From positions 832 through 64,831 of the forward strand of contig JAFQJB010000020.1 in NCBI GenBank assembly GCA_017397305.1: a DNA stretch of 64,000 nucleotides. Direction: 5' to 3'. The notes under the pieces are model-generated. The model was not told the DNA's origin. It saw nothing but the letters and a program-made list of their open reading frames with translations, and made no database searches. Origin of the DNA: Clostridia bacterium. GTDB taxonomy: Bacteria; Bacillota; Clostridia; Christensenellales; Borkfalkiaceae. Positions 1 to 64,000 of this stretch are shown here, piece after piece (position 1 is the stretch's first letter; every line of letters begins with the position of its first letter). A program made the translations under genes and the position numbers.

Positions 1-473
1 CGAACACCCGTTCTTGAATTTAACGAGGTAAAAGGCTCGTTAAAAGCAATGTGTCCGTCAACACCGCTACCGCCCATAAACAAGTCGATACCGCCGTAAG
101 ATGCAATCTTTTCTTCATAGCGAGCACACTCTGCCTCTAAGTCTTCCGCCATGCCGTTCAAGATGTTTATGTTTTCCCTAGGAATGTCTATATGATTAAA
201 GAAGTTATCATGCATAAAGTACCAATAACTTTGGTCGTGCTCTCTAGGAAGACCAACGTATTCGTCCATATTGAAGGTAACAACGTTCTTAAATGTAACC
301 TTGCCCGCCTTGTTCATTTCGATAAGTTTTTTGTAAACACCGAGCGGAGAAGAGCCTGTTGGAAGCCCTAAAACGAACGGACGGTCCTCTTTATGATTAT
401 TGATAGCGTCTGCAATGTGGTTTGCAGCCCATTCGCTCATTGATTGATAATTTTCTTTAATAATTAATTTCAT
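1..473 (-). CDS. nagB: glucosamine-6-phosphate deaminase, N-terminal ~157 codons (3' part lies beyond the window edge)
   Basis: Manual reverse-strand translation from ATG (473-471) gives [75 protein letters not shown]...[14 protein letters not shown], which is NagB-type. It is absent from the ORF track because it runs off the window. Confidence 0.85.
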
Positions 474-632
474 TTTTATACCCCTTGAAATTTAGATTTA
501 CCTTATAATTATACACCTAGCGAACGCATTTGTAAATATCTAGAAAAAATTTTTTTGTACTTTTTTCTGTTTTTTTGCACTTTATAATATGCTTGTGCCT
601 AGGTATATAATCACAAGTAATAGGCAAAAATT

Positions 633-713
633 ATGTTAGCTTTAAGATTAACAACATATATGCAAAATACATATTTTGATAGTGGGAAGCTTGAAGCATT
701 GGAGACGAGATGA
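633..713 (+). CDS. 26-codon ORF whose TGA overlaps the mazF ATG (ATGA); possible mini-antitoxin or non-coding
   Basis: ATG at 633 encodes [26 protein letters not shown], with stop at 711-713 overlapping the mazF start at 710-712. The RBS is weak and I recognise no homology. Confidence 0.2.
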
Positions 714-1075
714 TTAAACGAGGAGAACTTTATTACGCCGACCTAAGCCCAGTTGTCGGCAGTGAACAAGGCGGGGTTAGACCCATACTTATCGTACAAA
801 ACGATACGGGTAATAAATACAGCCCAACCATAATCGCAGCGGCGGTTACAAGCCAATTAAACAAGGCAAAACTGCCCACACACATTGAAATTTGCGAAGG
901 GGAATTTGGGCTATCCAAAGACTCTGTAATTTTGCTAGAGCAAATACGCACGCTTGATAAAAGGCGGTTAAAGGAGCGCATTGGCGAACTTTCCCCCACC
1001 ACCATGCAAAAGGTTAACACCGCCCTCCTTATTAGCCTCGGCTTTAATGACGTTAATAGAACGATAACAAACTAA
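710..1075 (+). CDS. mazF: MazF/EndoA (PemK family) mRNA interferase toxin
   Basis: [37 protein letters not shown]...KLPTHIEI...[17 protein letters not shown] is near-collinear with B. subtilis EndoA. GGAG RBS lies 8 nt upstream. Confidence 0.9.
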
Positions 1076-1077
1076 AA

Positions 1078-1106
1078 AACGGATAGGCTTTCCTATCCGT
1101 TCTTTT
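1078..1106. terminator. bidirectional rho-independent terminator between mazF and the nitroreductase gene
   Basis: AACGGATAGG-cttt-CCTATCCGTT, flanked by an A-run and a T-run. Confidence 0.7.
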
Positions 1107-1634
1107 TTATACAATTTCTATTACTTCACTTTCCAATTTTCTTTTCTTTTCACGAAGGGGTGTATCAGAATACCCAAGCGCAACGGCAACGTTGCAAAGT
1201 TCTCCTTCTTTAAGCCCCACAGCGTCGCCTATTAGGGCTTGGTCAACCATGCCGATAATACAGCTGTCAACCCCCATACTTTTTGCTGAAAGGGTAACGT
1301 AGGCTAGCAGTTCGCCTATATCGTATTTAACGAAGTGGTTTCTATCAAACCTTACACCCGGCTTTAACGTGGCTTGCTTTTCCGCCAAAACGATAAACGC
1401 TTTTGCACCGCTTAAAAACTTGTTGTGACCATTAAGCCCCAAAGCAATAGCAGTTTTATGCACCTTTTCGGGCGACGTTACCACGTACATATTCCACGGC
1501 TGAGAATTGCATGCCGAAGGACTTAGCATTGCAAGGCGGGCAATTTCCGTCACAGTTTCTTTTTCTAATGGTTTATCGTTAAAATCTCTACAAGATTGTC
1601 TATTTTTTACAAGTTGCTCAAAATGCTCTTTCAT
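1107..1634 (-). CDS. nitroreductase family protein
   Basis: 175 aa. RQSCRDF...SACNSQPW matches the nitroreductase fold signature. RBS AGAGGTG. Confidence 0.8.
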   Translation of the reverse strand: MKEHFEQLVKNRQSCRDFNDKPLEKETVTEIARLAMLSPSACNSQPWNMYVVTSPEKVHKTAIALGLNGHNKFLSGAKAFIVLAEKQATLKPGVRFDRNHFVKYDIGELLAYVTLSAKSMGVDSCIIGMVDQALIGDAVGLKEGELCNVAVALGYSDTPLREKKRKLESEVIEIV

Positions 1635-1689
1635 AATTTCACCTCTACTTCATTATATAGCAAGAAAGGTGAAAAATCAACCGCTTTGT

Positions 1690-2082
1690 TTATAATTGCA
1701 TTGCCTTTTCTCTTTTATATCTCTCTACTGCTTGAAGATATTTTTCGGACAAACTTAAAGTATAACGTTGTTGCTCTTCATACGATAACGACGTAAAGTA
1801 TTCTTTATCGGTAAGTCTACCGATTGCATTCGACACTTCGCCCTCTTCGTCCAGCAGTTTTTTGACCTTGCTATAAAATTCTTCCCGCTCCTCGCTTGTA
1901 TTTTTGATGTCCCCGCTTATTTTTGTTGCGTAATAGTCTTTGACTTTAGATACGGCAACACCTTCACGCTCGGCCTTTTCGAGCTGTTCGTTTAGGTTTT
2001 TGTGATAATTTTGCCAAAAGCCTTGCTTTAAGCGTTTCTTGGCTTCCCTGCAATATTGTTTTAAGGTTTTTTGCTCTTCCAT
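1690..2082 (-). CDS. hypothetical charged/coiled-coil protein
   Basis: 130-aa ORF with RBS GGTGGGA, co-directional downstream of rpsU. No recognisable motif. Confidence 0.5.
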   Translation of the reverse strand: MEEQKTLKQYCREAKKRLKQGFWQNYHKNLNEQLEKAEREGVAVSKVKDYYATKISGDIKNTSEEREEFYSKVKKLLDEEGEVSNAIGRLTDKEYFTSLSYEEQQRYTLSLSEKYLQAVERYKREKAMQL

Positions 2083-2135
2083 ATTCCCACCATCATCGTC
2101 GACAAAATTCGACGTTATTTTTATTTTAAAAGTAA

Positions 2136-2165
2136 AAATCTACCGAATTTTTCTTCGGTAGATTA
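2136..2165 (-). terminator. hairpin plus U-run after rpsU
   Basis: AATCTACCGAA-N6-TTCGGTAGATT, followed on the minus strand by TTTTACTTTT. Confidence 0.6.
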
Positions 2166-2174
2166 TCGTTTTTC

Positions 2175-2354
2175 TTAGCCTTTAATGCTTCTCTTTCTAG
2201 CAGCCTCTGACTTTTTCTTTTTTCTTACGGAAGGTTTTTCGTAATGTTCCTTCTTTCTAAGGTCGCCAATGATGCCGTCACGAGAACATTTTCTCTTAAA
2301 ACGACGAAGAGCGCTGTCGATATTTTCGTTTTCACCAACTCTTACGATAGACAT
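2175..2354 (-). CDS. rpsU: 30S ribosomal protein S21
   Basis: Below the ORF-track size cut-off. Manual translation gives [71 protein letters not shown]. Confidence 0.9.
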
Positions 2355-2400
2355 ACTTTTTCACCTTCCTTTGCCACACGGCGTTTCGATAAGCATAGTT

Positions 2401-2429
2401 AGTATACCAACGACAACTAATTTTGTCAA
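2401..2429 (-). promoter_or_regulatory. sigma-A type promoter of rpsU
   Basis: Minus strand reads TTGACA-17 nt-TATACT. Confidence 0.55.
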
Positions 2430-2445
2430 CGAATTTAACTAACTT

Positions 2446-3513
2446 TTACAAAACTTTTGACAAGAATTCTTTGAGCCTTTCGTTCTTGGGGTTTTCAAAG
2501 AAATCTTTGGGTGATGCTTCTTCCATAATAATACCTTCGTCGATAAATACTATTCTTGAAGCAACTTCCCTTGCAAAGCCCATTTCGTGCGTAACCACAA
2601 CCATGGTCATGCCTTCGCCCGCAAGTTCGGTCATAAGCTCTAAAACTTCGCCAACCATTTCGGGGTCTAGCGCACTTGTAGGCTCGTCAAAGAGCATTAC
2701 GTCAGGTTCCATAGCAAGCGCTCTTATGATTGCAATTCTTTGCTTTTGCCCACCGGATAAAGTGGACGGATATACGTTCGCCTTTTCTTCAAGTCCTATT
2801 CTTTTAAGAAGCTCTAAGCCCTTCGCCTCTGCTTGTTCTTTTGTCTTTAACTTTAATTGAACGGGCGCAAGCGTAAGGTTTTGCATAACGGTGAGGTTGT
2901 TAAACAAGTTAAATTGTTGGAAAACCATACCGATTTTTCTTCTTGTTACGTTTATATCTTGGTGGTTTTTAATATATAAGTTTTTAACCGTTTGCTTAAA
3001 CGCCTTTCCCTCTTTTTTCTTTAGTAAATCATTTTCTTTAATAAGCTTTATCGTAGCCTCGTCAACTTGCTCGTCGGAAAATTCGGGATTTTCGCCTTTA
3101 ATACGCAAAGACTCCTGCTTATAGGTGTTTGATTGCCTTATCACGTCAAAGTGAAGGTAGGGGTCAATCTCGTTTATAAGGTTGCCTTCAAACCAAATTT
3201 CACCGTAAGTTGGCTCTTCTAAAAGGTTCATACAGCGAAGGAAAGTAGATTTACCGCTTCCAGAAGGTCCTATAATAACAACCCTCTCACCCTTCTTTAT
3301 GTCGCAAGAAAGCCCTTTAAGAACTTTAACGTCACCAAAGTTTTTATAAAGGTTTTTAACTTCAATAATGTTATCGCTACCTGTAACCTTTCTGTTTTTA
3401 AGCGCTCTATTACGAAGCAACTGATTTAGTCTTGCCTTAATTATGATATACTGCACCAAACAAACTGCTAAAGTTATTAAGGCGCACAATAAAAATTTAA
3501 TCCAAGGATTCAT
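2446..3513 (-). CDS. polar amino-acid ABC transporter ATP-binding protein with an N-terminal TM helix and a large insertion after Walker A
   Basis: Walker [10 protein letters not shown] (aa 82-90), Q-loop IGMVFQQ (aa 194-200), LSGGQKQR, Walker [13 protein letters not shown]-loop VTHEM. N-terminus is [25 protein letters not shown]. Confidence 0.9.
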
Positions 3514-3557
3514 AACTGCACCTCCTAAAGCATTGTTCGTTTTTCATCTTGATAACG

Positions 3558-4256
3558 TTATCTTTCATTTTTAGCAAGCCTCCTTTCTATTTTGCGAAGC
3601 GCAAAGGTCAAAAGAGCAACCAATGCAAGATAAATAAGTGCAGAGATAATGAGCGGGAAATATGCGTCAAGCGTTCTAGACTGGATTCTATACGCAGCAT
3701 ACGTTACGTCGCCAATAGCAATGTAACCAACAACACTAGTTTCTTTAATAAGCGCAATAAACTCGTTAAAGAATGCGGGAACGCTTGTTTTTATGGCTTG
3801 TGGAATAATAATTTTCATCATTGTTTTTCCCATACCCAAGCCAAGCGCACGACCAGCCTCGTATTGCCCGTCGTCAACACCTTCTAAACCGCCACGAAGT
3901 ATTTCAGAAACGTATGCACCAGAGTTTATACCAAACGTTATAATCGCAACGATTATGCCGTTTCCTAAGAATACCAAAACAATAAAATACATTATCATTA
4001 ATTGTAACACCACAGGCGTGCCCCTAACGATAAAGATAAAAAAGTTTATAATCTTGGTCAATACTTTCAATCTTCCGTTGCGTTTATTGACATACTTTAT
4101 AGTAGCAAACAATATGCCGATAACGATACCTAAAACTATTGCTCCAAGAGAGATAATTAAGGTATCGAGCAATCCTTCAAGATACATCATATAACGATTA
4201 TCAAAAATAAGCGTTCTATAAAATTGATTGCCTATCCATTCAAATACTTGTGCCAT
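3558..4256 (-). CDS. polar amino-acid ABC transporter permease (His/Glu/Gln/Arg type)
   Basis: 232 aa, multi-TM. EAGRALGLG...IIPQA matches the EAA-loop region. RBS AGGAGA. Confidence 0.9.
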   Translation of the reverse strand: MAQVFEWIGNQFYRTLIFDNRYMMYLEGLLDTLIISLGAIVLGIVIGILFATIKYVNKRNGRLKVLTKIINFFIFIVRGTPVVLQLMIMYFIVLVFLGNGIIVAIITFGINSGAYVSEILRGGLEGVDDGQYEAGRALGLGMGKTMMKIIIPQAIKTSVPAFFNEFIALIKETSVVGYIAIGDVTYAAYRIQSRTLDAYFPLIISALIYLALVALLTFALRKIERRLAKNER

Positions 4257-4319
4257 ATTTCTCCTAAGTTTACAATAAGGAAGAGCTTTCGCCCTTCCTT
4301 ACTACGTTAATGTTTTTGC

Positions 4320-5153
4320 TTATTTTACAAGCGTTTTTGCAGGAAGTTCGTCAACAACGATAACGTCTATATCGCCTTTCTTCAAAGCTGACATAGCCAA
4401 GGTAATTGACTTATATTGAACGCATTCTGCACCGCTACCTTTAAGTGCACCGTCGTCTATTTCATCAGAAATAAGGAAGTCACCAGTAGTACCGAGTTGA
4501 ACTGCAATCTTAAGGCCCTTCAAATCTTCAACAGTTTCATAAGAAGCGTCGTTTGCGCAAACGATATATTGCTTAGAAGTGAAATAGTTTGCAGAAAAAT
4601 CCATCTTTTCAGCACGTTCAGCGTTGTTGGTAAAACCTGCTGCGATGATATCGATTTGACCAGAGGTCAATGCTGCGGGAAGAGAGTCAAAGCTCATATC
4701 TACAATTTGAAGTTTGTAGTTAAGTTCTTCTGCAACGAACATCATAATTGCAACGTCAAGACCAGCAACACCGTCAATGCCGTAGCTGTTTGAAGCAAAT
4801 TCAAACGGAGCAAAGCCAGCTTCAGTACCTACTTTAAGGGTGCCAGCGGTGTTATCTGAAAGGTCGGGAAGATTGAAAGACAATGCTTCGGGTTTTTCTT
4901 CGCCGTATACAACGGTGTAATACTCAACGAGTTCGTCTACTATTGCGCCAAAACCTTCGCTAGCGATAACCTTGTTGCATGCTGCAAGGATGTTTGCGTT
5001 TTCGCCTTTCTTAACTGCGAAGCCGTAAGATTCGGGTGAAACGCCCTTCATTTCAACTGCCTTATACGCGTCTTTCTTTCCGCAAGCGGTCATACCAACA
5101 GCGAAAATAACAGCGAGCATAGCAGTTACGATAAGTGTTAATACTTTTTTCAT
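4320..5153 (-). CDS. amino-acid ABC transporter substrate-binding lipoprotein (family 3 SBP)
   Basis: Signal peptide plus lipobox AVGMTAC. GFAPFEF and AAGFT motifs. RBS AAGGAGA. Confidence 0.85.
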   Translation of the reverse strand: MKKVLTLIVTAMLAVIFAVGMTACGKKDAYKAVEMKGVSPESYGFAVKKGENANILAACNKVIASEGFGAIVDELVEYYTVVYGEEKPEALSFNLPDLSDNTAGTLKVGTEAGFAPFEFASNSYGIDGVAGLDVAIMMFVAEELNYKLQIVDMSFDSLPAALTSGQIDIIAAGFTNNAERAEKMDFSANYFTSKQYIVCANDASYETVEDLKGLKIAVQLGTTGDFLISDEIDDGALKGSGAECVQYKSITLAMSALKKGDIDVIVVDELPAKTLVK

Positions 5154-5219
5154 TTTTTCTCCTTTTTGTCACGTTTTGATATTATTTTTTGCAAAACACG
5201 ACTAATTTTTTATTTAACT

Positions 5220-5248
5220 ATTATAATAGTTATTTTTCCTTATGTCAA
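5220..5248 (-). promoter_or_regulatory. consensus promoter of the ABC transporter operon
   Basis: Minus strand reads TTGACA-17 nt-TATAAT, between the argF stop and the SBP start. Confidence 0.6.
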
Positions 5249-5257
5249 ACGTTTTAA

Positions 5258-6241
5258 TTATAACGTTGCCATCATTACCGCTTTTATGGTGTGCATTCTG
5301 TTTTCAGCCTCGTCAAACACGATTGACTGTTCGCTCTCAAACACTTCGTCGGTAACTTCCATTGCGCTAATACCAAACTTTTGATAAATTTCCTTACCAA
5401 TCTTGGTGTTTAGGTCGTGGAAAGCGGGTAAGCAGTGCATAAAACGGCACTTTTTCCCTGCGTTATCCATAACCTTTTTATTAACTTGATAAGGCAAAAG
5501 GTCTGCTATTCTTTCCTTCCAAACCTCGTCGGGCTCACCCATAGAAACCCAAACGTCAGTATAGATTACGTCGGCGTCTTTGGTTGCAACCATCGGGTCT
5601 TCTATAAACTCTAAAACCGCGCCCGTCTCTTTTGCAATCTCTTTACAAGTGTTAACTAGTTCGTCGCTCGGGAAGTATTTTTTAGGTGCGCATGCAACAA
5701 AGTGCATGCCCATTTTTGCCGAGCCTACCATAAGCGAATTTCCCATATTGTATCTTGCGTCGCCCATATAAACAAGTTTTTTGCCCTTTAACTCACCAAA
5801 ATGCTCTTTAATTGTCAAAAAGTCGGCAAGAATTTGTGTGGGGTGGAATTCATTAGTAAGTCCGTTCCACACGGGCACACCCGCATATTTTGCAAGGTCT
5901 TCAACGATTTCTTGACCAAATCCACGGTATTCAATGCCGTCGAACATTCTGCCAAGTACCCTTGCAGTGTCGGCAATGCTTTCCTTTTTGCCGATTTGCG
6001 AGCCTTGTGGGTCAAGGTAAACGGGGTGCATGCCAAGGTCAGCCGCAGCAACCTCGAACGCACAACGCGTTCTTGTGCTGGTCTTTTCAAAAACCAAAGC
6101 AATATTTTTGCCTTCGCATACCTTATGGCTAACGCCTTGCTTTTTTTGTTGCTTTAATTTTGCCGCAAGGTCGATAAGTCCGTTTATTTCTTCAGGTGTA
6201 AAATCTAAAAGTTTCAAAAAACTTCTGCCTTTAAGATTCAT
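5258..6241 (-). CDS. argF: ornithine carbamoyltransferase
   Basis: STRTR, HPTQ, DVWVSMG and HCLPAFH motifs. Confidence 0.9.
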
Positions 6242-6251
6242 AATTTTCTCC

Positions 6252-7415
6252 TTAATTTTTAACCGCAGTCTTTATTACTTCGACTGCCTTTTTAAGTGTT
6301 TCCATAGGGATATTAAGTGCGGGAAGTAGCCTTAGCTTATCTTTTGCAGTAAGACACAATACTCCGTTTTCTATACACTCATTTAGCACTTCTTTTACGG
6401 GGCGGGTGGTCTTTATTCCTATCATAAGTCCCGCACCGCTTATCGATTCAACTCCCTTAGCCCCGCTAAGTTCATTGAACACGTATTTGCTCTTTTTATC
6501 AACCTCTAATAAAAACTCGTCGGTCAAACGCTCTAAAACCGATATAGCGCCCGCAGCACACACGGGGTTTCCGCCAAAGGTTGAGCCGTGGTCACCAAAG
6601 CCTAAAACAGCCTCGGTTTTTTGGTTCATCAAACAACAACCGATAGGAAGTCCCCCACCAAGTCCTTTTGCAGTGGTAACTACGTCGGGGGTTATACCAA
6701 AATTCATATACGAATAAAGTTTGCCAGTCCTTCCGTTGCCCGTTTGAACTTCGTCCACAATCAAAATCAAATCGTTTTCATTGCAAACTTCTTGAACGCC
6801 CAAAACAAAGTCTTTATCAAGGCAGTTAACACCGCCCTCACCTTGCACGCATTCAATCATTACCGCACAAGCCTTGTTGTTTTTAACCGCCTCTTTAAGC
6901 GCTTCTAAGTCGTTTGCGGGGGTATGAACAAACCCCGGTACAAGCGGGTTAAAGAGCTCGTGGAACTTATCTTGCCCGGTTGCGGATAGGGTTGCAAGCG
7001 TTCTTCCGTGGAAGCTGTTTTGCAAGGTTATGATAACGTTATAATCTTTGCCTTTTTTGTCGGCTGCATATTTTCTTGCTACCTTTATTGCACATTCGTT
7101 AGCCTCTGCACCAGAGTTTCCAAAGAACACTTTATTCATGCCCGTTTTGGTGCACAAAATTTCAGCAAGACGAGCGCAAGGCTCGGTATAATATAGGTTA
7201 GAAGTGTGTTGCACCTTGCCTAACTGCGCAGTAACGGCACTTATCCACTCTTCATCGGCAATACCGAAAGCGGTTACACCTATACCAGAGCCCATGTCAA
7301 TATATTCTTTACCCTCGGTAGAGTATAGATAACTACCCTTTCCGCTCACAATTTCTACAGGGAAACGTGCGTAGGTGTTTGCAACGTAAGTTTTGTCAAG
7401 TTGGGTTAGTTTCAT
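6252..7415 (-). CDS. argD: acetylornithine aminotransferase
   Basis: Class III PLP aminotransferase (GSGIGV.., [21 protein letters not shown]). Start moved to MKLTQLDK (ATG 7415) with RBS GGAGA, 1 nt after the argB stop. Confidence 0.9.
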
Positions 7416-7416
7416 T

Positions 7417-8280
7417 TTAGTCTCCGTGAACCATTGTTCCCGCACCTTCGTCGGTAAACAGCTCCATCAAAATTGAATGTGGCACTCTGCCATCCATAAT
7501 AATAACCTTTTTAACCCCCTTGTTGATTGCCTCTACACAGCAATCAACCTTGGGTATCATACCGCCCGAAATAACACCGCTTTCATAAAGCTCTTTTGCC
7601 TGACTTACGGAAATGTCGGGAATCAAGGTTGAAGGGTCGTCTTTATCCTTTAGTACACCCGCGATATCGGTCATCATAATAAGACGCTTTGCGTTCAATG
7701 CGCCCGCAATGAAAGCCGCAGCAGTATCCGCATTTATGTTGTACACGTTACCTTCCTTATCACAGCCGATAGTGGACACTACGGGGATATAGCCCTTTTC
7801 AAGAAGGTCTTCCACCGCACCGATATTGACCTTTTCAATCTTACCTACAAAGCCTAGTTTTTGGTTTTTAACCGATGCTTCGATAAGGCTTCCGTCAATA
7901 CCCGATATACCCATTGCCTTTCCGCCGTTAACGTTAAGGAAGTTTACGAGTGATTTGTTTATTTTACCGGCTAGAACCATTTGCGCAATGTCAACCGTCT
8001 CTTTATCGGTAACGCGAAGCCCGTCCACAAACTCCGACTTCTTGCCGAGTTTATCCATCATTTCGGAAATTTCAGGCCCGCCACCGTGCACAAGAACGAC
8101 TTTAACGCCCGTAAGCCAAAGAAGAACGATGTCTTCCATAACTTGTTCTTTAAGGCTTTGGTTTATCATTGCGTTTCCGCCGTATTTGATAACAACGATT
8201 TCACCGCTGTATCTCTTTATATAAGGAAGTGCTTGAACCAACACTTCCGCGCGTTGCATATTGGAAAAATGCTTATCCAT
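7417..8280 (-). CDS. argB: acetylglutamate kinase
   Basis: VIKYGGNAM...VLVHGGGP...NINADTAA motifs. Confidence 0.9.
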   Translation of the reverse strand: MDKHFSNMQRAEVLVQALPYIKRYSGEIVVIKYGGNAMINQSLKEQVMEDIVLLWLTGVKVVLVHGGGPEISEMMDKLGKKSEFVDGLRVTDKETVDIAQMVLAGKINKSLVNFLNVNGGKAMGISGIDGSLIEASVKNQKLGFVGKIEKVNIGAVEDLLEKGYIPVVSTIGCDKEGNVYNINADTAAAFIAGALNAKRLIMMTDIAGVLKDKDDPSTLIPDISVSQAKELYESGVISGGMIPKVDCCVEAINKGVKKVIIMDGRVPHSILMELFTDEGAGTMVHGD

Positions 8281-8292
8281 AAATTCACCTTT

Positions 8293-9507
8293 TTAAGTAC
8301 GGTAATCACCGTTTATTTTTACGTAATCGTAGGTTAAATCGCAACCCCAAGCGGTTGAAGAATATTCCCCGTCGTTAAGGTTAACGAGAATTTCAATTTC
8401 CTTTTCAAGCAAAATTTCTTTTGCTTTTTCTTCGGAAAACTCTACCCCGCTACCGTTTTTGCAAACCAAAATCTCGCCTTTTATAGACTTAAACGCAACG
8501 TCAATCTTGTTAACGTCAACGTCCGCACCGCTATAACCTATTGCACAGAGCACGCGTCCCCAGTTTGCGTCAGCACCGAACATAGCCGCCTTTAACAAGC
8601 TTGAACAAATTACGCTCTTTGCAACAATCTTTGCTTGACTTTTTGTTTTCGCGTTAGACGTTTTGCATTCCAAAAGTTTGGTTGCACCTTCGCCGTCACT
8701 TGCAATCATCTTGCAAAGCGCAACGGTAACGCTGTTTAGTGCGGTCATGAACGCATTAAAGTCTTCACCCTCTGCAGTAATCTTTTCATTTCCCGCAAGT
8801 CCGTTTGCAAGCACGGTTACCATATCGTTAGTTGACGTATCGCCGTCAATACTTAACATATTAAAAATATTTTGAATGTCGGTAGACAATGCTTTTTGGA
8901 GCATATCAGCACTTATGCATACGTCCGAAGTGATAAACACTAGCATAGTTGCCATGTTGGGATGAATCATACCGCTACCCTTAGCGATACCACCCATACG
9001 ACAAACCTTTCCACCGATTGTAAACTCAACCGCAACCTCTTTTTTTGCTAAGTCGGTTGTCATAATAGCCTCAGCAGCACTTTCACCGCCATAGGCACTA
9101 AGTCCGTTAACCAACTCGTCCATACCGTTTTTTATAGGTTCGATGTCGAGCGGTTGACCGATAACACCAGTTGATGCTACAACTACGTCGCTTGATTTAA
9201 TTCCCGTCTTTTCGCTGACAAGTTTACTCATTGCCTCTGCAATAACAATTCCGTTTGCGTTGCAAGTGTTTGCGTTTCCGCTGTTGCAAATAACCGCTTG
9301 AGCAATGCCGTCGGCAATGTGGGTTTTAGTCACGGTAAGGGGTGCGCCCTTAACCAAGTTAGTAGTATATACTGCAGCGGTAGTTGCAGGAACTTCACTA
9401 ACGATAAGTGCTAAGTCCTTTTTGGTGCGGTTTTTTCTTATTCCGCAATGAACACCGTTTGCCTTAAAACCTTTTGCAGCGCACACGCCACCTTGAATAA
9501 TCTTCAT
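8293..9507 (-). CDS. argJ: bifunctional ornithine acetyltransferase / N-acetylglutamate synthase
   Basis: KGFKANGVHCGI, autoproteolysis site HPNMATMLVF, and C-terminal INGDYRT. Start set at MKIIQGG (RBS GAGAGGA). Confidence 0.9.
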   Translation of the reverse strand: MKIIQGGVCAAKGFKANGVHCGIRKNRTKKDLALIVSEVPATTAAVYTTNLVKGAPLTVTKTHIADGIAQAVICNSGNANTCNANGIVIAEAMSKLVSEKTGIKSSDVVVASTGVIGQPLDIEPIKNGMDELVNGLSAYGGESAAEAIMTTDLAKKEVAVEFTIGGKVCRMGGIAKGSGMIHPNMATMLVFITSDVCISADMLQKALSTDIQNIFNMLSIDGDTSTNDMVTVLANGLAGNEKITAEGEDFNAFMTALNSVTVALCKMIASDGEGATKLLECKTSNAKTKSQAKIVAKSVICSSLLKAAMFGADANWGRVLCAIGYSGADVDVNKIDVAFKSIKGEILVCKNGSGVEFSEEKAKEILLEKEIEILVNLNDGEYSSTAWGCDLTYDYVKINGDYRT

Positions 9508-9520
9508 TTTCAGTCCTCTC

Positions 9521-10444
9521 TTAAAGTATAAGTCCTTTTGTTTCGTCAAGTCCCAAAAGAACGTTCATATTTTGAATTGCGGCACCTGACGCGCCTTTAC
9601 CAAGGTTGTCAAACCTCGATACCAATATTAATCTCTCTTCATTGCCGTGCACGGAAATTTCCATGCCGTCTTTTCCGCTAAATGCCGATGCGGAGAGCAG
9701 TCCACCCTCGCCCGCTTGTTCGTTAAACTTAACTATCTCCCCCGTATAGAGTTCTCTATAAACCTCTTTAACCTTGTCTATTCCGCAATTTAAGTCACTT
9801 GCAAAGATAGGAATTGTAACTTCCATACCGCAAGCATAGTCGCTTACTATTGGGCAAAACACGGGGGCAAAATCTAGTCCACAAACCGCTTTGATTTCGG
9901 GCAAGTGCTTATGTTGTTGGGAAAGTGCGTATTGGCGGGGTGCGTCGAATAAACTAGGTCTATTCTCGTCCTCGTATTCGGCAATCATCTTCTTTCCGCC
10001 ACCAGTGTAGCCCGTTATCGAAAAGCAAGTTAGTTTTGCATCTTTTTTAAGCACACCCGCGTCGATAAGCGGGTTAATCAGCGAAACGAAACCGCTTGCG
10101 TGACAGCCGGGGTTTGCAATTCGCTTGGAATTTTTAATCTTTTCTCTATATCCTTTTAATTCGGGAAAACCATACGCCCAATCGGGATTGGTTCTATGCG
10201 CAGTAGAAGTATCAATAACTTTAACCGCGGGGTTTTCTATTAACGATACCGCTTCTATTGCCGCAGCATCCGGAAGGCACAAGAATGCAAGGTCGCAAGA
10301 GTTGATTGCCTCTTTCCTATATTCTACTTCCTTTCTATGTTCTTCGGGAAGAATTATTAATTTTATATCTTCCCTACTTTTAAGGCGGTCAAAAATCTTT
10401 AAGCCCGTTGTTCCAGCACTGCCGTCTATGAATACTTTATACAT
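9521..10444 (-). CDS. argC: N-acetyl-gamma-glutamyl-phosphate reductase (short type)
   Basis: GSAGTTGL Rossmann motif and active-site NPGCHASG. Start set at MYKVFIDG. Confidence 0.85.
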   Translation of the reverse strand: MYKVFIDGSAGTTGLKIFDRLKSREDIKLIILPEEHRKEVEYRKEAINSCDLAFLCLPDAAAIEAVSLIENPAVKVIDTSTAHRTNPDWAYGFPELKGYREKIKNSKRIANPGCHASGFVSLINPLIDAGVLKKDAKLTCFSITGYTGGGKKMIAEYEDENRPSLFDAPRQYALSQQHKHLPEIKAVCGLDFAPVFCPIVSDYACGMEVTIPIFASDLNCGIDKVKEVYRELYTGEIVKFNEQAGEGGLLSASAFSGKDGMEISVHGNEERLILVSRFDNLGKGASGAAIQNMNVLLGLDETKGLIL

Positions 10445-11816
10445 TTTTAAGTTGTCCTTTAACAAATTCTACTTGAGCTTCGACCGACTTTGGCGACGTT
10501 CCGCCCTCCGACGTACGTTTTAACACGCAAGTCTCAAGCGAAATATCGTTATAAACGTCGTTATCGAAAAGTTCACTATAACCTTTATATTCTTCAATAG
10601 TTAGGTCTTCTAAAACTTTGCCTTTTGCTATGCAATCTGCTACGATTCCACCTGAAATCTTATAAGCCGAGCGGAAGGGCAAGCCTTTTTTAACCAAATA
10701 ATCGGCAAGGTCGGTTGCATTGATAAAACCTTTTTGAGCGGCAAGTTTCATGTTGTCCGCTAAAACTGTCATGCTCTCTATCATAGGTGCAAACACGTCT
10801 AAGCACATAACTAACGTGTCGGCTGAGTCAAAAACGTTTTCCTTGTCCTCTTGCATATCTTTGTTGTACGCAAGCGGAAGCCCTTTAAGCATGGTAAGTA
10901 GTGCAATCAAATCGCCGTATACCCTACCAGTCTTGCCACGAACAAGTTCAGCCATATCAGAGTTCTTCTTTTGTGGCATAATAGACGAGCCCGTTGTGAA
11001 CGCATCAGAAAGTTCAACAAACTTAAACTCCCAACTTGTCCAAAGAATAATTTCTTCGCTAAGCCTTGATAGGTGCATCATAGTGATTGCCGATGAGGAG
11101 GCAAATTCTACACAAAAATCTCTATCCGATACACCGTCAATGCTATTTAGTGCAATGGAAGAAAAACCAAGTTTTTCCGCCTCGTACCTTCTATCCGTAT
11201 CGTATGTGGTGCCAGCTAAAGCACAACTCCCTATAGGGCAAACGTCCATACGTTTAATGGTGTCTTTGAATCTATCAATATCACGGAGAAACATCATTGC
11301 ATACGCCATTAAGTGATGCCCAAACGTTATGGGTTGAGCGCGTTGCAAGTGGGTGTACCCCGGCATAATGGTGCTTTTGTGCTCCTCTGCCTTTAAAGTT
11401 ATTGCAGTAGTTAAATTAACCAATTTTTCAATTATGGAATTAGCAACGTCCTTTAGATACATACGCGTGTCGAGTGCAACTTGGTCGTTTCTACTCCTTG
11501 CGGTATGAAGTTTTTTGCCAACCGCACCTAAACGCGCAGTCAATTCTTGCTCGATAAACATATGGATATCTTCAGCAGTCATATCGATAGCAAGTTTTCC
11601 ACTTTCTATATCGGCTAAAATTTCTTCTAAGCCACCAATGAGTGTGTCAGCCTCTTCCTTGGTTATAATATTTTTTGCACCGAGCATACTTGCGTGCGCC
11701 ATACTGCCGAGAATATCTTGCTTATACATTCTGCTATCGAACTTAATGGACGAATTAAAGTCGTCCGCAATCTTCTCGGTAACGCCACTAGTACGTCCCG
11801 TCCACATTTTTGCCAT
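10437..11816 (-). CDS. argH: argininosuccinate lyase
   Basis: MWTGR..., TGSSIMPQKKN(S)D lyase signature. Start set at MAKMW (RBS GGAGAAAAA). Confidence 0.9.
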   Translation of the reverse strand: MAKMWTGRTSGVTEKIADDFNSSIKFDSRMYKQDILGSMAHASMLGAKNIITKEEADTLIGGLEEILADIESGKLAIDMTAEDIHMFIEQELTARLGAVGKKLHTARSRNDQVALDTRMYLKDVANSIIEKLVNLTTAITLKAEEHKSTIMPGYTHLQRAQPITFGHHLMAYAMMFLRDIDRFKDTIKRMDVCPIGSCALAGTTYDTDRRYEAEKLGFSSIALNSIDGVSDRDFCVEFASSSAITMMHLSRLSEEIILWTSWEFKFVELSDAFTTGSSIMPQKKNSDMAELVRGKTGRVYGDLIALLTMLKGLPLAYNKDMQEDKENVFDSADTLVMCLDVFAPMIESMTVLADNMKLAAQKGFINATDLADYLVKKGLPFRSAYKISGGIVADCIAKGKVLEDLTIEEYKGYSELFDNDVYNDISLETCVLKRTSEGGTSPKSVEAQVEFVKGQLKNV

Positions 11817-11891
11817 AAAATTTTTCTCCGTTAAAAACGACAATTGTCCTGCGCGGAAAAAACTCCCGTGCAGGACTAATCTGGTTTTGCT

Positions 11892-13112
11892 TTATTTATT
11901 AGCTTCGTCTACCATTGCTTGAACTTTAATGGGCAAGCCGAAAAGGTTGATAAAGCCCTCTGCATCTTTTTGGTTATAATCACTTTCACCAAAGGTTGCA
12001 ATTTCTTCGCTATAGAGCGAATACTTACTCCATACACCTGCATTAATCATATTGCCTTTATAAAGTTTAAGTCTTACCTTACCGGTAACCGTTTCTTGCG
12101 TCTTGTCAACAAAAGCTGCAAGTGCTTCACGTAAAGGTGTAAACCATTGTCCGTTATAAACAAGTTCACCATAAGTGATTGCAAGTTTTTGCTTTTCGTG
12201 CATAGTGATTTTATCTAAGCACAATGTTTCAAGTACGCTATGCGCTTTATAAAGAATTGCACCGCCCGGCGTTTCGTACACGCCACGACATTTCATACCA
12301 ACCAAACGGTTTTCTACGATATCGAGAAGTCCAATGCCGTTTGCACCACCGAGTTGGTTGAGTTTTAGAATAATTTCTTTTGCGCTCATCTTCTTTCCGT
12401 CAAGCGCAACGGGTGCACCCTTTTCAAATTCGATTTCTACGTAAGTGGGTTTATCAGGTGCGTTAATGGGTGAAACGCCCAATTCCAAAAAGCCTTTCTT
12501 TTCGTAAGTGGGTTCGTTACCCGTATCTTCTAAATCTAAACCTTCGTGTGATAAGTGCCAAAGGTTTTTGTCCTTAGAATAGTTGGTTTCTCTGTTTATC
12601 TTCAAAGGAACGTTATGCGCTTCAGCATAATCGATTTCTTCTTCACGAGACTTAATGTCCCATTCACGCCAAGGTGCAATGATGGGCATATTGGGAACAA
12701 AGTGCTTGAAGGTAAGTTCAAAACGAACTTGGTCGTTACCTTTACCAGTACAGCCGTGCGCAATAGCATCAGCACCTTCTTTGATTGCAATTTCAGCCAA
12801 AGCCTTTGCAATGCAAGGACGTGCGTGGCTGGTACCTAAAAGGTATTCTTCATAAATAGCACCCGCCTTTACACAAGGAACGATGTAGTTATCTACGTAA
12901 TCGTCGGTAAGGTCTAAAACGTAGCACTTTGAAGCACCAGTTTTAATTGCCTTTTCTTCCAAACCGTCAAGTTCGTCAGCTTGACCAACGTTTGCTGCAA
13001 CTGCGATAACTTCACAGTTGTTATAGTTTTCTTTAAGCCAAGGGATAATGATTGAGGTATCAAGACCACCCGAATATGCTAATACAACCTTTTTGATGTC
13101 TTCTTTTTTCAT
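11892..13112 (-). CDS. argG: argininosuccinate synthase
   Basis: [13 protein letters not shown]-loop, [13 protein letters not shown]. Start set at MKKEDIKK (RBS GAGAGGAGA). Confidence 0.9.
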
Positions 13113-13146
13113 GTGAGTTCTCCTCTCTTTGTTTAATTTCCCGTTC

Positions 13147-13175
13147 ATTATAAACCAACGGGAAAAACTTGTCAA
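13147..13175 (-). promoter_or_regulatory. consensus promoter of the arg operon
   Basis: Minus strand reads TTGACA-17 nt-TATAAT, about 35 nt upstream of the argG ATG. Confidence 0.6.
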
Positions 13176-13179
13176 ACAA

Positions 13180-13325
13180 TTTGTGCATAAAAATCAAAAA
13201 TATTTGCAAATTTTAGAATATTTTTTTATTTTATGCATAATTTAATGAATATTTTTATTTTCTATTCGTTTTTGATTTTGTAAAAATGCATAAAGGTAAA
13301 ATTATGCAAGTATTATGCATTTATT
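13180..13325. promoter_or_regulatory. AT-rich cluster of TGCATAA / TTATGCA / TGAATA half-sites; candidate ArgR (AhrC) operator array
   Basis: At least six (T)ATGCA(T/A)A cores plus AATGAATATTTTTAT lie just upstream of the arg -35. They include the perfect inverted repeat TGCATAA-N8-TTATGCA (13287-13308). Confidence 0.35.
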
Positions 13326-13349
13326 ACAGTATAATAATTCGTTGCACGT

Positions 13350-13696
13350 AGGCTTTATGGTGAAAGATAATTGTTTAATGCTTTGTACTTATCTTATATC
13401 TTTCTAAAGGTTTTGTAGCAATGTGCGGTGATTAGCTAACGTTTACCTACACTACAAGCCTAGATGCTTTGAAGCGAAAAATAATTGTTTAGTGCTTTGC
13501 ACTTATCTTATATCTTTCTAAAGGCTTTGGAGCAATGTGTGGTGATTAGCGACAAGCGGTTTGGTGAGAAAAATACAAGTAGGGCGCGCGTTATTGTGAA
13601 GGAGCATACCTGTAAGGTCTGTAACTGAGCAAAACGCGATGCAATACGCAGTATTTTCCCGCCAAAAATCACCTAAGCATTGCGGAAAAGCCTTAA
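13350..13696. repeat. family A structured intergenic repeat, locus 1 (three partial/complete units)
   Basis: Internal tandem duplication of GAAA(G/A)ATAATTGTTTA(A/G)TGCTTTG(T/C)ACTTATCTTATATCTTTCTAAAGG(T/C)TTTG(T/G)AGCAATGTG(C/T)GGTGATTAGC. Unit 13520-13694 matches 39518-39695. Confidence 0.8.
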
Positions 13697-14725
13697 TTAT
13701 TTAACCGAGCGACGATATTTTTCCGCTTCCCAGTTGTTGATGAAGTAAACTTCTTTTTCGTTCATTTTGGAAACGGTGAGGTTTGCTTTTTTAACGGTGG
13801 TAACAACGAAGAGATATGCAGCAAGCGTTTCTTCTAAAGTGGTTGCTTGCTTAATATCGGTGTTGTAATATACCTTTCCGCCGTCAACGACCAAGGTGTT
13901 TGGTGAGTGTGCGAGAATGTTGTTTAGGTATACGAGTTGGTCGGGATACAAGGGAGTTTCGTCAAGAAGAGCCTTGTCGAGAACGTTTGCTTTAACAAAT
14001 TCGTTAACAAGAGGTGTTTCGGAAACAAAACCCGTTTCGGTTGCCTTTAATGTTACGCTTCTAAAATTGTCTTCCAAACCAAAGTATTTTCTAATGGTTT
14101 CGTTAACGTCGGTGTTAACAGCCTTTACCCTTTCGATATAATCGCCGGTAACAACTAAGCCGTGGTTTTTCATAAAGATAACTTCGGGATATTTACCAGT
14201 TGCTTTTACGTACTCATCGATTTTGTTCATCATTGCAAGGGTAAGTTCAAAACCGGGGTTGATATAAGGCAAGAAGATAAAGCCGAAATCTTTACCGGCA
14301 AAAAGTTTTTCGGCTAGTGTTTCACCTTCTTGACTGCAAGTCAAAAGGTTTGCATATACCGAGTGGGTGTGAATAACGTATTTTTTAAGTATTGCGTGGA
14401 AACCAACTTCAACACTAGGACGAAGGGTCGCCATACCTGAAATTTCAACAACCGAAGTTTTAGAAACTTCCGCACTTTCCTTTTCATAGTCCTTTTCAAC
14501 CGAAAGGTCTACGCTCTTATAATAGGTTTCGATTTTGTTTTTATCAACAGCAACAAAAGCGGTGTTTTCGTTGATGTCAACAAGTCTATACCCTGAAGCC
14601 TTGATAAGCATAGTGCCGTTTTCAAAGTTCTTTACAGACGTGTTACCGCCACCACCTTGGGTGTAGTCGGCACGATTGCCTGCATATTGTGAAATTTCAA
14701 TCAAATCTTTTATGGTTTTTTGCAT
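13697..14725 (-). CDS. class II aldolase/adducin-domain protein (resembles the N-domain of bifunctional aldolase/SDR enzymes)
   Basis: GGGGNTSVK, PSVEVGFH, HTHS and KNHGLVVTG: metal-ligand pattern intact. Confidence 0.7.
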   Translation of the reverse strand: MQKTIKDLIEISQYAGNRADYTQGGGGNTSVKNFENGTMLIKASGYRLVDINENTAFVAVDKNKIETYYKSVDLSVEKDYEKESAEVSKTSVVEISGMATLRPSVEVGFHAILKKYVIHTHSVYANLLTCSQEGETLAEKLFAGKDFGFIFLPYINPGFELTLAMMNKIDEYVKATGKYPEVIFMKNHGLVVTGDYIERVKAVNTDVNETIRKYFGLEDNFRSVTLKATETGFVSETPLVNEFVKANVLDKALLDETPLYPDQLVYLNNILAHSPNTLVVDGGKVYYNTDIKQATTLEETLAAYLFVVTTVKKANLTVSKMNEKEVYFINNWEAEKYRRSVK

Positions 14726-14763
14726 TATTTTTTCCTCTTTAATGTTTTTTGATAGTTAGCGTC

Positions 14764-16059
14764 TTATTCTAGATTGAAAGCCTTGTTGATATCTTCAACT
14801 TCCTTATCGCTTATCATAACGATATCACCAATCATCTTTGCGTGGATAATGGTGTTTGCTGTAAATTCAGCAACTTCCAAACGGTCGAACGCATTGATAA
14901 GGGTGTTACCAGTACTGATAACGCTGTCGTTTTCAACTAGAACAACGGGGGATTTTGCTGAAATCATATCCGAAATCTTTTTGGGGTTTAAGATATTTGT
15001 TCCAAACGGAACTCTACCAATATCTCTCATAGCGATATAAGATTCGGGAATAGTTCTGCTGTCGATTGCCGTGTGGGTTACGCCGAACGCCATAAGGTGT
15101 TTGGGGTGAGCAACGGTGATTGCGTTAATCTCAGGGTGCTCGTCGTAGATAAGTTTATGAAGTCCTACCGAACGGCTGGGGTTTTTGCCCGCCTCTCTCC
15201 AATTGTGCTCGATACGAACGATATCTTCAGGTTCGATATACTTTCTATCAACGCCGTAAGGTGTGATAAGGAAAGAATTATCGTCTAGACGAACTGAGAA
15301 AGTTCCCTGCGTGCTGGTGAACAAACCTTGGTCGTAAGACCTGTGGATGAGCGCACACATTTCCTTTCTAAGTTTTCTTTCTTCCGAACTGAACGTTGTG
15401 GGGATAAATTCGCCAAGTGAGGTCATTCCCTTTCTTGCGTTAAGTTCGATTTGTTCGTCGGTCAATGCCTCGGGCTTGCCTAAAATCGACGCGGTGATAC
15501 TGATTGATGCGGCAAAGTTTAAGGTTTCAAAACGTTTGAACGCTTCAAAAAGATTGTCCGCACAAGTGATAACACCGTGGTTTTCCATAATAACAACGTT
15601 AAGCCCTTTTTTGATTTCCTTAACGATTCTTTGTGCCAAAGCATCGCTACCTGGGACTTCGTAAGGAGCGATACCAACTTGACCGCAAACTTGGTGCGGG
15701 GTTGGGATAATGTTGGTATCAGGGATTTGCCTTATAAGGCTATAGCTAACAAGTGCCGGTGGGTGCGCGTGCAAAACCGCGGACACGTCGGGACGTGTTT
15801 CGTATACAAGTTTGTGGAAAGGAAGTTCAACCGACGGCTTATATTTACCGATTACCGTTCCGTCAGGAAGAACTTTACAAATATCAGACGGAGTGAGTGA
15901 ACCCTTGTCAATACCTGACGGGGTTATCCAAATGTTACCTTCGCTATCAAGGATAGAAAGGTTACCGCCCGAAGTTGTTGTAAGTCCCTTTTGATATACC
16001 CTGTTTATAAGCAAAACGATTTGCTCTGCGGGGTGCATTAAGTTAAAATTCATAGTCAC
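14764..16059 (-). CDS. tandem-fused class II aldolase-family protein (FucA-like N-domain plus degenerate C-domain)
   Basis: N-domain has TSGGNLS, SVELPFH, LHAHPP and ENHG. C-domain has STQGTFS, SRSVGLH, VAHP and ENDS. Confidence 0.7.
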   Translation of the reverse strand: MTMNFNLMHPAEQIVLLINRVYQKGLTTTSGGNLSILDSEGNIWITPSGIDKGSLTPSDICKVLPDGTVIGKYKPSVELPFHKLVYETRPDVSAVLHAHPPALVSYSLIRQIPDTNIIPTPHQVCGQVGIAPYEVPGSDALAQRIVKEIKKGLNVVIMENHGVITCADNLFEAFKRFETLNFAASISITASILGKPEALTDEQIELNARKGMTSLGEFIPTTFSSEERKLRKEMCALIHRSYDQGLFTSTQGTFSVRLDDNSFLITPYGVDRKYIEPEDIVRIEHNWREAGKNPSRSVGLHKLIYDEHPEINAITVAHPKHLMAFGVTHTAIDSRTIPESYIAMRDIGRVPFGTNILNPKKISDMISAKSPVVLVENDSVISTGNTLINAFDRLEVAEFTANTIIHAKMIGDIVMISDKEVEDINKAFNLE

Positions 16060-16090
16060 TTCTCCTAAATGAAATAGTGTTGTTATTTGA

Positions 16091-16121
16091 CAATTTGCGT
16101 CGCTTCCCGCGACGCAAATTG
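16091..16121. other. perfect 13-bp-stem hairpin in the 5' region of the aldolase gene
   Basis: CAATTTGCGTCGC-ttccc-GCGACGCAAATTG. The T-rich tract lies on the plus-strand side only. Confidence 0.7.
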
Positions 16122-16149
16122 CAAAGTTTTGTTCTTTAAGTTAGTTTTT

Positions 16150-16692
16150 GTTTAGGGTTATCCCCTTTTTGCCTTGTTTTATGTGGTTAAAAACAAGTTC
16201 GATAATAAAGGGTTAGTTGCAAGCGTGGGGAGACTCTATCGCACAACCCAAATAACTATTATGCTAATAAAGGATTAGAAACAAGCGAGACAAGGCTCGC
16301 GAAGTGTTTGGGATGAAATTGACCTTATTGGTCATTGAAATCCAAACACTAAGCAGTAACGCAGTATCGCGTAGTTTATAAACCTTTAGATAAAGGGTTA
16401 GTTGCGAGTTTAAGTGGTTAGATACAAGTTGCGGTAGGCTCGCGAAGTGTTTTGGATGAGATTGACCTTGTTGGTCATCGAAGTCAAAGCACTAAGCAGT
16501 AACGCAGTATTGCGACGTTTATAAGCCTTTAGATAAAGGGTTAGTTGCAAGCAGGTCAAGGCTCGTCTATTTTAAGTGGTTAGAAACGAGTTAGGCTAGG
16601 CTCGACCACGCAAAAGGATGAGATAAACCTTTTTGGTTATCGAAGTCTTTTGCGTTGGGCAGTAACGACGCATAACGAAGTTTATAACCGCT
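16150..16692. repeat. family B structured repeat array (partial head plus units B1 16269-16389, B2 16392-16532, B3 16535-16692)
   Basis: Head-to-tail units share AAAGGGTTAG..GGCTCG..long hairpin..AAGCAGTAACG..TTTATAA(G/A)CCTTTAG. A fourth copy lies at 50398-50514. Confidence 0.85.
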
Positions 16693-16698
16693 TAAAAA

Positions 16699-17475
16699 TT
16701 ACATTTGTTGTCCGCCAGTTACGTTAATAGCTTGACCAGTCATGTAACCAGAGTAGTCAGATGCTAAGAATACCATAACGTCTTCGATATCTTTGTATTC
16801 GCAAGAACGTTTCATGGGAACTTGGTTGATATATTTTGCTCTTACTTCTTCTTCGGTTATGCCTTGGTTTGCAGCATATTGTTTGAAGAGGCTGTTAACC
16901 CAAAGGGGTGAATTCAAAAGGTTGCCGGGGCAAATGCAGTTTACTCTTACGCCTGATTCAGCAAATTCGAGTGCTAAGCTTTGAGTCAAGCCTACGCCAC
17001 CAAACTTACTTGCTGCGTATGCGCCGTTCTTGAAGCTTCCCTTTCTACCTGATTTAGAGTTGATTTGGATAATGCTTCCGCTCTTCTTTTCGAGCATGTA
17101 GGGTGCAAATGCTTTAACGGTGTTGAAATAGCCGTTGAGGTTGATGTTGGTAACCAAGCTGAACGCTTCGGGAGAAAGGTTGAAGATATCTCCACTCTTA
17201 ACGATTGCTGCGTTGCAAATAAGAACGTCAACTTGACCCCATTTTTCGATAACTGCCTTTGCAGCAGCTTCCAATTGGTCATACTTAGTAACGTCTACTG
17301 CGAGAGCCATTGCATCGCTAAGTTTTGATGCAACTGCTTGTGCGCCGTCAAAGTTGATATCGCAAACTGCAACTTTGCATCCTTCTTGGTCGAGACGCAT
17401 TGCAAGTGCTTCACCAAGACCTTGGCTTGCGCCGGTTACTACTGCTACTTTTCCTTTCAAATTGATTGAGCTCAT
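16699..17475 (-). CDS. SDR oxidoreductase, sorbitol-6-phosphate dehydrogenase (SrlD)-like
   Basis: TGASQGLG; IIQINSKSG..YAASKFGGVGLTQSLALE...VPMKR...INVTGGQQM is collinear with E. coli SrlD as I recall it. Confidence 0.75.
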   Translation of the reverse strand: MSSINLKGKVAVVTGASQGLGEALAMRLDQEGCKVAVCDINFDGAQAVASKLSDAMALAVDVTKYDQLEAAAKAVIEKWGQVDVLICNAAIVKSGDIFNLSPEAFSLVTNINLNGYFNTVKAFAPYMLEKKSGSIIQINSKSGRKGSFKNGAYAASKFGGVGLTQSLALEFAESGVRVNCICPGNLLNSPLWVNSLFKQYAANQGITEEEVRAKYINQVPMKRSCEYKDIEDVMVFLASDYSGYMTGQAINVTGGQQM

Positions 17476-17521
17476 TTTTATATCTCCTTAAATATGTTTT
17501 TCTAATTTTAGGCAGTGCCTA

Positions 17522-18784
17522 TTATTTTACGGTTTCGTGACCGATTTTTGCGTATTTTTTAATTCTTTCGTAAAGGTTTGGCGTTTCCTTAACAGCCTTT
17601 TCGCTAAACATGCCGTACTCTACACCCTTTTCGGACGAGATTGCTTCGTGACCGATAAGCGCCCAAGTAGAATCGATAAGGTGTGCGTATTCGGGAAGTG
17701 CAAGTGCTGCACAAGCGAACTTTTGACGGGGTGAGTTTACGTCTTCACCACTAATTTCAAAAAGCTCGTTTTCTTTAAGCATTTTGCCAAGTCTTTGAAG
17801 TTGTGCGGGAGTGTTTCTGGTGGGCATATACGCACAAGCGAGGAAGCCTGACTTTTTGATTTCCTTAATTAATTCGGGAAGGAAGTCGTCCTCAAACTTT
17901 TGTGCCTTTTTGTCACCCGTTACGGAATCACCAACGTCACCTAGGTATGCGTATGCGGGAATCGCGCCGAATTCTTTTGCTTTTTTAACAAATTCTTCAG
18001 CATCGGGCATTTCTTCGTCCGCATCGATATAGAAGAATGCAGTGTCGGCTTTTAGCACACCCAAAAGGTCGTACAAGAAGTGTTCGTTATTTTCATCGAG
18101 CAAGAAACCCTTGATTTTATCCGAAACCTTAAGTCCCAAATCGTTTTCCAAGAAAGCGATAAGCTCGTTGGTTCTGCCGAATTTTTGGTTAAGTTTAACC
18201 GCTAAAGCGAACAAGAGGTGCCTTTCGGTTACGCTACCGCCGTCCTTTGCCTCAGACAAAGGTTTAACGTCTTTATCGAAGTCTAGCTCGATACCAAACT
18301 TACCGAACTTGCCGGTGATAAGTTTGCACATCTCTGCGTCGCGTTCGTTTCTCTTTTGGCGATAAGGTGCAAGGTATTCGTTAAACGCTTTAACGTTTTG
18401 TGCGGGAATGCCATGCGCCGCCATATAAATGCACTCCGCTTGGTCGGGGTGGTTCATTTTGCCAAAGCCTTTATTGTACTTGCAACGAACTTCTACACCG
18501 CAAGTAGAGCCGAGTCCCAAAATTTCGCAAGCTTTTTTGAATTCTTCAACACCCGACAAGCTATCGTGGTCCATAATACCCGCACTGGTAAGTCCAGCAG
18601 AGTAAGCCATATAAGCCGCTTTAGTCGGCGAATAGGGTGAGAAAGAATAAATGGTATGTATGTGGTTGTTTGCATCGTTGTCGCGACGAACGGGTTTTTC
18701 CTTTTCACACTCGATAAGTGCTTTTAAAGCAGAAAGTCTATCTTCCGCCGTTCCGCCGTTAAGTTTTTTAATAAGTTCTTGCAT
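17522..18784 (-). CDS. PHP-domain metal-dependent phosphoesterase family protein
   Basis: NNHIHTIYS...IMDHDSLSG matches PHP motifs. 420 aa. Confidence 0.6.
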   Translation of the reverse strand: MQELIKKLNGGTAEDRLSALKALIECEKEKPVRRDNDANNHIHTIYSFSPYSPTKAAYMAYSAGLTSAGIMDHDSLSGVEEFKKACEILGLGSTCGVEVRCKYNKGFGKMNHPDQAECIYMAAHGIPAQNVKAFNEYLAPYRQKRNERDAEMCKLITGKFGKFGIELDFDKDVKPLSEAKDGGSVTERHLLFALAVKLNQKFGRTNELIAFLENDLGLKVSDKIKGFLLDENNEHFLYDLLGVLKADTAFFYIDADEEMPDAEEFVKKAKEFGAIPAYAYLGDVGDSVTGDKKAQKFEDDFLPELIKEIKKSGFLACAYMPTRNTPAQLQRLGKMLKENELFEISGEDVNSPRQKFACAALALPEYAHLIDSTWALIGHEAISSEKGVEYGMFSEKAVKETPNLYERIKKYAKIGHETVK

Positions 18785-18885
18785 AGCGCACCCCTTTTAT
18801 TGTAATACAATAAAATTATAAAGCAATTTAATTTGATAGTCAAGCGCTTTTAACCCCATAAAGCGCATATTTACCAATATTTTAC

Positions 18886-18928
18886 TTTTAAAAGTAAAAC
18901 CGCACTTGACTTAACTAGCAAATGCGGT
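18886..18928 (-). terminator. terminator after proA
   Basis: Minus strand reads ACCGCA-N18-TGCGGT followed by TTTTACTTTT. Confidence 0.45.
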
Positions 18929-18940
18929 AAAGATTTTTAA

Positions 18941-20200
18941 TTATTTTCTAACTGCTCCGTCGCCTTTAACGTAGTACTTACTGGTCACCAGTGCGTCTAG
19001 CCCCATTGGCCCTCTTGCGTGAAGTTTTTGTGTGCTTATTCCTATTTCAGCACCAAGCCCAAACACAAACCCGTCGGTAAAACGAGTAGATGCGTTTAGA
19101 TAAACGGAAGAAGAATCGATTGCGTTCAAGAATTTTTCAGCCGACTCATTATCCTTTGTAATAATTGCTTCAGAATGGTGGGTGCTATGCTCGTTTATAT
19201 GTGCAATAGCCTCCTCAACCGAGTCGACCGTTTTTACCGAAATAATAGGCCCGCCGTATTCGGTATAAAAGTCTTCGTCAGTGGCTTCTTTTAAGTACGC
19301 ATACCCCTTTATTGCGCGGTACGAGGACTTATCGCATCTAATTTCTACTTGTTTTTGTTCAAGTTTTTCGGCTATTTTAGGAAGAACTTTATCAACGATT
19401 GCCGAGTGAATAACAAGCGACTCACACGCGTTGCAAACGCTGTAACGTTGGGTTTTTGCGTTAAATATAACTTCACTCGCCATATCTACGTCAGCAAACT
19501 TATCCACGTAAACGTGGCAATTCCCCGCCCCCGTTTCGATAATCGGTATGGTGGAATTTTCCACCGTAGCCCTTATTAACGACGCGCTACCGCGAGGTAT
19601 AATAAGGTCGACGTACTTATTAAGGCGCATAAATGCGGTGGTCGTTTCCCTACTCGTATCTTCAATCACGTTGACTGCGTTTTGGTCAACCCCACACTCT
19701 TTAAGCGCTTTTTTTAGCACGGTAACTATTGCTACGTTTGATTTTAGTGATTCCTTTCCGCCCTTTAATATAACTGCGTTAGCCGTCTTAAAACAAAGCG
19801 CAAATGCGTCTGCCGTAACGTTAGGGCGAGATTCGTATATGATACCCACCACCCCGAAAGGCACGGCTTTTTTGACAACGCTTATACCTTGCTCTTTATT
19901 TTCATACGAATAAAGTTGTTTGCCGAGCGGACTTTTTAGGCTAGACACTTGCTCTAAACCAACCGCCATGCCGTCGATAACCTTTTCGCTTAAGGTAAGT
20001 CTATCTATAAACGCGTCGGTTGCGCCGTTTGAAAGGGCAAGTTCAATATCTTTTTTATTCTCTTCAATAATATATTTAGCATTGTCACGAAGCATTTTTG
20101 CCGATAATATAAGCGTGGAATTTATCTTTTCTTCGCTGAGCAAATTCAATTCGCTCGATGCCGTTTTCGCCTTTTTACCAAGTGCGTTTAAATCAATCAT
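18941..20200 (-). CDS. proA: gamma-glutamyl phosphate reductase
   Basis: 419-aa ALDH-like protein. ESRPNV, CNACESL and LHARGPMG motifs. Confidence 0.9.
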   Translation of the reverse strand: MIDLNALGKKAKTASSELNLLSEEKINSTLILSAKMLRDNAKYIIEENKKDIELALSNGATDAFIDRLTLSEKVIDGMAVGLEQVSSLKSPLGKQLYSYENKEQGISVVKKAVPFGVVGIIYESRPNVTADAFALCFKTANAVILKGGKESLKSNVAIVTVLKKALKECGVDQNAVNVIEDTSRETTTAFMRLNKYVDLIIPRGSASLIRATVENSTIPIIETGAGNCHVYVDKFADVDMASEVIFNAKTQRYSVCNACESLVIHSAIVDKVLPKIAEKLEQKQVEIRCDKSSYRAIKGYAYLKEATDEDFYTEYGGPIISVKTVDSVEEAIAHINEHSTHHSEAIITKDNESAEKFLNAIDSSSVYLNASTRFTDGFVFGLGAEIGISTQKLHARGPMGLDALVTSKYYVKGDGAVRK

Positions 20201-20682
20201 TTTTTATCCTCTTTTTTACAAAACAATCCTTTAATCTTTCTAATTACAGCCCTTCTTAAATAAAAGCGCTTTATCTTTTTTAACCTGCGGTTTTCGTTAG
20301 AATACCACTTTGTTACTTGGTCTTTATACTTCTTAGAATTGACGTCGATATACTTTTTACCGCGATAAAACCCCGCCATCACGCCAAAAACGCTATCCTC
20401 AGCAACTTTTTCGGGGTTTATTTGGCTGTCGCCAAGCATGACGTAACCGCCGTCTACAACCTCTTTAACGCGGTGAAGAATATAACTTCCGTCCGCACGG
20501 GTATAAAAGGCAACGTCGCCCACGTTTAGCCGTCCGCTTTTACTATTTACGATTACCGATTGCTTTTTGTTCTTTAAGGTGGGCCACATACTATCCCCCC
20601 CTGGAACGAACGCAATCACACCGCTCTTATTTAGTTTGGTTTTTATATCGCTTGTGGGTTTATCCATACTAAATTTGTTCAA
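20197..20682 (-). CDS. S24/S26-family (LexA/signal-peptidase-like) serine peptidase domain protein
   Basis: GGDSMWPTL Ser motif and ILHRVKEV Lys motif. Basic C-terminal tail. Its stop overlaps the proA start (ATGA). Confidence 0.55.
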   Translation of the reverse strand: MNKFSMDKPTSDIKTKLNKSGVIAFVPGGDSMWPTLKNKKQSVIVNSKSGRLNVGDVAFYTRADGSYILHRVKEVVDGGYVMLGDSQINPEKVAEDSVFGVMAGFYRGKKYIDVNSKKYKDQVTKWYSNENRRLKKIKRFYLRRAVIRKIKGLFCKKEDKK

Positions 20683-21343
20683 ACTCCCTTATGCCAATAA
20701 CTTTATCGACGGGAAGTGAAAATACAACCCCGTGCGCCTCGGTATTTCTGCCCGCCTTATCCATAATGGCGCGCATAATATCGTCCCTACCTTTACGTGA
20801 AGAAACGATGTATACCATTTCCTTTTCTTCACTGATAGATACGCCGAAAAACTTAGCAATCTCCGCTCCCGTTCCCTTTGCTCTCATAACGGTACCACCG
20901 CCCGCACCAGCACCGCGCGCTGCGTCCATTACCAGTTCGGTATTGCCTTTATCTACTATAGTTATAATAAGCACAGACTTGCTTTCTGCCATAACTTGTT
21001 CCTCCTTTTTTTGAACGTCTCCTTCCCCAACGAAAAACTTGAGGGCAGAACTTCCAACGCCGTCTACGGGCAAAAATAACGCAATGCCGTTACCCGCCCC
21101 GTCAATCTTCATTTCCTTAATAAGCCCACAAATAACTCCGTCAATATCTTGCTCTCTAATCATTGTTTCAAACATAAGTTTTTCGGTTTTTTCAAGGCTT
21201 AGAGCATTCAGCGTAGAGTCGGTTGCCGTGCCGTTACAAAGGCTACTTATAACCCCGTGTACGTTATGTCGGTGAAAGAATTCCAAATACTGCTCGGAAA
21301 ACTCCCTCTTGGTTATAACCATCATATGTTTTAATGCCAACAT
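20669..21343 (-). CDS. tandem P-II-like signal-transduction protein
   Basis: Two P-II-like halves. The second reads VLIITIVDKGNTELVMDAARGAGAGGGTVMRAKGTG...VVFSLPVDKV. Confidence 0.5.
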   Translation of the reverse strand: MLALKHMMVITKREFSEQYLEFFHRHNVHGVISSLCNGTATDSTLNALSLEKTEKLMFETMIREQDIDGVICGLIKEMKIDGAGNGIALFLPVDGVGSSALKFFVGEGDVQKKEEQVMAESKSVLIITIVDKGNTELVMDAARGAGAGGGTVMRAKGTGAEIAKFFGVSISEEKEMVYIVSSRKGRDDIMRAIMDKAGRNTEAHGVVFSLPVDKVIGIREFEQI

Positions 21344-21355
21344 AAGCTTTCTCCC

Positions 21356-22972
21356 TTAGTCGATAATATCTTCGCTCTCGACTGCAATCGGCCCTTCGAC
21401 TTTTTTGAGTTTTGCCGATTTGATTTTGAACACAAGTCCAAGAATTTGTATGGTGATAAGCGGTGTCATTGCAACCATTGCAACGACGCCAAACCCTTCT
21501 GTAGCCACGTTCCCGCCCGTTGCCGAGCAAACGCCAAGTGCAAGCGGAAGCAAGAAGCTTGCCGTCATTGCACCCGAGGCAACCCCGCCCGAGTCAAACG
21601 CTATTGCCGTAAATATGTCGGGCACGAAAAAAGTTAATACAAGTGCTATCAAGTACCCCGGGATTAAAAAGTACATAATCGGGATATGGAGCAATATTCT
21701 TAGCATTGCAAGTCCAACGGACACTGCAACACCTATCATAAGGCTGAAGCGAAGTGCTTTTTTAGGAATTGCACCCGACGTGATTTCGTAAACTTGTTTG
21801 GTTAAAACGTGCACTGCGGGTTCTGCCGCAACAACAAAGTAACCAATTATCATACCTATCGGCACGATAAGCCACTTGTGTGCGCCCGACACGACTTGCT
21901 CGCCAAGGTAACTGCCGACTGGCAAGAAGCCAACGTTTACACCTAGTAAGAAAAGCACCAAACCAAAGTAAGTGTACAAAATACCGATTAGAATTTTAAC
22001 AAGGTCGTTTTTAGATATCTTTTGCCCAAAGAACTTAAAGATAAAGAAAAAGGCAATTATTGGTAGCAGTGCAATGCCTACTTCTTTCATATAGTGCGGG
22101 AAAGCAACTGCAAAACTATATATCATTTCACGAGAGTTGGTAAACTCTATCGGTTGGTTTTGAGTAACTACAAACGATTCGGGCTGATAAATTATGCCTA
22201 GTATCATAACGGCGATGATAGGTCCAACCGAACAAAGTGCCGTCAAACCAAAGCCGTCCGTTTCCGCAGACTTATCGCTACGCATTGAAGCGACACCAGT
22301 ACCGATTGCAATGATAAACGGAACGCTCATAGGTCCAGTGGTTACCCCGCCCGAGTCAAACGCTAGTGGAACGAAAGTTTCGGGCACGAAGAATGCCAAA
22401 GTAAATACTGCGATATAAAAGAAAATGAGCAAGTATTTAAGCTTGATTTTCAAAACTATTCTTAAAAAGGCAATTACAAGATAAACGCCAACGCCCATGC
22501 CGATTGTGAGGATAAGCACCCAATACCCAATAGTGTCCACAAGTTGAAGTGCAAGCACTTGAAGGTCAGGTTCTGAAATGGTGATTAAAACACCCACTAT
22601 AAAGCAAATGGGGATAATCAGCCACAATTTTTTAGTACCCATAACGGTTGTGCCGACGTATTCACCAATAGGCGTCATTGCCGTGTCGGCACCCAGGGTG
22701 AAAAGCCCCATTCCTACTATTACCAAAAGCGACCCGACGATAAATCCTAAGAATACACCGCTATTTATGGGTGTTATTGTAAACGATAGCACCAGCACGA
22801 TTAAGGTGATTGGTAAAACGGATGAAAAAGCTTCCTTTACTTTTTGCGAAATTATAGTTTTGTCTTCTCTAATAAAGCTCTTTCTTCTTCTCAAGGACCG
22901 CACCTTCGTTTTTCTTTTAAGTATAACAAAAATTACCCTTCTTGTCAATGACGGCAGTTTACAAAAACGCAT
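21356..22972 (-). CDS. DUF1538-family integral membrane protein (internal duplication)
   Basis: AFDSGGVTTGPMSVPF and AFDSGGVASGAMTASF repeats. ATG 22972 lacks an RBS; TTG at 22894 with GAAGGTG is a likelier start. Confidence 0.7.
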   Translation of the reverse strand: MRFCKLPSLTRRVIFVILKRKTKVRSLRRRKSFIREDKTIISQKVKEAFSSVLPITLIVLVLSFTITPINSGVFLGFIVGSLLVIVGMGLFTLGADTAMTPIGEYVGTTVMGTKKLWLIIPICFIVGVLITISEPDLQVLALQLVDTIGYWVLILTIGMGVGVYLVIAFLRIVLKIKLKYLLIFFYIAVFTLAFFVPETFVPLAFDSGGVTTGPMSVPFIIAIGTGVASMRSDKSAETDGFGLTALCSVGPIIAVMILGIIYQPESFVVTQNQPIEFTNSREMIYSFAVAFPHYMKEVGIALLPIIAFFFIFKFFGQKISKNDLVKILIGILYTYFGLVLFLLGVNVGFLPVGSYLGEQVVSGAHKWLIVPIGMIIGYFVVAAEPAVHVLTKQVYEITSGAIPKKALRFSLMIGVAVSVGLAMLRILLHIPIMYFLIPGYLIALVLTFFVPDIFTAIAFDSGGVASGAMTASFLLPLALGVCSATGGNVATEGFGVVAMVAMTPLITIQILGLVFKIKSAKLKKVEGPIAVESEDIID

Positions 22973-23083
22973 TTTGGGTTAATAATTTCGACTAAAAAAT
23001 TTGTTTTTTAAGTGCATTATAAATTTTTACATAACGTATATCCGTTTTTGGTGTTTTTATAGCATATCGTTCATATATTGCCC

Positions 23084-23112
23084 TTGACTTTTTATGAGTT
23101 TTATTATATAAT
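23084..23112 (+). promoter_or_regulatory. promoter of nrdG
   Basis: TTGACT-17 nt-TATAAT. Confidence 0.55.
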
Positions 23113-23139
23113 TGTATACAATTTTAAGGAGCAACAAAT

Positions 23140-23832
23140 ATGCATATATGCGGTCTTGAAAAAATGTCGCTTGTGGACTTTGACGGGCTTGTCGCAACGA
23201 CCATATTTACGGGTGGATGCAATTTTAGGTGCGGTTTTTGCCACAACTCCGCCCTAGTGCTTGAAAGCAACAACCTCCCCGTAATAGACGAGGAAGAGGT
23301 TTTATCATACCTACAAAAACGCAAAGGTATTATCGACGGAGTTTGCGTTTCTGGTGGGGAGCCTACCCTTCAAAAAGACTTGCCCGAATTTTTAGGTAAA
23401 CTTAAAAGTTTAGGATACAAGATTAAACTTGACACAAACGGCACCAACCCCGACCTAATAAAGCAGTTTGTCAGCGATAAACTTGTCGACTATTTTGCAA
23501 TGGATATTAAAAACGATAGGCAAAATTACGCAAAGATAATCGGGTTTAACGAGTACGATACCAAAAAGGTTGAAGAAAGTGTGGAGTTTTTTCTATCTAA
23601 AAAAGTTGATTACGAGTTTAGAACCACTTTAATTTACGAGTATCATAAGGAAAAAAACATTATTGACATTGCCGAGTGGATAGGTGGTGCAAAAAAGTAT
23701 TATTTGCAAAAATTCCGTGACGGCGAAAACTGTATAAATCAGGGTTTAACCGCGGTAGAGCAACCTTTGGCAGAAGAATACGTTAAAATTTTGACACCAA
23801 AAATTGAAAAAGTTGCCCTTCGTGGATATTAA
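23140..23832 (+). CDS. nrdG: anaerobic ribonucleoside-triphosphate reductase activating protein (radical SAM)
   Basis: GGCNFRCGFCHN cluster motif and SGGEPTLQ. Confidence 0.85.
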   Translation: MHICGLEKMSLVDFDGLVATTIFTGGCNFRCGFCHNSALVLESNNLPVIDEEEVLSYLQKRKGIIDGVCVSGGEPTLQKDLPEFLGKLKSLGYKIKLDTNGTNPDLIKQFVSDKLVDYFAMDIKNDRQNYAKIIGFNEYDTKKVEESVEFFLSKKVDYEFRTTLIYEYHKEKNIIDIAEWIGGAKKYYLQKFRDGENCINQGLTAVEQPLAEEYVKILTPKIEKVALRGY

Positions 23833-23856
23833 TAAGTAAGCTTATAGAGGTTAATC

Positions 23857-24489
23857 ATGAAAGAGATTCGTTTAGCAAAAAAGAAAGTTTTGTTTGATAA
23901 GTCACCAGTAATATTTTCTTACCAACCCAAAGAAGATTGGAAAAATTATTTTGACGTAAAGTCTGGTAACTGGTATTATGAAGACGGCGCAATTATAGGT
24001 TTTGAACCTGGCAATAAAGGCGGTATACTTTTTACCAAAGAGTTCTTTGAAAAGGACGTTATGCTTTGCTTTACAGTATCTGCTGTTCTCCCCGCAACGC
24101 GTGACCTTAACGCAGTTTGGGCTGCACGTTGGGACGACGTTACCGATTATTTAGAGTCGGGTTACGTTTGCGGACTTAACGGCTGGTGGGAAAATAAGGC
24201 TGGTATTGAAAGACACCGCGGAAACGGTTTGTACTCCACCACTTCCCTTTATAAATACACCCCCGGCACCGAGGTTAGAATGATTTGCGGTTCAATCGGT
24301 GGTCACTGCTTTATGGTCGTTGACGACGTGCTCGTTACCGAACTTATCGACCCCAACCCCATTTCCGGCGGTCACGCAGGGTTTTCAGCATACTGCACCA
24401 AGCTTCGTATCCGCGATATTGAAGTTAGGGAAATCGTTTGGGAAGACTTTAAACAAGTTTATACCCCACAATTTGATATTGAAGAATAA
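23857..24489 (+). CDS. hypothetical protein, possibly concanavalin-A-like jelly-roll (DUF1961-like)
   Basis: 210-aa ORF, RBS AGAGGT, 24 nt after nrdG. The fold guess rests on composition only. Confidence 0.45.
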   Translation: MKEIRLAKKKVLFDKSPVIFSYQPKEDWKNYFDVKSGNWYYEDGAIIGFEPGNKGGILFTKEFFEKDVMLCFTVSAVLPATRDLNAVWAARWDDVTDYLESGYVCGLNGWWENKAGIERHRGNGLYSTTSLYKYTPGTEVRMICGSIGGHCFMVVDDVLVTELIDPNPISGGHAGFSAYCTKLRIRDIEVREIVWEDFKQVYTPQFDIEE

Positions 24490-24492
24490 AGT

Positions 24493-24520
24493 AAAGACCG
24501 ACTTTATGTCGGTTTTTTAT
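24493..24520 (+). terminator. rho-independent terminator
   Basis: AAAGACCGAC-ttta-TGTCGGTTTTTT. Confidence 0.65.
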
Positions 24521-24714
24521 TTATATAATTGCTTTTTATATGTTTTTATGATAAAATAAGTCTATCAAAAAAAGGCGGTAATCTATGTTTTACAGAAGAA
24601 ATCGAACTGCAAAAACTTTATCAAGCCATATTTTCCCGCCGTGGATTTTTTAATCTTTCTATAAAAAATTATTAGGCTGATAATGGCCAAAAACAAGGAG
24701 ATTAAAAATTTCAT

Positions 24715-25716
24715 ATGATGTATTTTATATTTGCACTCGTTGCCCTTTTTTCTTGGAGTGGCTCTGACCTTTTCTCCAAAAAAGGCACGGACGAGAAAGA
24801 CCCCAACAGTCATTGGAAGGTCACTTTTGCTGTGGGACTTATAATGGGTCTTCACTTTATTATCACCTTAATCGGTGGTGCAATAATTGATGCAAACGGC
24901 AGTTTGGAAGCTTTGCCCAAGTTTGTATCTAGCCTTCTTTACACAGACTTTAAGTTAATTGATTTCGTTTACTACTTGCCCGTTGCATTCCTTTACATAT
25001 TGGCAATGGTTTTAGGTTACATTGGTTTAAGATATATTGAACTTTCAATTTCTTCACCTATTTGTAACTGTTCTGGCTCACTTGCCCTTTTGCTTTGTGC
25101 AATACTCTTCCCACTTATCGGTGCAGAACCCGTTGAATTTAATGCATATATCATAATCGGTGTTGTGGCAATCACCTTGGGCATTCTTGGTATAGGTCTT
25201 GTTGATAGCAAAGAAAATCAAGAATTAAAAGAACTTCGCAGAAAAGAATCCAACAGAAAATATACAAAAAGTTTCTTGGCTCTTCTTCTCCCTATCGCCT
25301 ACCTTATCATAGACGCACTTGGAACTGTTGGCGATGAAGTTTATTTCTTCATTTTGGGCGATAATGCAAGCGACTATGCTGCAAACTCTGCGTTTGAATT
25401 AACATTCTTCTTGCTTGCAATCTTCTCTTTCATTTGGGTAAAATTCGTAAAGAAAGACAGACTTTTTGCAAAGAAAGGCAGTGCAATCTATCTCGGTGGT
25501 GCGTGCGAAACGCTTGGTCAAATTTTCTATATGGCAGTTATGTTCTCGCCGTATGAACAATTTATACCAATCATCTCTGCATACTGCGTTGTTTCAGTGC
25601 TTTGGAGCAGAATTTTCTTGAAAGAAAAACTTTCTTGGAAACACTACTTAACTATTGCCATCACCTTCGTTGGTATTGCCCTTCTCGGTGTAAGCGAATT
25701 TATCGCAGCACTGTAA
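24715..25716 (+). CDS. EamA/DMT-superfamily transporter
   Basis: 333 aa, about 10 TM segments. N-terminus FALVALFSWSGSDLFSKKG. Confidence 0.65.
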   Translation: MMYFIFALVALFSWSGSDLFSKKGTDEKDPNSHWKVTFAVGLIMGLHFIITLIGGAIIDANGSLEALPKFVSSLLYTDFKLIDFVYYLPVAFLYILAMVLGYIGLRYIELSISSPICNCSGSLALLLCAILFPLIGAEPVEFNAYIIIGVVAITLGILGIGLVDSKENQELKELRRKESNRKYTKSFLALLLPIAYLIIDALGTVGDEVYFFILGDNASDYAANSAFELTFFLLAIFSFIWVKFVKKDRLFAKKGSAIYLGGACETLGQIFYMAVMFSPYEQFIPIISAYCVVSVLWSRIFLKEKLSWKHYLTIAITFVGIALLGVSEFIAAL

Positions 25717-25731
25717 AATCAAATAAAAATT

Positions 25732-25760
25732 AAACTCCCGAAAATTCGGGAGTTTTTTTC
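25732..25760. terminator. bidirectional terminator between convergent genes
   Basis: AAACTCCCG-aaaat-TCGGGAGTTTTTTT. Confidence 0.75.
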
Positions 25761-25775
25761 TTTTGTAATTTATGT

Positions 25776-26693
25776 TTACGCGTCTAGGCTATCTATGTAA
25801 AGGCATGCGTTGGTTGCGGCAATTCCGCCGTCAGCAACCGCCGTTACAACTTGCCTTACCGCTTTGGTACGGCAGTCCCCTGCCACGTAAAGTCCTTCTG
25901 TTTTGGTCATGCAGTTTTCGTCCGACACAATGTAACCCATTTTGTCAAGTTCAACAAACTCTTCAAATACCTTATTGTCGGGCACTTGACCAATTGCAAC
26001 GAATACTGCGGGGAGTTCGTGACGTTTAATCTCGCCGTCAGCATCTTTGTATTCGATTGCGGTAAGTTCGTCTTCACCAATAAAGTCCACTACACTAGTG
26101 TTGGGACGCCATTCGATGTTATCCTTGGATAGAAGCGCTTTAACGTGGGCTTTGTCGCCAAAGAATTTATCGAAAAGGGTATAGATATAAACCTTTTTGC
26201 AATATCCCGCAAGAAGCAACGAATATTGAAGTGCGGTATTCGCGTCGCCAATAACTGCAACTTCCCTATCTTTATAGAAAGGCCCGTCGCAAAGTGCGCA
26301 GTAATAAACGCCCTTACCCACTAAATCGTCCCTTTCGGACTTGGTGCGAAGGTGTTTATGCTTAACACCCGCAGCGATTATAACCGTCTTTGATTGATAG
26401 GTGTTATATTCGGTGTGAACGGTAAAAATCTTATCCTCACCCTTTTCAAGTTTAACAACCTTTTCAATCTCTAGGTCGGCGCCGAGGTCGGTTATTTGAT
26501 TATAAAGGTTATCGGCAAATTCTTCACCGCTGATAAGCCTTATAGACGGATAATTTTCAAGTCTTGGTGACATTGCGATTTGACCGCCAAGGCTTTCACT
26601 TTCTAATACTAAAACTTTTTTATTGTTTCTTAAAGCGTAGAGCGCGGAGGTCATTCCTGCCGCGCCTGCGCCTATAACGATAACGTCATACAT
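25776..26693 (-). CDS. thioredoxin-reductase-like flavoprotein lacking NADPH-binding motifs
   Basis: VIVIGAGAAG FAD motif and redox CALCDG. The positions of E. coli TrxB GGGNTA and HRRDGFR read GDANTA and TLFDKFF. Its ATG overlaps the nrdD stop (TAATG). Confidence 0.8.
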   Translation of the reverse strand: MYDVIVIGAGAAGMTSALYALRNNKKVLVLESESLGGQIAMSPRLENYPSIRLISGEEFADNLYNQITDLGADLEIEKVVKLEKGEDKIFTVHTEYNTYQSKTVIIAAGVKHKHLRTKSERDDLVGKGVYYCALCDGPFYKDREVAVIGDANTALQYSLLLAGYCKKVYIYTLFDKFFGDKAHVKALLSKDNIEWRPNTSVVDFIGEDELTAIEYKDADGEIKRHELPAVFVAIGQVPDNKVFEEFVELDKMGYIVSDENCMTKTEGLYVAGDCRTKAVRQVVTAVADGGIAATNACLYIDSLDA

Positions 26694-29062
26694 TAGTTTC
26701 TGCTCTCTATATATTTTCTAATTTCGCTTGCGTTGTCGTATGCATCGTAGCCGTTGCCGTTGGGAATGAGCAAGGTGGGTGCTTTCTTAACGCCGAGTTT
26801 TACGGTGAGTTCTTTGTTTTCTTCAGCATTTACGATAGAATAGGTAATGCCAGCCTTGTCAAGCATCATTTTGCTTGTCTTGCAGTTGGGGCAACCGTTT
26901 CTAGTGAAGAGTACGGGGCCGTCAAGTTCAACTTGAACTGCTTCTTGCTTTTTGCATTCGCATGCGTTAGCCTCTTTTGCTTCAAACTTAGAAGTTTCGA
27001 TGTTGTATTCCTTTCTATCTTCAAATTCCTTTCTCTTACCATCGTTCCAGTTTTGGATAGGACGATAGTAACCGGTTATACGGCTGTAAACTTCGGTCGT
27101 TCTTCCGCAAGTAGGACATTCGTAAACTTCACCAGCGATATAGCCGTGGTCAGCACATACAGAGTAGGTCGGTGACATGGTGTAGTAAGGAAGTTTGTAG
27201 TTTTGAGCAATCTTGCGAACAAGGTTAGCAGCAGACTTCCAATCGGGAAGTTTTTGACCTAAGAATGCGTGGAATACAGTACCCGAGGTGTAAAGGGTTT
27301 GAAGTTCGTCTTGAATATCGAGCGCAGAGAAGATATCGTCGGTATAACCTACGGGCAAGTGCGAGCTGTTGGTGTAATAAGGTGCATTGTCCGTATCAGA
27401 TGCGGTGATAATGTCGGGATATCTCTTCTTGTCGTGTTTAGCAAGTCTAAACGAAGTAGATTCTGCGGGAGTTGCTTCAAGGTTATAAAGGTCGCCGTAG
27501 AGTTCTTGATAGTCGGAAAGTTTGTTTCTCATAAAGTTCAAAACGTCTTTGGTGAAGTTTTGAGCTTCTTTTTGAGTCAAGTCTTTTCCAATCCATTTTG
27601 CGTTAAGACATGCTTCGTTCATACCAACGAGACCGATAGTTGAGAAGTGGTTATTGAACGTTCCCAAATATCTCTTGGTGTAGGGATAAAGTCCTGCATC
27701 CAAAAGTTTGGTAACGGTATCTCTCTTAACTTTGAGTGAACGAGCAGATATATCCATCATGTGCTTCAATCTATCGTAGAATTCGTCTTCAGTCTTTGAA
27801 AGGTAAGCAATTCTAGGCATATTGATGGTTACAACACCGATTGAACCGGTTGATTCACCACTACCAAAGAAGCCACCTGATTTTTTACGAAGTTCTCTTA
27901 AGTCGAGTCTTAAACGACAGCACATTGAACGAACGTCGCTCGGTTCCATATCGCTGTTGATATAGTTAGAGAAGTATGGTGTGCCGTATTTAGCGGTCAT
28001 TTCGAACAAGAGTTTGTTGTTTTCGGTTTCAGACCAGTCGAAGTCGGAAGTGATTGAATAGGTCGGGATAGGATATTGGAAACCTCTGCCGTTTGCGTCG
28101 CCTTCAATCATGATTTCGATAAACGCCTTGTTTACCATAGCCATTTCTTCTACGCAGTCTTTATATTTAAAGTCCATTTCCTTTCCGCCAACGATTGCGT
28201 TCATTTCAGCAAGGTCGTTAGGAACAACCCAGTCGAGCGTGATGTTGGTGAACGGAGATTGGGTACCCCATCTTGACGGAGTGTTTACGCCGTAAATGAA
28301 AGATTGGATGCATTGTTTAACTTCCTTGTAGGTAAGGTTATCAACCTTAACGAAGGGTGCAAGATAGGTATCGAACGAAGAGAATGCTTGTGCACCTGCC
28401 CATTCGTTTTGCATGATACCGAGGAAGTTAACCATTTGGTTGCAAAGTGTTGAAAGATGTCCTGCAGGGGATGAAGTGATTTTGCCGGGAACACCGCCAA
28501 GACCTTCTTTAATAAGTTGGCGGAGAGACCAACCTGCGCAGTAACCGGTGAGCATAGAAAGGTCGTGAATGTGGATATCTGCATTTCTATGTGCGTCGCC
28601 GATTTCATCATCGTATACTTCGCTAAGCCAATAGTTTGCGGTAACCGCACCGCTGTTAGATAGGATAAGTCCACCAACCGAATAGGTTACGGTAGAATTT
28701 TCCTTAACACGCCAGTCGGCAACTTTCAAATAATCGTCTACTACCTTCTTGTAGTCAACGATGGTGTCTTTAATGTTACGAACTTTTTCCCTTTGTTTAC
28801 GATAAAGGATATAACTTTTTGCAATATCCACGTAACCAGCTTGAATAAGAACAACTTCGGCACTATCTTGAATGTCTTCTACGTTTACAACGTTATCTTT
28901 GATTTTCTTTGCAAAATCAGCGGTAACACGTAGTGCAAGCATGTTCAAAATGTCTGCCGTGTAATCAATTTTTCTTGCGTTGAACGCCTTGGAAAGTGCG
29001 GTTGTAATCTTACTCATGTCAAATTCAACTAACTTTCCGTCTCTTTTTTTAACTTGAAACAT
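26693..29062 (-). CDS. nrdD: anaerobic (class III) ribonucleoside-triphosphate reductase with a C-terminal glutaredoxin/NrdH-like domain
   Basis: ATP-cone N-terminus, SMCCRLRL thiyl loop, C..H..CPTC Zn ribbon, glycyl-radical motif SRITGYY. An extra ~85 aa follows with CPNC (codons at 26882-26893). Confidence 0.9.
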   Translation of the reverse strand: MFQVKKRDGKLVEFDMSKITTALSKAFNARKIDYTADILNMLALRVTADFAKKIKDNVVNVEDIQDSAEVVLIQAGYVDIAKSYILYRKQREKVRNIKDTIVDYKKVVDDYLKVADWRVKENSTVTYSVGGLILSNSGAVTANYWLSEVYDDEIGDAHRNADIHIHDLSMLTGYCAGWSLRQLIKEGLGGVPGKITSSPAGHLSTLCNQMVNFLGIMQNEWAGAQAFSSFDTYLAPFVKVDNLTYKEVKQCIQSFIYGVNTPSRWGTQSPFTNITLDWVVPNDLAEMNAIVGGKEMDFKYKDCVEEMAMVNKAFIEIMIEGDANGRGFQYPIPTYSITSDFDWSETENNKLLFEMTAKYGTPYFSNYINSDMEPSDVRSMCCRLRLDLRELRKKSGGFFGSGESTGSIGVVTINMPRIAYLSKTEDEFYDRLKHMMDISARSLKVKRDTVTKLLDAGLYPYTKRYLGTFNNHFSTIGLVGMNEACLNAKWIGKDLTQKEAQNFTKDVLNFMRNKLSDYQELYGDLYNLEATPAESTSFRLAKHDKKRYPDIITASDTDNAPYYTNSSHLPVGYTDDIFSALDIQDELQTLYTSGTVFHAFLGQKLPDWKSAANLVRKIAQNYKLPYYTMSPTYSVCADHGYIAGEVYECPTCGRTTEVYSRITGYYRPIQNWNDGKRKEFEDRKEYNIETSKFEAKEANACECKKQEAVQVELDGPVLFTRNGCPNCKTSKMMLDKAGITYSIVNAEENKELTVKLGVKKAPTLLIPNGNGYDAYDNASEIRKYIESRN

Positions 29063-29106
29063 ATTTCATCCCTCCGTAATAATTTCTAATTTTTGTGAGC
29101 GTTACT

Positions 29107-29136
29107 AATATACCATATCTATACTGCCCTTGTCAA
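29107..29136 (-). promoter_or_regulatory. promoter of nrdD
   Basis: Minus strand reads TTGACA-18 nt-TATATT. Confidence 0.5.
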
Positions 29137-29143
29137 TGGTTTA

Positions 29144-29159
29144 TAACAATATTTTGTAA
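29144..29159. promoter_or_regulatory. NrdR box 1
   Basis: taACAATATTTTGTaa compared with the remembered consensus acaCwAtATaTwGtgt. Confidence 0.6.
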
Positions 29160-29175
29160 ATTTTTTTTAGTAAAA

Positions 29176-29191
29176 CCACAATATCTTGTGT
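29176..29191. promoter_or_regulatory. NrdR box 2
   Basis: cCACAATATCTTGTGt. Its centre is 32 bp from box 1, the typical tandem spacing. Confidence 0.65.
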
Positions 29192-29329
29192 TTTGGGCTT
29201 TTTTGGACTTTTTCGTTGAAAATACCTCAAAACGCTTGATTTTGCCTTGCTTTTTTGATATTTCGACAAAAATTTTACCTACTTTTTGCCCGTTTTTTGC
29301 TCTAATTTATCGCCCTTTTTTAGCCCCTA

Positions 29330-29345
29330 GCACTATATATTGTGT
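29330..29345. promoter_or_regulatory. NrdR box 3 (solitary)
   Basis: gCACTATATATTGTGt is the best match to consensus. No partner box at +/-32 bp. Confidence 0.5.
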
Positions 29346-29385
29346 TCCCCGCTCCCTCGCGCGCGTGAACATTATTATATATAAA

Positions 29386-29427
29386 TAAAAACACACGGCT
29401 AAAAGATATAGCCGTGTGTATTTTTTT
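29386..29427 (-). terminator. terminator after the zinc-ribbon gene
   Basis: ACACACGGCT-N9-AGCCGTGTGT with flanking A- and T-runs. Confidence 0.7.
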
Positions 29428-29433
29428 GTAGTT

Positions 29434-29736
29434 TTATCTTTTTGCACCGCATTGAGAACAAAACTTGTCGCCGTCCAAAAACTTGTGTCCACAACTCGTG
29501 CAAAACTTTGCTTCATTATTATTCGGCGTTGCCGTATCGCTAGCGGGTGCGTTTATCGCGTGCCTTTCGTTGTGGCGAAGTGGTGTTTGACAAGTCGGGC
29601 AGTAAACAAACCCGTCCGGATACCACGGGCGAAAGCCTAACTTTTTGTCGTCGTATTCGACAACGGTTTTACATTGGCTACAAACTTGTCTATAAGTTAA
29701 TCCGCTGTGCCAATTTGCTCTTTTAAAAACGCTCAT
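29434..29736 (-). CDS. double zinc-ribbon protein
   Basis: CSQC..CPTC and CTSCG..CSQCG. Start set at MSVFKR (RBS GGAGGG). Confidence 0.6.
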   Translation of the reverse strand: MSVFKRANWHSGLTYRQVCSQCKTVVEYDDKKLGFRPWYPDGFVYCPTCQTPLRHNERHAINAPASDTATPNNNEAKFCTSCGHKFLDGDKFCSQCGAKR

Positions 29737-29759
29737 ATTTCCCTCCGTATAAATTGCGT

Positions 29760-30764
29760 TTAATTTTCGGGCGCACCAACTTCCCACAAATTATGGTCGA
29801 TTGCAATGGTGCTACTATTGACGCGAATAGGAACAGAATGCCCAGCCAAAGTTACACTCTTTTCCCACTTGTCGTTTTTCTTGTGATATGCTTGCTTATA
29901 TACGGTAATTTCTGTTTGACCCATTGTTACGTCTTCAAGGTCTTTTAATCGCCACATATATAAAAACAATTCAGTATCGCTCGAATATTGAAACATAAAA
30001 TCAAGATTGTGCGTGTTTAACGTTTCGGTTGCAAAGTGATTTAAGTTACCACCCTGAATGTTTGTCGTGCTATACAACACAATGTTTTTTTCTATTGCAG
30101 AAACAACAGTATCACCTTTATTGGGGTCGTTTATACCATAACTATTTTTAACGTTTGACATAGCGGCTTCAATAAGTGCAAGAAAGTCTTGCCCAACCTC
30201 TATAACAACGTCGCCACCGGTGCCACCACCCGTGTCGCCAGAATCCCCTCCGTCACCACCGTGTTCAAAGTCCGCTTCTTCTGCGAATTCAAAAAGCAAC
30301 ACAGAATCAAGCCTTGGGTTAGAAACGTTTGAACCGCTGAAAGAAAAGGTTATCGAAAAAGTGATTGAATTGTTTGTGCTTTCTTTATAGCTTGGCACAG
30401 CCGTTCCCGTTTGTATTCCGTTTAAGGAGTATACTATGTTGGGATTGGAATAAGCATCATCCATGTATTTTACCGCGTTGAAAACCTTTGTTGTTTCGCT
30501 ATTATTAACTATTGTAATTGATATGGTTGCGGTTGAAGAAGAATATGGCAATACAACACTGCTAGAAAGTGCTGTTCCTACGTATGTGTTTACCGTTGAG
30601 TTTGCGTCCCCCGCCGCATTGCTGATGTAGATGTCGTTTATCCTTTCAGCATTTGCCGTTCCGCTAATTTGCAAGGAGGAATTCATTTGTGCATAGCCAA
30701 TCACTAAAAAAAGCGACATTAAAAGCGCAACTATATAAATCATTGTAAGCTTTGCTTTTGACAT
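29760..30764 (-). CDS. secreted or N-terminally anchored hypothetical protein with a Gly/Asp-rich linker
   Basis: N-terminal hydrophobic helix MIYIVALLMSLFLVIGYAQ, central HGGDGGDSGDTGGGTGGD. RBS AGGAGGAAG and promoter at 30788-30816. Confidence 0.6.
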   Translation of the reverse strand: MSKAKLTMIYIVALLMSLFLVIGYAQMNSSLQISGTANAERINDIYISNAAGDANSTVNTYVGTALSSSVVLPYSSSTATISITIVNNSETTKVFNAVKYMDDAYSNPNIVYSLNGIQTGTAVPSYKESTNNSITFSITFSFSGSNVSNPRLDSVLLFEFAEEADFEHGGDGGDSGDTGGGTGGDVVIEVGQDFLALIEAAMSNVKNSYGINDPNKGDTVVSAIEKNIVLYSTTNIQGGNLNHFATETLNTHNLDFMFQYSSDTELFLYMWRLKDLEDVTMGQTEITVYKQAYHKKNDKWEKSVTLAGHSVPIRVNSSTIAIDHNLWEVGAPEN

Positions 30765-30787
30765 AGCACTTCCTCCTTTTTTTATAA

Positions 30788-30816
30788 ATTATACTACACA
30801 GCATAACGTTAGTCAA
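30788..30816 (-). promoter_or_regulatory. promoter of the secreted-protein/zinc-ribbon pair
   Basis: Minus strand reads TTGACT-17 nt-TATAAT. Confidence 0.55.
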
Positions 30817-30930
30817 GTTTAAATACTCTTATCTAGTTATAGTATAACGTATATTATCACCTTTTTATTTTTGTTGATATTCTATGAAAAAAGGGGTGTA
30901 TGCTTATGCAAAATTTTTTATCGCCGTTTC

Positions 30931-31329
30931 CTATTCTCTCTCGACGAACACAAACCCGAACGCGTTCGGTCCCCAGTGGCAAGCAATCGCGTGGTCAAGA
31001 TTGTCTTTTTCTAGCATGATATCTTTATATTCTTTTTCGGTTTTATCTAGCAATAGGTCAAGATTATCCGATTTATAGGTAAAGGACGGCACTATTGGGT
31101 AATTGGTGTCGCAGTTATCAAGCGCTCTAAGAAGCACCTTTTTTGCAGAGGGCATACCTATGGTTTTAGTATATACGGACACCCCGCCTTTAAGCATAAT
31201 AATCGGCTTAATTCTAAGCAACGTTCCAACCGCCCAACCGCTTGCACTAAGCCTACCGCCCCGCCTCAAATAGTCAAGCGATTCGGGAACGGCAAGGGCG
31301 GTGATTTTTGGGGCAAGTTCAATGAAAAA
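30931..31329 (-). pseudogene. 5'-truncated DegV-family gene remnant (C-terminal ~130 codons only)
   Basis: The frame reads ..ITALAVPESLDYLRRGGRLSASGWAVGTLLRIKPIIMLKGG...HWGPNAFGFVFV. This parallels the C-terminal half of the intact DegV at 40561-41448. It abuts the upstream terminator, with no ATG or RBS. Confidence 0.6.
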
Positions 31330-31357
31330 TAAAAGACCAACAACTTGTTGGTCTTTT
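31322..31357 (-). terminator. terminator of the FAD oxidoreductase gene
   Basis: AAAAGACCAAC-N5-GTTGGTCTTTT, followed on the minus strand by ATTTTT. Confidence 0.7.
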
Positions 31358-31380
31358 ATTGTTTATCTTTTTATGAGTGC

Positions 31381-32535
31381 TTATTTTTTCTTATTAGCCT
31401 TTTTTTGTGCTTTAAATTTTTTGCGGATAGATTTTAGACTAAAATCGCCGTCCAACGCTTCTTGAATTACATAGTTGACAAAGTCGGGGTGGCGACGGCA
31501 ATATCTTAAACCGATACCCCTAATCAACCTGCTCTTTATTACGCGAACAAGAAATTTCTTTTTGCCAAACCTTTTAATCAGTTCGTTAAAATCATGCCCG
31601 ATTTTGTAGATTTTTTGCAAACTTTCTTTATACTTTACAGGAAGGTCTTCTAGGGCGATTTGACCGCCTAAGTATGCCGTAATCGTTTCACTTGCGCGCA
31701 TAGCGGTGTACGGCGCAAAGCACAAACCTTCACCAGTGAACGGGAAAACAAATCCGCCCGCATCACCAACAAGTAGCACGTTTTTATAGCACGGAACTTC
31801 AACGGGTTCGGTGGGGATATACGCACCCCTTATATCACACCCTTCGCTACTAAAACCGGTAAGTTTAATAAAATCTTCAAACTCGTCACAATTTTGTTTT
31901 GAGCGAGAAGTGGGCCCGCAATACCCAACGGCAACCGAATCGCCGTGCGGGAATATCCAACCGTATCCACCGCCAAGTCCCGCATATAGCGATACCGAGT
32001 GGCAATCTAGAGTGTTCTTTGGATAGGTTTCCATGCAAAAGATGTTGGGTTTATAATCTTTGTTGAATAACTTTCTAACTAGGCTTGTCGCACCGTCTGC
32101 GCCTACAAGCACCTTATACCCTATTTGTTCGCCGTCCTCAAGCGTTACAACGTTGTTTTCTAAATCAAACTTTATAGCCTTCTTGCCTTCAATCGTTTGT
32201 CCGCCAAGTTCTTTATAGCGGGTAAGAAGTTGGTTATCAAAAACTTCCCTTCTAACAAAATTTAAGGTGTAAAAGTCATCGCCGTTTAGGATAAACTTTT
32301 CCATAAAATAAATTTTGAATTTGTCGGTTGTGTCCGAAAAGGTATAACTACCCTCGCCAAAAATTTGGTCGTATAACTTTTTTGCTTGTGGGGTTACGCC
32401 ACCCGCACAAAGTTTCTTTCTCGGGAAGGTGTGCTTGTCGATTATAAGTGTGGAAAACCCACTTTTAACAAGCATAGTTCCCGTTGATGTGCCCGACGGA
32501 CCACCACCGATTATTACAACGTCGAATTGTTTCAT
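31381..32535 (-). CDS. geranylgeranyl-reductase-family FAD-dependent oxidoreductase
   Basis: FDVVIIGGGPSGTS...KLCAGGVT motifs. Confidence 0.75.
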   Translation of the reverse strand: MKQFDVVIIGGGPSGTSTGTMLVKSGFSTLIIDKHTFPRKKLCAGGVTPQAKKLYDQIFGEGSYTFSDTTDKFKIYFMEKFILNGDDFYTLNFVRREVFDNQLLTRYKELGGQTIEGKKAIKFDLENNVVTLEDGEQIGYKVLVGADGATSLVRKLFNKDYKPNIFCMETYPKNTLDCHSVSLYAGLGGGYGWIFPHGDSVAVGYCGPTSRSKQNCDEFEDFIKLTGFSSEGCDIRGAYIPTEPVEVPCYKNVLLVGDAGGFVFPFTGEGLCFAPYTAMRASETITAYLGGQIALEDLPVKYKESLQKIYKIGHDFNELIKRFGKKKFLVRVIKSRLIRGIGLRYCRRHPDFVNYVIQEALDGDFSLKSIRKKFKAQKKANKKK

Positions 32536-32683
32536 ATTCTTCTCCCTTTTCGCCCTACGGCTTATGGTATTATTTTACCAAAATAATACGCACGTGTAAA
32601 TAGATAAATTCTACAATTTTCGTAAAACACTCTCATTTTTCAAGAATTTTCGCAAAATTTAGGTTGAGAAGGGAAAAAAAGGA

Positions 32684-32721
32684 AAAAGCACGAGCAGGGC
32701 GTTAGCCAGTGTCGTGCTTTT
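32684..32721 (-). terminator. terminator after the XRE regulator gene
   Basis: AAAAGCACGA-N18-TCGTGCTTTT, with a T-rich tract on the minus strand. Confidence 0.5.
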
Positions 32722-32758
32722 TATTAAATTAAATATAGTTGTCCTTTTTATCGAAAGT

Positions 32759-32962
32759 TTATTCTTCCAATAAATCTTCTAGGCAAACTTCAAAATAATG
32801 CGATATTTTAATCAAGGTATCTAAATCAGGCTCTCGACTTCCACTCTCCCAAAAACTTATTGTTTGATTACAAAAACCTAAATTTTCGCCAAGTTTTTGT
32901 TGAGATAAGCCTTTTTCAATTCTTAACTCTTTTAATTTTCTACCAAAAACATTATTTTTCAT
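32759..32962 (-). CDS. XRE-family HTH transcriptional regulator
   Basis: 67 aa. FGRKLKELRIEKGLSQQKLGENLGFCNQTISFWESG. Confidence 0.8.
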   Translation of the reverse strand: MKNNVFGRKLKELRIEKGLSQQKLGENLGFCNQTISFWESGSREPDLDTLIKISHYFEVCLEDLLEE

Positions 32963-32995
32963 AGAATTATTTTACTACAATTCGTAGGAATTTAT

Positions 32996-33024
32996 TTGAC
33001 TTCCTACATTTTGTAGGATATAAT
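32996..33024 (+). promoter_or_regulatory. promoter of the lipoprotein gene with a palindromic operator filling the spacer
   Basis: TTGACT-17 nt-TATAAT. The spacer is TCCTACA-ttt-TGTAGGA (33002-33018). More TTCCTAC-like half-sites occur at 32982-32990 and 33033-33047. Confidence 0.6.
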
Positions 33025-33070
33025 ATAATAAAATTCCTTTTTAGGAAAAATTGTTCAAGGAGAAAAACAA

Positions 33071-33769
33071 ATGAAAACAAAATTTTTAAGAAGTTTATTG
33101 TGCGTAGTTTTGGCAATGGGCATGATTTTTTCTATTGGTTGCGGTGGCAAAGAAGAAGACGGCAAGCAATCTCAAAATGAAATCCAACTTGCGAAAGAAC
33201 TTGAAAGCGCAAAATCGGCATATGACGAATTAAGTCTTGCCTTTACTTATTCCAAAGATATGGCATCAGCAGTGCATTCTATTTGGAATTATTCTATTTA
33301 TTATGCCAGCGATGATAAAAGCGATATGGTTGCATCAGGAAGCAGGGTAGGCTGGGGTGACTTTTTAGTAAAAAGAGTTATTTTAAGAACATCGGGTATG
33401 CCAAGCGAAAGCATATTAAAGGAAGCGTTGAAAAACGTTACAGGTCAAACGGACGGAGCTTTTTGGGCAAACGCGCTAGAAAATATTTCATATGCAGTTG
33501 CCGTTGCAAAAGAATATAACAGGTTGTCTGATGGATTAAGACTAACCACTGCTTGTATAGAAAAAAGCAAAACGTTTATCGGAGACTTGACAGATGCCAA
33601 CAAAGAAGCAACACATAGAGATGATTTAGCAAGTTTATACTCATCTATCAATTCTTTCTATCAATTAATAGAAAATCCGTCAGGAAATTTCAGTTCCTAC
33701 GGCGCTTCTATTACAAATTGCAAGAATAATATAAATAATTTAATTAACACCTTAGACCTTTATTTTTAA
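33071..33769 (+). CDS. hypothetical lipoprotein
   Basis: Signal peptide with lipobox FSIGCGG. RBS AAGGAGA. Confidence 0.6.
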   Translation: MKTKFLRSLLCVVLAMGMIFSIGCGGKEEDGKQSQNEIQLAKELESAKSAYDELSLAFTYSKDMASAVHSIWNYSIYYASDDKSDMVASGSRVGWGDFLVKRVILRTSGMPSESILKEALKNVTGQTDGAFWANALENISYAVAVAKEYNRLSDGLRLTTACIEKSKTFIGDLTDANKEATHRDDLASLYSSINSFYQLIENPSGNFSSYGASITNCKNNINNLINTLDLYF

Positions 33770-33774
33770 AACAC

Positions 33775-33807
33775 AAAAAATAGCACCTTGTCGGGTGCTA
33801 TTTTTTT
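33775..33807 (+). terminator. terminator of the lipoprotein gene
   Basis: AGCACC-ttgtcg-GGTGCT followed by TATTTTTTT. Confidence 0.65.
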
Positions 33808-33824
33808 GGCGGAGAGGAGAGGAT
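33805..33824. repeat. 20-bp direct repeat identical to the tRNA-Ser 3' end (att-like, distal copy)
   Basis: TTTGGCGGAGAGGAGAGGAT is identical to 35688-35707. Confidence 0.85.
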
Positions 33825-33864
33825 ACTGCCATATCCTAACTTGACATGTTTTCCTCTATATGAC

Positions 33865-34182
33865 TTATTCAATAAACAGTTTTATTTGTCCTTGCAAATT
33901 AAGTTTCTGAACCAAATCTTCCCATTTTACTTTTTGTCCATTAACTGTAAATCTATGCCATTGTCCATATGTATTAAAGAAGCTTTCGTATACACATAAT
34001 TCACAATTTCCATAGTTTCTTCTTTTATCGTCGCCCATAAAAACTATGCCTATTTCTTGTCCTTGGCTGTTTATTGCTGCGTAACCTTTTTTGCCTCTAA
34101 ATACTTTTTGGATATTATTAATAGTAAACTCTTCAAAATATTTTTTTCTTAATCCTTTGTTGCCTTTTACAGTGACATTCAT
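33865..34182 (-). CDS. hypothetical protein
   Basis: 105-aa ORF with RBS AAGGATG. No recognisable motif. Confidence 0.45.
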   Translation of the reverse strand: MNVTVKGNKGLRKKYFEEFTINNIQKVFRGKKGYAAINSQGQEIGIVFMGDDKRRNYGNCELCVYESFFNTYGQWHRFTVNGQKVKWEDLVQKLNLQGQIKLFIE

Positions 34183-34255
34183 TATTTTTCTTTCATCCTT
34201 TGTTTCAAAATTTTCATTTTTTAGTTGTAATTTTTTAATGTGTTTTTCGCTTCCC

Positions 34256-34543
34256 TTATATTTGTCGACAAAAACAAATATTGTGAGTATCCTTTTTAAC
34301 TTTATCTCTATATGTATATTTAAAAATACTGTCTGTACTTATTTTAAACCACAAAGCAAAAGCCTTTTCGCTTACAAAACATTGAGATGGTTTTAATTGA
34401 TAGTGCCTTAATATTTGACTTAACAAATATCCGCATTGATCTAGGCTTAATTCTTCTTCATTGAAAGTTGATAAAATACATTGGTTTGTTTTAACGCCTT
34501 CTACAAGAGATATAATTATATCCATCACCATGTTTTGTTCCAT
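34256..34543 (-). CDS. hypothetical protein
   Basis: Start set at MEQNMVMD (RBS AAGGGGA). 95 aa. Confidence 0.4.
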   Translation of the reverse strand: MEQNMVMDIIISLVEGVKTNQCILSTFNEEELSLDQCGYLLSQILRHYQLKPSQCFVSEKAFALWFKISTDSIFKYTYRDKVKKDTHNICFCRQI

Positions 34544-34559
34544 TTTGCTATCCCCTTTT

Positions 34560-34787
34560 TTATTTATTCCAGTAGCAACCGCCACCTTTTATTTTTACAA
34601 TAGGTTTTCCATATTCTATCAAATAGTCTACGTTTCTTCCAATAGTCCTTCTATCGCAGGGAATATTCATAGAGTTTAAAACTTTCGTCATACTTGTTAT
34701 AGTTATATGCTTTTCTTTTGAAGAGCCTTTTTCTAACATATCAAGTACATATAAAATTATAGTTTTCTTTGCAATATTCTTTTTCAT
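34560..34787 (-). CDS. small winged-helix (HTH_11/DeoR-N-like) DNA-binding protein
   Basis: ILYVLDMLEKG...ITSMTKVLNSMNIPCDRRTIGRNVDYLIEYGKPI..GGGCY. Confidence 0.5.
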   Translation of the reverse strand: MKKNIAKKTIILYVLDMLEKGSSKEKHITITSMTKVLNSMNIPCDRRTIGRNVDYLIEYGKPIVKIKGGGCYWNK

Positions 34788-34951
34788 AAAAACACCCTCT
34801 ATATATATTATAACAAAAAAATATAGACAAAACTATGACAAGTGTAAAAGTTTTTAAATTTTACTTATTTTTTTTGATTTATAAGGGTTGTAAGTTTTTT
34901 GTCATAGTTCATTTGTTATAATTAAATAGAAAAGAAATCAAGGAGAAATAT

Positions 34952-35608
34952 ATGTCAACTTTTTTTACAATTAAAAAGAAATGTGCCGTTTGTGGAACAG
35001 AAAACGAGATTAAAATCTGGGGGAGCACACATGCGTTTGGATATTGCGATTTAGATTTCCGCCCTGCTGAACAAATGCGATCTTTGTTATATTTGCAGGC
35101 AGAAGAATGCGTAAACTGTGGCTTTGTTGCTACAAATATCGCAAATGACAAATTTGCTAATGTTTATAAGAAAATTGTCAATAGTGATGAGTATAAAAAT
35201 TGTAATAGAATCAAATTTGAGAATGATGTTGCAGAAAAATTTTATAAAATTTATTTATTAAATACTAAACTCAATGATGAAACGGCATCATTTTTAGCGT
35301 TAAGAAATGCTGCTTGGATATGTGATGATGCAGGAGATGAAAAAAATGCGATAAAATGCAGAAAAGAGGCGTTAAAATTTTTAGACGTGTTAATATCAAT
35401 AAAAGATAACAACCTTGAAAAATATATCTTAATAAAAATGGATTTTTTAAGACGTTGTAGAATGTTTAAAGAAGTAATTGACTGTTATAAAGAATTTAAA
35501 TTCACAAATGAGTCGCACTATAAAGTTTATAATTATCAAAAATTTCTTGCACAAATCAGGAATGATAAAATTTCAAATTATGGTGAAGTAATAAATTTTT
35601 TTAATTAA
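34952..35608 (+). CDS. zinc-ribbon plus helical-repeat protein (DUF2225-like)
   Basis: CAVCG...DLDFRP...CVNCGF followed by a helical, TPR-like C-terminal part. RBS AAGGAGA. Confidence 0.5.
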   Translation: MSTFFTIKKKCAVCGTENEIKIWGSTHAFGYCDLDFRPAEQMRSLLYLQAEECVNCGFVATNIANDKFANVYKKIVNSDEYKNCNRIKFENDVAEKFYKIYLLNTKLNDETASFLALRNAAWICDDAGDEKNAIKCRKEALKFLDVLISIKDNNLEKYILIKMDFLRRCRMFKEVIDCYKEFKFTNESHYKVYNYQKFLAQIRNDKISNYGEVINFFN

Positions 35609-35635
35609 AAATTAACTGATGTCTTTTAGTATTTA

Positions 35636-35686
35636 AAACAAAAAGTGAACAAACTCATCTTCCTTTCCAGGTTCGAATTTGTTCAC
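35636..35686 (-). terminator. hairpin plus U-run downstream of tRNA-Ser
   Basis: GTGAACAAA-N24-TTTGTTCAC, followed on the minus strand by TTTTTGTTT. Confidence 0.5.
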
Positions 35687-35689
35687 ATT

Positions 35690-35777
35690 TGGCGGAGAGG
35701 AGAGGATTTGAACCTCCGGTACGTTTCCGTACACACGCTTTCCAAGCGTGCACATTAGACCACTCTGACACCTCTCC
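35690..35777 (-). tRNA. tRNA-Ser (anticodon GGA), CCA encoded
   Basis: Manual fold: acceptor GGAGAGG/CCTCTCC, anticodon arm CACGC-TTGGAAA-GCGTG, long variable arm GTACG-GAAA-CGTAC, T arm GGAGG-TTCAAAT-CCTCT. One mismatch in the D stem. Confidence 0.9.
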
Positions 35778-35961
35778 GTGCCTAAAGTCCGCTAATTATT
35801 CTAATATATTTTCAAAATAAAAGCAAGTCAAATGTGCTTACATTTTAAAATTTAGGGCAAATTTTTTTGTCTTTTGCTTATTCTATTACAAGTACCGTCT
35901 TTACCCCTCTATTGACAAGGAGTTGCAATAATGGTATAATACGCGGGATAGGAGAAAATAT

Positions 35962-36819
35962 ATGATTGTACGAATGTTTAACCTTTGGTATTTTTTCTGG
36001 TTATTATTTGCCAGTGGAACCATTGTGGGTTTATATTTTTTACTGAGGAACAAATCACAAAAGACAAAAAAGTGGACGCTTTTTTCCATACTTTTATTCG
36101 CGCTTATTCTTCACTTTGTAAAACTGTTCTTCCCGCCGTATACCACCAATCAAGAAATTGCGCTTAGGGACAGCTGGTTTATCAATATCTGCGGTGCGAA
36201 CATTGCGCTCTTCCCCTTTTTGTTTTTATTTAAGAACAAATACGTCAAAGATTATATCTTTTACATGGGCATAATCGGTGGCGGGCTTGCCCTTTTATAC
36301 CCCACCGAAGCGCTTAACAAGACCATTGAAAACCCGCTGATTTTTGACACCATAAGATTCTATTTACACCACACCATTCTATTTGCAATTCCGCTTCTTA
36401 TGGTAATGCTTAAAGTTCACCAAATAAGTTATAAACGCATTTTATCTTGCCCCGTCGGGCTTCTTATCGTAATGCTGTTTATTATGCTAAATCAAGTATT
36501 GCAAAGTGAACTTGGCTTTATCCCTTTAAGAAAGGGCGACATCTTCAACATTGGCTACAAAAACACTTCGTTTATATGGGGACCGGGCGACGATTCGCTT
36601 GCGCAAATCTTCGTTATTTTCTGTCCTAAATTCTTTAGGGTAATTCCGTTTGGAGAGTTTGCTGGGCAAGAAAAGTTTTGGCCGTGGTTTTGGCTTATCA
36701 TTCCCGTGTTCATCTACCTTATCCCCTTTGCATTTATGCTGTCGATGATATTCGACCACAAAAAGTTTAGGGGCGACGTTGTAGCAATCTATAAAAAAAT
36801 CTTCAAAAAGACAAACTAA
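35962..36819 (+). CDS. integral membrane protein (YwaF/TIGR02206-like guess)
   Basis: 285 aa, about 7-8 TM segments. RBS AGGAGA. Confidence 0.6.
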   Translation: MIVRMFNLWYFFWLLFASGTIVGLYFLLRNKSQKTKKWTLFSILLFALILHFVKLFFPPYTTNQEIALRDSWFINICGANIALFPFLFLFKNKYVKDYIFYMGIIGGGLALLYPTEALNKTIENPLIFDTIRFYLHHTILFAIPLLMVMLKVHQISYKRILSCPVGLLIVMLFIMLNQVLQSELGFIPLRKGDIFNIGYKNTSFIWGPGDDSLAQIFVIFCPKFFRVIPFGEFAGQEKFWPWFWLIIPVFIYLIPFAFMLSMIFDHKKFRGDVVAIYKKIFKKTN

Positions 36820-36825
36820 AAATTT

Positions 36826-36856
36826 ACCGCCCCTCTTTTTTGGGGCGGTTTTTTTA
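36826..36856. terminator. bidirectional terminator
   Basis: ACCGCCCC-tctttttt-GGGGCGGTTTTTTT. Confidence 0.7.
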
Positions 36857-36976
36857 ACTTATATCCATAACAAAAGTCGCTATAACCATAATAAGAATAA
36901 TAGACAGCCAAAAAAAGCACCCGAAACCTAGCACCCCAAATTTCCCCTTACGTCTTTTATTTTTTATCTTTTGCAT
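36854..36976 (-). CDS. 40-aa small membrane protein (tentative)
   Basis: MQKIKNKRRKGKFGVLGFGCFFWLSIILIMVIATFVMDIS with strong RBS AAGGGGGAA. Confidence 0.35.
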   Translation of the reverse strand: MQKIKNKRRKGKFGVLGFGCFFWLSIILIMVIATFVMDIS

Positions 36977-37090
36977 ATCATTTCCCCCTTTTTTCTTTAT
37001 TATCGCAAAGAATATAGACAGCATATTGTCATATTTGATTAAAAATTGGGGAAAAATTTTCAAATTTTAGCGGAGTATTTTTTTATATCA

Positions 37091-37119
37091 TTGACTAACC
37101 ACTAAAAAATTGTTATAAT
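37091..37119 (+). promoter_or_regulatory. promoter of glnA
   Basis: TTGACT-17 nt-TATAAT. Confidence 0.55.
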
Positions 37120-37151
37120 AAAATATATTTTATTTAAGGAGCAAATCTCTT

Positions 37152-38576
37152 ATGGCAAAAAGCACAAAAGATATAATGGCACTTATCAAGGAAAAAGGCA
37201 TTAAAATGGTTGACTTTAAGATGGTAGACATCAACGGTCAATATCGTCACGTTACTATTCCTGCGGAAAACTTTTCGGAAGACACAATGAAAAGCGGTAT
37301 CGGTTTCGACGCGTCCAACTACGGCTATGCCGTTGTTGAAAAGAGCGATATGGTATTTATACCCGACCCCGAAACTGCCGTTGTTGACCCCTTCTGCGAT
37401 ATTCCAACCCTTTCAATGACGGGTAACGCAATGATTATCGACAACCCCGAAAACCGCCCGCTCGCTCAGTACCCTAGAAATATCGTGCTCGCTGCTGAAA
37501 AATATATGAAGGACAGCGGTATTGCAGATACCATGCTTATCCTTCCCGAATTTGAATTTTATCTTTTCGACCAAGTTGGTTGGGAAGTTCAACCGAACAG
37601 CGTTGGCGTTTCTTTAGACACTCAACAATCGTACTGGAATAGTGCAGTTGAAGGCCGTGGTGTTATCGTTCAAAAACAAAAGGCTTACCACATTGCAAAA
37701 CCCTTCGACCAATCTTACGAATGCAGAAGTGAAATGTGCCTTCACATGAAGGATGCGGGTATTGATATCAACTATCACCACCCCGAAGTTGCAGCTTCTG
37801 GTCAGTTCGAAATTGAACCTCAACTCGGTCAAATGTCTAAAATGGCTGACGCTACTATGATGATTAAATATATCATTCATAACACCGCGTTAAAATACGG
37901 CAAGTCTGCAACCTTTATGCCCAAGCCCATTTACGGCGAGGCTGGTAGCGGTATGCACGTTCATATGCTTTTACTTAAAGACGGTCAGCCCGTTTTCTCT
38001 GACGATAACGGCTATGCACGTTTAAGTAAAACCGCGCACTACTTTATGGGCGGTCTATTAAAACATATCTCTGCACTCTGTGCGCTCACAAACCCCAGCA
38101 CCAACTCCTTTAAGCGCCTTATCCCCGGTTTTGAAGCACCCGTTACGGTAGGTTACGCAACCTCTAACCGCAGTGCAGTTATCCGTATTCCCGCTTATGC
38201 AAAATCACCCGACAAACGTCGTTTCGAACTTCGTAACCCCGACGCAACTTGCAACCCGTATTTCTGCTATGCGGCAATTCTTATGGCTGGTCTTGACGGT
38301 GTTAAGAACAAGATTGACCCGCACGAAAACGGTTGGGGCCCATATGATATGAACCTCTATCATTTGAGCGACGAAGAAAAGGCAAAACTTCACCACCTCC
38401 CCACTTCATTAGAAGAATCTTTGGATGCTTTGGAAAAAGACCACGACTTCCTTACCGAAGGCGGTGTATTCCCCGAAGAATTGCTTAAAAACTTTATCAA
38501 AACTAAACGCGAAGAATGTAGACAATTATCTGCAATTCCCCACCCCGCAGAGTTTGATAAGTATTATAACCTTTAA
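37152..38576 (+). CDS. glnA: glutamine synthetase, type I
   Basis: 474 aa with a beta-grasp N-domain. EVAASGQFEI, GSGMHVH and NSFKRL motifs. Confidence 0.9.
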   Translation: MAKSTKDIMALIKEKGIKMVDFKMVDINGQYRHVTIPAENFSEDTMKSGIGFDASNYGYAVVEKSDMVFIPDPETAVVDPFCDIPTLSMTGNAMIIDNPENRPLAQYPRNIVLAAEKYMKDSGIADTMLILPEFEFYLFDQVGWEVQPNSVGVSLDTQQSYWNSAVEGRGVIVQKQKAYHIAKPFDQSYECRSEMCLHMKDAGIDINYHHPEVAASGQFEIEPQLGQMSKMADATMMIKYIIHNTALKYGKSATFMPKPIYGEAGSGMHVHMLLLKDGQPVFSDDNGYARLSKTAHYFMGGLLKHISALCALTNPSTNSFKRLIPGFEAPVTVGYATSNRSAVIRIPAYAKSPDKRRFELRNPDATCNPYFCYAAILMAGLDGVKNKIDPHENGWGPYDMNLYHLSDEEKAKLHHLPTSLEESLDALEKDHDFLTEGGVFPEELLKNFIKTKREECRQLSAIPHPAEFDKYYNL

Positions 38577-38582
38577 TACGAT

Positions 38583-38615
38583 AAACGGGCTTAACGATTT
38601 AAGCCCGTTTTTTTA
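38583..38615 (+). terminator. terminator of glnA
   Basis: AAACGGGCTTAA-cgat-TTAAGCCCGTTTTTTT. Confidence 0.8.
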
Positions 38616-38705
38616 TTAGGAAAATAGCAAAAATTTTCAAATATCCATTGCCAAAAAACCTTTTAGATGATAAAATGTATACATAATAATTTTATGGGTA
38701 CACTT

Positions 38706-39263
38706 ATGACAAATCAAACACTTATTGAAAATTATCAAAAGAGAATTAAAAGGATTGTTATAACCGAAGAAGAAATCAAAGAGGCGATTAAAAAGGTTGG
38801 TGCGGAAATTGCTAAAAGTTACACTGGCCGTCCCCTTTTACTTGTAAGCGTGCTTAAAGGTGCGTTCGTGTTCATGGCCGACCTTTCACGTGCAATCAAT
38901 GCTCCTTGCGAGATTGCTTTTATGTGTGCAAAAAGTTATTTCAGCGGAACAAGTTCATCTGGTGAAGTTAACATCATTATGGACATTGATAGAGATATCA
39001 AAGACCTAGACGTTATTATCGTTGAAGATATCGTCGACACGGGCAGAACGCTTAAACGCATTTGTGAAATTTTAAAAGAGAGAAAGCCCCACTCCTTAAG
39101 GGTTGTTTCTCTTTTAGATAAACCCGATAGACGCGTGGTTGATTTTAACCCCGATATCTCGCTTTTCACTATCCCCGACTTTTTTGTTATCGGCTATGGT
39201 CTTGATTGCGCAGAACAATATAGAAATCTTCCCTACATCGCTGAATACAACCAAGAAGTTTAA
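38706..39263 (+). CDS. hpt: hypoxanthine phosphoribosyltransferase
   Basis: PRPP motif VIIVEDIVDTGRTL. Start uncertain (38694 or 38706; the track gives 38667). Confidence 0.85.
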   Translation: MTNQTLIENYQKRIKRIVITEEEIKEAIKKVGAEIAKSYTGRPLLLVSVLKGAFVFMADLSRAINAPCEIAFMCAKSYFSGTSSSGEVNIIMDIDRDIKDLDVIIVEDIVDTGRTLKRICEILKERKPHSLRVVSLLDKPDRRVVDFNPDISLFTIPDFFVIGYGLDCAEQYRNLPYIAEYNQEV

Positions 39264-39278
39264 TCTAAAAAACATAAA

Positions 39279-39306
39279 CCCACCGCATAAAGCGGTGGGC
39301 TTTTTA
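39279..39306 (+). terminator. terminator of hpt
   Basis: CCCACCGC-ataaa-GCGGTGGGCTTTTT. Confidence 0.8.
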
Positions 39307-39321
39307 TTGTTTGTTATAACG

Positions 39322-39697
39322 TAAACGCGATGCAATACGTGGTATTCTTCCACGTAGCATTTTGCCAAAAGGCTTTGTAGCGAAAGATAATTGATTAGTG
39401 CTTCGCACGATTTGACGAGAAAAATACAAGTAGGACGAGTGTTCTTTTTGGAGAGCATACCCATAGTGGTCTGTTCGCCAAAAAAACACGAAGTAATACG
39501 CAGTATCTCTTAAAACCAAAAGGCTTTGTAGCAATGCGTGGTGATTAGCGACAAGCGGTTTGGCGAGGAAAATACAAGTAGGGCGCGCGTTCTTGCAAGG
39601 GAGCATACTTGAAAAGTATGTAACAAAAGCAAAACGCGATGCAATACGCAGTATTTTTCCGTCAAAAATCAATTAGATTAAGCGGAAAAGCCTTTAA
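39322..39697. repeat. family A structured intergenic repeat, locus 2 (partial unit plus units 39367-39517 and 39518-39695)
   Basis: Each unit starts AAAAGGCTTTGTAGC. Unit 2b shows 5 mismatches in its first 77 nt against 13520-13596 (manual alignment). The closing arm AAAAGCCTTT overlaps the stop of the SDR gene. Confidence 0.85.
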
Positions 39698-40416
39698 ACC
39701 ATAAAGGGTTGTTTTCCGTCACGATGAATAAGTATCTCGTCAATAACGGCGTTGGTGCGGTTTTTAAGGAGGAACATTACGGCACTTGAAACGTCTTCAG
39801 GCATAATCATTCCGTCGGGGTTTAGGTCGGGGCGAGAAATTTTTACCATATCAGTAAACACACCACCGGGGGAAACGGCGTGCACCCTTATACCCTCTTT
39901 ATAAACTTCGGCTGAAAGCGCTTTGGTAAAGCCCAAAAGTGCGTGCTTTGAAGCGCTATACGCACTTTGCCAAGCATAGCCAGAGTGGGCAACAACCGAA
40001 GCGATGTTTATTATGCTTGCCCTTTTAGAATTTTTTAAGTCGGCTAGGGCAACCTTTGTCAAGTGATAAGGCACTCTAACGTTAACCGCCATCATATCGT
40101 CAAACACCTTCATTTCGGTGTTTTCGAGCAAGGAATTGTGGGTTAGCCCCGCGTTGTTGATTAAAACGTCTAATCCACCCAAAAATGCTTTTGCACTTTT
40201 ATAGCAGTCTTCTAAGGTTTTATCCTCCCTTAAATCGCCCGCAAAATATTCGCACTTTGCCCCTTCTTTTTCAACAAGTTCTTTGGTCTCTTTAAGTTTT
40301 TCTTCTCTCTTACCGCCAACGAGTGCAATATCCACCCCTTCTTTTGCAAGGGCAAGGGCAATCGCCCTTCCTATTCCACTACCAGCACCCGTTACAATTG
40401 CTTTCAAACCTTTCAT
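39694..40416 (-). CDS. SDR-family oxidoreductase (FabG-like)
   Basis: TGAGSGIGRA, NNAG and YSASKHAL motifs. Confidence 0.8.
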   Translation of the reverse strand: MKGLKAIVTGAGSGIGRAIALALAKEGVDIALVGGKREEKLKETKELVEKEGAKCEYFAGDLREDKTLEDCYKSAKAFLGGLDVLINNAGLTHNSLLENTEMKVFDDMMAVNVRVPYHLTKVALADLKNSKRASIINIASVVAHSGYAWQSAYSASKHALLGFTKALSAEVYKEGIRVHAVSPGGVFTDMVKISRPDLNPDGMIMPEDVSSAVMFLLKNRTNAVIDEILIHRDGKQPFMV

Positions 40417-40560
40417 TTTTTACCTTTAAGTTTTTTTGTTTAGTATAACATTTTATATATATAATGTCAATTAGTAGAAAAACAAGAATAACTGCCTTTC
40501 TCTTTCTTGTATAGCAAAAGCCTTGCAAAATGCAAGGCTTTTTTGTTTTTTTCTTTTAGT

Positions 40561-41448
40561 TTACGCGTTAGTGGTAACCTTTTTGCCGTAGCAGTAAAGA
40601 GCAACGGTACCAGGGCCACAAGTTGAACCAACGATAGGTCCTAAGGGCAAGATTTGAATTTCTTTTTCAGTGCCAAGTCTTGCAAGAACCTTATCTTTCA
40701 TTTCGAGGGCAACGTCACCGCAGTCAGCGTGGCTGATAAAGATGTGTTGATAAGGAAGGTCTTCATAAGCTTCAAAGAAACGGTCGATAACCCTTTCGAT
40801 AGAAGCGGCTCTACCCTTAACCTTTTCAATTGCAAAGTTGTGACCCTTTGCGTCTGAAATGATGATAGGTTTAATAGACAAAAGTCCGCCAAAGAAAGCT
40901 GAAGCAGCACTAACCCTGCCTGCAACCTTAAGGTAGGTAAGTTTTTCAACGGTGCATTCTTGGTTCATGGTAAGTTTATGTTCTTCCACCCAATCAGCAA
41001 CTTCATCAATAGTTTTCCCCGCTTCTCTAAGTTCACTTGCGGTAATGCACAAGATACCAAGACCAGCACAAGCCATAAGCGTGTCGATACAAATAATTTT
41101 TCTATCGGGATATTTTTCTTTCAATTCGTCTCTAGCAAAGGTGCTTGCCTTTACGGATGCAGAGAGTGCCGAAGAGCAAGAAAGTGATAAAATATCGTAA
41201 CCTTTTTCAAGATAAGAAGAGAACTTTTCCATATATTCTTCTTTGGTGATTTGTGCGGTGGTAACCCTTTTACCTTCTCTCAAATAATCGTAGAGTTGTT
41301 TGGGGCTAATTTTCTCCCAGTCAAGACTTGCGTCATATTCTACCCCGTCAAGTCTAAAGTGCATGGGAATATAGTCGATATCATATTTTTGACGAAGTTC
41401 TTTGCTAAGTTCACTGCAAGAGTCAGTTATAATAACAAATTTGCTCAT
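40561..41448 (-). CDS. DegV-family fatty-acid-binding protein
   Basis: FVIITDSCSEL...YLKVAGRVSAASAFFGGLLSIKPII...GPGTVAL. Confidence 0.85.
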   Translation of the reverse strand: MSKFVIITDSCSELSKELRQKYDIDYIPMHFRLDGVEYDASLDWEKISPKQLYDYLREGKRVTTAQITKEEYMEKFSSYLEKGYDILSLSCSSALSASVKASTFARDELKEKYPDRKIICIDTLMACAGLGILCITASELREAGKTIDEVADWVEEHKLTMNQECTVEKLTYLKVAGRVSAASAFFGGLLSIKPIIISDAKGHNFAIEKVKGRAASIERVIDRFFEAYEDLPYQHIFISHADCGDVALEMKDKVLARLGTEKEIQILPLGPIVGSTCGPGTVALYCYGKKVTTNA

Positions 41449-41564
41449 AAATATTTCTCCTTATAATTTATGGTATAATTTTACCTATTTACCTTCAACT
41501 TTCAATCAAACGAATATAAACTTTTGTTGAACTTTGTCATTTATATAAAATATTATTATATTTT

Positions 41565-41594
41565 TTGGACAAGTCGCGTTTTTTTTGCTATAAT
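41565..41594 (+). promoter_or_regulatory. promoter of the P-type ATPase gene
   Basis: TTGGAC-18 nt-TATAAT. Confidence 0.45.
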
Positions 41595-41644
41595 AACCTT
41601 ACTATTTATAAAAACATAAGCGACTGCTTATAAAGGAGAAAAAA

Positions 41645-44251
41645 TTGACAAACTTCACCGTCCCAAAAGAAGACCTGCTTAAAACTCTCAACACTAACCA
41701 TGAACGCGGGCTTTCTTTAGAACAAGTTACCGCTCTAAAAGAGCAATACGGGCCAAACAAACTTAACCAAAAGAAAAAGAAGTCTTTGTTTATGCGGTTT
41801 TTGGACCAGTTCAAAGACGTTATGATTTTGATACTTATCGCGGCTGCGGTAGTATCGTTCGTTATCGCGTGCATTGAAGGCGATGCAAAAGAATTCTTTG
41901 AACCCGCCCTTATACTTTTAATAGTCATCGTTAACGCAGTGATGGGTGTTATGCAAGAGAGTAAGGCTGAAAAGGCACTGGACGCACTGCAAAATATGTC
42001 CGCCCCGCACGCAAGGGTCATCCGCGACGGAGTGGAAAAGATTATCGACGCGTCCGAACTTGTTCCCGGCGACATTATAAAGCTTGAAGCGGGCGACTTC
42101 GTGCCTGCGGACGCAAGGCTTTTATGGAGTGCAAGCCTAAAGAGTGAAGAATCGGCACTGACTGGTGAATCAGTTCCTTCCGAAAAGGACGCCGACTCCA
42201 CCCCAAAGGAAAAAGCCTCGATAGGTGACCGCACCAACATGGTGTTCTCGGGCTGTTCTATAACTTACGGAAGTGCACTAGCAGTGGTTACCGCAACGGG
42301 TATGAACACTGAAATGGGTAAGATTGCTAACCTTCTTGAAGGCGAAAAGTCTTCCCAAACCCCCTTACAGAAAAAACTTGCAAAACTAGGTAAATATTTA
42401 GGGTTTGTGGCTTTAGGGGCTTGTGCGATAATCTTTGCGATAGGGCTAATAAGCAAGACTATGGAGCCTATGGACGTGTTTATGACCGCCGTCTCCCTTG
42501 CAGTATCCGCTATACCCGAAGGGCTACCCGCAATAGTTACTATCGTTCTTTCAATCGGCGTTCAACGTATGGTAAAAAAGAACGCGCTTATAAGAAGGTT
42601 ACCCGCGGTAGAAACTCTGGGCAGTGCTTCGATAATTTGTTCGGATAAAACGGGTACGCTTACCCAAAACCGAATGACGCTTGTTAAAGCTTACGTTGAC
42701 GGAAACGGAGTGGAAGAAATTTGCGACACCAATACCGACGCGATTAAAAAACTTTTGACTTACGGCACGTTGTGTTCGGACGGCACGGTAAACTTTATAG
42801 ACGGGGAAATTAAGCACATTGGCGACCCCACCGAAACGTCCATAGTATACGGCGCAATGCGTAACGGCATTAAAAAAGAAGAAATAAATACACTCTATCC
42901 AAGGCTTGCGGTAATTCCTTTCGACTCGGATAGAAAACTTATGACCACGATAAACCAAATAGACGGCAAAACGGTGGTTATCGTAAAGGGTGCGTTCGAC
43001 GTTATGGAAAAGGCTTGCGTTTCGGGTGATTTAAGCTCGGCACGTGAGGTAGTTGACCAAATGAGCCAAAGCGCACTTAGGGTTATTGCTATCGGGTATA
43101 AAGTGATTGATTCCCTCCCCGATGAAATATCCCCCGCTACACTTGAAAACGGACTTACACTCATGGGACTTGTGGGCATGATTGACCCGCCGAGACCCGA
43201 AGCAAAAATTGCGGTTGCAACTTGTAGAGAAGCGGGCATTAAGCCTATTATGATTACGGGTGACCACGTAGTAACCGCCTCAGCAATTGCAAGAGAACTT
43301 GGCATTTTGCTTGACGGTGAACGCGCTATAACGGGTGCTGAACTTGACCTTATGACCGATGAGGAATTAAACAACGAGATAGAAAACATTTCGGTATATG
43401 CGAGAGTTTCACCCGAAAACAAGATAAGAATTGTTAAGGCATGGCAAAGAAAAGGTCAAGTTGTTTCAATGACCGGTGACGGCGTTAACGACGCCCCTGC
43501 ACTAAAGGCTGCGGATATAGGTTGTGCAATGGGTATCACGGGTACTGACGTTGCAAAGGGCGCTGCCGATATGACCTTGACCGACGACAATTTTGCAACA
43601 ATCGTCGATGCAGTAAAAGAAGGTAGAGGCATTTATGCTAACATTAAAAAGGTTGTAGGGTTTTTACTCGGCACAAATATTGGTGAAGTAATTACCGTGT
43701 TTTTTGCAATGATTCTTTGGCAACAATCCCCTTTCCTTTCAATGCAACTTCTATGGATAAACCTTGTTACCGACTCCCTCCCCGCTATTGCGCTCGGTAT
43801 GGAACCGGTTGAAAAGGACGTAATGAAACAAAAACCTAAGCCCAAAAACGAAAGCATTTTTGCAAACGGTTTAGGCGTGCGTATAATGCTACAAGGCTTG
43901 ATGTTCGGTGTTTTAGCACTCGTTGGGTTTAAGCTTGGCGAATACATTGGCGGAAGTTTAGAAGCAGGCAGAACGACCGCGTTTTTGGTTTTATCACTCT
44001 CTCAAGTCGTTCAAGCATACAATATGCGTTCTAACCACTCGCTATTTAGTTCTAACCCCTTCTCAAACAAAAAACTTAACTGGGCAACTCTTGGCTCTAT
44101 AGCCTCGGTAGTGTTGCTTCTTGCAACCCCGATTGGCTTTGCGTTCGGTCTCGTTTACTTGCCTTGGCAGTTATATTTGATTGGTTTTGGGCTTATCCTT
44201 GCCCCCATATTCTTTATGGAAATTATGAAACTTTTTATCAAAAACAAATAA
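41645..44251 (+). CDS. P-type (type IIA-like) calcium-transporting ATPase
   Basis: TGES, ICSDKTGTLT, MITGD and TGDGVNDAPALK motifs. TTG start with RBS AAAGGAGA. Confidence 0.9.
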   Translation: MTNFTVPKEDLLKTLNTNHERGLSLEQVTALKEQYGPNKLNQKKKKSLFMRFLDQFKDVMILILIAAAVVSFVIACIEGDAKEFFEPALILLIVIVNAVMGVMQESKAEKALDALQNMSAPHARVIRDGVEKIIDASELVPGDIIKLEAGDFVPADARLLWSASLKSEESALTGESVPSEKDADSTPKEKASIGDRTNMVFSGCSITYGSALAVVTATGMNTEMGKIANLLEGEKSSQTPLQKKLAKLGKYLGFVALGACAIIFAIGLISKTMEPMDVFMTAVSLAVSAIPEGLPAIVTIVLSIGVQRMVKKNALIRRLPAVETLGSASIICSDKTGTLTQNRMTLVKAYVDGNGVEEICDTNTDAIKKLLTYGTLCSDGTVNFIDGEIKHIGDPTETSIVYGAMRNGIKKEEINTLYPRLAVIPFDSDRKLMTTINQIDGKTVVIVKGAFDVMEKACVSGDLSSAREVVDQMSQSALRVIAIGYKVIDSLPDEISPATLENGLTLMGLVGMIDPPRPEAKIAVATCREAGIKPIMITGDHVVTASAIARELGILLDGERAITGAELDLMTDEELNNEIENISVYARVSPENKIRIVKAWQRKGQVVSMTGDGVNDAPALKAADIGCAMGITGTDVAKGAADMTLTDDNFATIVDAVKEGRGIYANIKKVVGFLLGTNIGEVITVFFAMILWQQSPFLSMQLLWINLVTDSLPAIALGMEPVEKDVMKQKPKPKNESIFANGLGVRIMLQGLMFGVLALVGFKLGEYIGGSLEAGRTTAFLVLSLSQVVQAYNMRSNHSLFSSNPFSNKKLNWATLGSIASVVLLLATPIGFAFGLVYLPWQLYLIGFGLILAPIFFMEIMKLFIKNK

Positions 44252-44260
44252 TTTATAAAG

Positions 44261-44294
44261 AAAAAAAACGGTGCGAATTTTCGCACCGTTTTTA
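44261..44294. terminator. bidirectional terminator
   Basis: AACGGTGCGA-attt-TCGCACCGTT with flanking A- and T-runs. Confidence 0.75.
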
Positions 44295-44304
44295 TTATAT
44301 TTTG

Positions 44305-45807
44305 TTATTTAGAATAATCTAAAAGTGATTTTGCATCAAGTTTATCGTAGTTTGCAATAAACGTTGCAAGTTCACCCGCAATCTTTTTAGCACCGCCATT
44401 ATCGTTAGATTCAATATTTAACGGAAGCAATGGGTCGTGGAGTGACAAGCGGAGCAAGAACCAGCCGTTGCCGTGGTCTTTATCTAAATTAACCCTAACA
44501 CCCTCGTAATTATTGGGAGCAAGCGACCAGCCTTCTTTGCCTTCTGCATAGGCGTTAAGGTCTAGTATAACCTTTTGACCATATTCTTTAAATTCGTCAA
44601 GCAAGATATTCATTCTAAACTCTACGCTCTCAGCGGGTTCTTCTAGGGTTGCAATAATAGATTCTAAAGTGTAACCTTCTTTTTTGCCCCTTGCAAGTTC
44701 GATTAAAAGTTTGGTTACGATATACGCGCCGTCATCGAGGAAATAGTTTTCCTTAAACGCGCCGTGACCTGAGGTTTCGATTGCAAGTTGGCTATCTTGA
44801 CCTGCGTTGTTTAGTTTGATTGATTCGTTGATAACGTTTCTATATCCCCTCTTAAATCTATGGTGAATACCGCCCTTTTCTTCAATAAATTTAGCAAGAC
44901 CAGTTGATGTTATAGAGTCGGTAACAATGGTCGTGCCGGGGTGTTCACGGAGAAGAATTGCAGAGAGCATTGCGATAATGCGGTTACGATTGAGTTCGCT
45001 TGCGTCCGACAAAACCGCACCCGCTCTATCAACGTCGGTATCAAATATAATGCCGAGGTCAGCGTTTTGTTCCTTAACCGCCTCAGTAATAGATTCCATT
45101 GCCTCTTTGTTTTCGGGGTTGGGGATATGGTTGGGGAAGCTTCCGTCGGGTTCTAGATATCTACTGCCCGTAGTGTCCGCGCCGAGAGGTTTAAGCACTT
45201 TGTCAACGTAGAATCCGCCCGCGCCATTACCTGCGTCCACAACGATTTTGAAGCCTTTAAGTGGCATATCTTCACCCGTTGCCTTTCTAATTTTATCAGC
45301 AAGAATTTTTGAATAAGTATCCATAAACTCGCCGTCGGTAAGACTCCCTTTTTCTAGCCCCGTAGTGTCGCCGTTTTCAGCATAGGTTAAAATCGCTTTG
45401 ATATCTTCCTTTTCTAAACCGCCGTTTGCAGTAAAGAACTTAAAGCCGTTTCTGTTAAAGGGAAGGTGACTTGCGGTAATCATAACCGAGCCGTCGAACG
45501 CATAGCCTTCGGTTACGGTAGACATAAACATTGCGGGGGTGGAAGCCATCTTAAAGTCGGTTACGTCAAGACCTGCTTCAACCATAGCAGAACAAATCCA
45601 CCCGCAAAGTGCTTCGCCCGATAAACGAGAGTCACGGCCTACTGCAACGCGAATTTTATCTTTGCCCGTTTTATTTTTAATCCAAACGGCAAAACCCCTA
45701 CCGATATCTTTACATACTTGTTCGGTAAGGTTAACGTGTTGACCTTCAATACCCTCTAGGGCAACGCCACGAATATCAGAGCCGTTTTGCAATTTCTTGT
45801 AATCCAT
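44305..45807 (-). CDS. phosphohexomutase (phosphomannomutase/phosphoglucomutase family)
   Basis: ITASHLP phosphoserine loop, FDTDVDR metal loop, and ETSGH. Confidence 0.85.
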   Translation of the reverse strand: MDYKKLQNGSDIRGVALEGIEGQHVNLTEQVCKDIGRGFAVWIKNKTGKDKIRVAVGRDSRLSGEALCGWICSAMVEAGLDVTDFKMASTPAMFMSTVTEGYAFDGSVMITASHLPFNRNGFKFFTANGGLEKEDIKAILTYAENGDTTGLEKGSLTDGEFMDTYSKILADKIRKATGEDMPLKGFKIVVDAGNGAGGFYVDKVLKPLGADTTGSRYLEPDGSFPNHIPNPENKEAMESITEAVKEQNADLGIIFDTDVDRAGAVLSDASELNRNRIIAMLSAILLREHPGTTIVTDSITSTGLAKFIEEKGGIHHRFKRGYRNVINESIKLNNAGQDSQLAIETSGHGAFKENYFLDDGAYIVTKLLIELARGKKEGYTLESIIATLEEPAESVEFRMNILLDEFKEYGQKVILDLNAYAEGKEGWSLAPNNYEGVRVNLDKDHGNGWFLLRLSLHDPLLPLNIESNDNGGAKKIAGELATFIANYDKLDAKSLLDYSK

Positions 45808-46006
45808 ATCTATCTCCTTAAAACCTTTATTAAAGGTTAATTTTTAGTTAAGTCAATGATACCATAAACCTTTCTTCTTGTCAATTCTTAGTCTAAATAA
45901 AAGGAAAAAACTACCTATTTTAATTTGTCTTTTCTCTTGATTAGTTTATATAAATGTGTTATAATGTTTTGCGCAAAAACTATTATAAATTTTTTTGGGA
46001 GATACT

Positions 46007-47308
46007 ATGAAAAAAGACTTTTTGTGGGGCGTTTCAACGGCGGCTGGACAAATTGAAGGCAGTGTGTTAGAAGATGGACGCGGACTTTCTATTTGGGACG
46101 CATTTTGCCGTATTCCAGGAAGCATAGCAAACAACGATACGACAGACGTCGCTTGTTCTAGCTATAAACTTTGGAGGGAAGACGTAAAACTACTAAAAGA
46201 CTTAGGCGTAAATTCTTATCGATATTCAATATCTTGGTCGCGTGTACTTCCAGCAGGCAAAGGAAAGATAAATCAAGCGGGACTTGATTATTATAAAAGG
46301 CTTACCGACACCTTGCTAAACGAGGGTATCGCCCCTAACATCACGTTATATCACTGGGATTTACCATACGAACTTCACCGCCTTGGCGGTTGGCTAAATC
46401 GCGACGTTGCCGATTGGTTTGCCGACTATGCTGAAATTATATTTAAAGAAATTCCCGATGCGTATATGTTCTCTACCCACAACGAACCTATTGCAACCTA
46501 CGTGGGATATGCAAAAAAGGTGTTTGCCCCGGGGTTTGCGGTTGAAGAGTATGGAAGGCAAGCGAACCACAATCTTCTTTTATCGCACGGAAAGGCGGTT
46601 GAAAGGTTTAGAGCATCTAACAGCAAAGCAAAAATCGGTATTGTTATAGACGTGTGGAATCGCGTTCCGCTAGACCCTAAAAATGAAGATGACGTAAAAT
46701 ATGCAAAAGAGCAAAATGCTTTGGCTCACGGCAATTACCTATCCCCTATCTTTTCTGGAAAATATAACGATATTTATCTTTCTTATTTGGAAAAGAACAA
46801 CATCAAACTTCAAACGGAGCAAAAAGATTTTGAACTTATCTCCGCACCGCTAGACTTTTTTGGGCTAAACTGCTACAACAGAATGGTGGTTAGTGCGTCT
46901 GGCGCAAACGTAAGGCAAACCCTTACCCAAAACGGCGGAAACTTTTTGCAAAACGGTCAAGAATACTACCCCGACGCTATTTACGATACGGTTAAAATTA
47001 TACGCAAAGATTTTAACGTTAATCTTCCCATATATATTACTGAAAACGGCGTAGGCTTTAAGAATGAGCAAGAAGTTGACGGAATAATCTTAGACGATGA
47101 AAGAATAAAATATTTGACTGCAAGCTTTAACTCTATAAAAAGATTGCTTGACGAGGGTGAAGACGTTAGAGGGTATTACCTTTGGTCACTGCTCGATAAC
47201 TTTGAGTGGACGGCTGGGTATTCGACCAAGTACGGAATACACACCATTGATAGAAAACCCAAAAAATCAGCACTATTTTATAAAGAACACATAAAAAACA
47301 ACGGCTAA
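46007..47308 (+). CDS. GH1 beta-glucosidase / 6-phospho-beta-glucosidase family
   Basis: FLWGVSTAAGQIEG, acid/base THNEP, nucleophile ITENG. Start set at MKKDF (RBS GGGAGA). Confidence 0.9.
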   Translation: MKKDFLWGVSTAAGQIEGSVLEDGRGLSIWDAFCRIPGSIANNDTTDVACSSYKLWREDVKLLKDLGVNSYRYSISWSRVLPAGKGKINQAGLDYYKRLTDTLLNEGIAPNITLYHWDLPYELHRLGGWLNRDVADWFADYAEIIFKEIPDAYMFSTHNEPIATYVGYAKKVFAPGFAVEEYGRQANHNLLLSHGKAVERFRASNSKAKIGIVIDVWNRVPLDPKNEDDVKYAKEQNALAHGNYLSPIFSGKYNDIYLSYLEKNNIKLQTEQKDFELISAPLDFFGLNCYNRMVVSASGANVRQTLTQNGGNFLQNGQEYYPDAIYDTVKIIRKDFNVNLPIYITENGVGFKNEQEVDGIILDDERIKYLTASFNSIKRLLDEGEDVRGYYLWSLLDNFEWTAGYSTKYGIHTIDRKPKKSALFYKEHIKNNG

Positions 47309-47322
47309 TAACAAGGAACAAA

Positions 47323-48750
47323 ATGAGAAAATTTGACACAAAAGTTCAACACCTTAAATATAAAGTCTTGCGCGAGGTTGCAAAATGCGCGTGGGAAGAT
47401 ACTTTAGAAAAAGAACTTATCAATATCCCCAACGTTATCGTCCCTGGAAAAACTGCAACCATGCGTTGTTGCGTTTATAAAGAGCGCGCTATCGTTAGTG
47501 AAAGGGTTAAACTTGCTATCGGTGGAAACAAGGATAATAAAAACGTTATAGAGGTTATAGACATCGCTTGTGACGAATGCCCTATGGGTGGATATGAAGT
47601 TACGGGCGCATGCAGAGGCTGTCTTGCACACCGCTGTGAAGACGCGTGCAAAAAGGGTGCAATTACGATAGATGCACAAATGAAAGCGCATATCGACAAG
47701 GAAAAATGCGTTGAATGTGGTATGTGTGCAAAGGTTTGTCCGTATAGTGCAATAATAAACCACAAACGTCCGTGCGAACAAGCATGCAAGGTTAAGGCAA
47801 TTTCTATGGACGAAAGCAAGGCTGCAAAAATCAATGATGAAAAGTGTATTGCTTGCGGTGCGTGTGTTTATCAATGCCCGTGGGGTGCAATCAACGATAA
47901 ATCGTTTATTTTGGACGTTATATCAATGATTAAAAACAAGCAAACCGCTAAAAACAAGGTATACGCGGTCGTTGCCCCCTCTATTGCAAGTCAGTTTGTA
48001 TATGCTAAACTAGGTCAGGTCATAAAGGGTATAAAAGAACTCGGCTTTGATGAGGTTGTTGAAGCGGCTCTCGGTGCAGATATCGTTGCTCTATCCGAAG
48101 CAAAGGAACTTACTGAAAAGGGATTTTTGACAAGTTCTTGCTGTCCCGCATTCGTTTCTTACGTTAAAAAACAATTCCCCGACCTTGCTGAATACATATC
48201 GCACAACCTATCCCCTATGGCTACCATTTCAAAGCAAATTAAAGAAAAGGAGCCGAACGCAAAAGTTGTGTTTATCGGGCCTTGCACGGCAAAGAAAATG
48301 GAATTCCAAAGAGAAGACGTCTCTCCTTACGTTGACACCGTTATCACCTTTGAAGAATTGCAAGCACTTTTCGATTCTAAAAATATAGAGATTACCGAGC
48401 TTGAAGAAGAGCAAATCGACCACGCCTCCTACTACGGCAGAATTTTCGCAAGGAGTTGCGGGTTATCAGAAGCCGTTGCCGAGGGACTTAAAGAACGTGG
48501 ACTTGCCGACTTTGACCTTAAAGCCGTTGCGTGCGACGGTATCGAGGCTTGTAGGGTTGCTCTGCTTAAAGCAAGCAAACGTATTTTAGACGGAAACTTT
48601 ATTGAAGGTATGGCTTGCGTAAACGGTTGCGTTGGCGGTGCGGGATGTTTAACCCACGGCGACACAAACCGCATAAAGATTGACAAGTTTGGTAAAATGG
48701 CGGACTTTAACACCATTACCGACGCGGTTAACTCTATCGATAAAAATTAA
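47323..48750 (+). CDS. [FeFe]-hydrogenase catalytic subunit with a Cys-rich ferredoxin-like N-terminal part (group-B-like architecture)
   Basis: H-cluster motifs TSSCCPAFV, GPCTAKKME and EGMACVNGCVGGAGC. Two CxxCxxCxxxCP motifs plus extra Cys clusters. Starts 14 nt after the GH1 stop. Confidence 0.8.
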   Translation: MRKFDTKVQHLKYKVLREVAKCAWEDTLEKELINIPNVIVPGKTATMRCCVYKERAIVSERVKLAIGGNKDNKNVIEVIDIACDECPMGGYEVTGACRGCLAHRCEDACKKGAITIDAQMKAHIDKEKCVECGMCAKVCPYSAIINHKRPCEQACKVKAISMDESKAAKINDEKCIACGACVYQCPWGAINDKSFILDVISMIKNKQTAKNKVYAVVAPSIASQFVYAKLGQVIKGIKELGFDEVVEAALGADIVALSEAKELTEKGFLTSSCCPAFVSYVKKQFPDLAEYISHNLSPMATISKQIKEKEPNAKVVFIGPCTAKKMEFQREDVSPYVDTVITFEELQALFDSKNIEITELEEEQIDHASYYGRIFARSCGLSEAVAEGLKERGLADFDLKAVACDGIEACRVALLKASKRILDGNFIEGMACVNGCVGGAGCLTHGDTNRIKIDKFGKMADFNTITDAVNSIDKN

Positions 48751-48765
48751 ACGATATAAAAAAAT

Positions 48766-48807
48766 AAACTCGCTAAACTAAAGTTTAGCGAGTTTTCTTT
48801 TTTTAAT
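48766..48807. terminator. bidirectional terminator
   Basis: AAACTCGCTAAAC-taaa-GTTTAGCGAGTTT followed by TCTTTTTTT. Confidence 0.75.
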
Positions 48808-48813
48808 TTAATC

Positions 48814-50283
48814 TTACAACAAACCTATCATTAGGTTGCAAGCAAGTACGATAAGTACGAGTGCGATAGGATAGGTTGATGCGTATGCACCTGCAACGTC
48901 GTCCGTTTCAGCAGTATTGATAAGCGTGCCGAGTGCGGGAGTTGAAGTCATACCGCCAGTGATTGAACCGAGGTTGCTAAGAAGCGGAAGTTTTAAGAGT
49001 TTCTTGCCAAGGAAGAAACCAACAACCATGGGAAGAAGTGTCATTACTGCACCACCGAGGAAGCCCCAAGCAACTATTCTTCCGCCACCATTGCTTGCAA
49101 CTTGTGAAACCAAGTTAACACCACCGTCTACACCAGCACCGATGAGGAAGAGCATAAGTCCAAGTTCACGAAGAACTTTTGCAGAGTGTGCGGGAACTTC
49201 CAAAGAAAGCCTACCGATTCTACCAAAGTGACCGAATACGAGACACATAATGAGAACGCCACCAGTTGTGCCGAGTGAGAAGCAAGCGCCGTTATAACCC
49301 TTGCCAGTGAGCGGGATTTTAATCGCACCAATTAATAAACCAGAAACGATTGCAAGTGCCAAAGGCATAAGACCGAAGTCGTCACACTTAAAGAGTTTTT
49401 TGGTTGTTTTCTTTTCAGTGCTTGCAAGAACGTCGGGTTTTAAAAGTCCCCTTTCGTGTTCCATATTAGCCTTCATAAATTTGGGCATAAGTTGAACGAA
49501 AAGAACAACACCGATAACGCCGAAGGGATATGCAACTGCGTGACCGAGTGTTACCAGCCCCGCAGATTCCCCTGCAACTTCTAGTGCTGCAGAATATCCG
49601 GGGGTTGATGTGAGCGCACCAGACAAAATACCAGCAGAATATTCAGGACCGATTTCGGGAATAAGCGCAAACACAACTGCGGTAAGAGTACCAACCAAAA
49701 TGATTACGATACCCATAACGATATAGGTTTTGAAGTTTTTCTTTAAGTCTCTAAAGAATTTAGGTCCAGCAATGAAACCAACCGAGCCAACGAAAAGTAC
49801 CAAACCAACGTTTTGAAGCGCACTCTTATAGTAGGGCAAGTTGGTTGATGCTTTTTGAATAACCTCGTTATTTACTTTGTCAACGATTTCTGCTTGGAGA
49901 TGCAATGCGCCTAAAACGGGCATGTTTTCCGGAATAAGAGTACACAAAAAGCCGAACAAGATTGCAACCAAGAATACACCAGCAGTACCAAGTGATACGC
50001 CTTTAATAGTTACTCTACCAAGCAAATAGCCAAGCGCAGTTATAATAAAGATACCCACTAAGAATGCAGCGATACTGATAATGTTTGATATACCGAAAGT
50101 TGTTTTTTGGTAGTCACCAAACTTATCGTAAACGTCCTTGCCCCAAGTTGATGCAATAGCACACCAAACGGCAATACCAGCAACAACAACGAGAGCAATG
50201 GTTATCCAAAGCCATTTTAGGCTTTTCTTTTTAGGAGCAGGCACAAATTCGGTCTGTTCCGTTTGCAAGTTTTCCTTTTCCAT
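48814..50283 (-). CDS. AAE-family (YidE/YbjL/AspT/SucE-like) transporter lacking the central TrkA-C domains
   Basis: Duplicated GYLLGRVTIKGVSLGTAGVFLVAILFG and FSLGTTGGVLIMCLVFGHFGRIG permease halves, joined by a short loop. Confidence 0.65.
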   Translation of the reverse strand: MEKENLQTEQTEFVPAPKKKSLKWLWITIALVVVAGIAVWCAIASTWGKDVYDKFGDYQKTTFGISNIISIAAFLVGIFIITALGYLLGRVTIKGVSLGTAGVFLVAILFGFLCTLIPENMPVLGALHLQAEIVDKVNNEVIQKASTNLPYYKSALQNVGLVLFVGSVGFIAGPKFFRDLKKNFKTYIVMGIVIILVGTLTAVVFALIPEIGPEYSAGILSGALTSTPGYSAALEVAGESAGLVTLGHAVAYPFGVIGVVLFVQLMPKFMKANMEHERGLLKPDVLASTEKKTTKKLFKCDDFGLMPLALAIVSGLLIGAIKIPLTGKGYNGACFSLGTTGGVLIMCLVFGHFGRIGRLSLEVPAHSAKVLRELGLMLFLIGAGVDGGVNLVSQVASNGGGRIVAWGFLGGAVMTLLPMVVGFFLGKKLLKLPLLSNLGSITGGMTSTPALGTLINTAETDDVAGAYASTYPIALVLIVLACNLMIGLL

Positions 50284-50354
50284 TTTTTCTCCTTTAATTT
50301 ATGAAACTATATTTCATCTTTTCCCTATCACTATATACGATATAACAGTTTGCT

Positions 50355-50396
50355 ACCCGACGGCAAAAATGCCGTCGGGTAATTTTTACTTTTTCT
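50355..50396 (+). terminator. GC-rich hairpin plus T-tract with plus-strand polarity (opposite to both flanking genes)
   Basis: ACCCGACGGCA-aaaa-TGCCGTCGGGT followed by AATTTTTACTTTTTC. Confidence 0.5.
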
Positions 50397-50397
50397 T

Positions 50398-50514
50398 AAA
50401 GGGTTAGAAGCGAGTTGCAGTAGGCTCGCGAAGTGTTTTGGATGAGATAAACCTTGTTGGTTATCGAAGTCAAAACACTAAGCAGAAACGACCTGCAACG
50501 ATGCTTATAAACGT
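50398..50514. repeat. family B structured repeat, solitary copy B4
   Basis: The 77-nt core 50414-50490 differs from 16428-16504 at 6 positions (manual alignment). It ends at the stop codon of the frdA-like gene. Confidence 0.85.
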
Positions 50515-52125
50515 TTAAACGTTGGGTTGCTTTGTATAGTTCGGCAACAATTGAGGTGACAACTTAGTTGCGTTAATACCAGCATCCTTTAATTCCTTAT
50601 CGAATGCTTTAACGTGGTCTAAGGTGAGTTCTTTAACCTCAACGTCTTTATAAATCTTACCTACGCTCTTACCTGCGTTTCTACCGAATACGATAATGTC
50701 GAGGAGAGAGTTACCCATAAGTCTATTTCTGCCGTGGATTCCCCCTACTGCCTCACCTGCAACGAAGAGGTTGGGAACGGTAGTGGTCATGCCGTCAGCC
50801 GAGATATCAAGTCCACCGTTTTGATAGTGGAGTGTGGGATAGATAAGAATGGGGTCTTTTCTAATATCGATGCCGTATTTACCGAACATGCGGAGCATTG
50901 CGGGAATACGTTTTTCGATAGTGCCTTCACCGTGAATAATATCAATCATCGGGGTGTCAAGCCATACGCCTTCACCATCGGTGGTCTTGATACCGTTGTT
51001 GCGTTTTTTGCATTCTCTAATGATAGAAGATGCGGTCACGTCACGGGTTTCAAGCGAGTAAACGAATGCTTCGCCGTCTTTATTTACGAGTTGTGCGCCG
51101 AGTGAACGAACTTTTTCGGTAACGAGTGCACCGAAGATTTGAGTGGGTTCAGCAACGCCAGTGGGGTGATATTGAAGGGTGTCAGCATAAAGGAGTTTTG
51201 CACCTGCTCTATAACCTAATACCAAGCCGTCAGCCGTTGCGCCGTAGTGGTTAGAGGTTGGGAAACCTTGATAGTGAAGTCTACCTGCACCACCAGTTGC
51301 AATGATAACGGTTTTTGCCTTTGCAACGTAAATGTCTTTGGTTTCCATATTGAGAAGAACTGCACCAGCCGCCTTGCCTTCTGTATCCTTAATAATTTCG
51401 ATAGCAGCGGTAAAGTCAACAACGGGGATTTGGCGGTTCAACACTTCGTCACGAAGGGTTCTCATAATTTCCGCACCCGAATAGTCCTTACAAGCGTGCA
51501 TACGTTTTCTACTAGTACCGCCACCGTGGGTGGTAATCATAGTGCCGTCTGCTTCCTTATCGAACATAACGCCGAGTTCGTTGAGCCATTTGATAGCATC
51601 GGGAGCATCGTTAACGAGCTTATATAAAAGTTCGTGCTTTGCAGCAAAGTGACCGCCACCGAAAGCGTCTAGATAGTGAATAGCGGGGCTATCGTTGGGT
51701 TTATCAGCCGCTTGAATTCCGCCCTCTGCCATCATGGTGTTTGCATCACCGATACGGAGTTTGGTTACCATCATAACGTTTGCGCCAGCATTGTGCGCTT
51801 CGATAGCAGCAGAAGAACCTGCACCACCGCCACCGATAACCAAAACGTCTACGTCGTAGTCGGGTTTAGAGAGGTCGATATCTAAATCGAGCACTCTTGA
51901 TTTACCTTGCAAAAGGTCAGCAAGTTCGTGCAATACTTTTCCGCCCTTGTTGGGACCAACTTTCAATTCTTCATAAGCAGAAGTTATGTAGTCGGGGTGG
52001 TTTTCTTGCAAAACCGTTTGCTTTTCGTCCGCAGTCATTCTTGCGAACAAGTTTTGAAGTCTTTGTTCTCTGGTCGCTTCGACCTTCTTCATTGAATCTA
52101 ATTGTTCTTGTGTATACTTATACAT
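50515..52125 (-). CDS. soluble fumarate reductase / succinate dehydrogenase-family flavoprotein (FrdA/TfrA-like, non-covalent FAD type)
   Basis: VLVIGGGGAGSSAA; ANTMMAEGG (Asn where FrdA has the FAD-linking His); LQYHPTG; TEKVRSLGAQLVNKDGE; HYQNGG; AGEAVGGIHGRNRLMGNSL. Confidence 0.8.
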   Translation of the reverse strand: MYKYTQEQLDSMKKVEATREQRLQNLFARMTADEKQTVLQENHPDYITSAYEELKVGPNKGGKVLHELADLLQGKSRVLDLDIDLSKPDYDVDVLVIGGGGAGSSAAIEAHNAGANVMMVTKLRIGDANTMMAEGGIQAADKPNDSPAIHYLDAFGGGHFAAKHELLYKLVNDAPDAIKWLNELGVMFDKEADGTMITTHGGGTSRKRMHACKDYSGAEIMRTLRDEVLNRQIPVVDFTAAIEIIKDTEGKAAGAVLLNMETKDIYVAKAKTVIIATGGAGRLHYQGFPTSNHYGATADGLVLGYRAGAKLLYADTLQYHPTGVAEPTQIFGALVTEKVRSLGAQLVNKDGEAFVYSLETRDVTASSIIRECKKRNNGIKTTDGEGVWLDTPMIDIIHGEGTIEKRIPAMLRMFGKYGIDIRKDPILIYPTLHYQNGGLDISADGMTTTVPNLFVAGEAVGGIHGRNRLMGNSLLDIIVFGRNAGKSVGKIYKDVEVKELTLDHVKAFDKELKDAGINATKLSPQLLPNYTKQPNV

Positions 52126-52136
52126 AACTCTTCCCC

Positions 52137-52811
52137 CTATTTCTCGATTTCTCTATTGTTATAGAGTTCTTTGAGTTCTTCGATAGGCTTATTCATAAGC
52201 GTTTCGATAAGTTCTACGTACTTGCCGTCTTCGATTTCTTTTACCCTATCGATAAGATGTTGAGTTTCAGGAGCCATATACTTGCCGTAAAGTCTTCTTG
52301 CAAGTTCAGCAACTTGGGGATGAGAAATACCAGCGGGACATCTTGAAGAGCAAACGCCACACATTACGCAGTCAAAAGATTCTTCCGCGCAGTTAGCATA
52401 GTCACCGCGTTGTGCGTATGCAATGTATTGCATAACGTTAAGTCCTTGCGTACAAGCCTTAGTACAAGCATTGCAACCTACGCACGCATAGATTTCGGGG
52501 TAAAGTTGCATCATGATTTGTTCGGTCGGCTTAATCTTTTCAATATCGTAAACTGATTTTACGAGGGGGAAGAAAGGAAGCGTTGCAACGTACATATCGT
52601 TTTCAACCTTTTGTTGACAAGCGAGGCACGCGTGCAATTCCCTATCGCCTTTGATACGGTAAATAGTTGAACATGCACCGCAGAAACCGTTTCTGCATCC
52701 GCAACCGCGAACGAGTTGGTATCCGGCATATTCCATTGCCTTCATAATAGTTAAACTTTCGGGCACTTGATATTTCTTACCGAAAAAATAAACGTTAACT
52801 AAATTTTCCAT
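52137..52811 (-). CDS. FrdB/SdhB-like iron-sulfur subunit
   Basis: N-terminal 2Fe-2S CGCRNGFCGACS..C, then CVGCNACTKAC and CVMCGVCSSRCP. Confidence 0.75.
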   Translation of the reverse strand: MENLVNVYFFGKKYQVPESLTIMKAMEYAGYQLVRGCGCRNGFCGACSTIYRIKGDRELHACLACQQKVENDMYVATLPFFPLVKSVYDIEKIKPTEQIMMQLYPEIYACVGCNACTKACTQGLNVMQYIAYAQRGDYANCAEESFDCVMCGVCSSRCPAGISHPQVAELARRLYGKYMAPETQHLIDRVKEIEDGKYVELIETLMNKPIEELKELYNNREIEK

Positions 52812-52825
52812 TTGTTTTCTCCTTA

Positions 52826-53653
52826 TTAATACTCGTTCGGCAATTCGTCGAGTTCGTCGAAACGGAATACCGGACCGTCTTTACATACATATTTTGAACC
52901 TACGTTACATCTTCCGCATTTACCAACACCGCACTTCATACGAAGCTCTAACGTCGTGTAAACTTGGGTCTTTTCAAAGCCTAGTGACCTAAGCCCTTCC
53001 AAAGTAAACTTAATCATAATAGGCGGACCGCAAAGAACTGCAATCTTATTGGTATCAAAGCCAAGTTCTTTAACGTAGTTAGGAACAAAACCAACGTGTC
53101 CGTCCCAACCTTCTTGTTCGCGGTCGATAGTTAAGTGAACGTTTACACCACTATCGGTCGCCCATTCGTTTATAATTTCTTGATAGTCAAGTAGGTCGTC
53201 TTTACTTCTTGAACCGTAAACGATATCGATTTTGCCGTATCTATCACGATAATGTCTGCAATAGTTAATTACAGAGCGGAGCGGTGCTAGACCAACGCCA
53301 CCTGCAACGAACAAAAGGTCTTTACCTGCAAACACGTCGTCAACGGGGAACGGATTGCCGTAAGGTCCGCGAACGGTAACGTTTTGACCGGGTTCAGCCG
53401 CGTGAAGCCAAGTGGTTACGCAACCGCATTTCTTAATAGAAAATTCCATATACTCGGTATTTGTGGGAGAGGACGTTATTGAAAACATCGCTTCGCCTAT
53501 ACCAGGGATAGAAAGCATTGCGCATTGACCGGGGCGGTGTTCAAAAAGTTTCTTACCTTCGGGTGAAACAACCCTAAAGGTTTTAATATCGGGGGTGTCT
53601 TGTCTAATCTCGGTTATAACGCCGAGTTTTGGGATTAAAGTTTCATTAATCAT
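52826..53653 (-). CDS. FAD/NAD(P)H-binding oxidoreductase with C-terminal 2Fe-2S (FlxA / AsrB / HydG-like)
   Basis: RPGQCAML, FVAGGVGLAP, and C-terminal CGVGKCGRCNVG. Confidence 0.75.
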   Translation of the reverse strand: MINETLIPKLGVITEIRQDTPDIKTFRVVSPEGKKLFEHRPGQCAMLSIPGIGEAMFSITSSPTNTEYMEFSIKKCGCVTTWLHAAEPGQNVTVRGPYGNPFPVDDVFAGKDLLFVAGGVGLAPLRSVINYCRHYRDRYGKIDIVYGSRSKDDLLDYQEIINEWATDSGVNVHLTIDREQEGWDGHVGFVPNYVKELGFDTNKIAVLCGPPIMIKFTLEGLRSLGFEKTQVYTTLELRMKCGVGKCGRCNVGSKYVCKDGPVFRFDELDELPNEY

Positions 53654-54671
53654 TTTCCTTACCTCCGAGAGTTTTCATAACCTTAACGATATTCATTGAT
53701 ATCGGGCACTTTGTAAGACAACGTCCGCAACCTACACAGCTGAACATTCCGTCGTTATTGTCGGGATAGTACACGAGTTTGTGCATAAATCTTTGACGGA
53801 AACGTTCCTTTTGCGATGCTCTTGAGTTGCCGTGAGCCATCAACGTGAAATCGCTATACATACAAGAGTCCCAACATCTAAAACGTTGAACACCCTCGTT
53901 TGTCTTAAAATCTTTAATGTCGTAGCATTGACAAGTCGGGCAAACGAAAGTACAAGTTCCACAACCTAAGCAGTGTGAAGAAAGCTCGTCCCACGCGGGT
54001 GAATCAAAGTATTCTTTGGTCTTGCCTGCGCCAAACTTTTCAGTAGTAACGTTACTTAGGGGAAGTTTTTCCATGATAGCGGAAATTTGTTTCTTTTGTT
54101 CTTCAACTGCCTTTCCGTCACAATCTTCAGTTATAGATGAGATTGCACTTAAAAGCTTTTCGCCCTTTTCGGTGTTTGCAAGAAGATATAAGTCAGTTTC
54201 GGTCTTCCACGCGGTTATATCGCCAGCGGGGTTTGCCGCATCGATACCGAAGGTCTTACAAAAACAAGTTTCGCTAGGTCTTCCGCAAGCGAGGGAAACG
54301 ATAACGCCCTTTTCCCTTCTAGATGCGTAATAACTATCAACGGGTTCGGAGAGGAACACTCTATCAAGAATTTCAAAACTCTTTACGTCGCACGCACGAA
54401 CGCCGAATACAACGAAGTCTTCTTTTTCTTGTCTATTGTCGATAATTTCGATATTCTTTCCTTCGGTCTTGAACTCCATAAGAGTTTCCATTTGAGGAAA
54501 GAAGAAATCTTTTGCACTTCTAACGGTGTTGAGCGCGTCGCTCATCTTAACACCTTCTTGCCAAAGTTTAAATGACGCACCGCCTTTGCCGTCAACGGGA
54601 ATATATAGTTTTGCGTTTTCCGCAATCAATGCAAACGCTTTATCTAAATTTGAAAGAGAAATTTTACGCAT
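53646..54671 (-). CDS. 4Fe-4S protein (FlxB / AsrA / HydB-like)
   Basis: CLGCGTCTFVCPTCQCYD and CVGCGRCLTKCP. Confidence 0.7.
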   Translation of the reverse strand: MRKISLSNLDKAFALIAENAKLYIPVDGKGGASFKLWQEGVKMSDALNTVRSAKDFFFPQMETLMEFKTEGKNIEIIDNRQEKEDFVVFGVRACDVKSFEILDRVFLSEPVDSYYASRREKGVIVSLACGRPSETCFCKTFGIDAANPAGDITAWKTETDLYLLANTEKGEKLLSAISSITEDCDGKAVEEQKKQISAIMEKLPLSNVTTEKFGAGKTKEYFDSPAWDELSSHCLGCGTCTFVCPTCQCYDIKDFKTNEGVQRFRCWDSCMYSDFTLMAHGNSRASQKERFRQRFMHKLVYYPDNNDGMFSCVGCGRCLTKCPISMNIVKVMKTLGGKEND

Positions 54672-55660
54672 TATTTATCCCCCTTATTAACTGCTTCGCT
54701 CGGTTCCAAGTCTTCCTTGGTGTAGTTAACGAGCGGTGCTCTGTTGCCAACTTCTTCACCAGCTTGGTAATCGCCGTAGAATCCGTTGATATCTTTAATG
54801 AATTTTCTATTGAGCAAGTGGAGCGGAATTTGTTGTGGGCACACCCTTGAACATTCACCGCAGTCGGTACAACGTCCTGCAACGTGGAATGCACGGATAA
54901 TGTGGAACATTTGCTCTTCAAAGCTGTTTGCAGCAGCTTTATTTTGAACGCCTGAGTTGGGGTTGTCGAACACGCACTTTTCACAAGTACATGCGGGGCA
55001 AACGTCACGGCAAGCGTTACAACGGATACAACGTGATAATTCGTTTTGCCAGAAAGCAAATCTTTCATCCGCCGTCATCTTTTCAAGCTCGTCAACTTGG
55101 TCGAAGCGATTTGAAGAAATAACTTCGCCGTCTTCACCGATAAGTTCGTCGTAAGCAACGTGCTTTTTGCTCTTACAGTTACGGCAACGTTCTGCCAAAA
55201 CTTCGGCTTTAGCGATTTCTTTAACGCCGTCGTAAAGGGTTTCAACCTTTAAGGTATCGGTAGTTGCGTCAACCGACACTATTCCGTCACCAAAAGCGTT
55301 CTTAATTTTTTTGATATCAACCATGCCGTCACAAGCAATGCCAACGACGTAAACTTTTTCACGGTCAAAGCGGTGCTCGGTTAAGAGTTGGTTAAAACTA
55401 TAAGTGTCGCAAGGCTTTAAGAACACAAGTGTTTTGCCTTCGCCCTTTTTAGTTTCTTTAATTAGGTATTTTGAGAAGTTTGCGCCCGAAAAATCGTCGA
55501 ACACAAAATCTTTCTTCATACTTTCAATATCGGTGAAAACCGCGGGTGTTTGGTCGTAAGAAAATTCACCTTTCTTTAGACCGAGAACTTTTGAAACAGT
55601 GCCGTTACTAAGAAGTTCTTCTGCTTTTGCGATAAGCACTTCACGAGTTATTTTTTGCAT
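54671..55660 (-). CDS. 4Fe-4S protein (FlxC-like)
   Basis: CIRCNACRDVCPACTC and CTDCGECSRVCP. Its stop overlaps the next start (TAATG). Confidence 0.6.
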   Translation of the reverse strand: MQKITREVLIAKAEELLSNGTVSKVLGLKKGEFSYDQTPAVFTDIESMKKDFVFDDFSGANFSKYLIKETKKGEGKTLVFLKPCDTYSFNQLLTEHRFDREKVYVVGIACDGMVDIKKIKNAFGDGIVSVDATTDTLKVETLYDGVKEIAKAEVLAERCRNCKSKKHVAYDELIGEDGEVISSNRFDQVDELEKMTADERFAFWQNELSRCIRCNACRDVCPACTCEKCVFDNPNSGVQNKAAANSFEEQMFHIIRAFHVAGRCTDCGECSRVCPQQIPLHLLNRKFIKDINGFYGDYQAGEEVGNRAPLVNYTKEDLEPSEAVNKGDK

Positions 55661-56082
55661 CTTAAGTCCTCCAATCTCTTATTTTCACCAAGAGCGGTTA
55701 CCGTTTTAACAAAGTCGTTCATGGTCGCTGCGAACTTTGCACCTTCAGCAGCCGATACCCACTCTACTCTAGTACGTTCTTTTTCGATACCCAAATAGTC
55801 GAGCATTGAAAAAAGTAGTGCCATTCTACGTCTTGTGTAATAGTTACCCGAAGTGTAGTGGCAGTCCCCTGGGTGACAACCGCAAAGGATAACCCCGTCC
55901 GCACCGCGTTGGAATGCGCGGAGAATGAACATCGGGTTAACACGGCAAGAACAAGGAACACGGATAACCTTTACTTCAGCGGGATACGCCAAACGGTTGC
56001 TACCTGCAAGGTCAGCACCCGCATACGAACACCAGTTACAACAAAAAGCTACGATTTTGGGTTTATATTCGTTTACTTGCAT
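55648..56082 (-). CDS. MvhD/FlxD-like protein (methyl-viologen-reducing hydrogenase delta subunit family)
   Basis: IVAFCCNWCSYAGADLAG...VIRVPCSCRV...CGCHPGDCHY. Confidence 0.85.
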   Translation of the reverse strand: MQVNEYKPKIVAFCCNWCSYAGADLAGSNRLAYPAEVKVIRVPCSCRVNPMFILRAFQRGADGVILCGCHPGDCHYTSGNYYTRRRMALLFSMLDYLGIEKERTRVEWVSAAEGAKFAATMNDFVKTVTALGENKRLEDLRCKK

Positions 56083-58067
56083 ATTGCGTCTACCTCCGCC
56101 ATAATTTGTTTGTTTGCAAATCCTTTAAGGTCCATAGCGCCTGACGGACAAGCAACCGTACAGCAACCGCATCCTTGACATATTGCTTCGTTAACTTGTG
56201 CTACGCGACGAATAAGCGTAGTTCTATTCGGCCCACGGAATTCTTTATCAGCATAAGTGATTGCGCCGTAAGGACAAACCTTTTCACAAGAAGAACAACC
56301 GTTACACATCAATTCGTCGGACTGTGCAACGCAGGGGTTACCAGTAAGCTTATCTTTAGCAAGAAGGCCAATAACCTTTGCTGCCGCTGCACCCGCTTGA
56401 GATACCGTTTCAGGAATATCTTTAGGTCCTTGGCAAGCACCAGAGAGGAATATACCTGCCGTGGGGCTTTCTACCGGACGAAGTTTGGGGTGCGCTTCGG
56501 TAAAGAAGTCGTTTGTGTCCATACTTGCGGTGAGCATTGTTGCGAGCGGTCTTGCCGATTTATCAGGCTCGATTGCAGCCGCCAAAACAACTAGGTCTGC
56601 TTCTATCTTTAATTGTTTATTTGCGATAAGGTCGGAACCTTGAACGATAAGTTTGTTACCTTCGGGTGAAACCTTACCAACCATACCTTTAATATAATGT
56701 ACGCCGTATTCTTCAGCCGCTCTACGATAGAACTCGTCAAATTGTTTACCGGGTGTTCTAACGTCGATATAGAAAACGGTTACGTCGGTATCGGGATATT
56801 TATCTCTCGTTAGCATTGCGTGTTTTGCGGTATACATACAGCAAATCTTCGAGCAATACTCTTTACCTTTTTCTGCACATGACGCGCAACGCGAACCAAC
56901 GCATTGAACGAACACGATTTTGTGGGGGTGTACGCCGTCTGACGGACGGAGAAGTTTACCAGCGGTAGGACCAGCCGCGTTCATCAAACGTTCAAATTCT
57001 AACGAAGTGATAACGTCTTTGCTTTGGCTGTATGCAAATTCGTCAAACTTGTCCATACTGATAGGATTAAATCCTGTTGCAGCAACGATTGCGCCGTACT
57101 TTTCTTCAACGAATTCGTCCTTTTGGGTATAGTCGATTGCCTTTGCCGTACAAACTTTTGCACAAACACCGCACTTGCCGTTCTTTAACATATTGCAGTA
57201 ATCCGCGTCGATTGTTGCAATCTTAGGAACTGCTTGAGCGAACGGAATATAGATTGCACGTTTATTATCCATTCCCAAGTTAAAGTCGTTAGGAACTTTT
57301 TTCATCGGGCACTTTTCGGTACAAAGTCCGCAACCCGTACAAACGTCTTCCTTTACGTAACGTGCTTTCTTTCTAATCTTAACGTCGAAGTTACCTACAA
57401 AGCCTTTAACTTCTTCAACTTCGCTGTAAGAGAAAATTCTAATTTTTTCGTGTTGAGCAACGTCAACCATCTTAGGCGTCAAAATACAAGCCGCACAGTC
57501 AAGCGTCGGGAAGGTTTTATCAAGTTGAGCCATTTTACCACCGATGGTGGGCTTTTTCTCAACGATATCAACTTCAAAGCCTGCATCTGCAATGTCGAGC
57601 GCCGTTTGAATACCAGCAATACCGCCACCGATAACGAGTGCACGTTTGGTAACGGGACTCTCACCCGGTTTTAGCGGTGCGTTGAGGTTAACCTTTGCAA
57701 TAGCCGTTCTACCTAAAACGATAGCCTTTTCGGTACCCTCTTGCATATCTTTATGTATCCAAGAACATTGTTCACGAATGTTTGCAATTTCCACCATATA
57801 GGGATTGAGTCCGGCTGCGGCAGCAGTCTTTCTAAAGGTGGCTTCGTGCATTCTCGGTGAACAAGAACATACTACGATACCAGTGAGGTTGTGTTCTTTA
57901 ATAGCGTCTTTTATTAGTTGTTGACCCGCTTGTGAACACATATATTGATAGTTGGCGGAATGAACAACACCCGGTTCGCTCTTCAATGCTTCAGCAACCT
58001 TAACAACGTCAACAGTGCCCGCGATGTTACTTCCGCACCAACATACGAATACTCCTATTCTCTGCAT
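56073..58067 (-). CDS. hdrA: heterodisulfide reductase subunit A-like flavoprotein
   Basis: 664 aa. N-terminal Cys motif VFVCWCG, FAD motif VIGGGIAGIQ, and several CxxCxxCxxxCP ferredoxin motifs. Confidence 0.85.
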   Translation of the reverse strand: MQRIGVFVCWCGSNIAGTVDVVKVAEALKSEPGVVHSANYQYMCSQAGQQLIKDAIKEHNLTGIVVCSCSPRMHEATFRKTAAAAGLNPYMVEIANIREQCSWIHKDMQEGTEKAIVLGRTAIAKVNLNAPLKPGESPVTKRALVIGGGIAGIQTALDIADAGFEVDIVEKKPTIGGKMAQLDKTFPTLDCAACILTPKMVDVAQHEKIRIFSYSEVEEVKGFVGNFDVKIRKKARYVKEDVCTGCGLCTEKCPMKKVPNDFNLGMDNKRAIYIPFAQAVPKIATIDADYCNMLKNGKCGVCAKVCTAKAIDYTQKDEFVEEKYGAIVAATGFNPISMDKFDEFAYSQSKDVITSLEFERLMNAAGPTAGKLLRPSDGVHPHKIVFVQCVGSRCASCAEKGKEYCSKICCMYTAKHAMLTRDKYPDTDVTVFYIDVRTPGKQFDEFYRRAAEEYGVHYIKGMVGKVSPEGNKLIVQGSDLIANKQLKIEADLVVLAAAIEPDKSARPLATMLTASMDTNDFFTEAHPKLRPVESPTAGIFLSGACQGPKDIPETVSQAGAAAAKVIGLLAKDKLTGNPCVAQSDELMCNGCSSCEKVCPYGAITYADKEFRGPNRTTLIRRVAQVNEAICQGCGCCTVACPSGAMDLKGFANKQIMAEVDAICK

Positions 58068-58081
58068 TTGTACTCTCCTTT

Positions 58082-58471
58082 TTACTTAGTGTATTTCCTA
58101 AACGCACTTACGATTGCTTGTTGGGGCAAATCTTCGTCCAAAAGTTCAGGAATATCGTCTGGCTTTAAGTGATTGTTGCCTTGCTGTCTAACAACCATAA
58201 GGCGAACTGCTTCAACGAGTTTAGCAGGTTCAACTCCCCTCGGGCATCTGTCGATACAAGCAAAGCAAGAAAGACAACGATAGATTGATTTTGATTTTAG
58301 TAGCGGTTCGATATCACCCGTTTCAACCATATACACGAATTGATGGGGATGATATTCCATTTCGTCATACGCAGGGCAAGTTCCAGAACATTTTCCGCAT
58401 TTCATGCACTTTCTAGGGTTAACCTTGCTTATGCGAACGATTTCATCACATACGTTTTTGGAATTTTCCAT
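58082..58471 (-). CDS. hdrC: heterodisulfide reductase subunit C-like
   Basis: CMKCGKCSGTCP and CLSCFACIDRCP. Confidence 0.8.
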   Translation of the reverse strand: MENSKNVCDEIVRISKVNPRKCMKCGKCSGTCPAYDEMEYHPHQFVYMVETGDIEPLLKSKSIYRCLSCFACIDRCPRGVEPAKLVEAVRLMVVRQQGNNHLKPDDIPELLDEDLPQQAIVSAFRKYTK

Positions 58472-58475
58472 TGTT

Positions 58476-59252
58476 CTACTCCTTTATCCCAAACGCTTCT
58501 GCAAGCAATTCGGTGATGTATACTACCGGCAAATCACTGCCGTTCTTTTCTAAGTTGTACTTACAAAGCGGACAAGCGGTTACGATAACTTCTGCGCCGT
58601 TGAGTTTTGCGTTGTCAGAAACCCTCTTACTCTTTGCCTTTGCAAGTTCCTTGCTCTCTAAGGTGATATATCCACCGCAACATTCGTTACGGAAAGCGTA
58701 ACTTACGGGCTCACCGCCGATTGCACGGATTAAATCTTCCATAATGGTGGGGTTTTCCACGTCGTCCATAGCCATAACTTTACCAGGACGGAGAAGAAGA
58801 CAACCATAATAGGGAGCAATCTTTTTGCCTGCGAGAGAGTTAACAACCTTTTCCTTAACCTTTTCGTAACCGATTTTGTCACGAAGAAGTTCTAAGTAAT
58901 GGATAACTTCGGTCTCGCCATTATACTTATCTGGTGCAATGTATTGGTTTACACGGAAATTAAAGCCGTCATCCGTTTGCATTGCATTGTTGGTTTGTTT
59001 TAACACGTTGTGACAAGCCGAACATACCGAAACTAGCGGTTGACCTTTGTCGTTTGCGTGTTTTAACGCGCGCACTGAAGAAAGTTTTGTAGCAATCTCG
59101 TCGTTAGCGGTTGTAAACACACCGCCACAGCATTGCCAATTATCAATTTCTTCAAGCGTAACGCCAAGCACTTCCGCACACTTTCTAGCATACTCGTCAA
59201 GCACTTTAGCTTTAGTCTTTAACGTACAGCCGGGAAAATAACTTACTTTCAT
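58476..59252 (-). CDS. hdrB: heterodisulfide reductase subunit B-like (two CCG domains)
   Basis: YFPGCTL, QCCGG, YYGCLL, ECCGG and CPLC. Confidence 0.85.
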   Translation of the reverse strand: MKVSYFPGCTLKTKAKVLDEYARKCAEVLGVTLEEIDNWQCCGGVFTTANDEIATKLSSVRALKHANDKGQPLVSVCSACHNVLKQTNNAMQTDDGFNFRVNQYIAPDKYNGETEVIHYLELLRDKIGYEKVKEKVVNSLAGKKIAPYYGCLLLRPGKVMAMDDVENPTIMEDLIRAIGGEPVSYAFRNECCGGYITLESKELAKAKSKRVSDNAKLNGAEVIVTACPLCKYNLEKNGSDLPVVYITELLAEAFGIKE

Positions 59253-59268
59253 TTATCTGTCGCTCCTT

Positions 59269-60645
59269 TTATACCATTTGTTCGGGATGGAACACCTCGT
59301 CAAATCTTTCTTCTGTCAAGAAGCCAAGCTGAACGCAAGCTTCTTTTAGTGAAATGTTGTCTTTATATGCTTTCTTTGCAGTCTTTGCTGCATTTTCATA
59401 TCCAATGTAGGGGTTCAATGCGGTAACGAGCATGAGTGAGTTTTGAAGGTTGTGGTCCATCTTTTCACGATTTGCCTTAATACCTACCGCACAGTTGTTG
59501 TTGAACGAAACGATTGCTTCTGCCAAAAGTCTTGCCGATTGCAAGAAGTTATAAATACATACGGGCATGAATACGTTTAATTCAAAGTTACCTTGTGATG
59601 CTGCCATGCTAACCGCAACGTCGTTACCCATAACTTGAACGGCAACCATTGTAACCGCTTCGCATTGAGTGGGGTTAACTTTACCTGGCATGATTGAAGA
59701 GCCGGGTTCGTTTTCGGGAATGAAGATTTCACCAAGACCGTCTCTAGGTCCACTTGCAAGCCAACGTACGTCGTTTGCAATCTTCATCATGTCGCAAGCG
59801 AGTGCTTTAATCGCGCCGTGTGCGAACACCAATTCGTCTTTACTGGTAAGTGCGTGAAATTTGTTGCCAGCGGTAACAAACTTTTTGCCGGTGATTTCAG
59901 AAACCTTTTCAGCAACCAAGGTATCAAAACCTTTAGGTGCGTTAAGTCCAGTACCTACTGCCGTACCGCCAAGAGCGAGTTCAGCGAGCGGTTTAAGGGA
60001 AAGTTTAAGAAGTTCAACGTCGCGTTCCAAACTCGTTCTCCAACCGCTGATTTCTTGACCGAACTTAATCGGGGTTGCGTCTTGAAGGTGGGTTCTTCCG
60101 CACTTAACGATTTCGCCTTCTTCCTTTTCTAAACGCTTAAACGTTGAGATAAGAAGTTCAACCGCGGGGATAAGTTTATCTTCAAGTGCGGTTACTGCAG
60201 AAATGTGCATTGCAGTGGGGAAAGTATCGTTTGAAGATTGGCTCATATTGATATCGTCGTTGGGGTGCAAAATCTTTTCGCCCGCAATTTCGTTACCGCG
60301 GTTTGCAATAACTTCGTTTGCGTTCATGTTAGATTGAGTGCCAGAGCCAGTTTGCCATACAACGAGTGGGAAGTGGTCGTTTAGAGAACCGCTGATAACT
60401 TCGTCGCAAGCCGTTACGATTGCTTGAAGTTTTTTATCGGTCATCTTTTCAGGACGAAGCTCGTGGTTTGCAAGAGCAGCCGCCTTTTTGAGAACACCGA
60501 ATGCTTTGGTTATTTCGCGTGGCATAATTTCAATACCTTCGCCAATCTTAAAGTTCTCGTGACTTCTTTGAGTTTGCGCTGCCCAATATCTATCGGCAGG
60601 AACTTTTACCTCACCCATTGAGTCGTGTTCAATACGATAATCCAT
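59269..60645 (-). CDS. fumC: class II fumarate hydratase
   Basis: GSSIMPGKVNPTQCE signature. Start set at MDYRIEHDSMGEV (RBS AAGGAGA). Confidence 0.9.
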   Translation of the reverse strand: MDYRIEHDSMGEVKVPADRYWAAQTQRSHENFKIGEGIEIMPREITKAFGVLKKAAALANHELRPEKMTDKKLQAIVTACDEVISGSLNDHFPLVVWQTGSGTQSNMNANEVIANRGNEIAGEKILHPNDDINMSQSSNDTFPTAMHISAVTALEDKLIPAVELLISTFKRLEKEEGEIVKCGRTHLQDATPIKFGQEISGWRTSLERDVELLKLSLKPLAELALGGTAVGTGLNAPKGFDTLVAEKVSEITGKKFVTAGNKFHALTSKDELVFAHGAIKALACDMMKIANDVRWLASGPRDGLGEIFIPENEPGSSIMPGKVNPTQCEAVTMVAVQVMGNDVAVSMAASQGNFELNVFMPVCIYNFLQSARLLAEAIVSFNNNCAVGIKANREKMDHNLQNSLMLVTALNPYIGYENAAKTAKKAYKDNISLKEACVQLGFLTEERFDEVFHPEQMV

Positions 60646-60728
60646 AATCAATCTCCTTTTTAGGTTTTCGCCAGTAAAATCAAGGCTAAAAAACCGTATA
60701 AATCGTCATTATAAATTCTTTTTGCTTA

Positions 60729-60757
60729 ATTATAACAAATTTCGCGCCGTTTGTAAA
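60729..60757 (-). promoter_or_regulatory. promoter of the fumC-hdr-flx-frd operon
   Basis: Minus strand reads TTTACA-17 nt-TATAAT. The -35/spacer region contains the inverted repeat ACAAA-N10-TTTGT. Confidence 0.5.
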
Positions 60758-60917
60758 TTATTTATATATAAATAAAACTAGAAAAATATAGAAATTTTCC
60801 ACCTAAACCCAAAAAATAATCGCCCCTTAACGTAAAATTACCACTTAACCTAAAAATCGTTTGCAAGCAGATATAATTTGTGATAAAATATTTTGGTCGA
60901 TTTTTGGAGAGAAAAAA

Positions 60918-61664
60918 GTGAAAAAACAAAAAAGCACCGATTTTAATAAACCCCTCACCTTTAAGTTTGGGTTAAAAGACGGATTGCCGATTGGTCTTGG
61001 TTACCTTTCGGTCGCTTTTGCGTTCGGCGTAAAGGCCGTTGTCGCGGGGGTACCGTGGTTTATGGCGCTTTTTATTTCCATGACAAACCTTACCTCAGCA
61101 GGTCAACTCGCGGGGCTTACGGTTATCACAACGCTGGGCACTTTTCTTGAAATTGCCGTTACCCAGTTGGTAATAAATTCCAGATACTTTTTGATGAGCA
61201 TAACCCTCTCTCAAAAAATGGACGATAATTTTTCGTTTGCGAACAGATTTTTCTATTCTGCTTTCGTTACCGACGAGATTTTTGCAGTGGCTTCTTCCAA
61301 AAAGCTTCCCATCAATAAAAAATACTTCCTAGGGCTTGTTATCCTTCCCTACGTCGGTTGGTCGCTTGGAACTTTGCTCGGTGCAACGGCGGGCAGTATT
61401 CTTCCCCCGATAATAACCAATTCCCTAAACATAGCGCTATACGCAATGTTTATTGCAATTATCGTTCCGCCGTCCACAAAGCAACTCGGGGTTGCACTCG
61501 CCGTACTTATGAGCGCGGGTATAAGTTGCGCACTCTATTTTATCCCCGTATTCAGTGTTCTAAAAGACGGTATAAAAATAGTTATAAGTGCACTTATAAC
61601 GGCTTGCCTTATGGCGTTTTTGTTCCCCATAAAAAAGGAGGGTGATAGCGATGCCGTTAGGTAG
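60918..61664 (+). CDS. azlC: AzlC-family branched-chain amino-acid exporter subunit
   Basis: GLKDGLPIGLGYLSVAFAFG. GTG start with RBS GGAGAGA. Confidence 0.8.
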   Translation: MKKQKSTDFNKPLTFKFGLKDGLPIGLGYLSVAFAFGVKAVVAGVPWFMALFISMTNLTSAGQLAGLTVITTLGTFLEIAVTQLVINSRYFLMSITLSQKMDDNFSFANRFFYSAFVTDEIFAVASSKKLPINKKYFLGLVILPYVGWSLGTLLGATAGSILPPIITNSLNIALYAMFIAIIVPPSTKQLGVALAVLMSAGISCALYFIPVFSVLKDGIKIVISALITACLMAFLFPIKKEGDSDAVR

Positions 61665-61959
61665 AATGGCCTTAATGATTGTTGTTATGGCGGGTGTTAC
61701 CTATCTTATAAGAATGCTTCCACTAGTTCTTTTTAGAAAGAAAATAACTTCCCGATATATCCAAAGTTTACTATACTACATACCCTATGCCGTTCTTTCG
61801 GCAATGACCTTTCCCTACATTTTTTACGCAACGGGCAATCTTTGGACGGCACTAATCGGCACGGCGGTTGCCCTTATAGCCTCCATTTGCAAGCAATCGC
61901 TTATCATCGTTGCACTGCTCTCTTGCATTGGCGTTTTGATAGGTGGATTTATATTTTAA
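61651..61959 (+). CDS. azlD: AzlD-family protein
   Basis: About 102 aa with 3-4 TM segments. ATG with RBS AGGAGG, overlapping the azlC end. Confidence 0.75.
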   Translation: MPLGRMALMIVVMAGVTYLIRMLPLVLFRKKITSRYIQSLLYYIPYAVLSAMTFPYIFYATGNLWTALIGTAVALIASICKQSLIIVALLSCIGVLIGGFIF

Positions 61960-61972
61960 GTTTAAAAAAACA

Positions 61973-62003
61973 AAAAGCACATCGGCGATGTGCTTTTTCT
62001 TTT
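61973..62003. terminator. bidirectional terminator
   Basis: AAAAGCACATC-ggc-GATGTGCTTTTTCTTTT. Confidence 0.7.
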
Positions 62004-62004
62004 A

Positions 62005-63435
62005 TTATTTGAACCAACGAAAAGTGCTGATTATACCCTGCCCCCATAACAAAAGCAATAATATCGGTAATATATATTTGCAATAAAAGCGGAGTTTAGA
62101 AGGGAATTTTGCACCCTTACCCGTGTTGGCTTCGGTCAAGAATTTATGCCAGCCCCACGCCTTTTTATCCCACGTGCAGAAAAGAACGTAAACAAGCGAG
62201 CCTAACGGCAAAATGTTGCTTGAAATTATAAAGTCTTCTAGCTTCATAATATCGCTTTCCGCACCGAGCGGAGTGAAGCCCGACCACACGTTGAAACCTA
62301 GAATACACGGCAACACCAAAACGAGCAATAGGATAAAGTTTATTAGACAAGACTTGTGCCTATTCCAACCCCATCTATCCATACCGAAAGCAATGATGTT
62401 TTCAAACACCGCGATAACGGTTGACATAGCGGCAAAAATCATAAATAGGAAGAAGAACGAGCCAACTATTCTACCCATAACTGGTCCCATACTGTTAAAC
62501 ACTTGGGGAAGAGCCTTAAAGATAAGATCAGGGCCAGACTCATTAAATTTACCATCTTTAATACCAACGCCAAATGCAAAGCATGCGGGGATAACGATTA
62601 AGCCAGCAACGAACGCAACACCCGTATCTAAAACGGCAATGGTGGTCGCCTCACCGAAAAGGCGTTTATCCTTCTTTATATAACTACCGAAAATTGCCAT
62701 AGAACCCATACCTATAGAAAGGGTAAAGAAGGCTTGTCCCATAGCGGCAAAAACGGCTTCGCCAAAGTTATCACTAAACAACTTTTTAAAATCGGGAACG
62801 AGATAATATTTAAGTCCTGCACCCGCACCTTTTAACGTAACCACGTACACGGCAAGGCAAACGATGATAACAAGGAGTAAAATCATCATTACTTTATTAA
62901 CTCTTTCCACACCCTTTTTAAGTCCTAGTGAGCAAACGAAAATGCCGAGTGCAACAACCAAAAACGCAGTGCACACTTGAACGGGAAGGTTGCCTTTAAC
63001 AGCGTCAATTTGACTGCTAACGGCAGACTTATCTACCCCGACGAACGAACCGCCTATTGACTTAAAGAAGTATATAAACATCCACCCCGTCACAGCGACG
63101 TAGAACATCATTAGAATATAGTTACCTACCGCACCGACGTAGCCGAATGCGTGCCATTTAGTGCCCTTTGGTTCAAGCGTTTTAAAAGAGGAAATAATAC
63201 TCTTTCTGCTCGCTCTACCAACGGCAAATTCCATAGTCATAATGGGAAGCCCGAATATAACGAGGAACAATAAATACATTAAGATAAACGCGGCACCGCC
63301 ATATTGACCAACAATATACGGAAAACGCCAAACGTTGCCTAGCCCTATTGCACAGCCCGCGGATATAAGAATAAAGCCAAGTCTTGAACCAAAGCCTTCC
63401 CTTTCACCGCTAAGTGCAGTTTGTTTTTTTGCCAT
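62005..63435 (-). CDS. sodium-dependent NSS/SNF-family transporter
   Basis: GLGNVWRFPY motif. 476 aa, about 11-12 TM segments. Confidence 0.85.
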   Translation of the reverse strand: MAKKQTALSGEREGFGSRLGFILISAGCAIGLGNVWRFPYIVGQYGGAAFILMYLLFLVIFGLPIMTMEFAVGRASRKSIISSFKTLEPKGTKWHAFGYVGAVGNYILMMFYVAVTGWMFIYFFKSIGGSFVGVDKSAVSSQIDAVKGNLPVQVCTAFLVVALGIFVCSLGLKKGVERVNKVMMILLLVIIVCLAVYVVTLKGAGAGLKYYLVPDFKKLFSDNFGEAVFAAMGQAFFTLSIGMGSMAIFGSYIKKDKRLFGEATTIAVLDTGVAFVAGLIVIPACFAFGVGIKDGKFNESGPDLIFKALPQVFNSMGPVMGRIVGSFFFLFMIFAAMSTVIAVFENIIAFGMDRWGWNRHKSCLINFILLLVLVLPCILGFNVWSGFTPLGAESDIMKLEDFIISSNILPLGSLVYVLFCTWDKKAWGWHKFLTEANTGKGAKFPSKLRFYCKYILPILLLLLWGQGIISTFRWFK

Positions 63436-63614
63436 AATTTTACTTTTCCTTATAAATTAATAACGCAACTATTATATCCCTAAATCAGCAATAAATCAAA
63501 CAAAATTTGCAAATTTATCCCAATCGACACCAAAAATTACAAAACATATCTTGAAATTATATATAGAATTAGAAATTTTAATAGACGTATAACCAATTTT
63601 TTAATTAATTTTAC

Positions 63615-63643
63615 TTGAATTTGCGCCCCTTGTGGTGTATAAT
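63615..63643 (+). promoter_or_regulatory. promoter of guaA
   Basis: TTGAAT-17 nt-TATAAT. Confidence 0.5.
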
Positions 63644-63672
63644 TACCTTGTAATAAATTTTTGGAGAATTTT

Positions 63673-64000
63673 ATGGATAGCAACAAAAGACCAGATACAA
63701 TGGAACGCATCACTACCCCCGCACTTGCAAACGCATTTATTGACGAGCAAGTTAAACTTGTTCGCGAACAAGTGGGCGACAAAAAAGTTCTTCTCGCTCT
63801 CTCTGGCGGTGTGGATAGTTCTGTCGTTGCAGCACTTTTAATAAAAGCAATCGGCAAACAACTCGTTTGCGTACACGTTAACCACGGCTTAATGAGAAAG
63901 GGTGAAAGCGAACAAGTTATCGAAGTGTTCGGTAAAGAACTTGACGCAAACCTTATATATATCGACGCAACCGACCGTTTCTTATCACTTCTTGAAGGCG
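63673..64000 (+). CDS. guaA: GMP synthase ATP-pyrophosphatase part, starting without a glutamine amidotransferase domain (3' end beyond the window)
   Basis: Manual translation gives MDSNKRPDTMERITTPALANAFIDEQVKLVREQVGDKKVLLALSGGVDSSVVAALLIKAIGKQLVCVHVNHGLMRKGESEQV.. An in-frame TAA at 63640-63642 prevents upstream extension. Confidence 0.85.
   Translation, partial: MDSNKRPDTMERITTPALANAFIDEQVKLVREQVGDKKVLLALSGGVDSSVVAALLIKAIGKQLVCVHVNHGLMRKGESEQVIEVFGKELDANLIYIDATDRFLSLLEG

Follow-up and report, generated by a model that had tools for sequence, protein, structure and literature searches.

Repeat units in the window and in related genomes

The 64,000-nucleotide stretch of Clostridia bacterium DNA analysed here (the window; GCA_017397305.1, JAFQJB010000020.1:832-64831) carries, among genes for proA, PHP, SDR and aldolase, an array of repeat units belonging to what the first-pass annotation had called family B. 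Three full units occupy 16268-16697 and a fourth lies at 50396-50519, all of them on the + strand (Table 1). This arrangement of tandem units with a distal fourth copy, first noticed by inspection, is confirmed by alignment and by a core pattern, GGATGARATNRACCNNNNNGGTYATYGAARTC, which has four matches in the window, all on the + strand, where none is expected (100 shuffles). An exact 32-nt core is common to the four units. Repeat finding and alignment were used for the units, their coordinates being set by eye from the sequence; the stem and loop sequences and the G-T positions quoted earlier were correct on direct check, and the + strand is indeed antisense to the flanking genes.

The array also contains decayed units and orphan arms. 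Because the orphan arm at 16391-16408 pairs with the 3' end of B2, we consider B2 a mosaic unit, and the break point of the fragment at 16534-16565 recurs in other genomes. The 3' end of B3 and the reverse-complement stop codon of the SDR gene (stop at 16699-16701, gene at 16699-17475, - strand) are 1 nt apart. At B4, TTAAA occurs twice (50396-50400 and 50515-50519), and its right copy includes the stop codon (50515-50517) of the gene for a FAD-binding protein (50515-52125, - strand). Three other contigs encoding the same SDR protein are identical to the window in the 16-kb array as far as they reach, which over that reach rules out strain variation in the array.

Table 1. Positions of family-B units and fragments in the window, and succession of structural elements within the unit
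Feature	Position	Strand	Remarks
Two decayed or truncated units	16150-16265	+	missed by the covariance model
Decayed piece 1	16178-16202	+	5'-arm-like, TTTATGTGGTTAAAAACAAGTTCGA
Decayed piece 2	16206-16236	+	head TAAAGGGTTAGTTGCAAGCGTGGGGAGACTC, then a tail-like remnant without core
B1, full, 121 nt	16268-16388	+	TAAAGG...CCTTTA ends; 138 bits with model R1
32-nt core of B1	16311-16342	+	loop GATGA/GAAAT, apical stem GATTGACC/GGTCATT, loop TTATT
Orphan 5'-arm fragment	16391-16408	+	TAAAGGGTTAGTTGCGAG; pairs with the 3' end of B2
B2	16409-16531	+	core intact; P2 halves from different subfamilies (recombinant)
Orphan 5'-arm fragment	16534-16565	+	ends at AAGGCTCG
B3, full	16570-16697	+	18-nt terminal arms, 89% complementary
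B4, including target duplication	50396-50519	+	inserted DNA is 50401-50514
32-nt core of the other units	16454-16485, 16616-16647, 50440-50471	+	
Outer stem P1	outermost	+ orientation	variable, often TTTAAGGn/nCCTTAAA
TTAG opposite ATAA	inside P1	+ orientation	conserved; gives a G.A mismatch
Stem P2, 4 bp	next inward	+ orientation	covaries: AAAC/GTTT, AAGC/GCTT, ATGC/GCAT, TTGC/GCAA
Small purine loop	between P2 and P3	+ orientation	
Stem P3, 7 bp		+ orientation	few discrete variants, common to several species
Asymmetric loop AAGGCTC opposite AG(T)AACGnn	inside P3	+ orientation	conserved
Stem P4	inside the asymmetric loop	+ orientation	variable
5x5 loop GATGA/GAAGT	inside P4	+ orientation	
Apical stem GATnRACC/GGTYATC, loop TTKTT	tip	+ orientation	

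A core-pattern scan of species-representative genomes returned at least 117 matching stretches, and among the matches listed all lie in metagenome-assembled genomes (MAGs) of Christensenellaceae, Clostridiales or Clostridia from the human or ruminant gut, in about 50 assemblies. A profile search of the fetched loci together with the window (0.92 Mb) recovered 210 copies, 171 of them near full length. The units measure 121-128 nt, have 34-47% G+C and are non-coding. A phage or plasmid origin is ruled out by the complete lack of matches in 2.9 million viral contigs, PLSDB plasmids and INPHARED phage records. With Rfam 15 at gathering thresholds, the whole window yielded one tRNA elsewhere and nothing at the repeat locus, and a permissive search of the repeat region gave a best E of 0.44, no hit coming near its family's gathering score, in agreement with the earlier failure to match the repeat to a known family.

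Small coupled ORFs of the MIRU kind can also be discarded: unit lengths are not multiples of three and, across the central 105 nt, copies with at least one open frame number only 63 of 102 in gene sense and 31 of 102 on the opposite strand. In the gene-sense consensus, the other two frames stop immediately at T-TAA-G or TTA-TAA; with one frame open and immediate stops in the others, an insertion can therefore end or extend the upstream protein.

Fold of the unit and its internal loop

Each unit had been described as carrying a two-part hairpin. The hairpin is there, but its central 48 nt are only the tip of a fold that involves the entire unit: all of the ~125 nt are predicted to form one long imperfect hairpin closed by the unit's own ends, a near-palindrome with imperfect terminal inverted repeats (TTTAAGnnnTTAGAAAC... 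and ...GTTTATAAnnnCTTAAA; in the consensus, TTTAAnGGnTTAGAAAC... and ...GTTTATAAGnnnTTAAA). Both strands are predicted to form the long stem-loop through pairing of the 5' and 3' ends, with z-scores of -3.6 to -5.9 for the + strand and -2.3 to -5.4 for the reverse strand. In 102 copies from other genomes, 30 of the 39 predicted pairs show double changes, 93.1% of cells are paired versus 74.4% after shuffling, and the covariation score reaches 0.473 versus 0.142 when shuffled and at most 0.12 when partners are slid. Strong covariation thus persists well outside the window, upholding the view that structure is conserved over sequence, and the many compensatory changes likewise support the claim that the units are not debris. 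Template-switch correction of quasi-palindromes is a known mutational process, and covariation in a DNA palindrome can arise from it or from matched ends. Covariation here therefore says less in favour of an RNA function than the same signal would if the RNA were not a palindrome.

The two strands are not equivalent. The mRNA-sense strand folds worse in 97 of 102 copies with RNA parameters (mean -35.4 versus -41.0 kcal/mol), and the + strand is the more stable one in 100 of 102 copies with DNA parameters. The stems of the + strand contain 79 G.T/T.G against 38 A.C/C.A oppositions, bearing out the remark that wobble pairs favour this strand, and 164 purine-purine against 71 pyrimidine-pyrimidine mismatches. 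The usual strand-specific deamination bias would have the opposite sign to the wobble asymmetry observed.

The GA-rich internal loop had been compared with kink-turn and loop-E-like motifs, to which it is similar in having tandem G.A/A.G beside a Watson-Crick helix (5'-UGAG/5'-CGAA). The likeness goes no further. The loop is a symmetric 5x5 one made of G.U, A.G, U-A, G.A and A.G (5'-GAUGA/5'-GAAGU), with tandem G.A present and the 3-nt bulge absent, and AGUA, from the AGUA/GAA bulged-G signature, is found on neither loop strand. In addition, the invariance of the loop, although correctly described for the window, does not extend to the whole family, as sister subfamilies carry other sequence at this position (e.g. 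GGTAACAAT...ATTGTTAGTG). The symmetry, the missing bulge and the loop replacement rule out a kink-turn, and the missing AGUA/GAA with bulged G rules out loop E/sarcin-ricin.

Placement behind stop codons and turnover of copies

Using genes called with a simple greedy ORF caller, we examined 145 singletons or arrays (94 single, 39 double, 10 triple and 2 quadruple); mixed orientation occurs in none of the 57 loci with more than one copy. Wherever genes are present on both sides, the gene at the 3' side of the element is almost always on the opposite strand (106 of 110 arrays, P about 5e-27), and the distance between the match end and the stop codon of that gene has a median of -2 nt (quartiles -5 to +3). 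The mRNA of this gene would consequently carry the reverse complement of the + strand. The stop codon falls at discrete spots, namely the TAA of the conserved TTA-TAA-AC (20/98), the TAA of the terminal T-TAA-G (20/98), and a third position 4-7 nt upstream of the outer stem. TAA is the stop of 89 of 93 element-adjoining genes versus 79% of the other genes of the same loci (P = 2e-5).

A terminator of the gene transcript was seen within 140 nt in about 20 of 134 arrays and, where seen, lies beyond the element; in convergent contexts, a hairpin with an A run on one side and a T run on the other stands just past the element. The element itself is ruled out as an intrinsic terminator, its hairpin having T before and A after on either strand (TTTAAG...CTTAAA). 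No sigma-70-like promoter was found on either strand at either window site. The gene-end placement, the terminators located beyond and the lack of a promoter make co-transcription of the element with the upstream gene likely and an independent + strand RNA unlikely. Just past the repeat arrays of the window there are also G+C-rich hairpins (16091-16121 and 50354-50381) with a T run on the + strand, oriented against both flanking - genes; the one at 50354-50381 is not part of the element, since it is kept in locus L124, which has an empty site.

These data bear directly on the hypothesis of the first-pass annotation, namely that each unit gives an independent structured non-coding RNA of the + strand, which would be antisense to the genes on either side and would contain a kink-turn- or loop-E-like protein-binding loop. 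The better fold of the + strand, the 79:38 wobble ratio, the purine-rich conserved internal loops of that strand and the strong covariation would all agree with it. Nevertheless, the gene-end context (106/110), the terminators beyond the element and the absence of a promoter-like site oppose a functional + strand RNA. At convergent sites, the sequence immediately upstream of the element is taken up by a terminator for + transcripts, so that a promoter would not fit there, and the units adjoin each other and the stop codon without any 3' terminator. The loop is symmetric and lacks the 3-nt bulge, the insertion polymorphism and target duplication described below exist, and the covariation can come from the matched ends or template-switch correction of a DNA palindrome. 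We therefore hold such RNAs to be very improbable.

Strand preference has a further aspect. Elements adjoin genes of the local majority strand in a ratio of 95:4, for a baseline of 86% (P = 8e-4), and in convergent pairs they sit on the majority-strand side in a ratio of 18:2 (P = 2e-4), which hints at a replication-strand component in placement, the 8-kb majority being only a proxy for replication direction.

Comparison of filled and empty sites shows how copies came to lie where they are. Homologues of the FAD-binding protein encoded next to B4 (50515-52125) were fetched with their DNA from six relatives (89-97% protein identity), and the B4 unit is missing in all six. In the gene sense, the window reads ...CAACG-TTTAA-[ACGTTTATAAGC...GCTTCTAACCC]-TTTAA-GAAAAAGTAAAAATT-ACCCGACGGC..., where the second TTTAA is followed by GAAAAAG and then by a hairpin; the empty site of L124 reads ...TGCTA-TTTAA-TAAAAGGTTAAAAATTCGATT-ACCCGATTGC..., with a single TTTAA and the same downstream hairpin. 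A single TTTAA followed by the same downstream sequence is found in L121, L123 and L124, relatives at 97%, 90% and 89% protein identity. Target duplications of 2 bp (TA) to 5 bp (TTTAA) all fit, and the stop codon forms part of the target. Insertion into the loop of a pre-existing palindrome or terminator, a reading that would explain the variable outer stem, is rejected for B4 because the empty sites do not have the inner part of that stem. The window gene ends at 8296, 11908 and 38557 are empty, whereas L090 and L115 are filled there, providing two cross-species pairs that show the same junction, at 8296 (filled in L090, junction directly after ACTTAA) and at 38557 (filled in L115, junction directly after CTTTAA). 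The insertion site is a TA within a T-rich TTAA or TTTAA that is the stop codon or lies 0-8 nt after it.

Units also recur at the same gene ends in different genomes. We counted 56 pairs at orthologous gene ends among the 145 arrays; scattered at random over a few thousand genes, the units would by our estimate form only a handful of such pairs. Except where coding identity exceeds 90%, units at orthologous sites resemble each other no more closely (69-72%) than random units do (68.5 +/- 7.1%). The gene end at B4 holds three different subfamilies in the window, L067 and L037, with closer relatives empty, which indicates repeated insertion at favoured gene ends and discards, as a general rule, the vertical inheritance of one ancient insertion per gene end. 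In two pairs at 91-92% identity, one genome has a family-B unit where the other has a unit with the same basal module and a different interior; the newer unit adjoins the gene, and the gene-proximal half of the older is missing. That the newest unit is always the gene-proximal one was rejected as a rule, the proximal unit being the more intact in only 30 of 51 arrays (not significant). Arrays are head-to-tail and include truncated older units, orphan arms and mosaic units such as B2. In the queA-tgt spacer of L013 (2320-2480) and L045, the last ~10-15 nt of queA recur in similar form beyond a first, divergent unit and give a pseudo C-terminus before the second unit, which suggests that arrays can also enlarge through tandem duplications that take in the gene end.

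An autonomous copy, with the same ends around a transposase gene, was not found in the 0.92 Mb, where matched ends 40-4000 bp apart were only pairs of separate units. The first-pass annotation had stated that recognition of the repeat as the terminal repeat of a known MITE or IS would count against a functional RNA. The inverted termini, target duplication and empty sites go in that direction in spirit, but the MITE family they reveal is a new one, not a known one.

Nature of the element and its known counterparts

Bacterial MITEs, as characterized by Delihas, are shorter than 200 bp, A+T-rich, with inverted termini, terminal TA, target duplication and long stem-loops containing A.G mispairs (PMC2229807). 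Family B shows the small size, A+T-richness, copy number, inverted termini, target duplication with terminal TA and presence/absence polymorphism of such elements. The closest to it in build are ERIC/IRU of enterobacteria, Correia/NEMIS of Neisseria and RUP of pneumococcus, MITEs of 100-160 bp, and thus of similar size, that are likewise A+T-rich, have inverted termini, TA ends, target duplication and, as predicted for family B, a stem-loop pairing the 5' and 3' ends with A.G-type mispairs, and sit in transcribed spacers behind genes. Family B differs from them in having no sequence similarity (no Rfam match) and a different host clade, a near-fixed orientation (106/110) and a position pinned to the stop codon, several families sharing the basal module only, and an outer stem that can include the last codons of the gene. 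RUP has IS630-Spn1 as partner IS, whereas none was found for family B in the 0.92 Mb.

Other systems resemble it in part. REPs are found no more than 20 bp from the 3' end of the ORF that precedes them, and their tag can supply the stop codon (PMC3733652). High copy number, persistence over long periods and gene-end position are shared with REPs and REPINs, as is the organization of REPINs as hairpins of ~100 nt thought to move as single strands. However, a REP is a palindrome of 20-40 bp, rich in G+C, that bears an unpaired GTAG or CGTC tag, and REPs usually alternate in orientation, whereas the family-B unit is a single 125-nt A+T-rich hairpin with a TTAG/ATAA base, one orientation and an apparent target duplication; the short tagged palindrome typical of REPs and REPINs is absent from it. 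An end-pair search of the loci showed no RAYT gene flanked by repeats. Integron attC sites are also imperfect palindromes directly 3' of an ORF, with structure kept over sequence, conserved unpaired bases and an ORF-antisense strand that folds better. By contrast, family B (gene-sense ends TTATAAAC and GTTTCTAA, in which the AAAC/GTTT part varies) has no RYYYAAC/GTTRRRY core sites, no cassette arrays and no integrase nearby, follows ordinary operon genes and forms tandem units without an ORF in between; the missing core sites, integrase and cassette array rule out attC. UG27 arrays stand beside a reverse transcriptase (RT) and two accessory genes in prophages (bioRxiv 10.64898/2026.09.22.753630). 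The RNAs of this RT system are similar in their tandem ~150-nt units, in the structure kept despite diverse sequence and in a cDNA strand that forms hairpins, but family-B units are dispersed, follow housekeeping genes and have neither an RT nearby nor a viral-contig match, and this lack of RT context rules out an array of the UG27 type.

Family B is abundant, clade-specific and unusually strict in its placement, and it is neither debris, nor a plus-strand RNA gene, nor a kink-turn. On balance, we favour as the probable explanation a new family of ~125-bp non-autonomous mobile elements of the MITE/REP kind that is co-transcribed and exerts an effect as RNA; the part of this reading that concerns a mobile palindromic repeat deserves more confidence than the combination, and the RNA effect less. 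The element would be moved in trans by an enzyme encoded elsewhere. Transcription of the upstream gene would run on through it, and the mRNA would contain the + strand in reverse complement. The transcript would form a long hairpin with the stop codon in its foot or touching it, such that the terminating ribosome would have to open the foot. By analogy with ERIC in Yersinia, whose effects vary with orientation and require ribosomes to open the hairpin (PMC2229807), the family-B hairpin might, depending on its orientation, alter how the mRNA 3' end is processed or how stable it is. Constraint on mobilisation, on an RNA role, or on both may lie behind the conserved stems and loops.

Several features fit this favoured explanation less well. 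A cut-and-paste enzyme acting on a nearly palindromic target leaves both the near-absolute orientation and the confinement to stop codons unaccounted for; AT-rich spacers offer many other TTAA sites. The strand expected in the mRNA is the poorer folder (97 of 102 copies) and would place A.C where its complement has G.U. The invariance of the 32-nt core far exceeds the needs of end recognition. Where queA stops, and likewise a gene ending GKIQRNKL*, the final 2-4 codons are paired in the outer stem with the distal end of the element, and this stem covaries between species (e.g. a synonymous AAT-to-AAC change is matched 120 nt away); such a stem cannot derive from a direct target duplication and points either to selected pairing or to template-switch correction. 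The misfits keep two other readings alive, a domesticated 3'-end module and a single-strand-DNA element of the REPIN/attC type.

According to the first, the unit would be a cis-regulatory RNA, a family-wide 3'-UTR or intercistronic module kept mainly for its use to the host, with a foot that encloses the stop codon and conserved loops that bind a dedicated protein or RNase, mobility having only spread it. The 56 orthologous pairs among 145 arrays, with the same gene ends occupied in many species, would be accounted for in this way, and so would the hairpins that stay intact (93% paired) though the flanking genes are 72-90% identical, the invariant 32-nt core, the covariation of the outer stem with synonymous codon changes and the strict orientation; the orientation- and ribosome-dependent effect of ERIC offers a precedent (PMC2229807). 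Yet in close relatives the corresponding gene end has neither the unit nor any visible substitute, orthologous sites hold unrelated subfamilies, the 'conserved' loop is replaced in sister subfamilies, and the mRNA-sense strand is the poorer folder, with A.C exceeding G.U. We thus find domestication unlikely, if worth retaining.

In the second, the folded purine-rich + strand, which is the template strand, would be recognised as single-stranded DNA by an HUH enzyme (RAYT or IS200-IS605-like) or by a tyrosine recombinase, as are REPINs and attC bottom strands, and orientation would follow replication and not transcription. The greater stability of the + strand with DNA parameters (100/102), the predominance of purine-purine mismatches with conserved G.A positions, the majority-strand bias (95:4 for a baseline of 86%; 18:2 in convergent pairs) and the existence of at least three families with different interiors and one base module, TTAG-P2-nAG...CG-nn-P2'-ATAA, would be in agreement with this mechanism, as would the REPs that likewise occur at stop codons and can supply them (PMC3733652). 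The duplicated TTTAA at B4 nevertheless has the appearance of a target duplication, and insertion of the IS200/IS605 type produces none. By eye there is no GTAG/CGTC tag or attC core site, and no RAYT or integrase was seen in the loci. The active strand of IS200/IS605 elements is on the lagging-strand template, as established for IS608. Here that strand would be the gene-sense one, which is not the better folder. Accordingly, we judge a single-stranded-DNA element distinctly unlikely.

It is also conceivable, with a low probability, that mobility is real and that the unusual traits together belong to one system as yet undescribed for bacterial MITEs. These traits are the fixed orientation, the anchoring to stop codons, the recurrence of insertions at particular gene ends in different lineages, the outer stem that pairs with the last codons and tracks their synonymous changes, the several families with one basal module and the better-folding template strand. 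Such a system could be a strand-specific insertion mechanism, single-strand or coupled to transcription or translation, that finds gene ends or, alternatively, a clade-wide 3'-end control module read by a dedicated protein.

Whichever way it moves, a high-copy repeat located behind a few percent of the genes has practical consequences. It can break assemblies, several contigs ending inside a unit, and it can alter C-termini and stop codons in annotations. Annotation pipelines will miss it, because no database holds a model for it. What is known of Christensenellaceae, a heritable gut family associated with health, comes mostly from MAGs. Among the contig ends at L119, L120 and L121, those of contigs with the SDR gene lie inside the repeat array, and L121 stops about 50 nt past the stop of the FAD-protein gene, at an empty site; family B may be a cause of assembly breaks in Christensenellaceae MAGs. 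The copies are ready markers for strain typing and, if the hairpin modulates mRNA 3' ends in the manner of ERIC, dozens of housekeeping operons would be affected in their expression. Their strict orientation and stop anchoring also make them a clean natural system in which to study how small mobile elements choose gene ends.

Other hairpin repeats accompany family B. The window contains a second long-hairpin family, probably the family A of the first-pass annotation, at 13525-13695, 39404-39522 and 39530-39700 (+ strand), which adjoins the reverse-complement stops of genes 13697-14725 and 39694-40416 (both - strand) following the same placement rule and gives weak matches (16-24 bits) with the family-B model. 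L016, L102, L106 and L113 reveal at least two further families with the basal module TTAG-P2-nAG...CG-nn-P2'-ATAA and unrelated interiors (...GGTTGTGTACGGTAAGTACACGCCC... and ...CCGTACAAAGAGTACGCGTAC...). The basal-module families look like a superfamily moved or read by one factor. Elsewhere in the window, the stretch 34000-36000 is low in G+C (29-35%) and includes an 85-nt tRNA gene with a long variable arm (35693-35777, - strand), perhaps marking a hot spot of integration or DNA of foreign origin.

Follow-up and report, generated by a model that had tools for sequence, protein, structure and literature searches.

Background

In Neisseria bacilliformis and Thermotoga maritima, class III RNRs of the NrdD2 type work with thioredoxin, TrxR and NADPH (Wei et al. 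2014, as related in PMC4493059 and PMC9669993). As far as these accounts describe them, such systems have the beta-A cysteine, the adjacent finger-loop cysteine pair and the active-site glutamate in common with the locus analysed here and, judged from sequence, also a disulfide-based reduction in which a redoxin together with a flavoprotein TrxR restores the thiols. In the window (a 64,000-nucleotide stretch of a Clostridia bacterium contig), however, the redoxin is fused to NrdD, the operon itself encodes a private TrxR paralogue without a recognisable NADPH site, and the loop reads MCCR, with the Met kept, where theirs reads SCCR.

The NrdD3 of M. barkeri receives its electrons from a ferredoxin:disulfide reductase by way of an NrdH-like redoxin (Wei et al. 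2015, from the summaries in Table 1 of PMC9176816 and in PMC11846895). Going by these summaries, the likeness is one of concept, namely a dedicated, pyridine-nucleotide-independent path from a low-potential donor through a disulfide reductase and a small Grx-like redoxin to a class III RNR. The M. barkeri redoxin is a separate protein whereas that of the window is fused, and the M. barkeri NrdD (QCCR) has neither the Glu nor the Met that are both present here. Its reductase reportedly belongs with the FTR-like iron-sulfur enzymes rather than with the flavoprotein TrxRs.

Fusion of a redoxin domain to a subunit of an RNR is known from Facklamia ignava Grx::NrdB, where the fused Grx was demonstrated to reduce a class I RNR (PMC6187632). 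RNR class and subunit are different there, the domain is N-terminal, and it is a CPYC-type GSH-linked Grx with no dedicated reductase gene. One Grx:NrdD fusion, from Lachnospiraceae bacterium TWA4 (subclass NrdDd), was listed in the same 2018 database survey and never studied (PMC6187632). As the original prediction had supposed, no characterisation of a fused NrdD with a TrxB-like partner was found in the literature searched, and the whole arrangement is an uncharacterised variant of known systems.

Organization of the locus

The features of the locus are collected in Table 1. The junction of nrdD-grx and the trxB-like gene reads agaaacTAATGtatgac, one base being common to the TAA and the ATG, as had been noted from the sequence. 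Upstream of nrdD-grx lie two palindromes, cacaagatattgtg (29190-29177) and acaaaatattgt (29157-29146), about 32 bp apart from centre to centre. Read by eye, they resemble the NrdR box consensus. The promoter matches the consensus at 11 of 12 positions and is, by consensus match only, the best of the region. The two genes thus arranged probably form an operon under NrdR control through this putative operator. The nearby nrdG, on the opposite strand, scored 208 bits against the NrdG2 model TIGR02495 (cut-off 131).

Table 1. Coordinates of features at the nrdD-grx locus (positions in the window)
Feature	Position	Strand	Basis
nrdG, NrdD-activating radical-SAM enzyme, 230 aa	23140..23832	+	TIGR02495 (NrdG2)
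Bidirectional intrinsic-terminator hairpin, 10-bp stem	25732..25755	.	common to convergent EamA-family gene
trxB-like gene, low-Mr thioredoxin-reductase paralogue with remodelled NADPH pocket	25776..26693	-	305-aa ORF; Pyr_redox_2 E 5.8e-42
T172-L-F-D-K-F-F178, replaces 2'-phosphate-binding HRRDxxR	26160..26180	-	alignment
G149-D-A-N-T-A154, replaces pyrophosphate-binding GGGxxA	26232..26249	-	alignment
Redox-active C132-A-L-C135	26289..26300	-	alignment
FAD-binding GxGxxG, G8-A-G-A-A-G13	26655..26672	-	sequence and alignment
TAATG stop/start overlap of nrdD-grx and trxB-like gene	26691..26695	-	sequence reading
nrdD-grx	26693..29062	-	789-aa ORF; Pfam ATP-cone, NRDD, Glutaredoxin; NF006126 1136 bits, residues 2-688
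Redoxin domain, about residues 713-789	26696..26926	-	AF2 pLDDT 85-91; Foldseek; PF00462
Variable linker, about residues 689-712	26927..26998	-	low pLDDT; length and sequence vary between orthologues
Glycyl-radical motif RITGYY, residues 661-666, Gly664	27065..27082	-	sequence and alignment
NLEATPAE, residues 527-534, with Glu529	27461..27484	-	alignment to 4coi
Double-Cys finger (thiyl) loop S379-M-C-C-R383, MCCR type	27914..27928	-	alignment
Cys175 (GYCAGW), conserved barrel beta-A cysteine	28538..28540	-	alignment to 4coi
ATP-cone, residues 3-92	28787..29056	-	PF03477, E 3.4e-21
Sigma-70-type promoter TTGACA, 18 nt spacer, TG-TATATT	29107..29136	-	consensus match
Two NrdR-box-like palindromes, putative NrdR operator	29146..29190	-	read from sequence

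The catalytic part of NrdD

The protein is a class III RNR catalytic subunit, as seen from its NRDD barrel (residues 121-686; PF13597, E 1.3e-190), full-length matches to curated models (NF006126, cut-off 548; TIGR02487, 526 bits, cut-off 326), the RITGYY motif and an NrdG2 activase in the window. Its Cys175 is the counterpart of TmNrdD C125 and EcNrdD C175 in the alignment to 4coi. SMCCR aligned with P. copri TMGCR, T. maritima ASCCR and E. coli PMGCR, and Glu529 with E495 of TmNrdD (NIEQVPAE), the proposed proton donor of a redoxin-dependent NrdD in the NrdD2 scheme as given in PMC4493059; at this position the residue is Tyr in E. coli and Leu in P. copri. SMCCR was invariant in 119 and the Glu529-containing NLEATPAE in all of 120 homologues and, together with the CPNC of the tail, both were essentially invariant over these homologues and about 165 loci.

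A cysteine next to the thiyl cysteine in the finger loop and an active-site Glu are the sequence marks of NrdD2 (scheme of Wei et al. in the form given in PMC4493059), and both were found here. Assignment to the formate-dependent NrdD1 (single-Cys MGCR, no Glu) was rejected, only the Met being common, and so was NrdD3 (QCCR/A, a double Cys with neither Glu nor Met), since Met380 and Glu529 are both present. It had been claimed that the double cysteine marks redoxin-dependent rather than formate-dependent enzymes. The first half of this agrees with the NrdD2 definition, but the exclusion of formate goes too far: the Met, which is tied to formate chemistry, is kept in the loop, so formate may also be used. 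According to Burnim et al. 2022 (PMC9669993), 83% of double-Cys NrdDs keep the Met, and the majority MCCR type has the components for either reductant. The NrdD2-type residues predict a turnover that may be redoxin-supported and formate-independent.

The redoxin tail

NrdD extends 123 aa beyond RITGYY. An extension had been noticed in the original prediction, which put it too short, at about 85 aa. Coverage by the standard NrdD model NF006126 stops at residue 688, which leaves an add-on of about 101 aa, i.e. a linker of about 24 aa and a domain of about 77 aa. Residues 700-710 of the linker had pLDDT below 50 in the AF2 model; the linker also contains Cys701-Glu-Cys703 (nt 26954-26962), a CxC found in about half of the lineages with GD[AG]-type partners (see below). 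Behind this disordered segment, a beta-alpha-beta-alpha-beta-beta-alpha fold was predicted with CPNC placed at the N-terminal end of helix 1, its structural neighbours (Foldseek, probability 1.0) being Trx, NrdH and Grx. Glutaredoxin PF00462 matched residues 717-766 with 27.9 bits (cut-off 22.9). The active site C724-P-N-C727 (nt 26882-26893) was kept in 119 of 120 homologues, and the cis-Pro loop APTL is conserved. Fold, position of the CxxC, cis-Pro loop and a PF00462 score above gathering bear out the predicted thioredoxin-fold tail of the 789-aa ORF, and support a folded redoxin on a flexible tether, as modelled.

Like the redoxins of class Ib NrdH/TrxR systems, this would be a small Grx-like domain without evident glutathione use, encoded with RNR genes and reduced by a TrxR. 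The signatures of NrdH are CVQC and WSGFRP. The tail has neither, is fused and serves a class III enzyme; with CPNC instead and 27.3 bits against TIGR02194 (cut-off 85.75), its identity as an NrdH-redoxin was rejected.

Pairing of NrdD-redoxin and TrxB-like genes across genomes

In all 45 species-representative genomes of the GTDB set (TrxB-like matches with 39% identity or more and an NrdD in reach), the gene immediately upstream of the TrxB-like one was that for NrdD-redoxin. A 1-nt overlap of the TAATG type was present in 19 of these loci, or 20 when the window's own contig (L002) is counted. Searches that started from NrdD gave a TrxB-like gene directly downstream in 61 of 73 metagenome loci (59 plus two truncated copies), 35 of the 61 with gaps of at most 19 nt. 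The pairing recurred in well over 100 independent loci, with adjacency over about 100, which supports a conserved, often translationally coupled unit and not a chance pairing. The dedicated chain from reductase through fused redoxin to NrdD that had been proposed fits such a unit.

The only conserved families of the neighbourhood were NrdD, TrxB-like and NrdG; of the 46 syntenic loci, 20 had NrdG no more than 6 kb away. The ferredoxin or flavodoxin that the original prediction placed at the head of the chain was conjecture, and no gene for either was conserved near the module in the neighbourhoods of syntenic loci. The description of the chain as self-contained was therefore inaccurate, since the locus does not include the donor from which the electrons first come. 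Fused NrdDs without an adjacent TrxR appeared in 12 of 73 cellular and in all 41 phage loci, indicating that the TrxR is not obligatory for the fusion to work.

The TrxB-like protein and its NADPH pocket

The FAD motif GAGAAG, the CxxC and the GKG Trx-binding element of the TrxB-like protein are intact (GKGVYYCALCDG), and CA[IL]C was found in 119 of 120 homologues. PDB TrxRs matched it down to E 4.5e-52, though against TIGR01292 it scored 286.5 bits, below the equivalog cut-off of 343.45, and public records name it only 'FAD-dependent oxidoreductase'. In an ungapped alignment, its GDANTA and TLFDKFF face GGGNSA and HRRDHL of the canonical TrxR 4zn0; E. coli TrxB reads GGGNTA (153) and HRRDGFR (176). 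The canonical NADPH motifs GGGxxA and HRRxxxR are thus replaced, as had been read from the sequence, and alignments to NrdD and TrxR structures put both the CC loop and the lost motifs opposite their counterparts. The replacement motifs are themselves kept in 118-120 of 120 homologue clusters.

Partners linked to NrdD comprised canonical NADPH-type, HRR-less and fully remodelled forms. Among the NrdD-side loci, 19 partners keep canonical GGG/HRR motifs, which makes the TrxR-redoxin-NrdD chain the common denominator, a chain that NADPH probably fed at first. The GD[AG] type formed one derived clade in a neighbour-joining tree without support values and, judged by such comparisons, arose within a lineage that is linked to NrdD and otherwise retains GGG/HRR. 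It differed from the HRR-type partners essentially only at Ec 154, 155, 176, 177, 178 and 182, along with four conservative swaps and a near-threshold I/A at Ec 73. In the pocket, GG became DA in the pyrophosphate loop and His/Arg/Arg/Arg became Thr/Leu/Phe/Phe. The NADPH pocket has been specifically dismantled in the window's lineage, with loss of both NADPH signatures, and NADPH is then most likely not what reduces the flavin. One locus nested in the clade (L026) reads GNGNTA/TRKDRF, which indicates that the pocket site tolerates change.

Retention of FAD and CxxC with loss of both NADPH motifs is also seen in clostridial FFTR (6gna-d), cyanobacterial FFTR/DTR (5j60) and DvTRi (5nii), and the acidic residue in the pyrophosphate loop (GDA) parallels the GEG of DvTRi. 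All of these serve free thioredoxins, whereas the TrxB-like protein would be dedicated to one substrate domain. Descent from FFTR/DTR enzymes, whose pattern the original prediction saw matched, is contradicted by similarity: the protein scored 160-180 bits to ordinary NTRs, 116 to DTR (5j60) and 85 to DvTRi (5nii), which points to a separate origin. Absence of NAD(P)H motifs, the criterion for clostridial FFTRs (PMC10880999), does apply to it, but membership was rejected on its 107-117 bits to 6gna/6gnc, a bit-score proxy and not a full tree; two clade relatives (P0371 and P0260) likewise scored better to NTRs than to clostridial FFTR. The cyanobacterial FFTR/DTR type was rejected as well, for the protein ends at residue 305 without the C-terminal aromatic (Trp) tail of DTR (PMC8154056), the alignment to 5j60 covering residues 9-309 of the 320-residue chain. 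DvTRi has a GEGxxAxN loop and no HRR, and in experiments NAD(P)H failed to reduce it (PMC5627308); this type, with TQ/NGK for HRRD, was rejected given TLFD, GDANTALQ and the low score to 5nii. By similarity, the TrxB-like protein falls outside all known NAD(P)H-independent groups, and its kinship with known ferredoxin-dependent TrxRs goes no further than the family as a whole.

A model of electron flow and its alternatives

We propose, with a probability of about 0.68, that the two-gene operon encodes a class III RNR together with its own disulfide-reducing system, in which electrons would pass from the reductase to the fused redoxin and on to NrdD, with non-NADPH input at the flavin. According to the model, Cys175, Cys381 beside the thiyl Cys382, and Glu529 would allow the nucleotide to be reduced in the NrdD2 manner, with formation of a disulfide in the active site. 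The tethered Trx-fold domain, on a flexible linker of 20-60 residues, would swing in and re-reduce this disulfide, a role modelled on free thioredoxin or NrdH in other RNRs. The TrxB-like enzyme would in turn re-reduce the redoxin through its FAD and C132/C135 dithiol, its own flavin being reduced by a non-NADPH donor, for which ferredoxin or flavodoxin is the leading guess. As modelled, the locus represents a conserved, uncharacterised electron route into DNA-precursor synthesis in gut anaerobes. The original interpretation is hence partly supported as a whole, its sequence-level statements being confirmed apart from the length of the tail.

The same chain would also work if the TrxB-like enzyme were reduced by a pyridine nucleotide (NADH being the most plausible) bound in its remodelled pocket, but we regard this as unlikely. 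Its nesting among NADPH-type TrxRs with NTRs as closest solved relatives, the 19 other partners with GGG/HRR and the lack of a linked alternative donor gene at syntenic loci all speak for such input, and HRR-less TrxRs preferring NADH are known (T. maritima TR and DvTR3; PMC5627308). NADH-using TrxRs, however, keep GGG (PMC5627308), whereas the change to GDA adds a carboxylate to the pyrophosphate loop and removes a close-contact Gly. The His at the end of beta-2 has moreover been replaced without the acidic residue typical of NADH specificity, two Phe being present instead, and DvTRi, whose GEG loop resembles this one, reacts with neither NADH nor NADPH (PMC5627308).

Somewhat less probable still is that NrdD turns over on formate by the E. 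coli route through Met380 and Cys175, with redoxin and reductase left to maintenance; they might, for example, reverse an adventitious Cys175-Cys381 disulfide or thiol oxidation after oxygen, or act in redox gating. MCCR does keep the Met and with it the either-reductant competence described by Burnim et al. (PMC9669993), phage and some cellular copies have no private TrxR, and Trx systems in Clostridia are often dedicated to stress (PMC10880999). Yet the Glu that formate-independent reduction is proposed to require is invariant, fusion and translational coupling under an apparent NrdR operator suggest a stoichiometric, catalysis-linked partner, and a fused Grx is the catalytic reductant in class I (PMC6187632). 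That the TrxB-like protein is a decaying or unrelated flavoprotein beside nrdD (a relic, an oxidase or a peroxide-defence enzyme) would agree with its TIGR01292 score and its unspecific public name. We consider this highly improbable and disfavour it, given the intact FAD motifs, CxxC and GKG element, the strongly conserved replacement motifs, the adjacency with stop/start overlaps across loci, and the confinement of differences from canonical partners to six pocket residues.

Returning to non-NADPH input, a more tentative extension, which we would not yet favour, is that the GD[AG]NTA/TLFDKFF enzymes represent a third or fourth independent pyridine-nucleotide-independent flavin TrxR, distinct from clostridial FFTR, cyanobacterial FFTR and TRi and made by filling the NADPH pocket of an RNR-dedicated TrxR and wiring dNTP synthesis to the reduced ferredoxin/flavodoxin pool via an NrdD-tethered redoxin. 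If true, abundant gut anaerobes of the Christensenellales type would have a ferredoxin/flavodoxin-wired dNTP synthesis, and anaerobic RNRs of the majority MCCR class would, by implication, draw on redoxins in vivo.

Operon layout and genomic context

Both open reading frames of the operon were recovered exactly at the positions originally predicted, and the predicted overlap of the stop and start codons of the two genes, which have one base in common, was likewise seen (the junction reads agaaacTAATGtatgac). Palindromes resembling NrdR boxes adjoin the nrdD promoter immediately upstream. We read them as a putative tandem NrdR operator, in accord with the ATP-cone-type regulation of RNR operons. 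No B12 or other riboswitch was found upstream of nrdD in an Rfam scan of the window. The sole Rfam match was a tRNA (35693-35777, minus strand) in a low-GC stretch (34001-36000; GC 0.29 vs ~0.41 elsewhere), which might mark a site of integration or the edge of an island. The region directly upstream of the nrd operon (29434-30764, minus strand) encodes a 334-aa protein without Pfam match, containing a Gly/Asp-rich stretch GGDGGDSGDTGGGTGGD, and a 117-aa double zinc-ribbon protein overlapping it.

Table. Features of the nrdD-trxB-like operon and domains of its NrdD (window positions unless residues are given)
Feature	Position	Strand	Basis or remark
Terminator of upstream gene	29419-29391		Bounds operon on 5' side
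Putative tandem NrdR operator, two palindromes cacaagatattgtg, acaaaatattgt	29190-29146	-	~32 bp apart; identified by eye
Promoter TTGACA/TG-TATATT, near-consensus	Between NrdR-like palindromes and overlapping genes	-
NrdD-redoxin ORF, 789 aa	26693..29062	-	ORF call
TrxB-like ORF, 305 aa	25776..26693	-	ORF call
Bidirectional terminator hairpin	25732-25755		Bounds operon on 3' side
NrdG2-type activase	23140-23832	Opposite to operon	2 kb from operon
ATP-cone	NrdD residues 3-92		Pfam
NRDD catalytic domain, complete	NrdD residues 121-686		Pfam
Glutaredoxin-family domain	NrdD residues 717-766		Pfam, above gathering cut-off

Conservation of the gene pair

NrdD and the TrxB-like protein were each represented by more than 120 homologue clusters from uncultured Clostridia and Christensenellaceae, and all diagnostic motifs were kept in 118-120 of 120 clusters. 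When one genome per GTDB species was scanned with the TrxB-like protein, 80 loci were returned. All 45 loci having NrdD within reach carried it directly upstream; each of these NrdDs had SMCCR, NLEATPAE and a tail of CPNC type, and 19 of the loci had the identical one-base overlap. A further 34 loci, at most 46% identical, were stand-alone TrxBs, and in the last locus (L021), a close relative, the contig stops 80 nt upstream of the gene. In the opposite direction, metagenome contigs were searched with a glycyl-radical-plus-tail profile, which gave 80 diverse fusions of 42-71% identity. Where at least 1 kb of downstream sequence was present (73 loci), a TrxB-like gene followed nrdD immediately in 59 cases; two loci had truncated copies and twelve had none within 4 kb. 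What these loci have in common is a redoxin-bearing NrdD encoded together with a TrxR paralogue, often with translational coupling of the two. The only conserved neighbours across 46 syntenic loci were NrdD, the TrxB-like gene and NrdG (the latter in 20); no ferredoxin, flavodoxin or free thioredoxin gene was conserved beside the module in these loci. An assembly or frameshift artefact as the source of the fusion was rejected, since the fusion occurs in more than 200 independent assemblies.

Fused NrdD-redoxin genes with SMCCR, NLEATPAE and CP[NKR]C were also present on 41 viral contigs of IMG/VR (L165-L205), many of them encoding a shorter NrdD of ~672 aa. Flanking genes on three of these contigs (L177, L180 and L192) match phage-specific PHROGs (exonuclease, polymerase, helicase). 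A TrxB-like gene was found within 4 kb of none of the 41 viral copies; phages seem to carry the tethered redoxin yet depend on a host reductase.

Near-identical modules (L029, L036, L037, L041 and L042) were found in MAGs labelled Bacteroides, Bacteroidaceae, Muribaculaceae and Gammaproteobacteria, with NrdD cores 79-86% identical where measurable; these labels may reflect mis-binning or horizontal transfer. Two loci from Bacilli/Erysipelotrichaceae (L043:891-2915 and L049:131-2134) possess a second ORF of ~670 aa upstream of nrdG-nrdD-trxB. It matches the query NrdD over the ATP-cone region only (28-32% identity) and may represent another RNR class within one operon.

NrdD core and its redoxin tail

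The curated NrdD model NF006126 matched end to end over residues 2-688 (1136 bits), from which it follows that the last ~101 residues extend an enzyme that is standard in all other respects. In alignments, the SMCCR finger loop lies opposite TMGCR of P. copri, ASCCR of T. maritima and PMGCR of E. coli, while Cys175 lies opposite Cys125 of TmNrdD. The Glu of NLEATPAE corresponds to Glu495 of TmNrdD, a position held by Tyr in E. coli and Leu in P. copri. Subtype rules follow PMC4493059, PMC9669993 and PMC9176816, among them the scheme of Wei et al. as summarised by Aurelius et al. (PMC4493059). The original prediction held that a double cysteine marks dependence on a redoxin and not on formate. 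Its direction was right, but the rule is too categorical, because MCCR is the majority double-Cys motif of NrdD (83%; Burnim et al., PMC9669993).

The predicted fusion to a thioredoxin-fold domain with a CPNC site was borne out both by Pfam and by an AlphaFold2 model of the tail (residues 700-789, 41 homologues). The tail was modelled with confidence (block pLDDT 85-91) as beta-alpha-beta-alpha-beta-beta-alpha, CPNC standing where helix 1 begins, and disorder was predicted for residues 700-710. Foldseek neighbours of the tail comprised thioredoxins, NrdH of C. glutamicum (27% identity, TM 0.67) and glutaredoxins, none of which stands out. Scores against the NCBIfam NrdH and YruB models were ~27 bits, with cut-offs near 86-89. 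Alignment of 46 orthologous tails revealed a core LFT...CPNCK...APTL(cis-Pro)...S.I..Y, kept behind a linker that varies in both length and sequence. Taken together, the fold, the Foldseek matches, the NCBIfam scores and the tail alignment identify the tail as a minimal and divergent redoxin of Trx fold, flexibly tethered to NrdD, and not as a true NrdH or a Grx of the classical kind.

The disordered linker contains Cys-x-Cys, sometimes CxCC (window positions 26954-26962, minus strand; tails of homologous loci L004-L041 and L086-L117), which could act as a shuttle dithiol or bind metal between subunits. By partner type, it occurred in 17 of 35 NrdDs paired with GD[AG]-type reductases, in 1 of 19 paired with the HRR type and in 0 of 5 with the QxL type. 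As it is missing in many orthologues, including some of GD[AG] type, an essential shuttle dithiol was rejected and the motif does not belong to the mechanism in general.

The TrxB-like partner and its remodelled NADPH pocket

The TrxB-like protein is a flavoprotein with two Rossmann domains, whose best solved relatives are ordinary TrxRs (4zn0, E 4.5e-52); at 286.5 bits it falls below the cut-off of the NCBI TrxR equivalog (343.45). The E. coli motifs with which it had been compared, GGGNTA and HRRDGFR, were confirmed in TrxB taken from the K-12 genome. An ungapped alignment to 4zn0 placed GDANTA opposite GGGNSA and YTLFDKF opposite VHRRDHL, while GxGxxG (FAD), the redox-active CALC and the preceding GKG element were all intact. 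The NADPH signatures are thus replaced and the FAD and redox motifs kept, as had been proposed.

The suggested kinship with FFTR/DTR-type enzymes was not upheld. In a comparison by bit scores only, the protein scored 160-180 bits against NTRs, as opposed to 107-117 against clostridial FFTR (6gna, 6gnc), 116 against FFTR/DTR (5j60) and 85 against DvTRi (5nii). Two motif-less relatives from its clade (P0371 and P0260) showed the same pattern, with FFTR never among the top five PDB alignments. Moreover, unlike cyanobacterial FFTR/DTR, the protein has no C-terminal Trp tail, which defines that type, and unlike TRi it has no TQ/NGK motif. By sequence similarity, it lies outside all known NAD(P)H-independent groups. 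Its nearest mechanistic parallel is DvTRi, in which the loop reads GEGxxAxN and HRR is lacking, and which in experiments reacted with neither NADH nor NADPH (PMC5627308). Clustering at 50% identity yielded one TrxB-like cluster, the next representative being at 56%. NrdD-linked partners of QNL type were rejected as true FFTRs (247 bits to NTR vs 122 to FFTR), and a literature search for the cofactor of PDB 7jyp returned nothing relevant.

Partner TrxRs of the metagenome set comprised 36 with GD[AG]N/T-L-F-D-K-F-F, 19 with canonical GGG/HRR, five with GGG plus Q-x-L where HRR would stand, and two other variants. In a rough neighbour-joining tree of the GTDB set, computed without support values, all GD[AG] proteins formed one derived clade; GGG-retaining NrdD-linked forms branched earlier, with a few stand-alone HRRD enzymes interspersed. 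Column-by-column comparison of 73 GD[AG]-type with 17 HRR-type partners revealed the class-specific changes 154 G->D, 155 G->A, 176 H->T, 177 R->L, 178 R->F and 182 R->F (E. coli numbering), next to four conservative exchanges between hydrophobic residues and, close to the threshold, an I/A difference at position 73. Remodelling was accordingly limited to two sites, the pyrophosphate loop and the 2'-phosphate cage. One protein nested within the GD[AG] clade (L026:6001-6906) reads GNGNTA and TRKDRFSG, with basic residues partly regained at the former 2'-phosphate site.

A proposed model of electron transfer to NrdD

As the simplest reading we propose a private relay, to which we assign a probability of about 0.68: electrons would pass from the reductase FAD via C132/C135 to C724/C727 of the tail, then to the active-site disulfide Cys175-Cys381 and finally to the nucleotide, with Glu529 as a possible proton donor, as proposed for NrdD2. 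The fusion of NrdD with a redoxin, together with its translational coupling to a private reductase, is strong genomic evidence for redoxin use. Chance adjacency of the two genes, or a gene in decay, is effectively excluded by the conservation data. A different possibility is that formate drives catalysis and the redoxin serves maintenance or regulation. This is a possible alternative, because Met380 is retained; in addition, the private reductase is missing in all 41 phage copies and in 12 of 73 cellular loci.

As for the electron input, NADPH was probably ancestral, since partners of canonical NADPH type exist. We consider it fairly probable that the TrxB-like protein now works independently of NAD(P)H. 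The altered pocket might instead be a remodelled NADH site; however, the pyrophosphate loop itself is altered and the acidic residue typical of NADH sites is not present, so this reading is disfavoured. As the input site was dismantled while its replacement is strongly conserved in the lineage of the window, a new donor would explain the protein better than decay. Given the analogy with FFTR, the obvious candidate would be ferredoxin or flavodoxin, a tentative assignment that we regard as rather doubtful. Of the dedicated chain with a low-potential donor originally predicted, the unit of reductase, redoxin and NrdD is indeed conserved, but no donor gene was linked to it in the 46 syntenic loci. 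Ferredoxin-like matches within the window fall in a cluster of Hdr/Mvh-like type, ~25 kb from the nrd module (50515-60651, minus strand). The cluster encodes HdrA-like flavo-FeS (664 aa), MvhD/FlpD (144 aa), HdrC-like 2x[4Fe-4S] (129 aa) and HdrB-like CCG-domain (258 aa) proteins, several Fer4 proteins, an NAD-binding/DHODB-FeS protein, an FAD_binding_2 protein (536 aa) and class II fumarase. It is a heterodisulfide-reductase/Flx-like low-potential electron module and ties no specific donor to the nrd module.

Implications

Several elements of the relay have precedents: redoxin-dependent class III RNRs of subtype NrdD2 (PMC4493059), M. barkeri NrdD3 with an NrdH-like redoxin and ferredoxin:disulfide reductase (PMC9176816), Grx fused to RNR subunits (PMC6187632) and NAD(P)H-independent TrxRs (e.g. 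DvTRi, PMC5627308). A RefSeq survey of 2018 lists one Grx:NrdD fusion, of subclass NrdDd and from Lachnospiraceae bacterium TWA4, without studying it further (PMC6187632). In the literature searched, we found neither the wide spread of the NrdD-redoxin fusion (hundreds of clusters, phages), nor its typical pairing with a dedicated TrxR paralogue, nor a large gut-associated paralogue lineage with the NADPH pocket specifically remodelled to a new motif type.

The carriers, Christensenellaceae and relatives, are anaerobes widespread in gut and rumen, and the phage-borne fused reductase bears on nucleotide supply in infection. The series of partners, from canonical NADPH type through HRR-less to remodelled forms with six residues changed, maps TrxR donor switching and could uncover a new ferredoxin- or flavodoxin-linked type of TrxR. 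Furthermore, the lineage bears on the question of which reductant is used by the majority MCCR class of anaerobic RNRs. Because every partner is encoded together, the module is a convenient experimental system, making both this question and the TrxR donor switch directly testable.

Follow-up and report, generated by a model that had tools for sequence, protein, structure and literature searches.

The closest described counterpart of the gene cluster analysed here is the 'succinate operon' of Pseudoclostridium (Hungateiclostridium) thermosuccinogenes (CDQ83_RS03315-RS03365), for which a coupling of fumarate reductase to ferredoxin reduction via Flx-Hdr has been proposed (PMC7282089). The same operon was put forward as bifurcating, at least as cited in that paper, in a 2019 preprint (10.20944/preprints201912.0288.v1). 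It is highly expressed and co-regulated approximately 4-fold in this succinate producer (PMC7282089), a case built on genomics and transcriptomics only. NADH-driven bifurcation to ferredoxin has also been proposed for FlxABCD-HdrABC of Desulfovibrio vulgaris (Ramos et al. 2015, as summarized in PMC7282089), and a thiol:fumarate reductase, TfrAB, is known from Methanothermobacter (Heim et al. 1998, as cited in PMC6315080). Both sets of genes meet in Endoriftia, a tubeworm symbiont, and in Thioflavicoccus mobilis, where flxABCD-hdrABC is interspersed with tfrAB in rTCA clusters and Flx-Hdr was proposed to hand electrons straight to fumarate reductase (PMC6315080, PMC11636981); tfrAB is not co-regulated with the remainder of the cluster (PMC11636981). 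These hosts are autotrophic rTCA Gammaproteobacteria with korABCD also interspersed; the likeness to our locus was drawn at the level of gene content.

In Moorella thermoacetica, hdrCBA-mvhD is reportedly encoded and purified with the methylene-THF reductase MetVF. This is a clostridial precedent for Hdr feeding a non-thiol, carbon-substrate reductase, but its terminal enzyme is MetFV and it has no Flx, whereas the present locus combines FrdAB with Flx. In the type E succinate:quinone oxidoreductase or MFR (SdhABE), SdhB is stably associated with the CCG protein SdhE. That enzyme is periplasm-facing or membrane-associated, quinol-linked and equipped with covalent FAD, whereas the proteins described below are soluble, have Asn instead of the His that binds FAD covalently, and come with an HdrA/Flx module.

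The window, i.e. the whole stretch of 64,000 nucleotides that was analysed, belongs to a gut or rumen Clostridia MAG lineage that is 96% identical to Clostridiales bacterium SIG385 and is not P. thermosuccinogenes. The ORF list recovered all ten genes of the preliminary description in the same order on the minus strand (fumC, hdrB, hdrC, hdrA, mvhD, flxC-, flxB-, flxA-, frdB- and frdA-like), and Pfam and NCBIfam matches bore out the domains given there. With their flanking elements they are:

60729-60757, minus strand: sigma-70-type promoter 5' of fumC (TTTACA-17-TG-TATAAT)
59269-60645, minus strand: fumC, class II fumarate hydratase, 458 aa (TIGR00979 fumC_II)
58476-59252, minus strand: HdrB-like protein with two CCG domains, 258 aa (PF02754, two stretches)
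58082-58471, minus strand: HdrC-like protein, 2x[4Fe-4S], 129 aa (Fer4_17/Fer4_8)
56073-58067, minus strand: HdrA, FAD/[4Fe-4S] flavoprotein, candidate for electron bifurcation, 664 aa (alignment to 5odc_A)
55648-56082, minus strand: MvhD/FlxD-type [2Fe-2S] connector, 144 aa (PF02662 FlpD, 185 bits)
54671-55660, minus strand: FlxC-like Fe-S protein, 329 aa (4Fe-4S dicluster domains at 207-278)
53646-54671, minus strand: FlxB-like Fe-S protein, 341 aa (PF17179 Fer4_22, 107 bits)
52826-53653, minus strand: FlxA-like NAD(P)H-binding FAD/[2Fe-2S] subunit, 275 aa (FAD_binding_6, NAD_binding_1 and DHODB_Fe-S_bind)
52137-52811, minus strand: FrdB-like protein, [2Fe-2S] and 2x[4Fe-4S], 224 aa (Fer2_4 at 4-77, Fer4_9 at 109-161, cysteine pattern)
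50515-52125, minus strand: FrdA-like flavoprotein, non-covalent FAD type, 536 aa (best NCBIfam match TfrA)
50354-50381, no strand assigned: GC-rich 12-bp hairpin between the frdA-like and permease genes (terminator-type search, listed on the plus strand)
48814-50283, minus strand: permease of the AspT/YidE/YbjL (Asp-Al_Ex) family, 489 aa (family match)

The ten genes form a genuine, tightly packed single operon, as judged from a single strong promoter, junctions with no more than 16 nt of gap or overlap and a GGAG-type ribosome-binding site 6-10 nt from the ATG of each gene. From fumC to the frdA-like gene, the ORF coordinates give junctions of +16, +4, +14, -10 (hdrA and mvhD), -13, -1, -8, +14 and +11 nt, exactly the spacing reported before. 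The start of fumC is probably ATG 60645, with a GGAG site 7 nt upstream; the ORF list extends it to TTG 60651. The promoter matches 11 of 12 consensus positions, carries the extended TG and is the top-scoring site in the 14.5 kb between 48000 and 62500. Matches inside the operon reach 9/12 each, promoter-like sites in the region are fewer than expected from shuffles (16 observed, 21.8 expected), and a search within the operon found no minus-strand terminator-like site, so that the single promoter ahead of fumC and the absence of internal signals claimed earlier both held up. As the hairpin lacks a U-tract on the minus strand, it could be a weak terminator or 3'-end stabiliser at most. None of the ten operon proteins has a transmembrane-like segment (highest Kyte-Doolittle 19-residue mean 1.53, versus 2.77 for the permease downstream).

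The P. thermosuccinogenes operon has the same order of fumC, seven Flx-Hdr genes and two fumarate reductase genes. In gene lengths, the level at which the two operons were compared, frdA measures 1602 nt there and 1611 nt here, frdB 675 nt in both with a gap of approximately 11 nt in both, hdrB 783 versus 777 nt, fumC 1365 versus 1383 nt, and the overlapping flxA-to-hdrA block 5347 versus 5242 nt. The following gene differs, encoding an 82-aa hypothetical protein there and the 489-aa permease here. The idea of a bifurcating Hdr/Flx fumarate reductase is thus not new, and the novelty implied by the preliminary description was overstated, since operon and hypothesis had already appeared (PMC7282089). 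Its statement that no characterised complex is known agrees with our literature search, which found no biochemical evidence for the complex, for ferredoxin reduction or for its stoichiometry. D. vulgaris FlxABCD-HdrABC, as far as the summary cited above describes it, is built from the same seven kinds of protein (FlxA, which binds NAD(P)H, a pair of Fe-S proteins, MvhD-like FlxD and HdrABC). Here, however, the genes run in inverted order (hdrBCA-mvhD-flxCBA) and are joined in one operon with fumC and frdBA, and the high-potential acceptor would be fumarate via FrdAB instead of the DsrC disulfide.

With the methanogen MvhADG-HdrABC complex (5ODC) the locus shares a full-length HdrA that aligns end to end with the Methanothermococcus thermolithotrophicus protein (5odc_A, 700 bits) and retains all cluster cysteines and both ferredoxin-type domains, as well as MvhD, the two CCG motifs of HdrB and the two [4Fe-4S] motifs of HdrC. 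The cysteine pattern of the HdrB-like protein (C-X31-CC-X34-C-X2-C and C-X39-CC-X34-C-X2-C) confirms both CCG motifs noted before, and the HdrC-like protein has two CX2CX2CX3C motifs (Cys 22/25/28/32 and 66/69/72/76). Unlike in the methanogen complex, where H2 is the donor via MvhAG, the proposed donor is NAD(P)H via Flx, the substrate CoM-S-S-CoB is absent, and HdrB and HdrC are shorter and score under the equivalog cutoffs. The HdrC-like protein reaches 61.7 bits on TIGR03290 (cutoff 160). The HdrB-like protein gives 115 bits against the HdrB chain 8rvv_B and scores slightly higher on the MFR SdhE model (149 bits) than on the HdrB model (137 bits), both under cutoff. FlxB-like is akin to sulfhydrogenase beta/AsrA (ShyB, 184 bits, under cutoff), FlxA-like to HydG/AsrB (233 bits, under cutoff), and FlxC-like shares 24% identity (E 6e-21) with the FrhB_FdhB_C-type protein encoded directly after mvhD in the Hdr-Frd clusters of Archaea. 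FumC, at 719 bits, exceeds its equivalog cutoff of 664.75. Since no Hdr, Flx or Frd subunit does so, function can be transferred at the family level only.

The FrdA-like protein aligns to the TfrA model with 335 bits (cutoff 718) up to model position 426 of 546, and PF02910, the C-terminal SdhA/FrdA domain, gave no match, a feature that the preliminary description had not mentioned. Its FAD-binding domain begins at residue 93, which leaves the N-terminal extension of approximately 90 aa that had been described. It thus differs at both ends from TfrA, the nearest named family, which likewise has non-covalent FAD according to the source cited above. Asn stands opposite the FAD-linking His45 of E. 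coli SdhA, which, with the absence of transmembrane-like segments, upholds the earlier assignment to a soluble fumarate-reductase type. The catalytic motifs were also rightly recognized: counterparts of H242, T254, E255, R286, H354 and R399, all six SdhA/FrdA catalytic residues, are kept. In the tree the clade separates from NadB in 100/100 bootstraps, and identity to cutoff-passing TfrA is 39-41%. By sequence, the protein represents a distinct clade of putative fumarate reductases closest to TfrA/SdhA, a phylogenetic placement that had been called for. Its AlphaFold model is poor (pLDDT 63.8). The FrdB-like protein aligns at its N-terminus to TfrB model positions 19-94 and has no CCG domain by domain search or cysteine pattern. 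The single TfrB model is tiled by the FrdB-, HdrC- and HdrB-like proteins, so that the Fe-S and CCG parts of TfrB correspond to three separate proteins here, with a bifurcating-type HdrA/Flx module attached. No thiol substrate, as TfrAB has, is evident. We counted both this tiling and the score on SdhE, the CCG subunit docking on SdhB in MFR, in favour of an Hdr-Frd unit.

The operon is conserved across hundreds of gut Clostridia species: in a collection with one genome per species, at least 591 stretches carry a confirmed frdA-like gene. According to the survey proposed earlier, 50 of 52 related loci have the complete gene set in collinear order, with fumC leading in 50/52, even where the protein identity of FlxB, FlxC and HdrB drops to 48-60%. 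Archaeal MAGs carry an N-extended FrdB-FrdA pair after hdrC-hdrB (FrdB identity 52-56%), but with other donor modules: hdrA-mvhD-mvhG-mvhA in an Asgard MAG, where the [NiFe] Mvh hydrogenase MvhAG of the methanogen complex is paired with the same FrdBA; hdrA, an HdrA-like protein of approximately 1000 aa, mvhD and an FrhB-like protein in two more loci; and an hdrA::mvhD fusion in one additional locus. This near-invariant synteny and the archaeal clusters with different donors support the functional link of FrdAB to Hdr/Flx suggested before, and the swapping of donor modules argues for a physical Hdr-Frd unit and for a role of the expensive Hdr insert beyond electron transport. In Bathyarchaeota, a homologue with 54% identity sits after malic enzyme and class I fumarase, so that fumarase adjoins frdA-type genes in two domains of life. 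Counting against the reading favoured below, some FrdAB homologues with no Hdr nearby occur in Bathyarchaeota (only a CCG protein, 8 kb off), in Prochlorococcus and as one fused FrdB-FrdA protein in P0122.

We favour, at a probability of roughly 60%, an Hdr/Flx-coupled, bifurcating and quinone-independent fumarate reductase on a malate-to-succinate branch. In this soluble, quinone-free branch, FumC would make fumarate, which would be reduced at the non-covalent FAD of the FrdA-like protein with electrons from the FrdB-like Fe-S clusters. That fumarate is the substrate is supported by the fumC score, the six catalytic residues, the Bathyarchaeota neighbours and the placement on the TfrA/SdhA side. 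Electrons would pass from NAD(P)H, be it NADH or NADPH, to FlxA (FAD, 2Fe-2S), the Fe-S clusters of FlxB/FlxC, the MvhD 2Fe-2S cluster and the FAD of HdrA, where pairs would be split. The downhill electron would run via HdrC and the HdrB CCG clusters directly to FrdB/FrdA and fumarate (+30 mV), presumably within a physical complex, and the uphill electron via the HdrA ferredoxin domains to ferredoxin as the putative second acceptor. The net reaction, 2 NAD(P)H + fumarate + oxidised ferredoxin -> 2 NAD(P)+ + succinate + reduced ferredoxin, would have a standard free energy change of approximately -49 kJ/mol. Its reduced ferredoxin would be consumed by a ferredoxin-dependent hydrogenase or Rnf, users that do not belong to the operon. 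A monomeric group B [FeFe] hydrogenase gene adjoins it here and in approximately 6 of 55 relatives; we counted this neighbour towards a ferredoxin-linked role beyond that of a wire. No rnf genes were seen within this window. The permease is a candidate succinate or C4-dicarboxylate transporter that may export succinate, and its gene, at most 2.5 kb 3' of the frdA-like gene in 43 of 55 related loci with enough flank, is probably a loosely attached eleventh operon member.

It is possible, albeit rather unlikely in our estimate, that the system is a plain soluble NAD(P)H:fumarate oxidoreductase in which Flx-MvhD-Hdr serves only as a long electron path or a regulatory scaffold and ferredoxin plays no part. 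To our knowledge, ferredoxin reduction has never been demonstrated for Moorella HdrABC-MvhD-MetFV, and Hdr modules are therefore no proof of bifurcation. Transfer from NAD(P)H to fumarate is thermodynamically downhill for all electrons, and an NADH-dependent fumarate reductase has simply been assumed for a gut Clostridium (PMC12773636). Homologous FrdBA pairs of marine Gammaproteobacteria (46% identity) have one NuoF-like subunit as their only partner, a finding that cuts both ways: such pairs apparently function with so little, and the seven-subunit insert would thus be unnecessary for plain NADH:fumarate reduction. Yet these seven additional Fe-S/flavin subunits are kept in 50/52 loci, the full-length HdrA retains both ferredoxin-type domains and all of its cluster motifs, and Hdr recurs in Archaea with three other donor modules; a plain oxidoreductase would also forfeit approximately 68 kJ per mol fumarate.

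A relay of two enzymes appears less probable still. Besides ferredoxin, Flx-HdrABC would reduce some disulfide, either of a low-molecular-weight thiol or of a DsrC-like protein, and the diffusible thiol would be re-oxidised by a thiol:fumarate reductase of the Tfr type. In methanogens the HdrB CCG motifs are the disulfide-reducing active site and no relay, and their retention in the HdrB-like protein leaves room for a thiol intermediate. Methanogen TfrAB works through a thiol, Flx-Hdr electrons have been described as going to 'ferredoxin (and thiols)' (PMC7282089), and a DsrC-like carrier is among the options in PMC11636981. However, with no CCG domain in FrdB, FrdAB itself lacks a site to oxidise thiols, the one HdrB would need to both make and consume the thiol, and the operon has no candidate carrier gene. 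Nor do we know of CoM or CoB synthesis in Clostridia. Least of all do we expect a substrate other than fumarate (L-aspartate as for NadB, or a urocanate/acrylate-type enoate), with fumC there for other reasons. The FrdA-like protein is atypical at both termini and under every equivalog cutoff, the NadB model gives 266 bits, flavocytochrome c/UrdA-type enzymes match too, and the closest outgroup, of approximately 400 aa, gets much the same score from the NadB as from the TfrA model. Against this, TfrA is the top-scoring model for 4/4 clade members scanned, approximately 47-75 bits over the best NadB model, which, like the bootstraps, speaks against an aspartate oxidase. Moreover, the flavoprotein has an obligate SdhB-like partner, also known fused to it, and a fumarase neighbour in Bacteria and Archaea, and the organism with the matching published operon is a succinate producer whose fumarate reductase, according to the authors, is this enzyme (PMC7282089).

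On the preferred reading, a bifurcating Hdr/Flx-coupled fumarate reductase, the operon probably gives quinone-free anaerobes an energy gain from succinate production.

Ten consecutive minus-strand ORFs occupy 50515-60757 in the ORF listing of the window, in the order fumC, hdrB, hdrC, hdrA, mvhD, flxC-like, flxB-like, flxA-like, frdB-like and frdA-like. From their coordinates the junctions measure +16, +4, +14, -10, -13, -1, -8, +14 and +11 nt, which bears out the gaps and overlaps given in the preliminary description. A GGAG-type Shine-Dalgarno sequence lies 6-10 nt 5' of an ATG in all ten genes and in the downstream permease gene. For fumC the likely start is the ATG at 60645; the mechanical ORF listing gives a TTG at 60651. 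The signals and neighbouring genes considered here are the following:

Signals and neighbouring genes of the operon in the window
60757-60729, minus strand: promoter-like site TTTACA-17-(TG)TATAAT, 11/12 positions, the only strong one in 48.0-62.5 kb
frdA-permease spacer, 231 nt: contains a 12-bp GC-rich hairpin at 50354-50381
3' of this spacer: permease gene, AspT/YidE/YbjL family, 489 aa
47323-48750, plus strand: monomeric group B1 [FeFe] hydrogenase (TIGR04105, 566 bits versus a cutoff of 450), convergent with the permease gene

A single promoter 5' of fumC and the lack of internal terminators had been claimed, and both points hold: the remaining promoter-like sites match only 9/12 positions, and no terminator-like site was found on the minus strand within the operon. 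The 16 promoter-like sites in 48.0-62.5 kb are fewer than the shuffle mean of 21.8. An Rfam scan of the entire window revealed no riboswitch or leader near the operon, its sole match being a tRNA at 35693-35777 (minus strand). This tRNA gene lies in a stretch of low GC content (32000-36000; 0.29-0.35 versus ~0.41 elsewhere) that may be an acquired island, and an arginine biosynthesis cluster at 5258-13175 (minus strand; OTCase, acetylornithine aminotransferase, ArgJ, argininosuccinate lyase and synthase) is unrelated to the operon. The hairpin at 50354-50381 is strong; on the minus strand an A-rich run precedes it and no U-tract follows, and on the plus strand it has a T-tract, yet no plausible plus-strand gene runs into it. 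It may act in attenuation or in 3'-end stabilisation. Between the convergent hydrogenase and permease genes, a perfect 13-bp hairpin with T-runs on both strands (48766-48795) looks like a bidirectional terminator.

In a one-genome-per-species collection, the presence of the frdA-like gene was confirmed for at least 591 stretches (591 of the first 600 matches). Among the matches listed, its carriers belong for the most part to Clostridia MAGs from gut and rumen (Christensenellaceae, Ca. Scatosoma, Oscillospiraceae, Acutalibacteraceae), and the closest is Clostridiales bacterium SIG385 with 96% identity. Synteny was sampled in the best 80 of these at least 591 loci, 52 of which had sufficient upstream DNA. 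In this survey of co-occurrence, of the kind proposed in the preliminary description, all ten genes are collinear on a single strand in 50 of the 52 loci; the other two lack fumC only and have unrelated genes upstream. Because median identities to the window are 60-66% for FlxB, FlxC, HdrB and HdrC and 76-86% for the other six products, the gene order has been held despite substantial divergence. The permease gene is found at most 2.5 kb downstream of frdA in 43 of 55 loci.

At the protein level, FumC scores above the class II fumarase equivalog cutoff of NCBIfam (719 versus 664.75 bits). HdrA is full length; its FAD site is present and no [4Fe-4S] cysteine motif is missing, those of the inserted and C-terminal ferredoxin domains included. 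Its residues 3-661 align with residues 5-648 of 5odc_A, the bifurcating HdrA of Methanothermococcus thermolithotrophicus whose structure has been solved, at 700 bits and with every cysteine motif in the alignment kept. The cysteine pattern of the HdrB-like protein comprises the two CCG motifs previously ascribed to it (C9-X31-CC-X34-CXXC and C151-X39-CC-X34-CXXC), and the HdrC-like protein carries two CX2CX2CX3C motifs, i.e. two [4Fe-4S] sites. The NCBIfam equivalog cutoffs for CoB-CoM heterodisulfide reductase are not reached (HdrA 792 versus 1100, HdrB 137 versus 345, HdrC 62 versus 160 bits). As for the FlxABCD module, the FlxA-like protein has the FAD, NAD(P)H and [2Fe-2S] domains (FAD_binding_6 PF00970, NAD_binding_1 PF00175, DHOD-B-type 2Fe-2S PF10418), and MvhD, a clear FlpD-family protein (PF02662, 185 bits), provides an MvhD-like FlxD. 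The FlxB-like protein is clearly of the sulfhydrogenase beta/AsrA type (ShyB 184 bits, Fer4_22); the FlxC-like protein shows only ferredoxin-type (Fer4) domains in Pfam and a weak AsrA match (20.9 bits), and the mutual similarity of the two is marginal (E 1e-5). Since no Hdr, Flx or Frd subunit reaches an NCBIfam equivalog cutoff, function can be transferred at the family level only.

The FrdB-like protein (224 aa) combines an SdhB-type 2Fe-2S N-domain with an 8-Cys dicluster, and neither domain search nor cysteine pattern revealed a CCG domain in it. In the FrdA-like flavoprotein (536 aa) the FAD_binding_2 core spans residues 93-474, and the C-terminal SdhA/FrdA domain (PF02910) is absent. 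An alignment to E. coli SdhA (1nek_A) and M. smegmatis Sdh1 (7d6v_A) places an Asn at the position of the FAD-linking His45 of E. coli SdhA, whereas the catalytic His, Thr-Glu, Arg, His and Arg for fumarate/succinate are kept, both in agreement with the preliminary description. With no linking His, and with no membrane-helix-like hydrophobic stretch and hence no transmembrane segment found among the ten products, the system does not conform to a membrane-bound quinol:fumarate reductase or succinate dehydrogenase. An AlphaFold2 model of the flavoprotein (27 close homologues; mean pLDDT 63.8, pTM 0.66) was poor and was set aside for reading the fold and the N-terminal extension. A pair of 538 and 224 aa at 20669-22972 (minus strand) was considered as a second FrdAB and rejected, being a DUF1538 membrane protein and a P-II-domain protein that coincide in size. 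Overall, the operon is confirmed as it was first observed, in its ORFs, junctions, promoter, domains and motifs.

One alternative considered for the flavoprotein is an aspartate oxidase (NadB). A homologue search against 1.84 billion cluster representatives revealed a distinct N-extended clade (homologues P0121, P0122, P0128, P0131-P0134, P0142 and P0158) with 40-61% identity over the core. TfrA is the top NCBIfam model for all four members scanned (the window protein, P0121, P0128 and P0134; 322-350 bits), with matches that lie far below the cutoff of 718 and are confined to the N-terminal ~420 model positions. The window protein itself reaches 335 bits over positions 6-426 of 546, so it is not a full-length TfrA equivalog. 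The top NadB model falls 47-75 bits below TfrA in the four members, and the window protein scores 266 bits against the NadB equivalog, short of its cutoff of 452.75. Among full-length proteins outside the clade, TfrA-like and actinobacterial SdhA-like ones come nearest, and one of these exceeds the TfrA cutoff and has ~40% identity; two NadB sequences that pass their own cutoff share 35-37%. In a small neighbour-joining tree of the core, based on simple distances and with two NadB sequences only, the N-extended clade joins a ~400-aa 'short' group, and both are split from NadB in 100/100 bootstraps, so that the clustering with aspartate oxidases named beforehand as an argument against a fumarate reductase did not appear. 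Monophyly of the N-extended clade is recovered in 43/100 bootstraps; one 'short' member, P0194, is a truncated actinobacterial-type SdhA, and the bootstrap for the grouping of the clade with the ~400-aa sequences is uninformative. From model scores, tree, the dedicated Fe-S partner and the fumarase context we reject the NadB reading. It is very probable that the ten genes form an operon serving a soluble branch of fumarate reduction.

A published counterpart is the 'succinate operon' of Pseudoclostridium thermosuccinogenes, which includes fumC, the fumarate reductase (RS03325-20) and a small hypothetical protein, and whose genes are all highly expressed with a ~4-fold joint change (PMC7282089). 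Its equivalence to the window operon is judged by published gene order, lengths and annotation: gene composition and order are the same, and by published coordinates the spacing is close, with a frdB-frdA gap of ~11 nt in both, and lengths agree within ~2% except for hdrC (324 nt in P. thermosuccinogenes versus 390 nt in the window) (PMC7282089). Tubeworm symbionts and Thioflavicoccus mobilis have flxABCD-hdrABC interspersed with tfrAB in their rTCA clusters, and these Flx-Hdr proteins were independently proposed to shuttle electrons straight to fumarate reductase (PMC6315080, PMC11636981); Tfr genes syntenic with Hdr-like complexes have been reported in archaeal MAG studies (PMC9635834). TfrAB differs in that TfrB fuses the SdhB-like Fe-S part to two CCG domains, whereas the window has CCG on the separate HdrB-like protein, and in that TfrA has a C-terminal domain that the window flavoprotein lacks. 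Our literature search found no purification or activity assay of such a complex, in agreement with the statement that none had been characterised.

The association of the reductase with Hdr proteins extends to other genomes, where homologous FrdB-FrdA pairs occur in different surroundings:

Loci with homologous FrdB and FrdA
L082, Asgard MAG GCA_052584985.1: hdrA-mvhD-mvhG-mvhA ([NiFe] hydrogenase)-protease-hdrC-hdrB-frdB-frdA
L085 (second locus of the same Asgard MAG) and L084 ('Halobacteria archaeon' MAG): hdrC-hdrB-hdrA-~1000-aa HdrA-like-mvhD-FrhB_FdhB_C-type-frdB-frdA
L083, archaeal-branch MAG GCA_964603675.1: hdrC-hdrB (CCG)-frdB-frdA beside a divergent hdrA::mvhD fusion
L081, Bathyarchaeota genome: malic enzyme-class I fumarase alpha/beta-frdB-frdA
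L086, 9366-12891, plus strand, marine Gammaproteobacteria metagenome contig: frdB-frdA-NuoF-like (Complex1_51K), N-extended FrdA with 46% identity, no Hdr
L087, 8001-10357, plus strand, Prochlorococcus sp. MIT 1201 CP138947.1: N-extended frdA and frdB, no redox partner genes nearby
L088, 5250-7433, plus strand, bacterial MAG GCA_054283745.1: P0122, a 727-aa FrdB::FrdA fusion

The P0121 branch is archaeal (Bathyarchaeota, Asgardarchaeia, 'Halobacteria archaeon' MAG) and 57% identical to the window protein, N-extension included. The hdrA of L082 (2617-4539, plus strand) is full length, and over 657 aa its product shares 52% identity with the window HdrA; the gene sits in a 2-kb stretch without a called gene directly upstream of mvhD and may have been overlooked through recoding or a gene-calling gap. 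Between hdrA and mvhD, L084 (4820-7753) and L085 (4612-7611) encode a protein that is ~980-1000 aa long and consists of HdrA-like parts in duplicate. Together with the FrhB_FdhB_C-type protein, which is 24% identical to the window FlxC-like protein (E 6e-21), it may form the donor module there. The occurrence of N-extended FrdA/FrdB in Prochlorococcus is unexpected in an oxygenic phototroph, and the fusion in L088 has unrelated neighbours, with no Hdr or Flx within its 7.7-kb contig.

Fumarate as the substrate is supported by the fumarase or malic enzyme genes that adjoin the pair in two domains of life. As HdrBC accompanies FrdBA with at least three differing electron-input modules, a functional Hdr-Frd unit is supported, and we consider it probable that Frd works physically with Hdr/Flx. 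It is important to note the candidate for a simple soluble NADH:fumarate reductase in L086: if one NuoF-like subunit is enough for an NADH-linked form, the complete HdrA/MvhD/Flx set of the Clostridia can be argued to do something extra, and bifurcation is the obvious candidate that we infer. The archaeal variants, Asgard MAGs included, point to an old, modular Hdr-Frd unit.

In the proposed mechanism, NAD(P)H would reduce the FAD of FlxA, and single electrons would pass from its 2Fe-2S cluster via the FlxB/FlxC clusters and the 2Fe-2S cluster of MvhD to the FAD of HdrA. The fully reduced HdrA flavin would send one electron through HdrC, the CCG clusters of HdrB, FrdB and the FAD of FrdA to fumarate, while the second would reach ferredoxin by way of the ferredoxin domains of HdrA. 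For the step between HdrB and FrdB, the sequences favour a direct wire rather than a thiol that diffuses: FrdB lacks the CCG domain needed to re-oxidise a thiol, FrdB, HdrC and HdrB jointly tile a single TfrB model, and the HdrB-like protein scores equally well on the SdhE and HdrB models, SdhE being the CCG protein seated on SdhB in methylmenaquinol:fumarate reductase. From textbook potentials (NAD -320 mV, fumarate +33 mV, ferredoxin ~-420 mV), the reaction 2 NADH + fumarate + oxidised ferredoxin to 2 NAD+ + succinate + reduced ferredoxin is calculated to yield ~-49 kJ/mol. Reverse operation, i.e. succinate oxidation with confurcation to NAD+, was rejected, because the calculated mean of ~-450 and +30 mV lies well above -320 mV.

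The adjoining group B hydrogenase would be a ready sink for reduced ferredoxin; this type has been postulated to be ferredoxin-dependent in gut bacteria (PMC12773636). In ~6 of 55 related loci a close homologue (66-70% identity) neighbours the operon, and in four of these (L025, L032, L033 and L039) the gene follows frdA by ~0.7 kb on the same strand, with no permease match. No rnf genes were found in the surveyed part of the window.

The interpretation offered in the preliminary description stands as a well-supported hypothesis whose key step, bifurcation to ferredoxin, is still inferred; we assign it a probability of roughly 0.55-0.6. The bifurcating hypothesis is already known, having been in print since 2019 (in the literature searched, the 2019 preprint is cited by PMC7282089 only), and the window operon is a member of this published kind from a gut-type Clostridia lineage. 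What is added here is the breadth of conservation, over hundreds of species, the definition of an N-extended, C-terminally truncated FrdA clade, and the cross-domain swapping of donor modules, which strengthens the case for an Hdr-Frd machine; the practical value is a clearer comparative case for a biochemical test of bifurcation. Tentatively, and at slightly less than even odds, the window operon may belong to a family of soluble, Hdr-dependent fumarate reductases that is modular in build and spans domains of life, in which N-extended FrdA/FrdB docks on HdrBC and HdrA bifurcates from swappable donors. These would be NAD(P)H through Flx for the gut and rumen Clostridia, H2 through MvhAG for Asgard archaea and an FrhB-like/HdrA-like module for other archaea.

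Should the mechanism hold, fumarate would be added to the high-potential acceptors by which ferredoxin reduction is driven (crotonyl-CoA, caffeyl-CoA, pyruvate and heterodisulfide), and energy conservation during succinate formation in quinone-less Clostridia would be explained. With at least 591 stretches carrying the operon, mostly in gut and rumen MAGs, it could matter for succinate and H2 fluxes in the gut, and also for the engineering of succinate producers. Such a modular Hdr-Frd family, if true, would represent flavin-based electron bifurcation of a biochemically new class, in which fumarate serves as the high-potential acceptor. It would provide organisms that have neither quinones nor cytochromes with a 'fumarate respiration' via ferredoxin and Rnf or hydrogenase, and could be a main succinate route in hundreds of gut Clostridia species.
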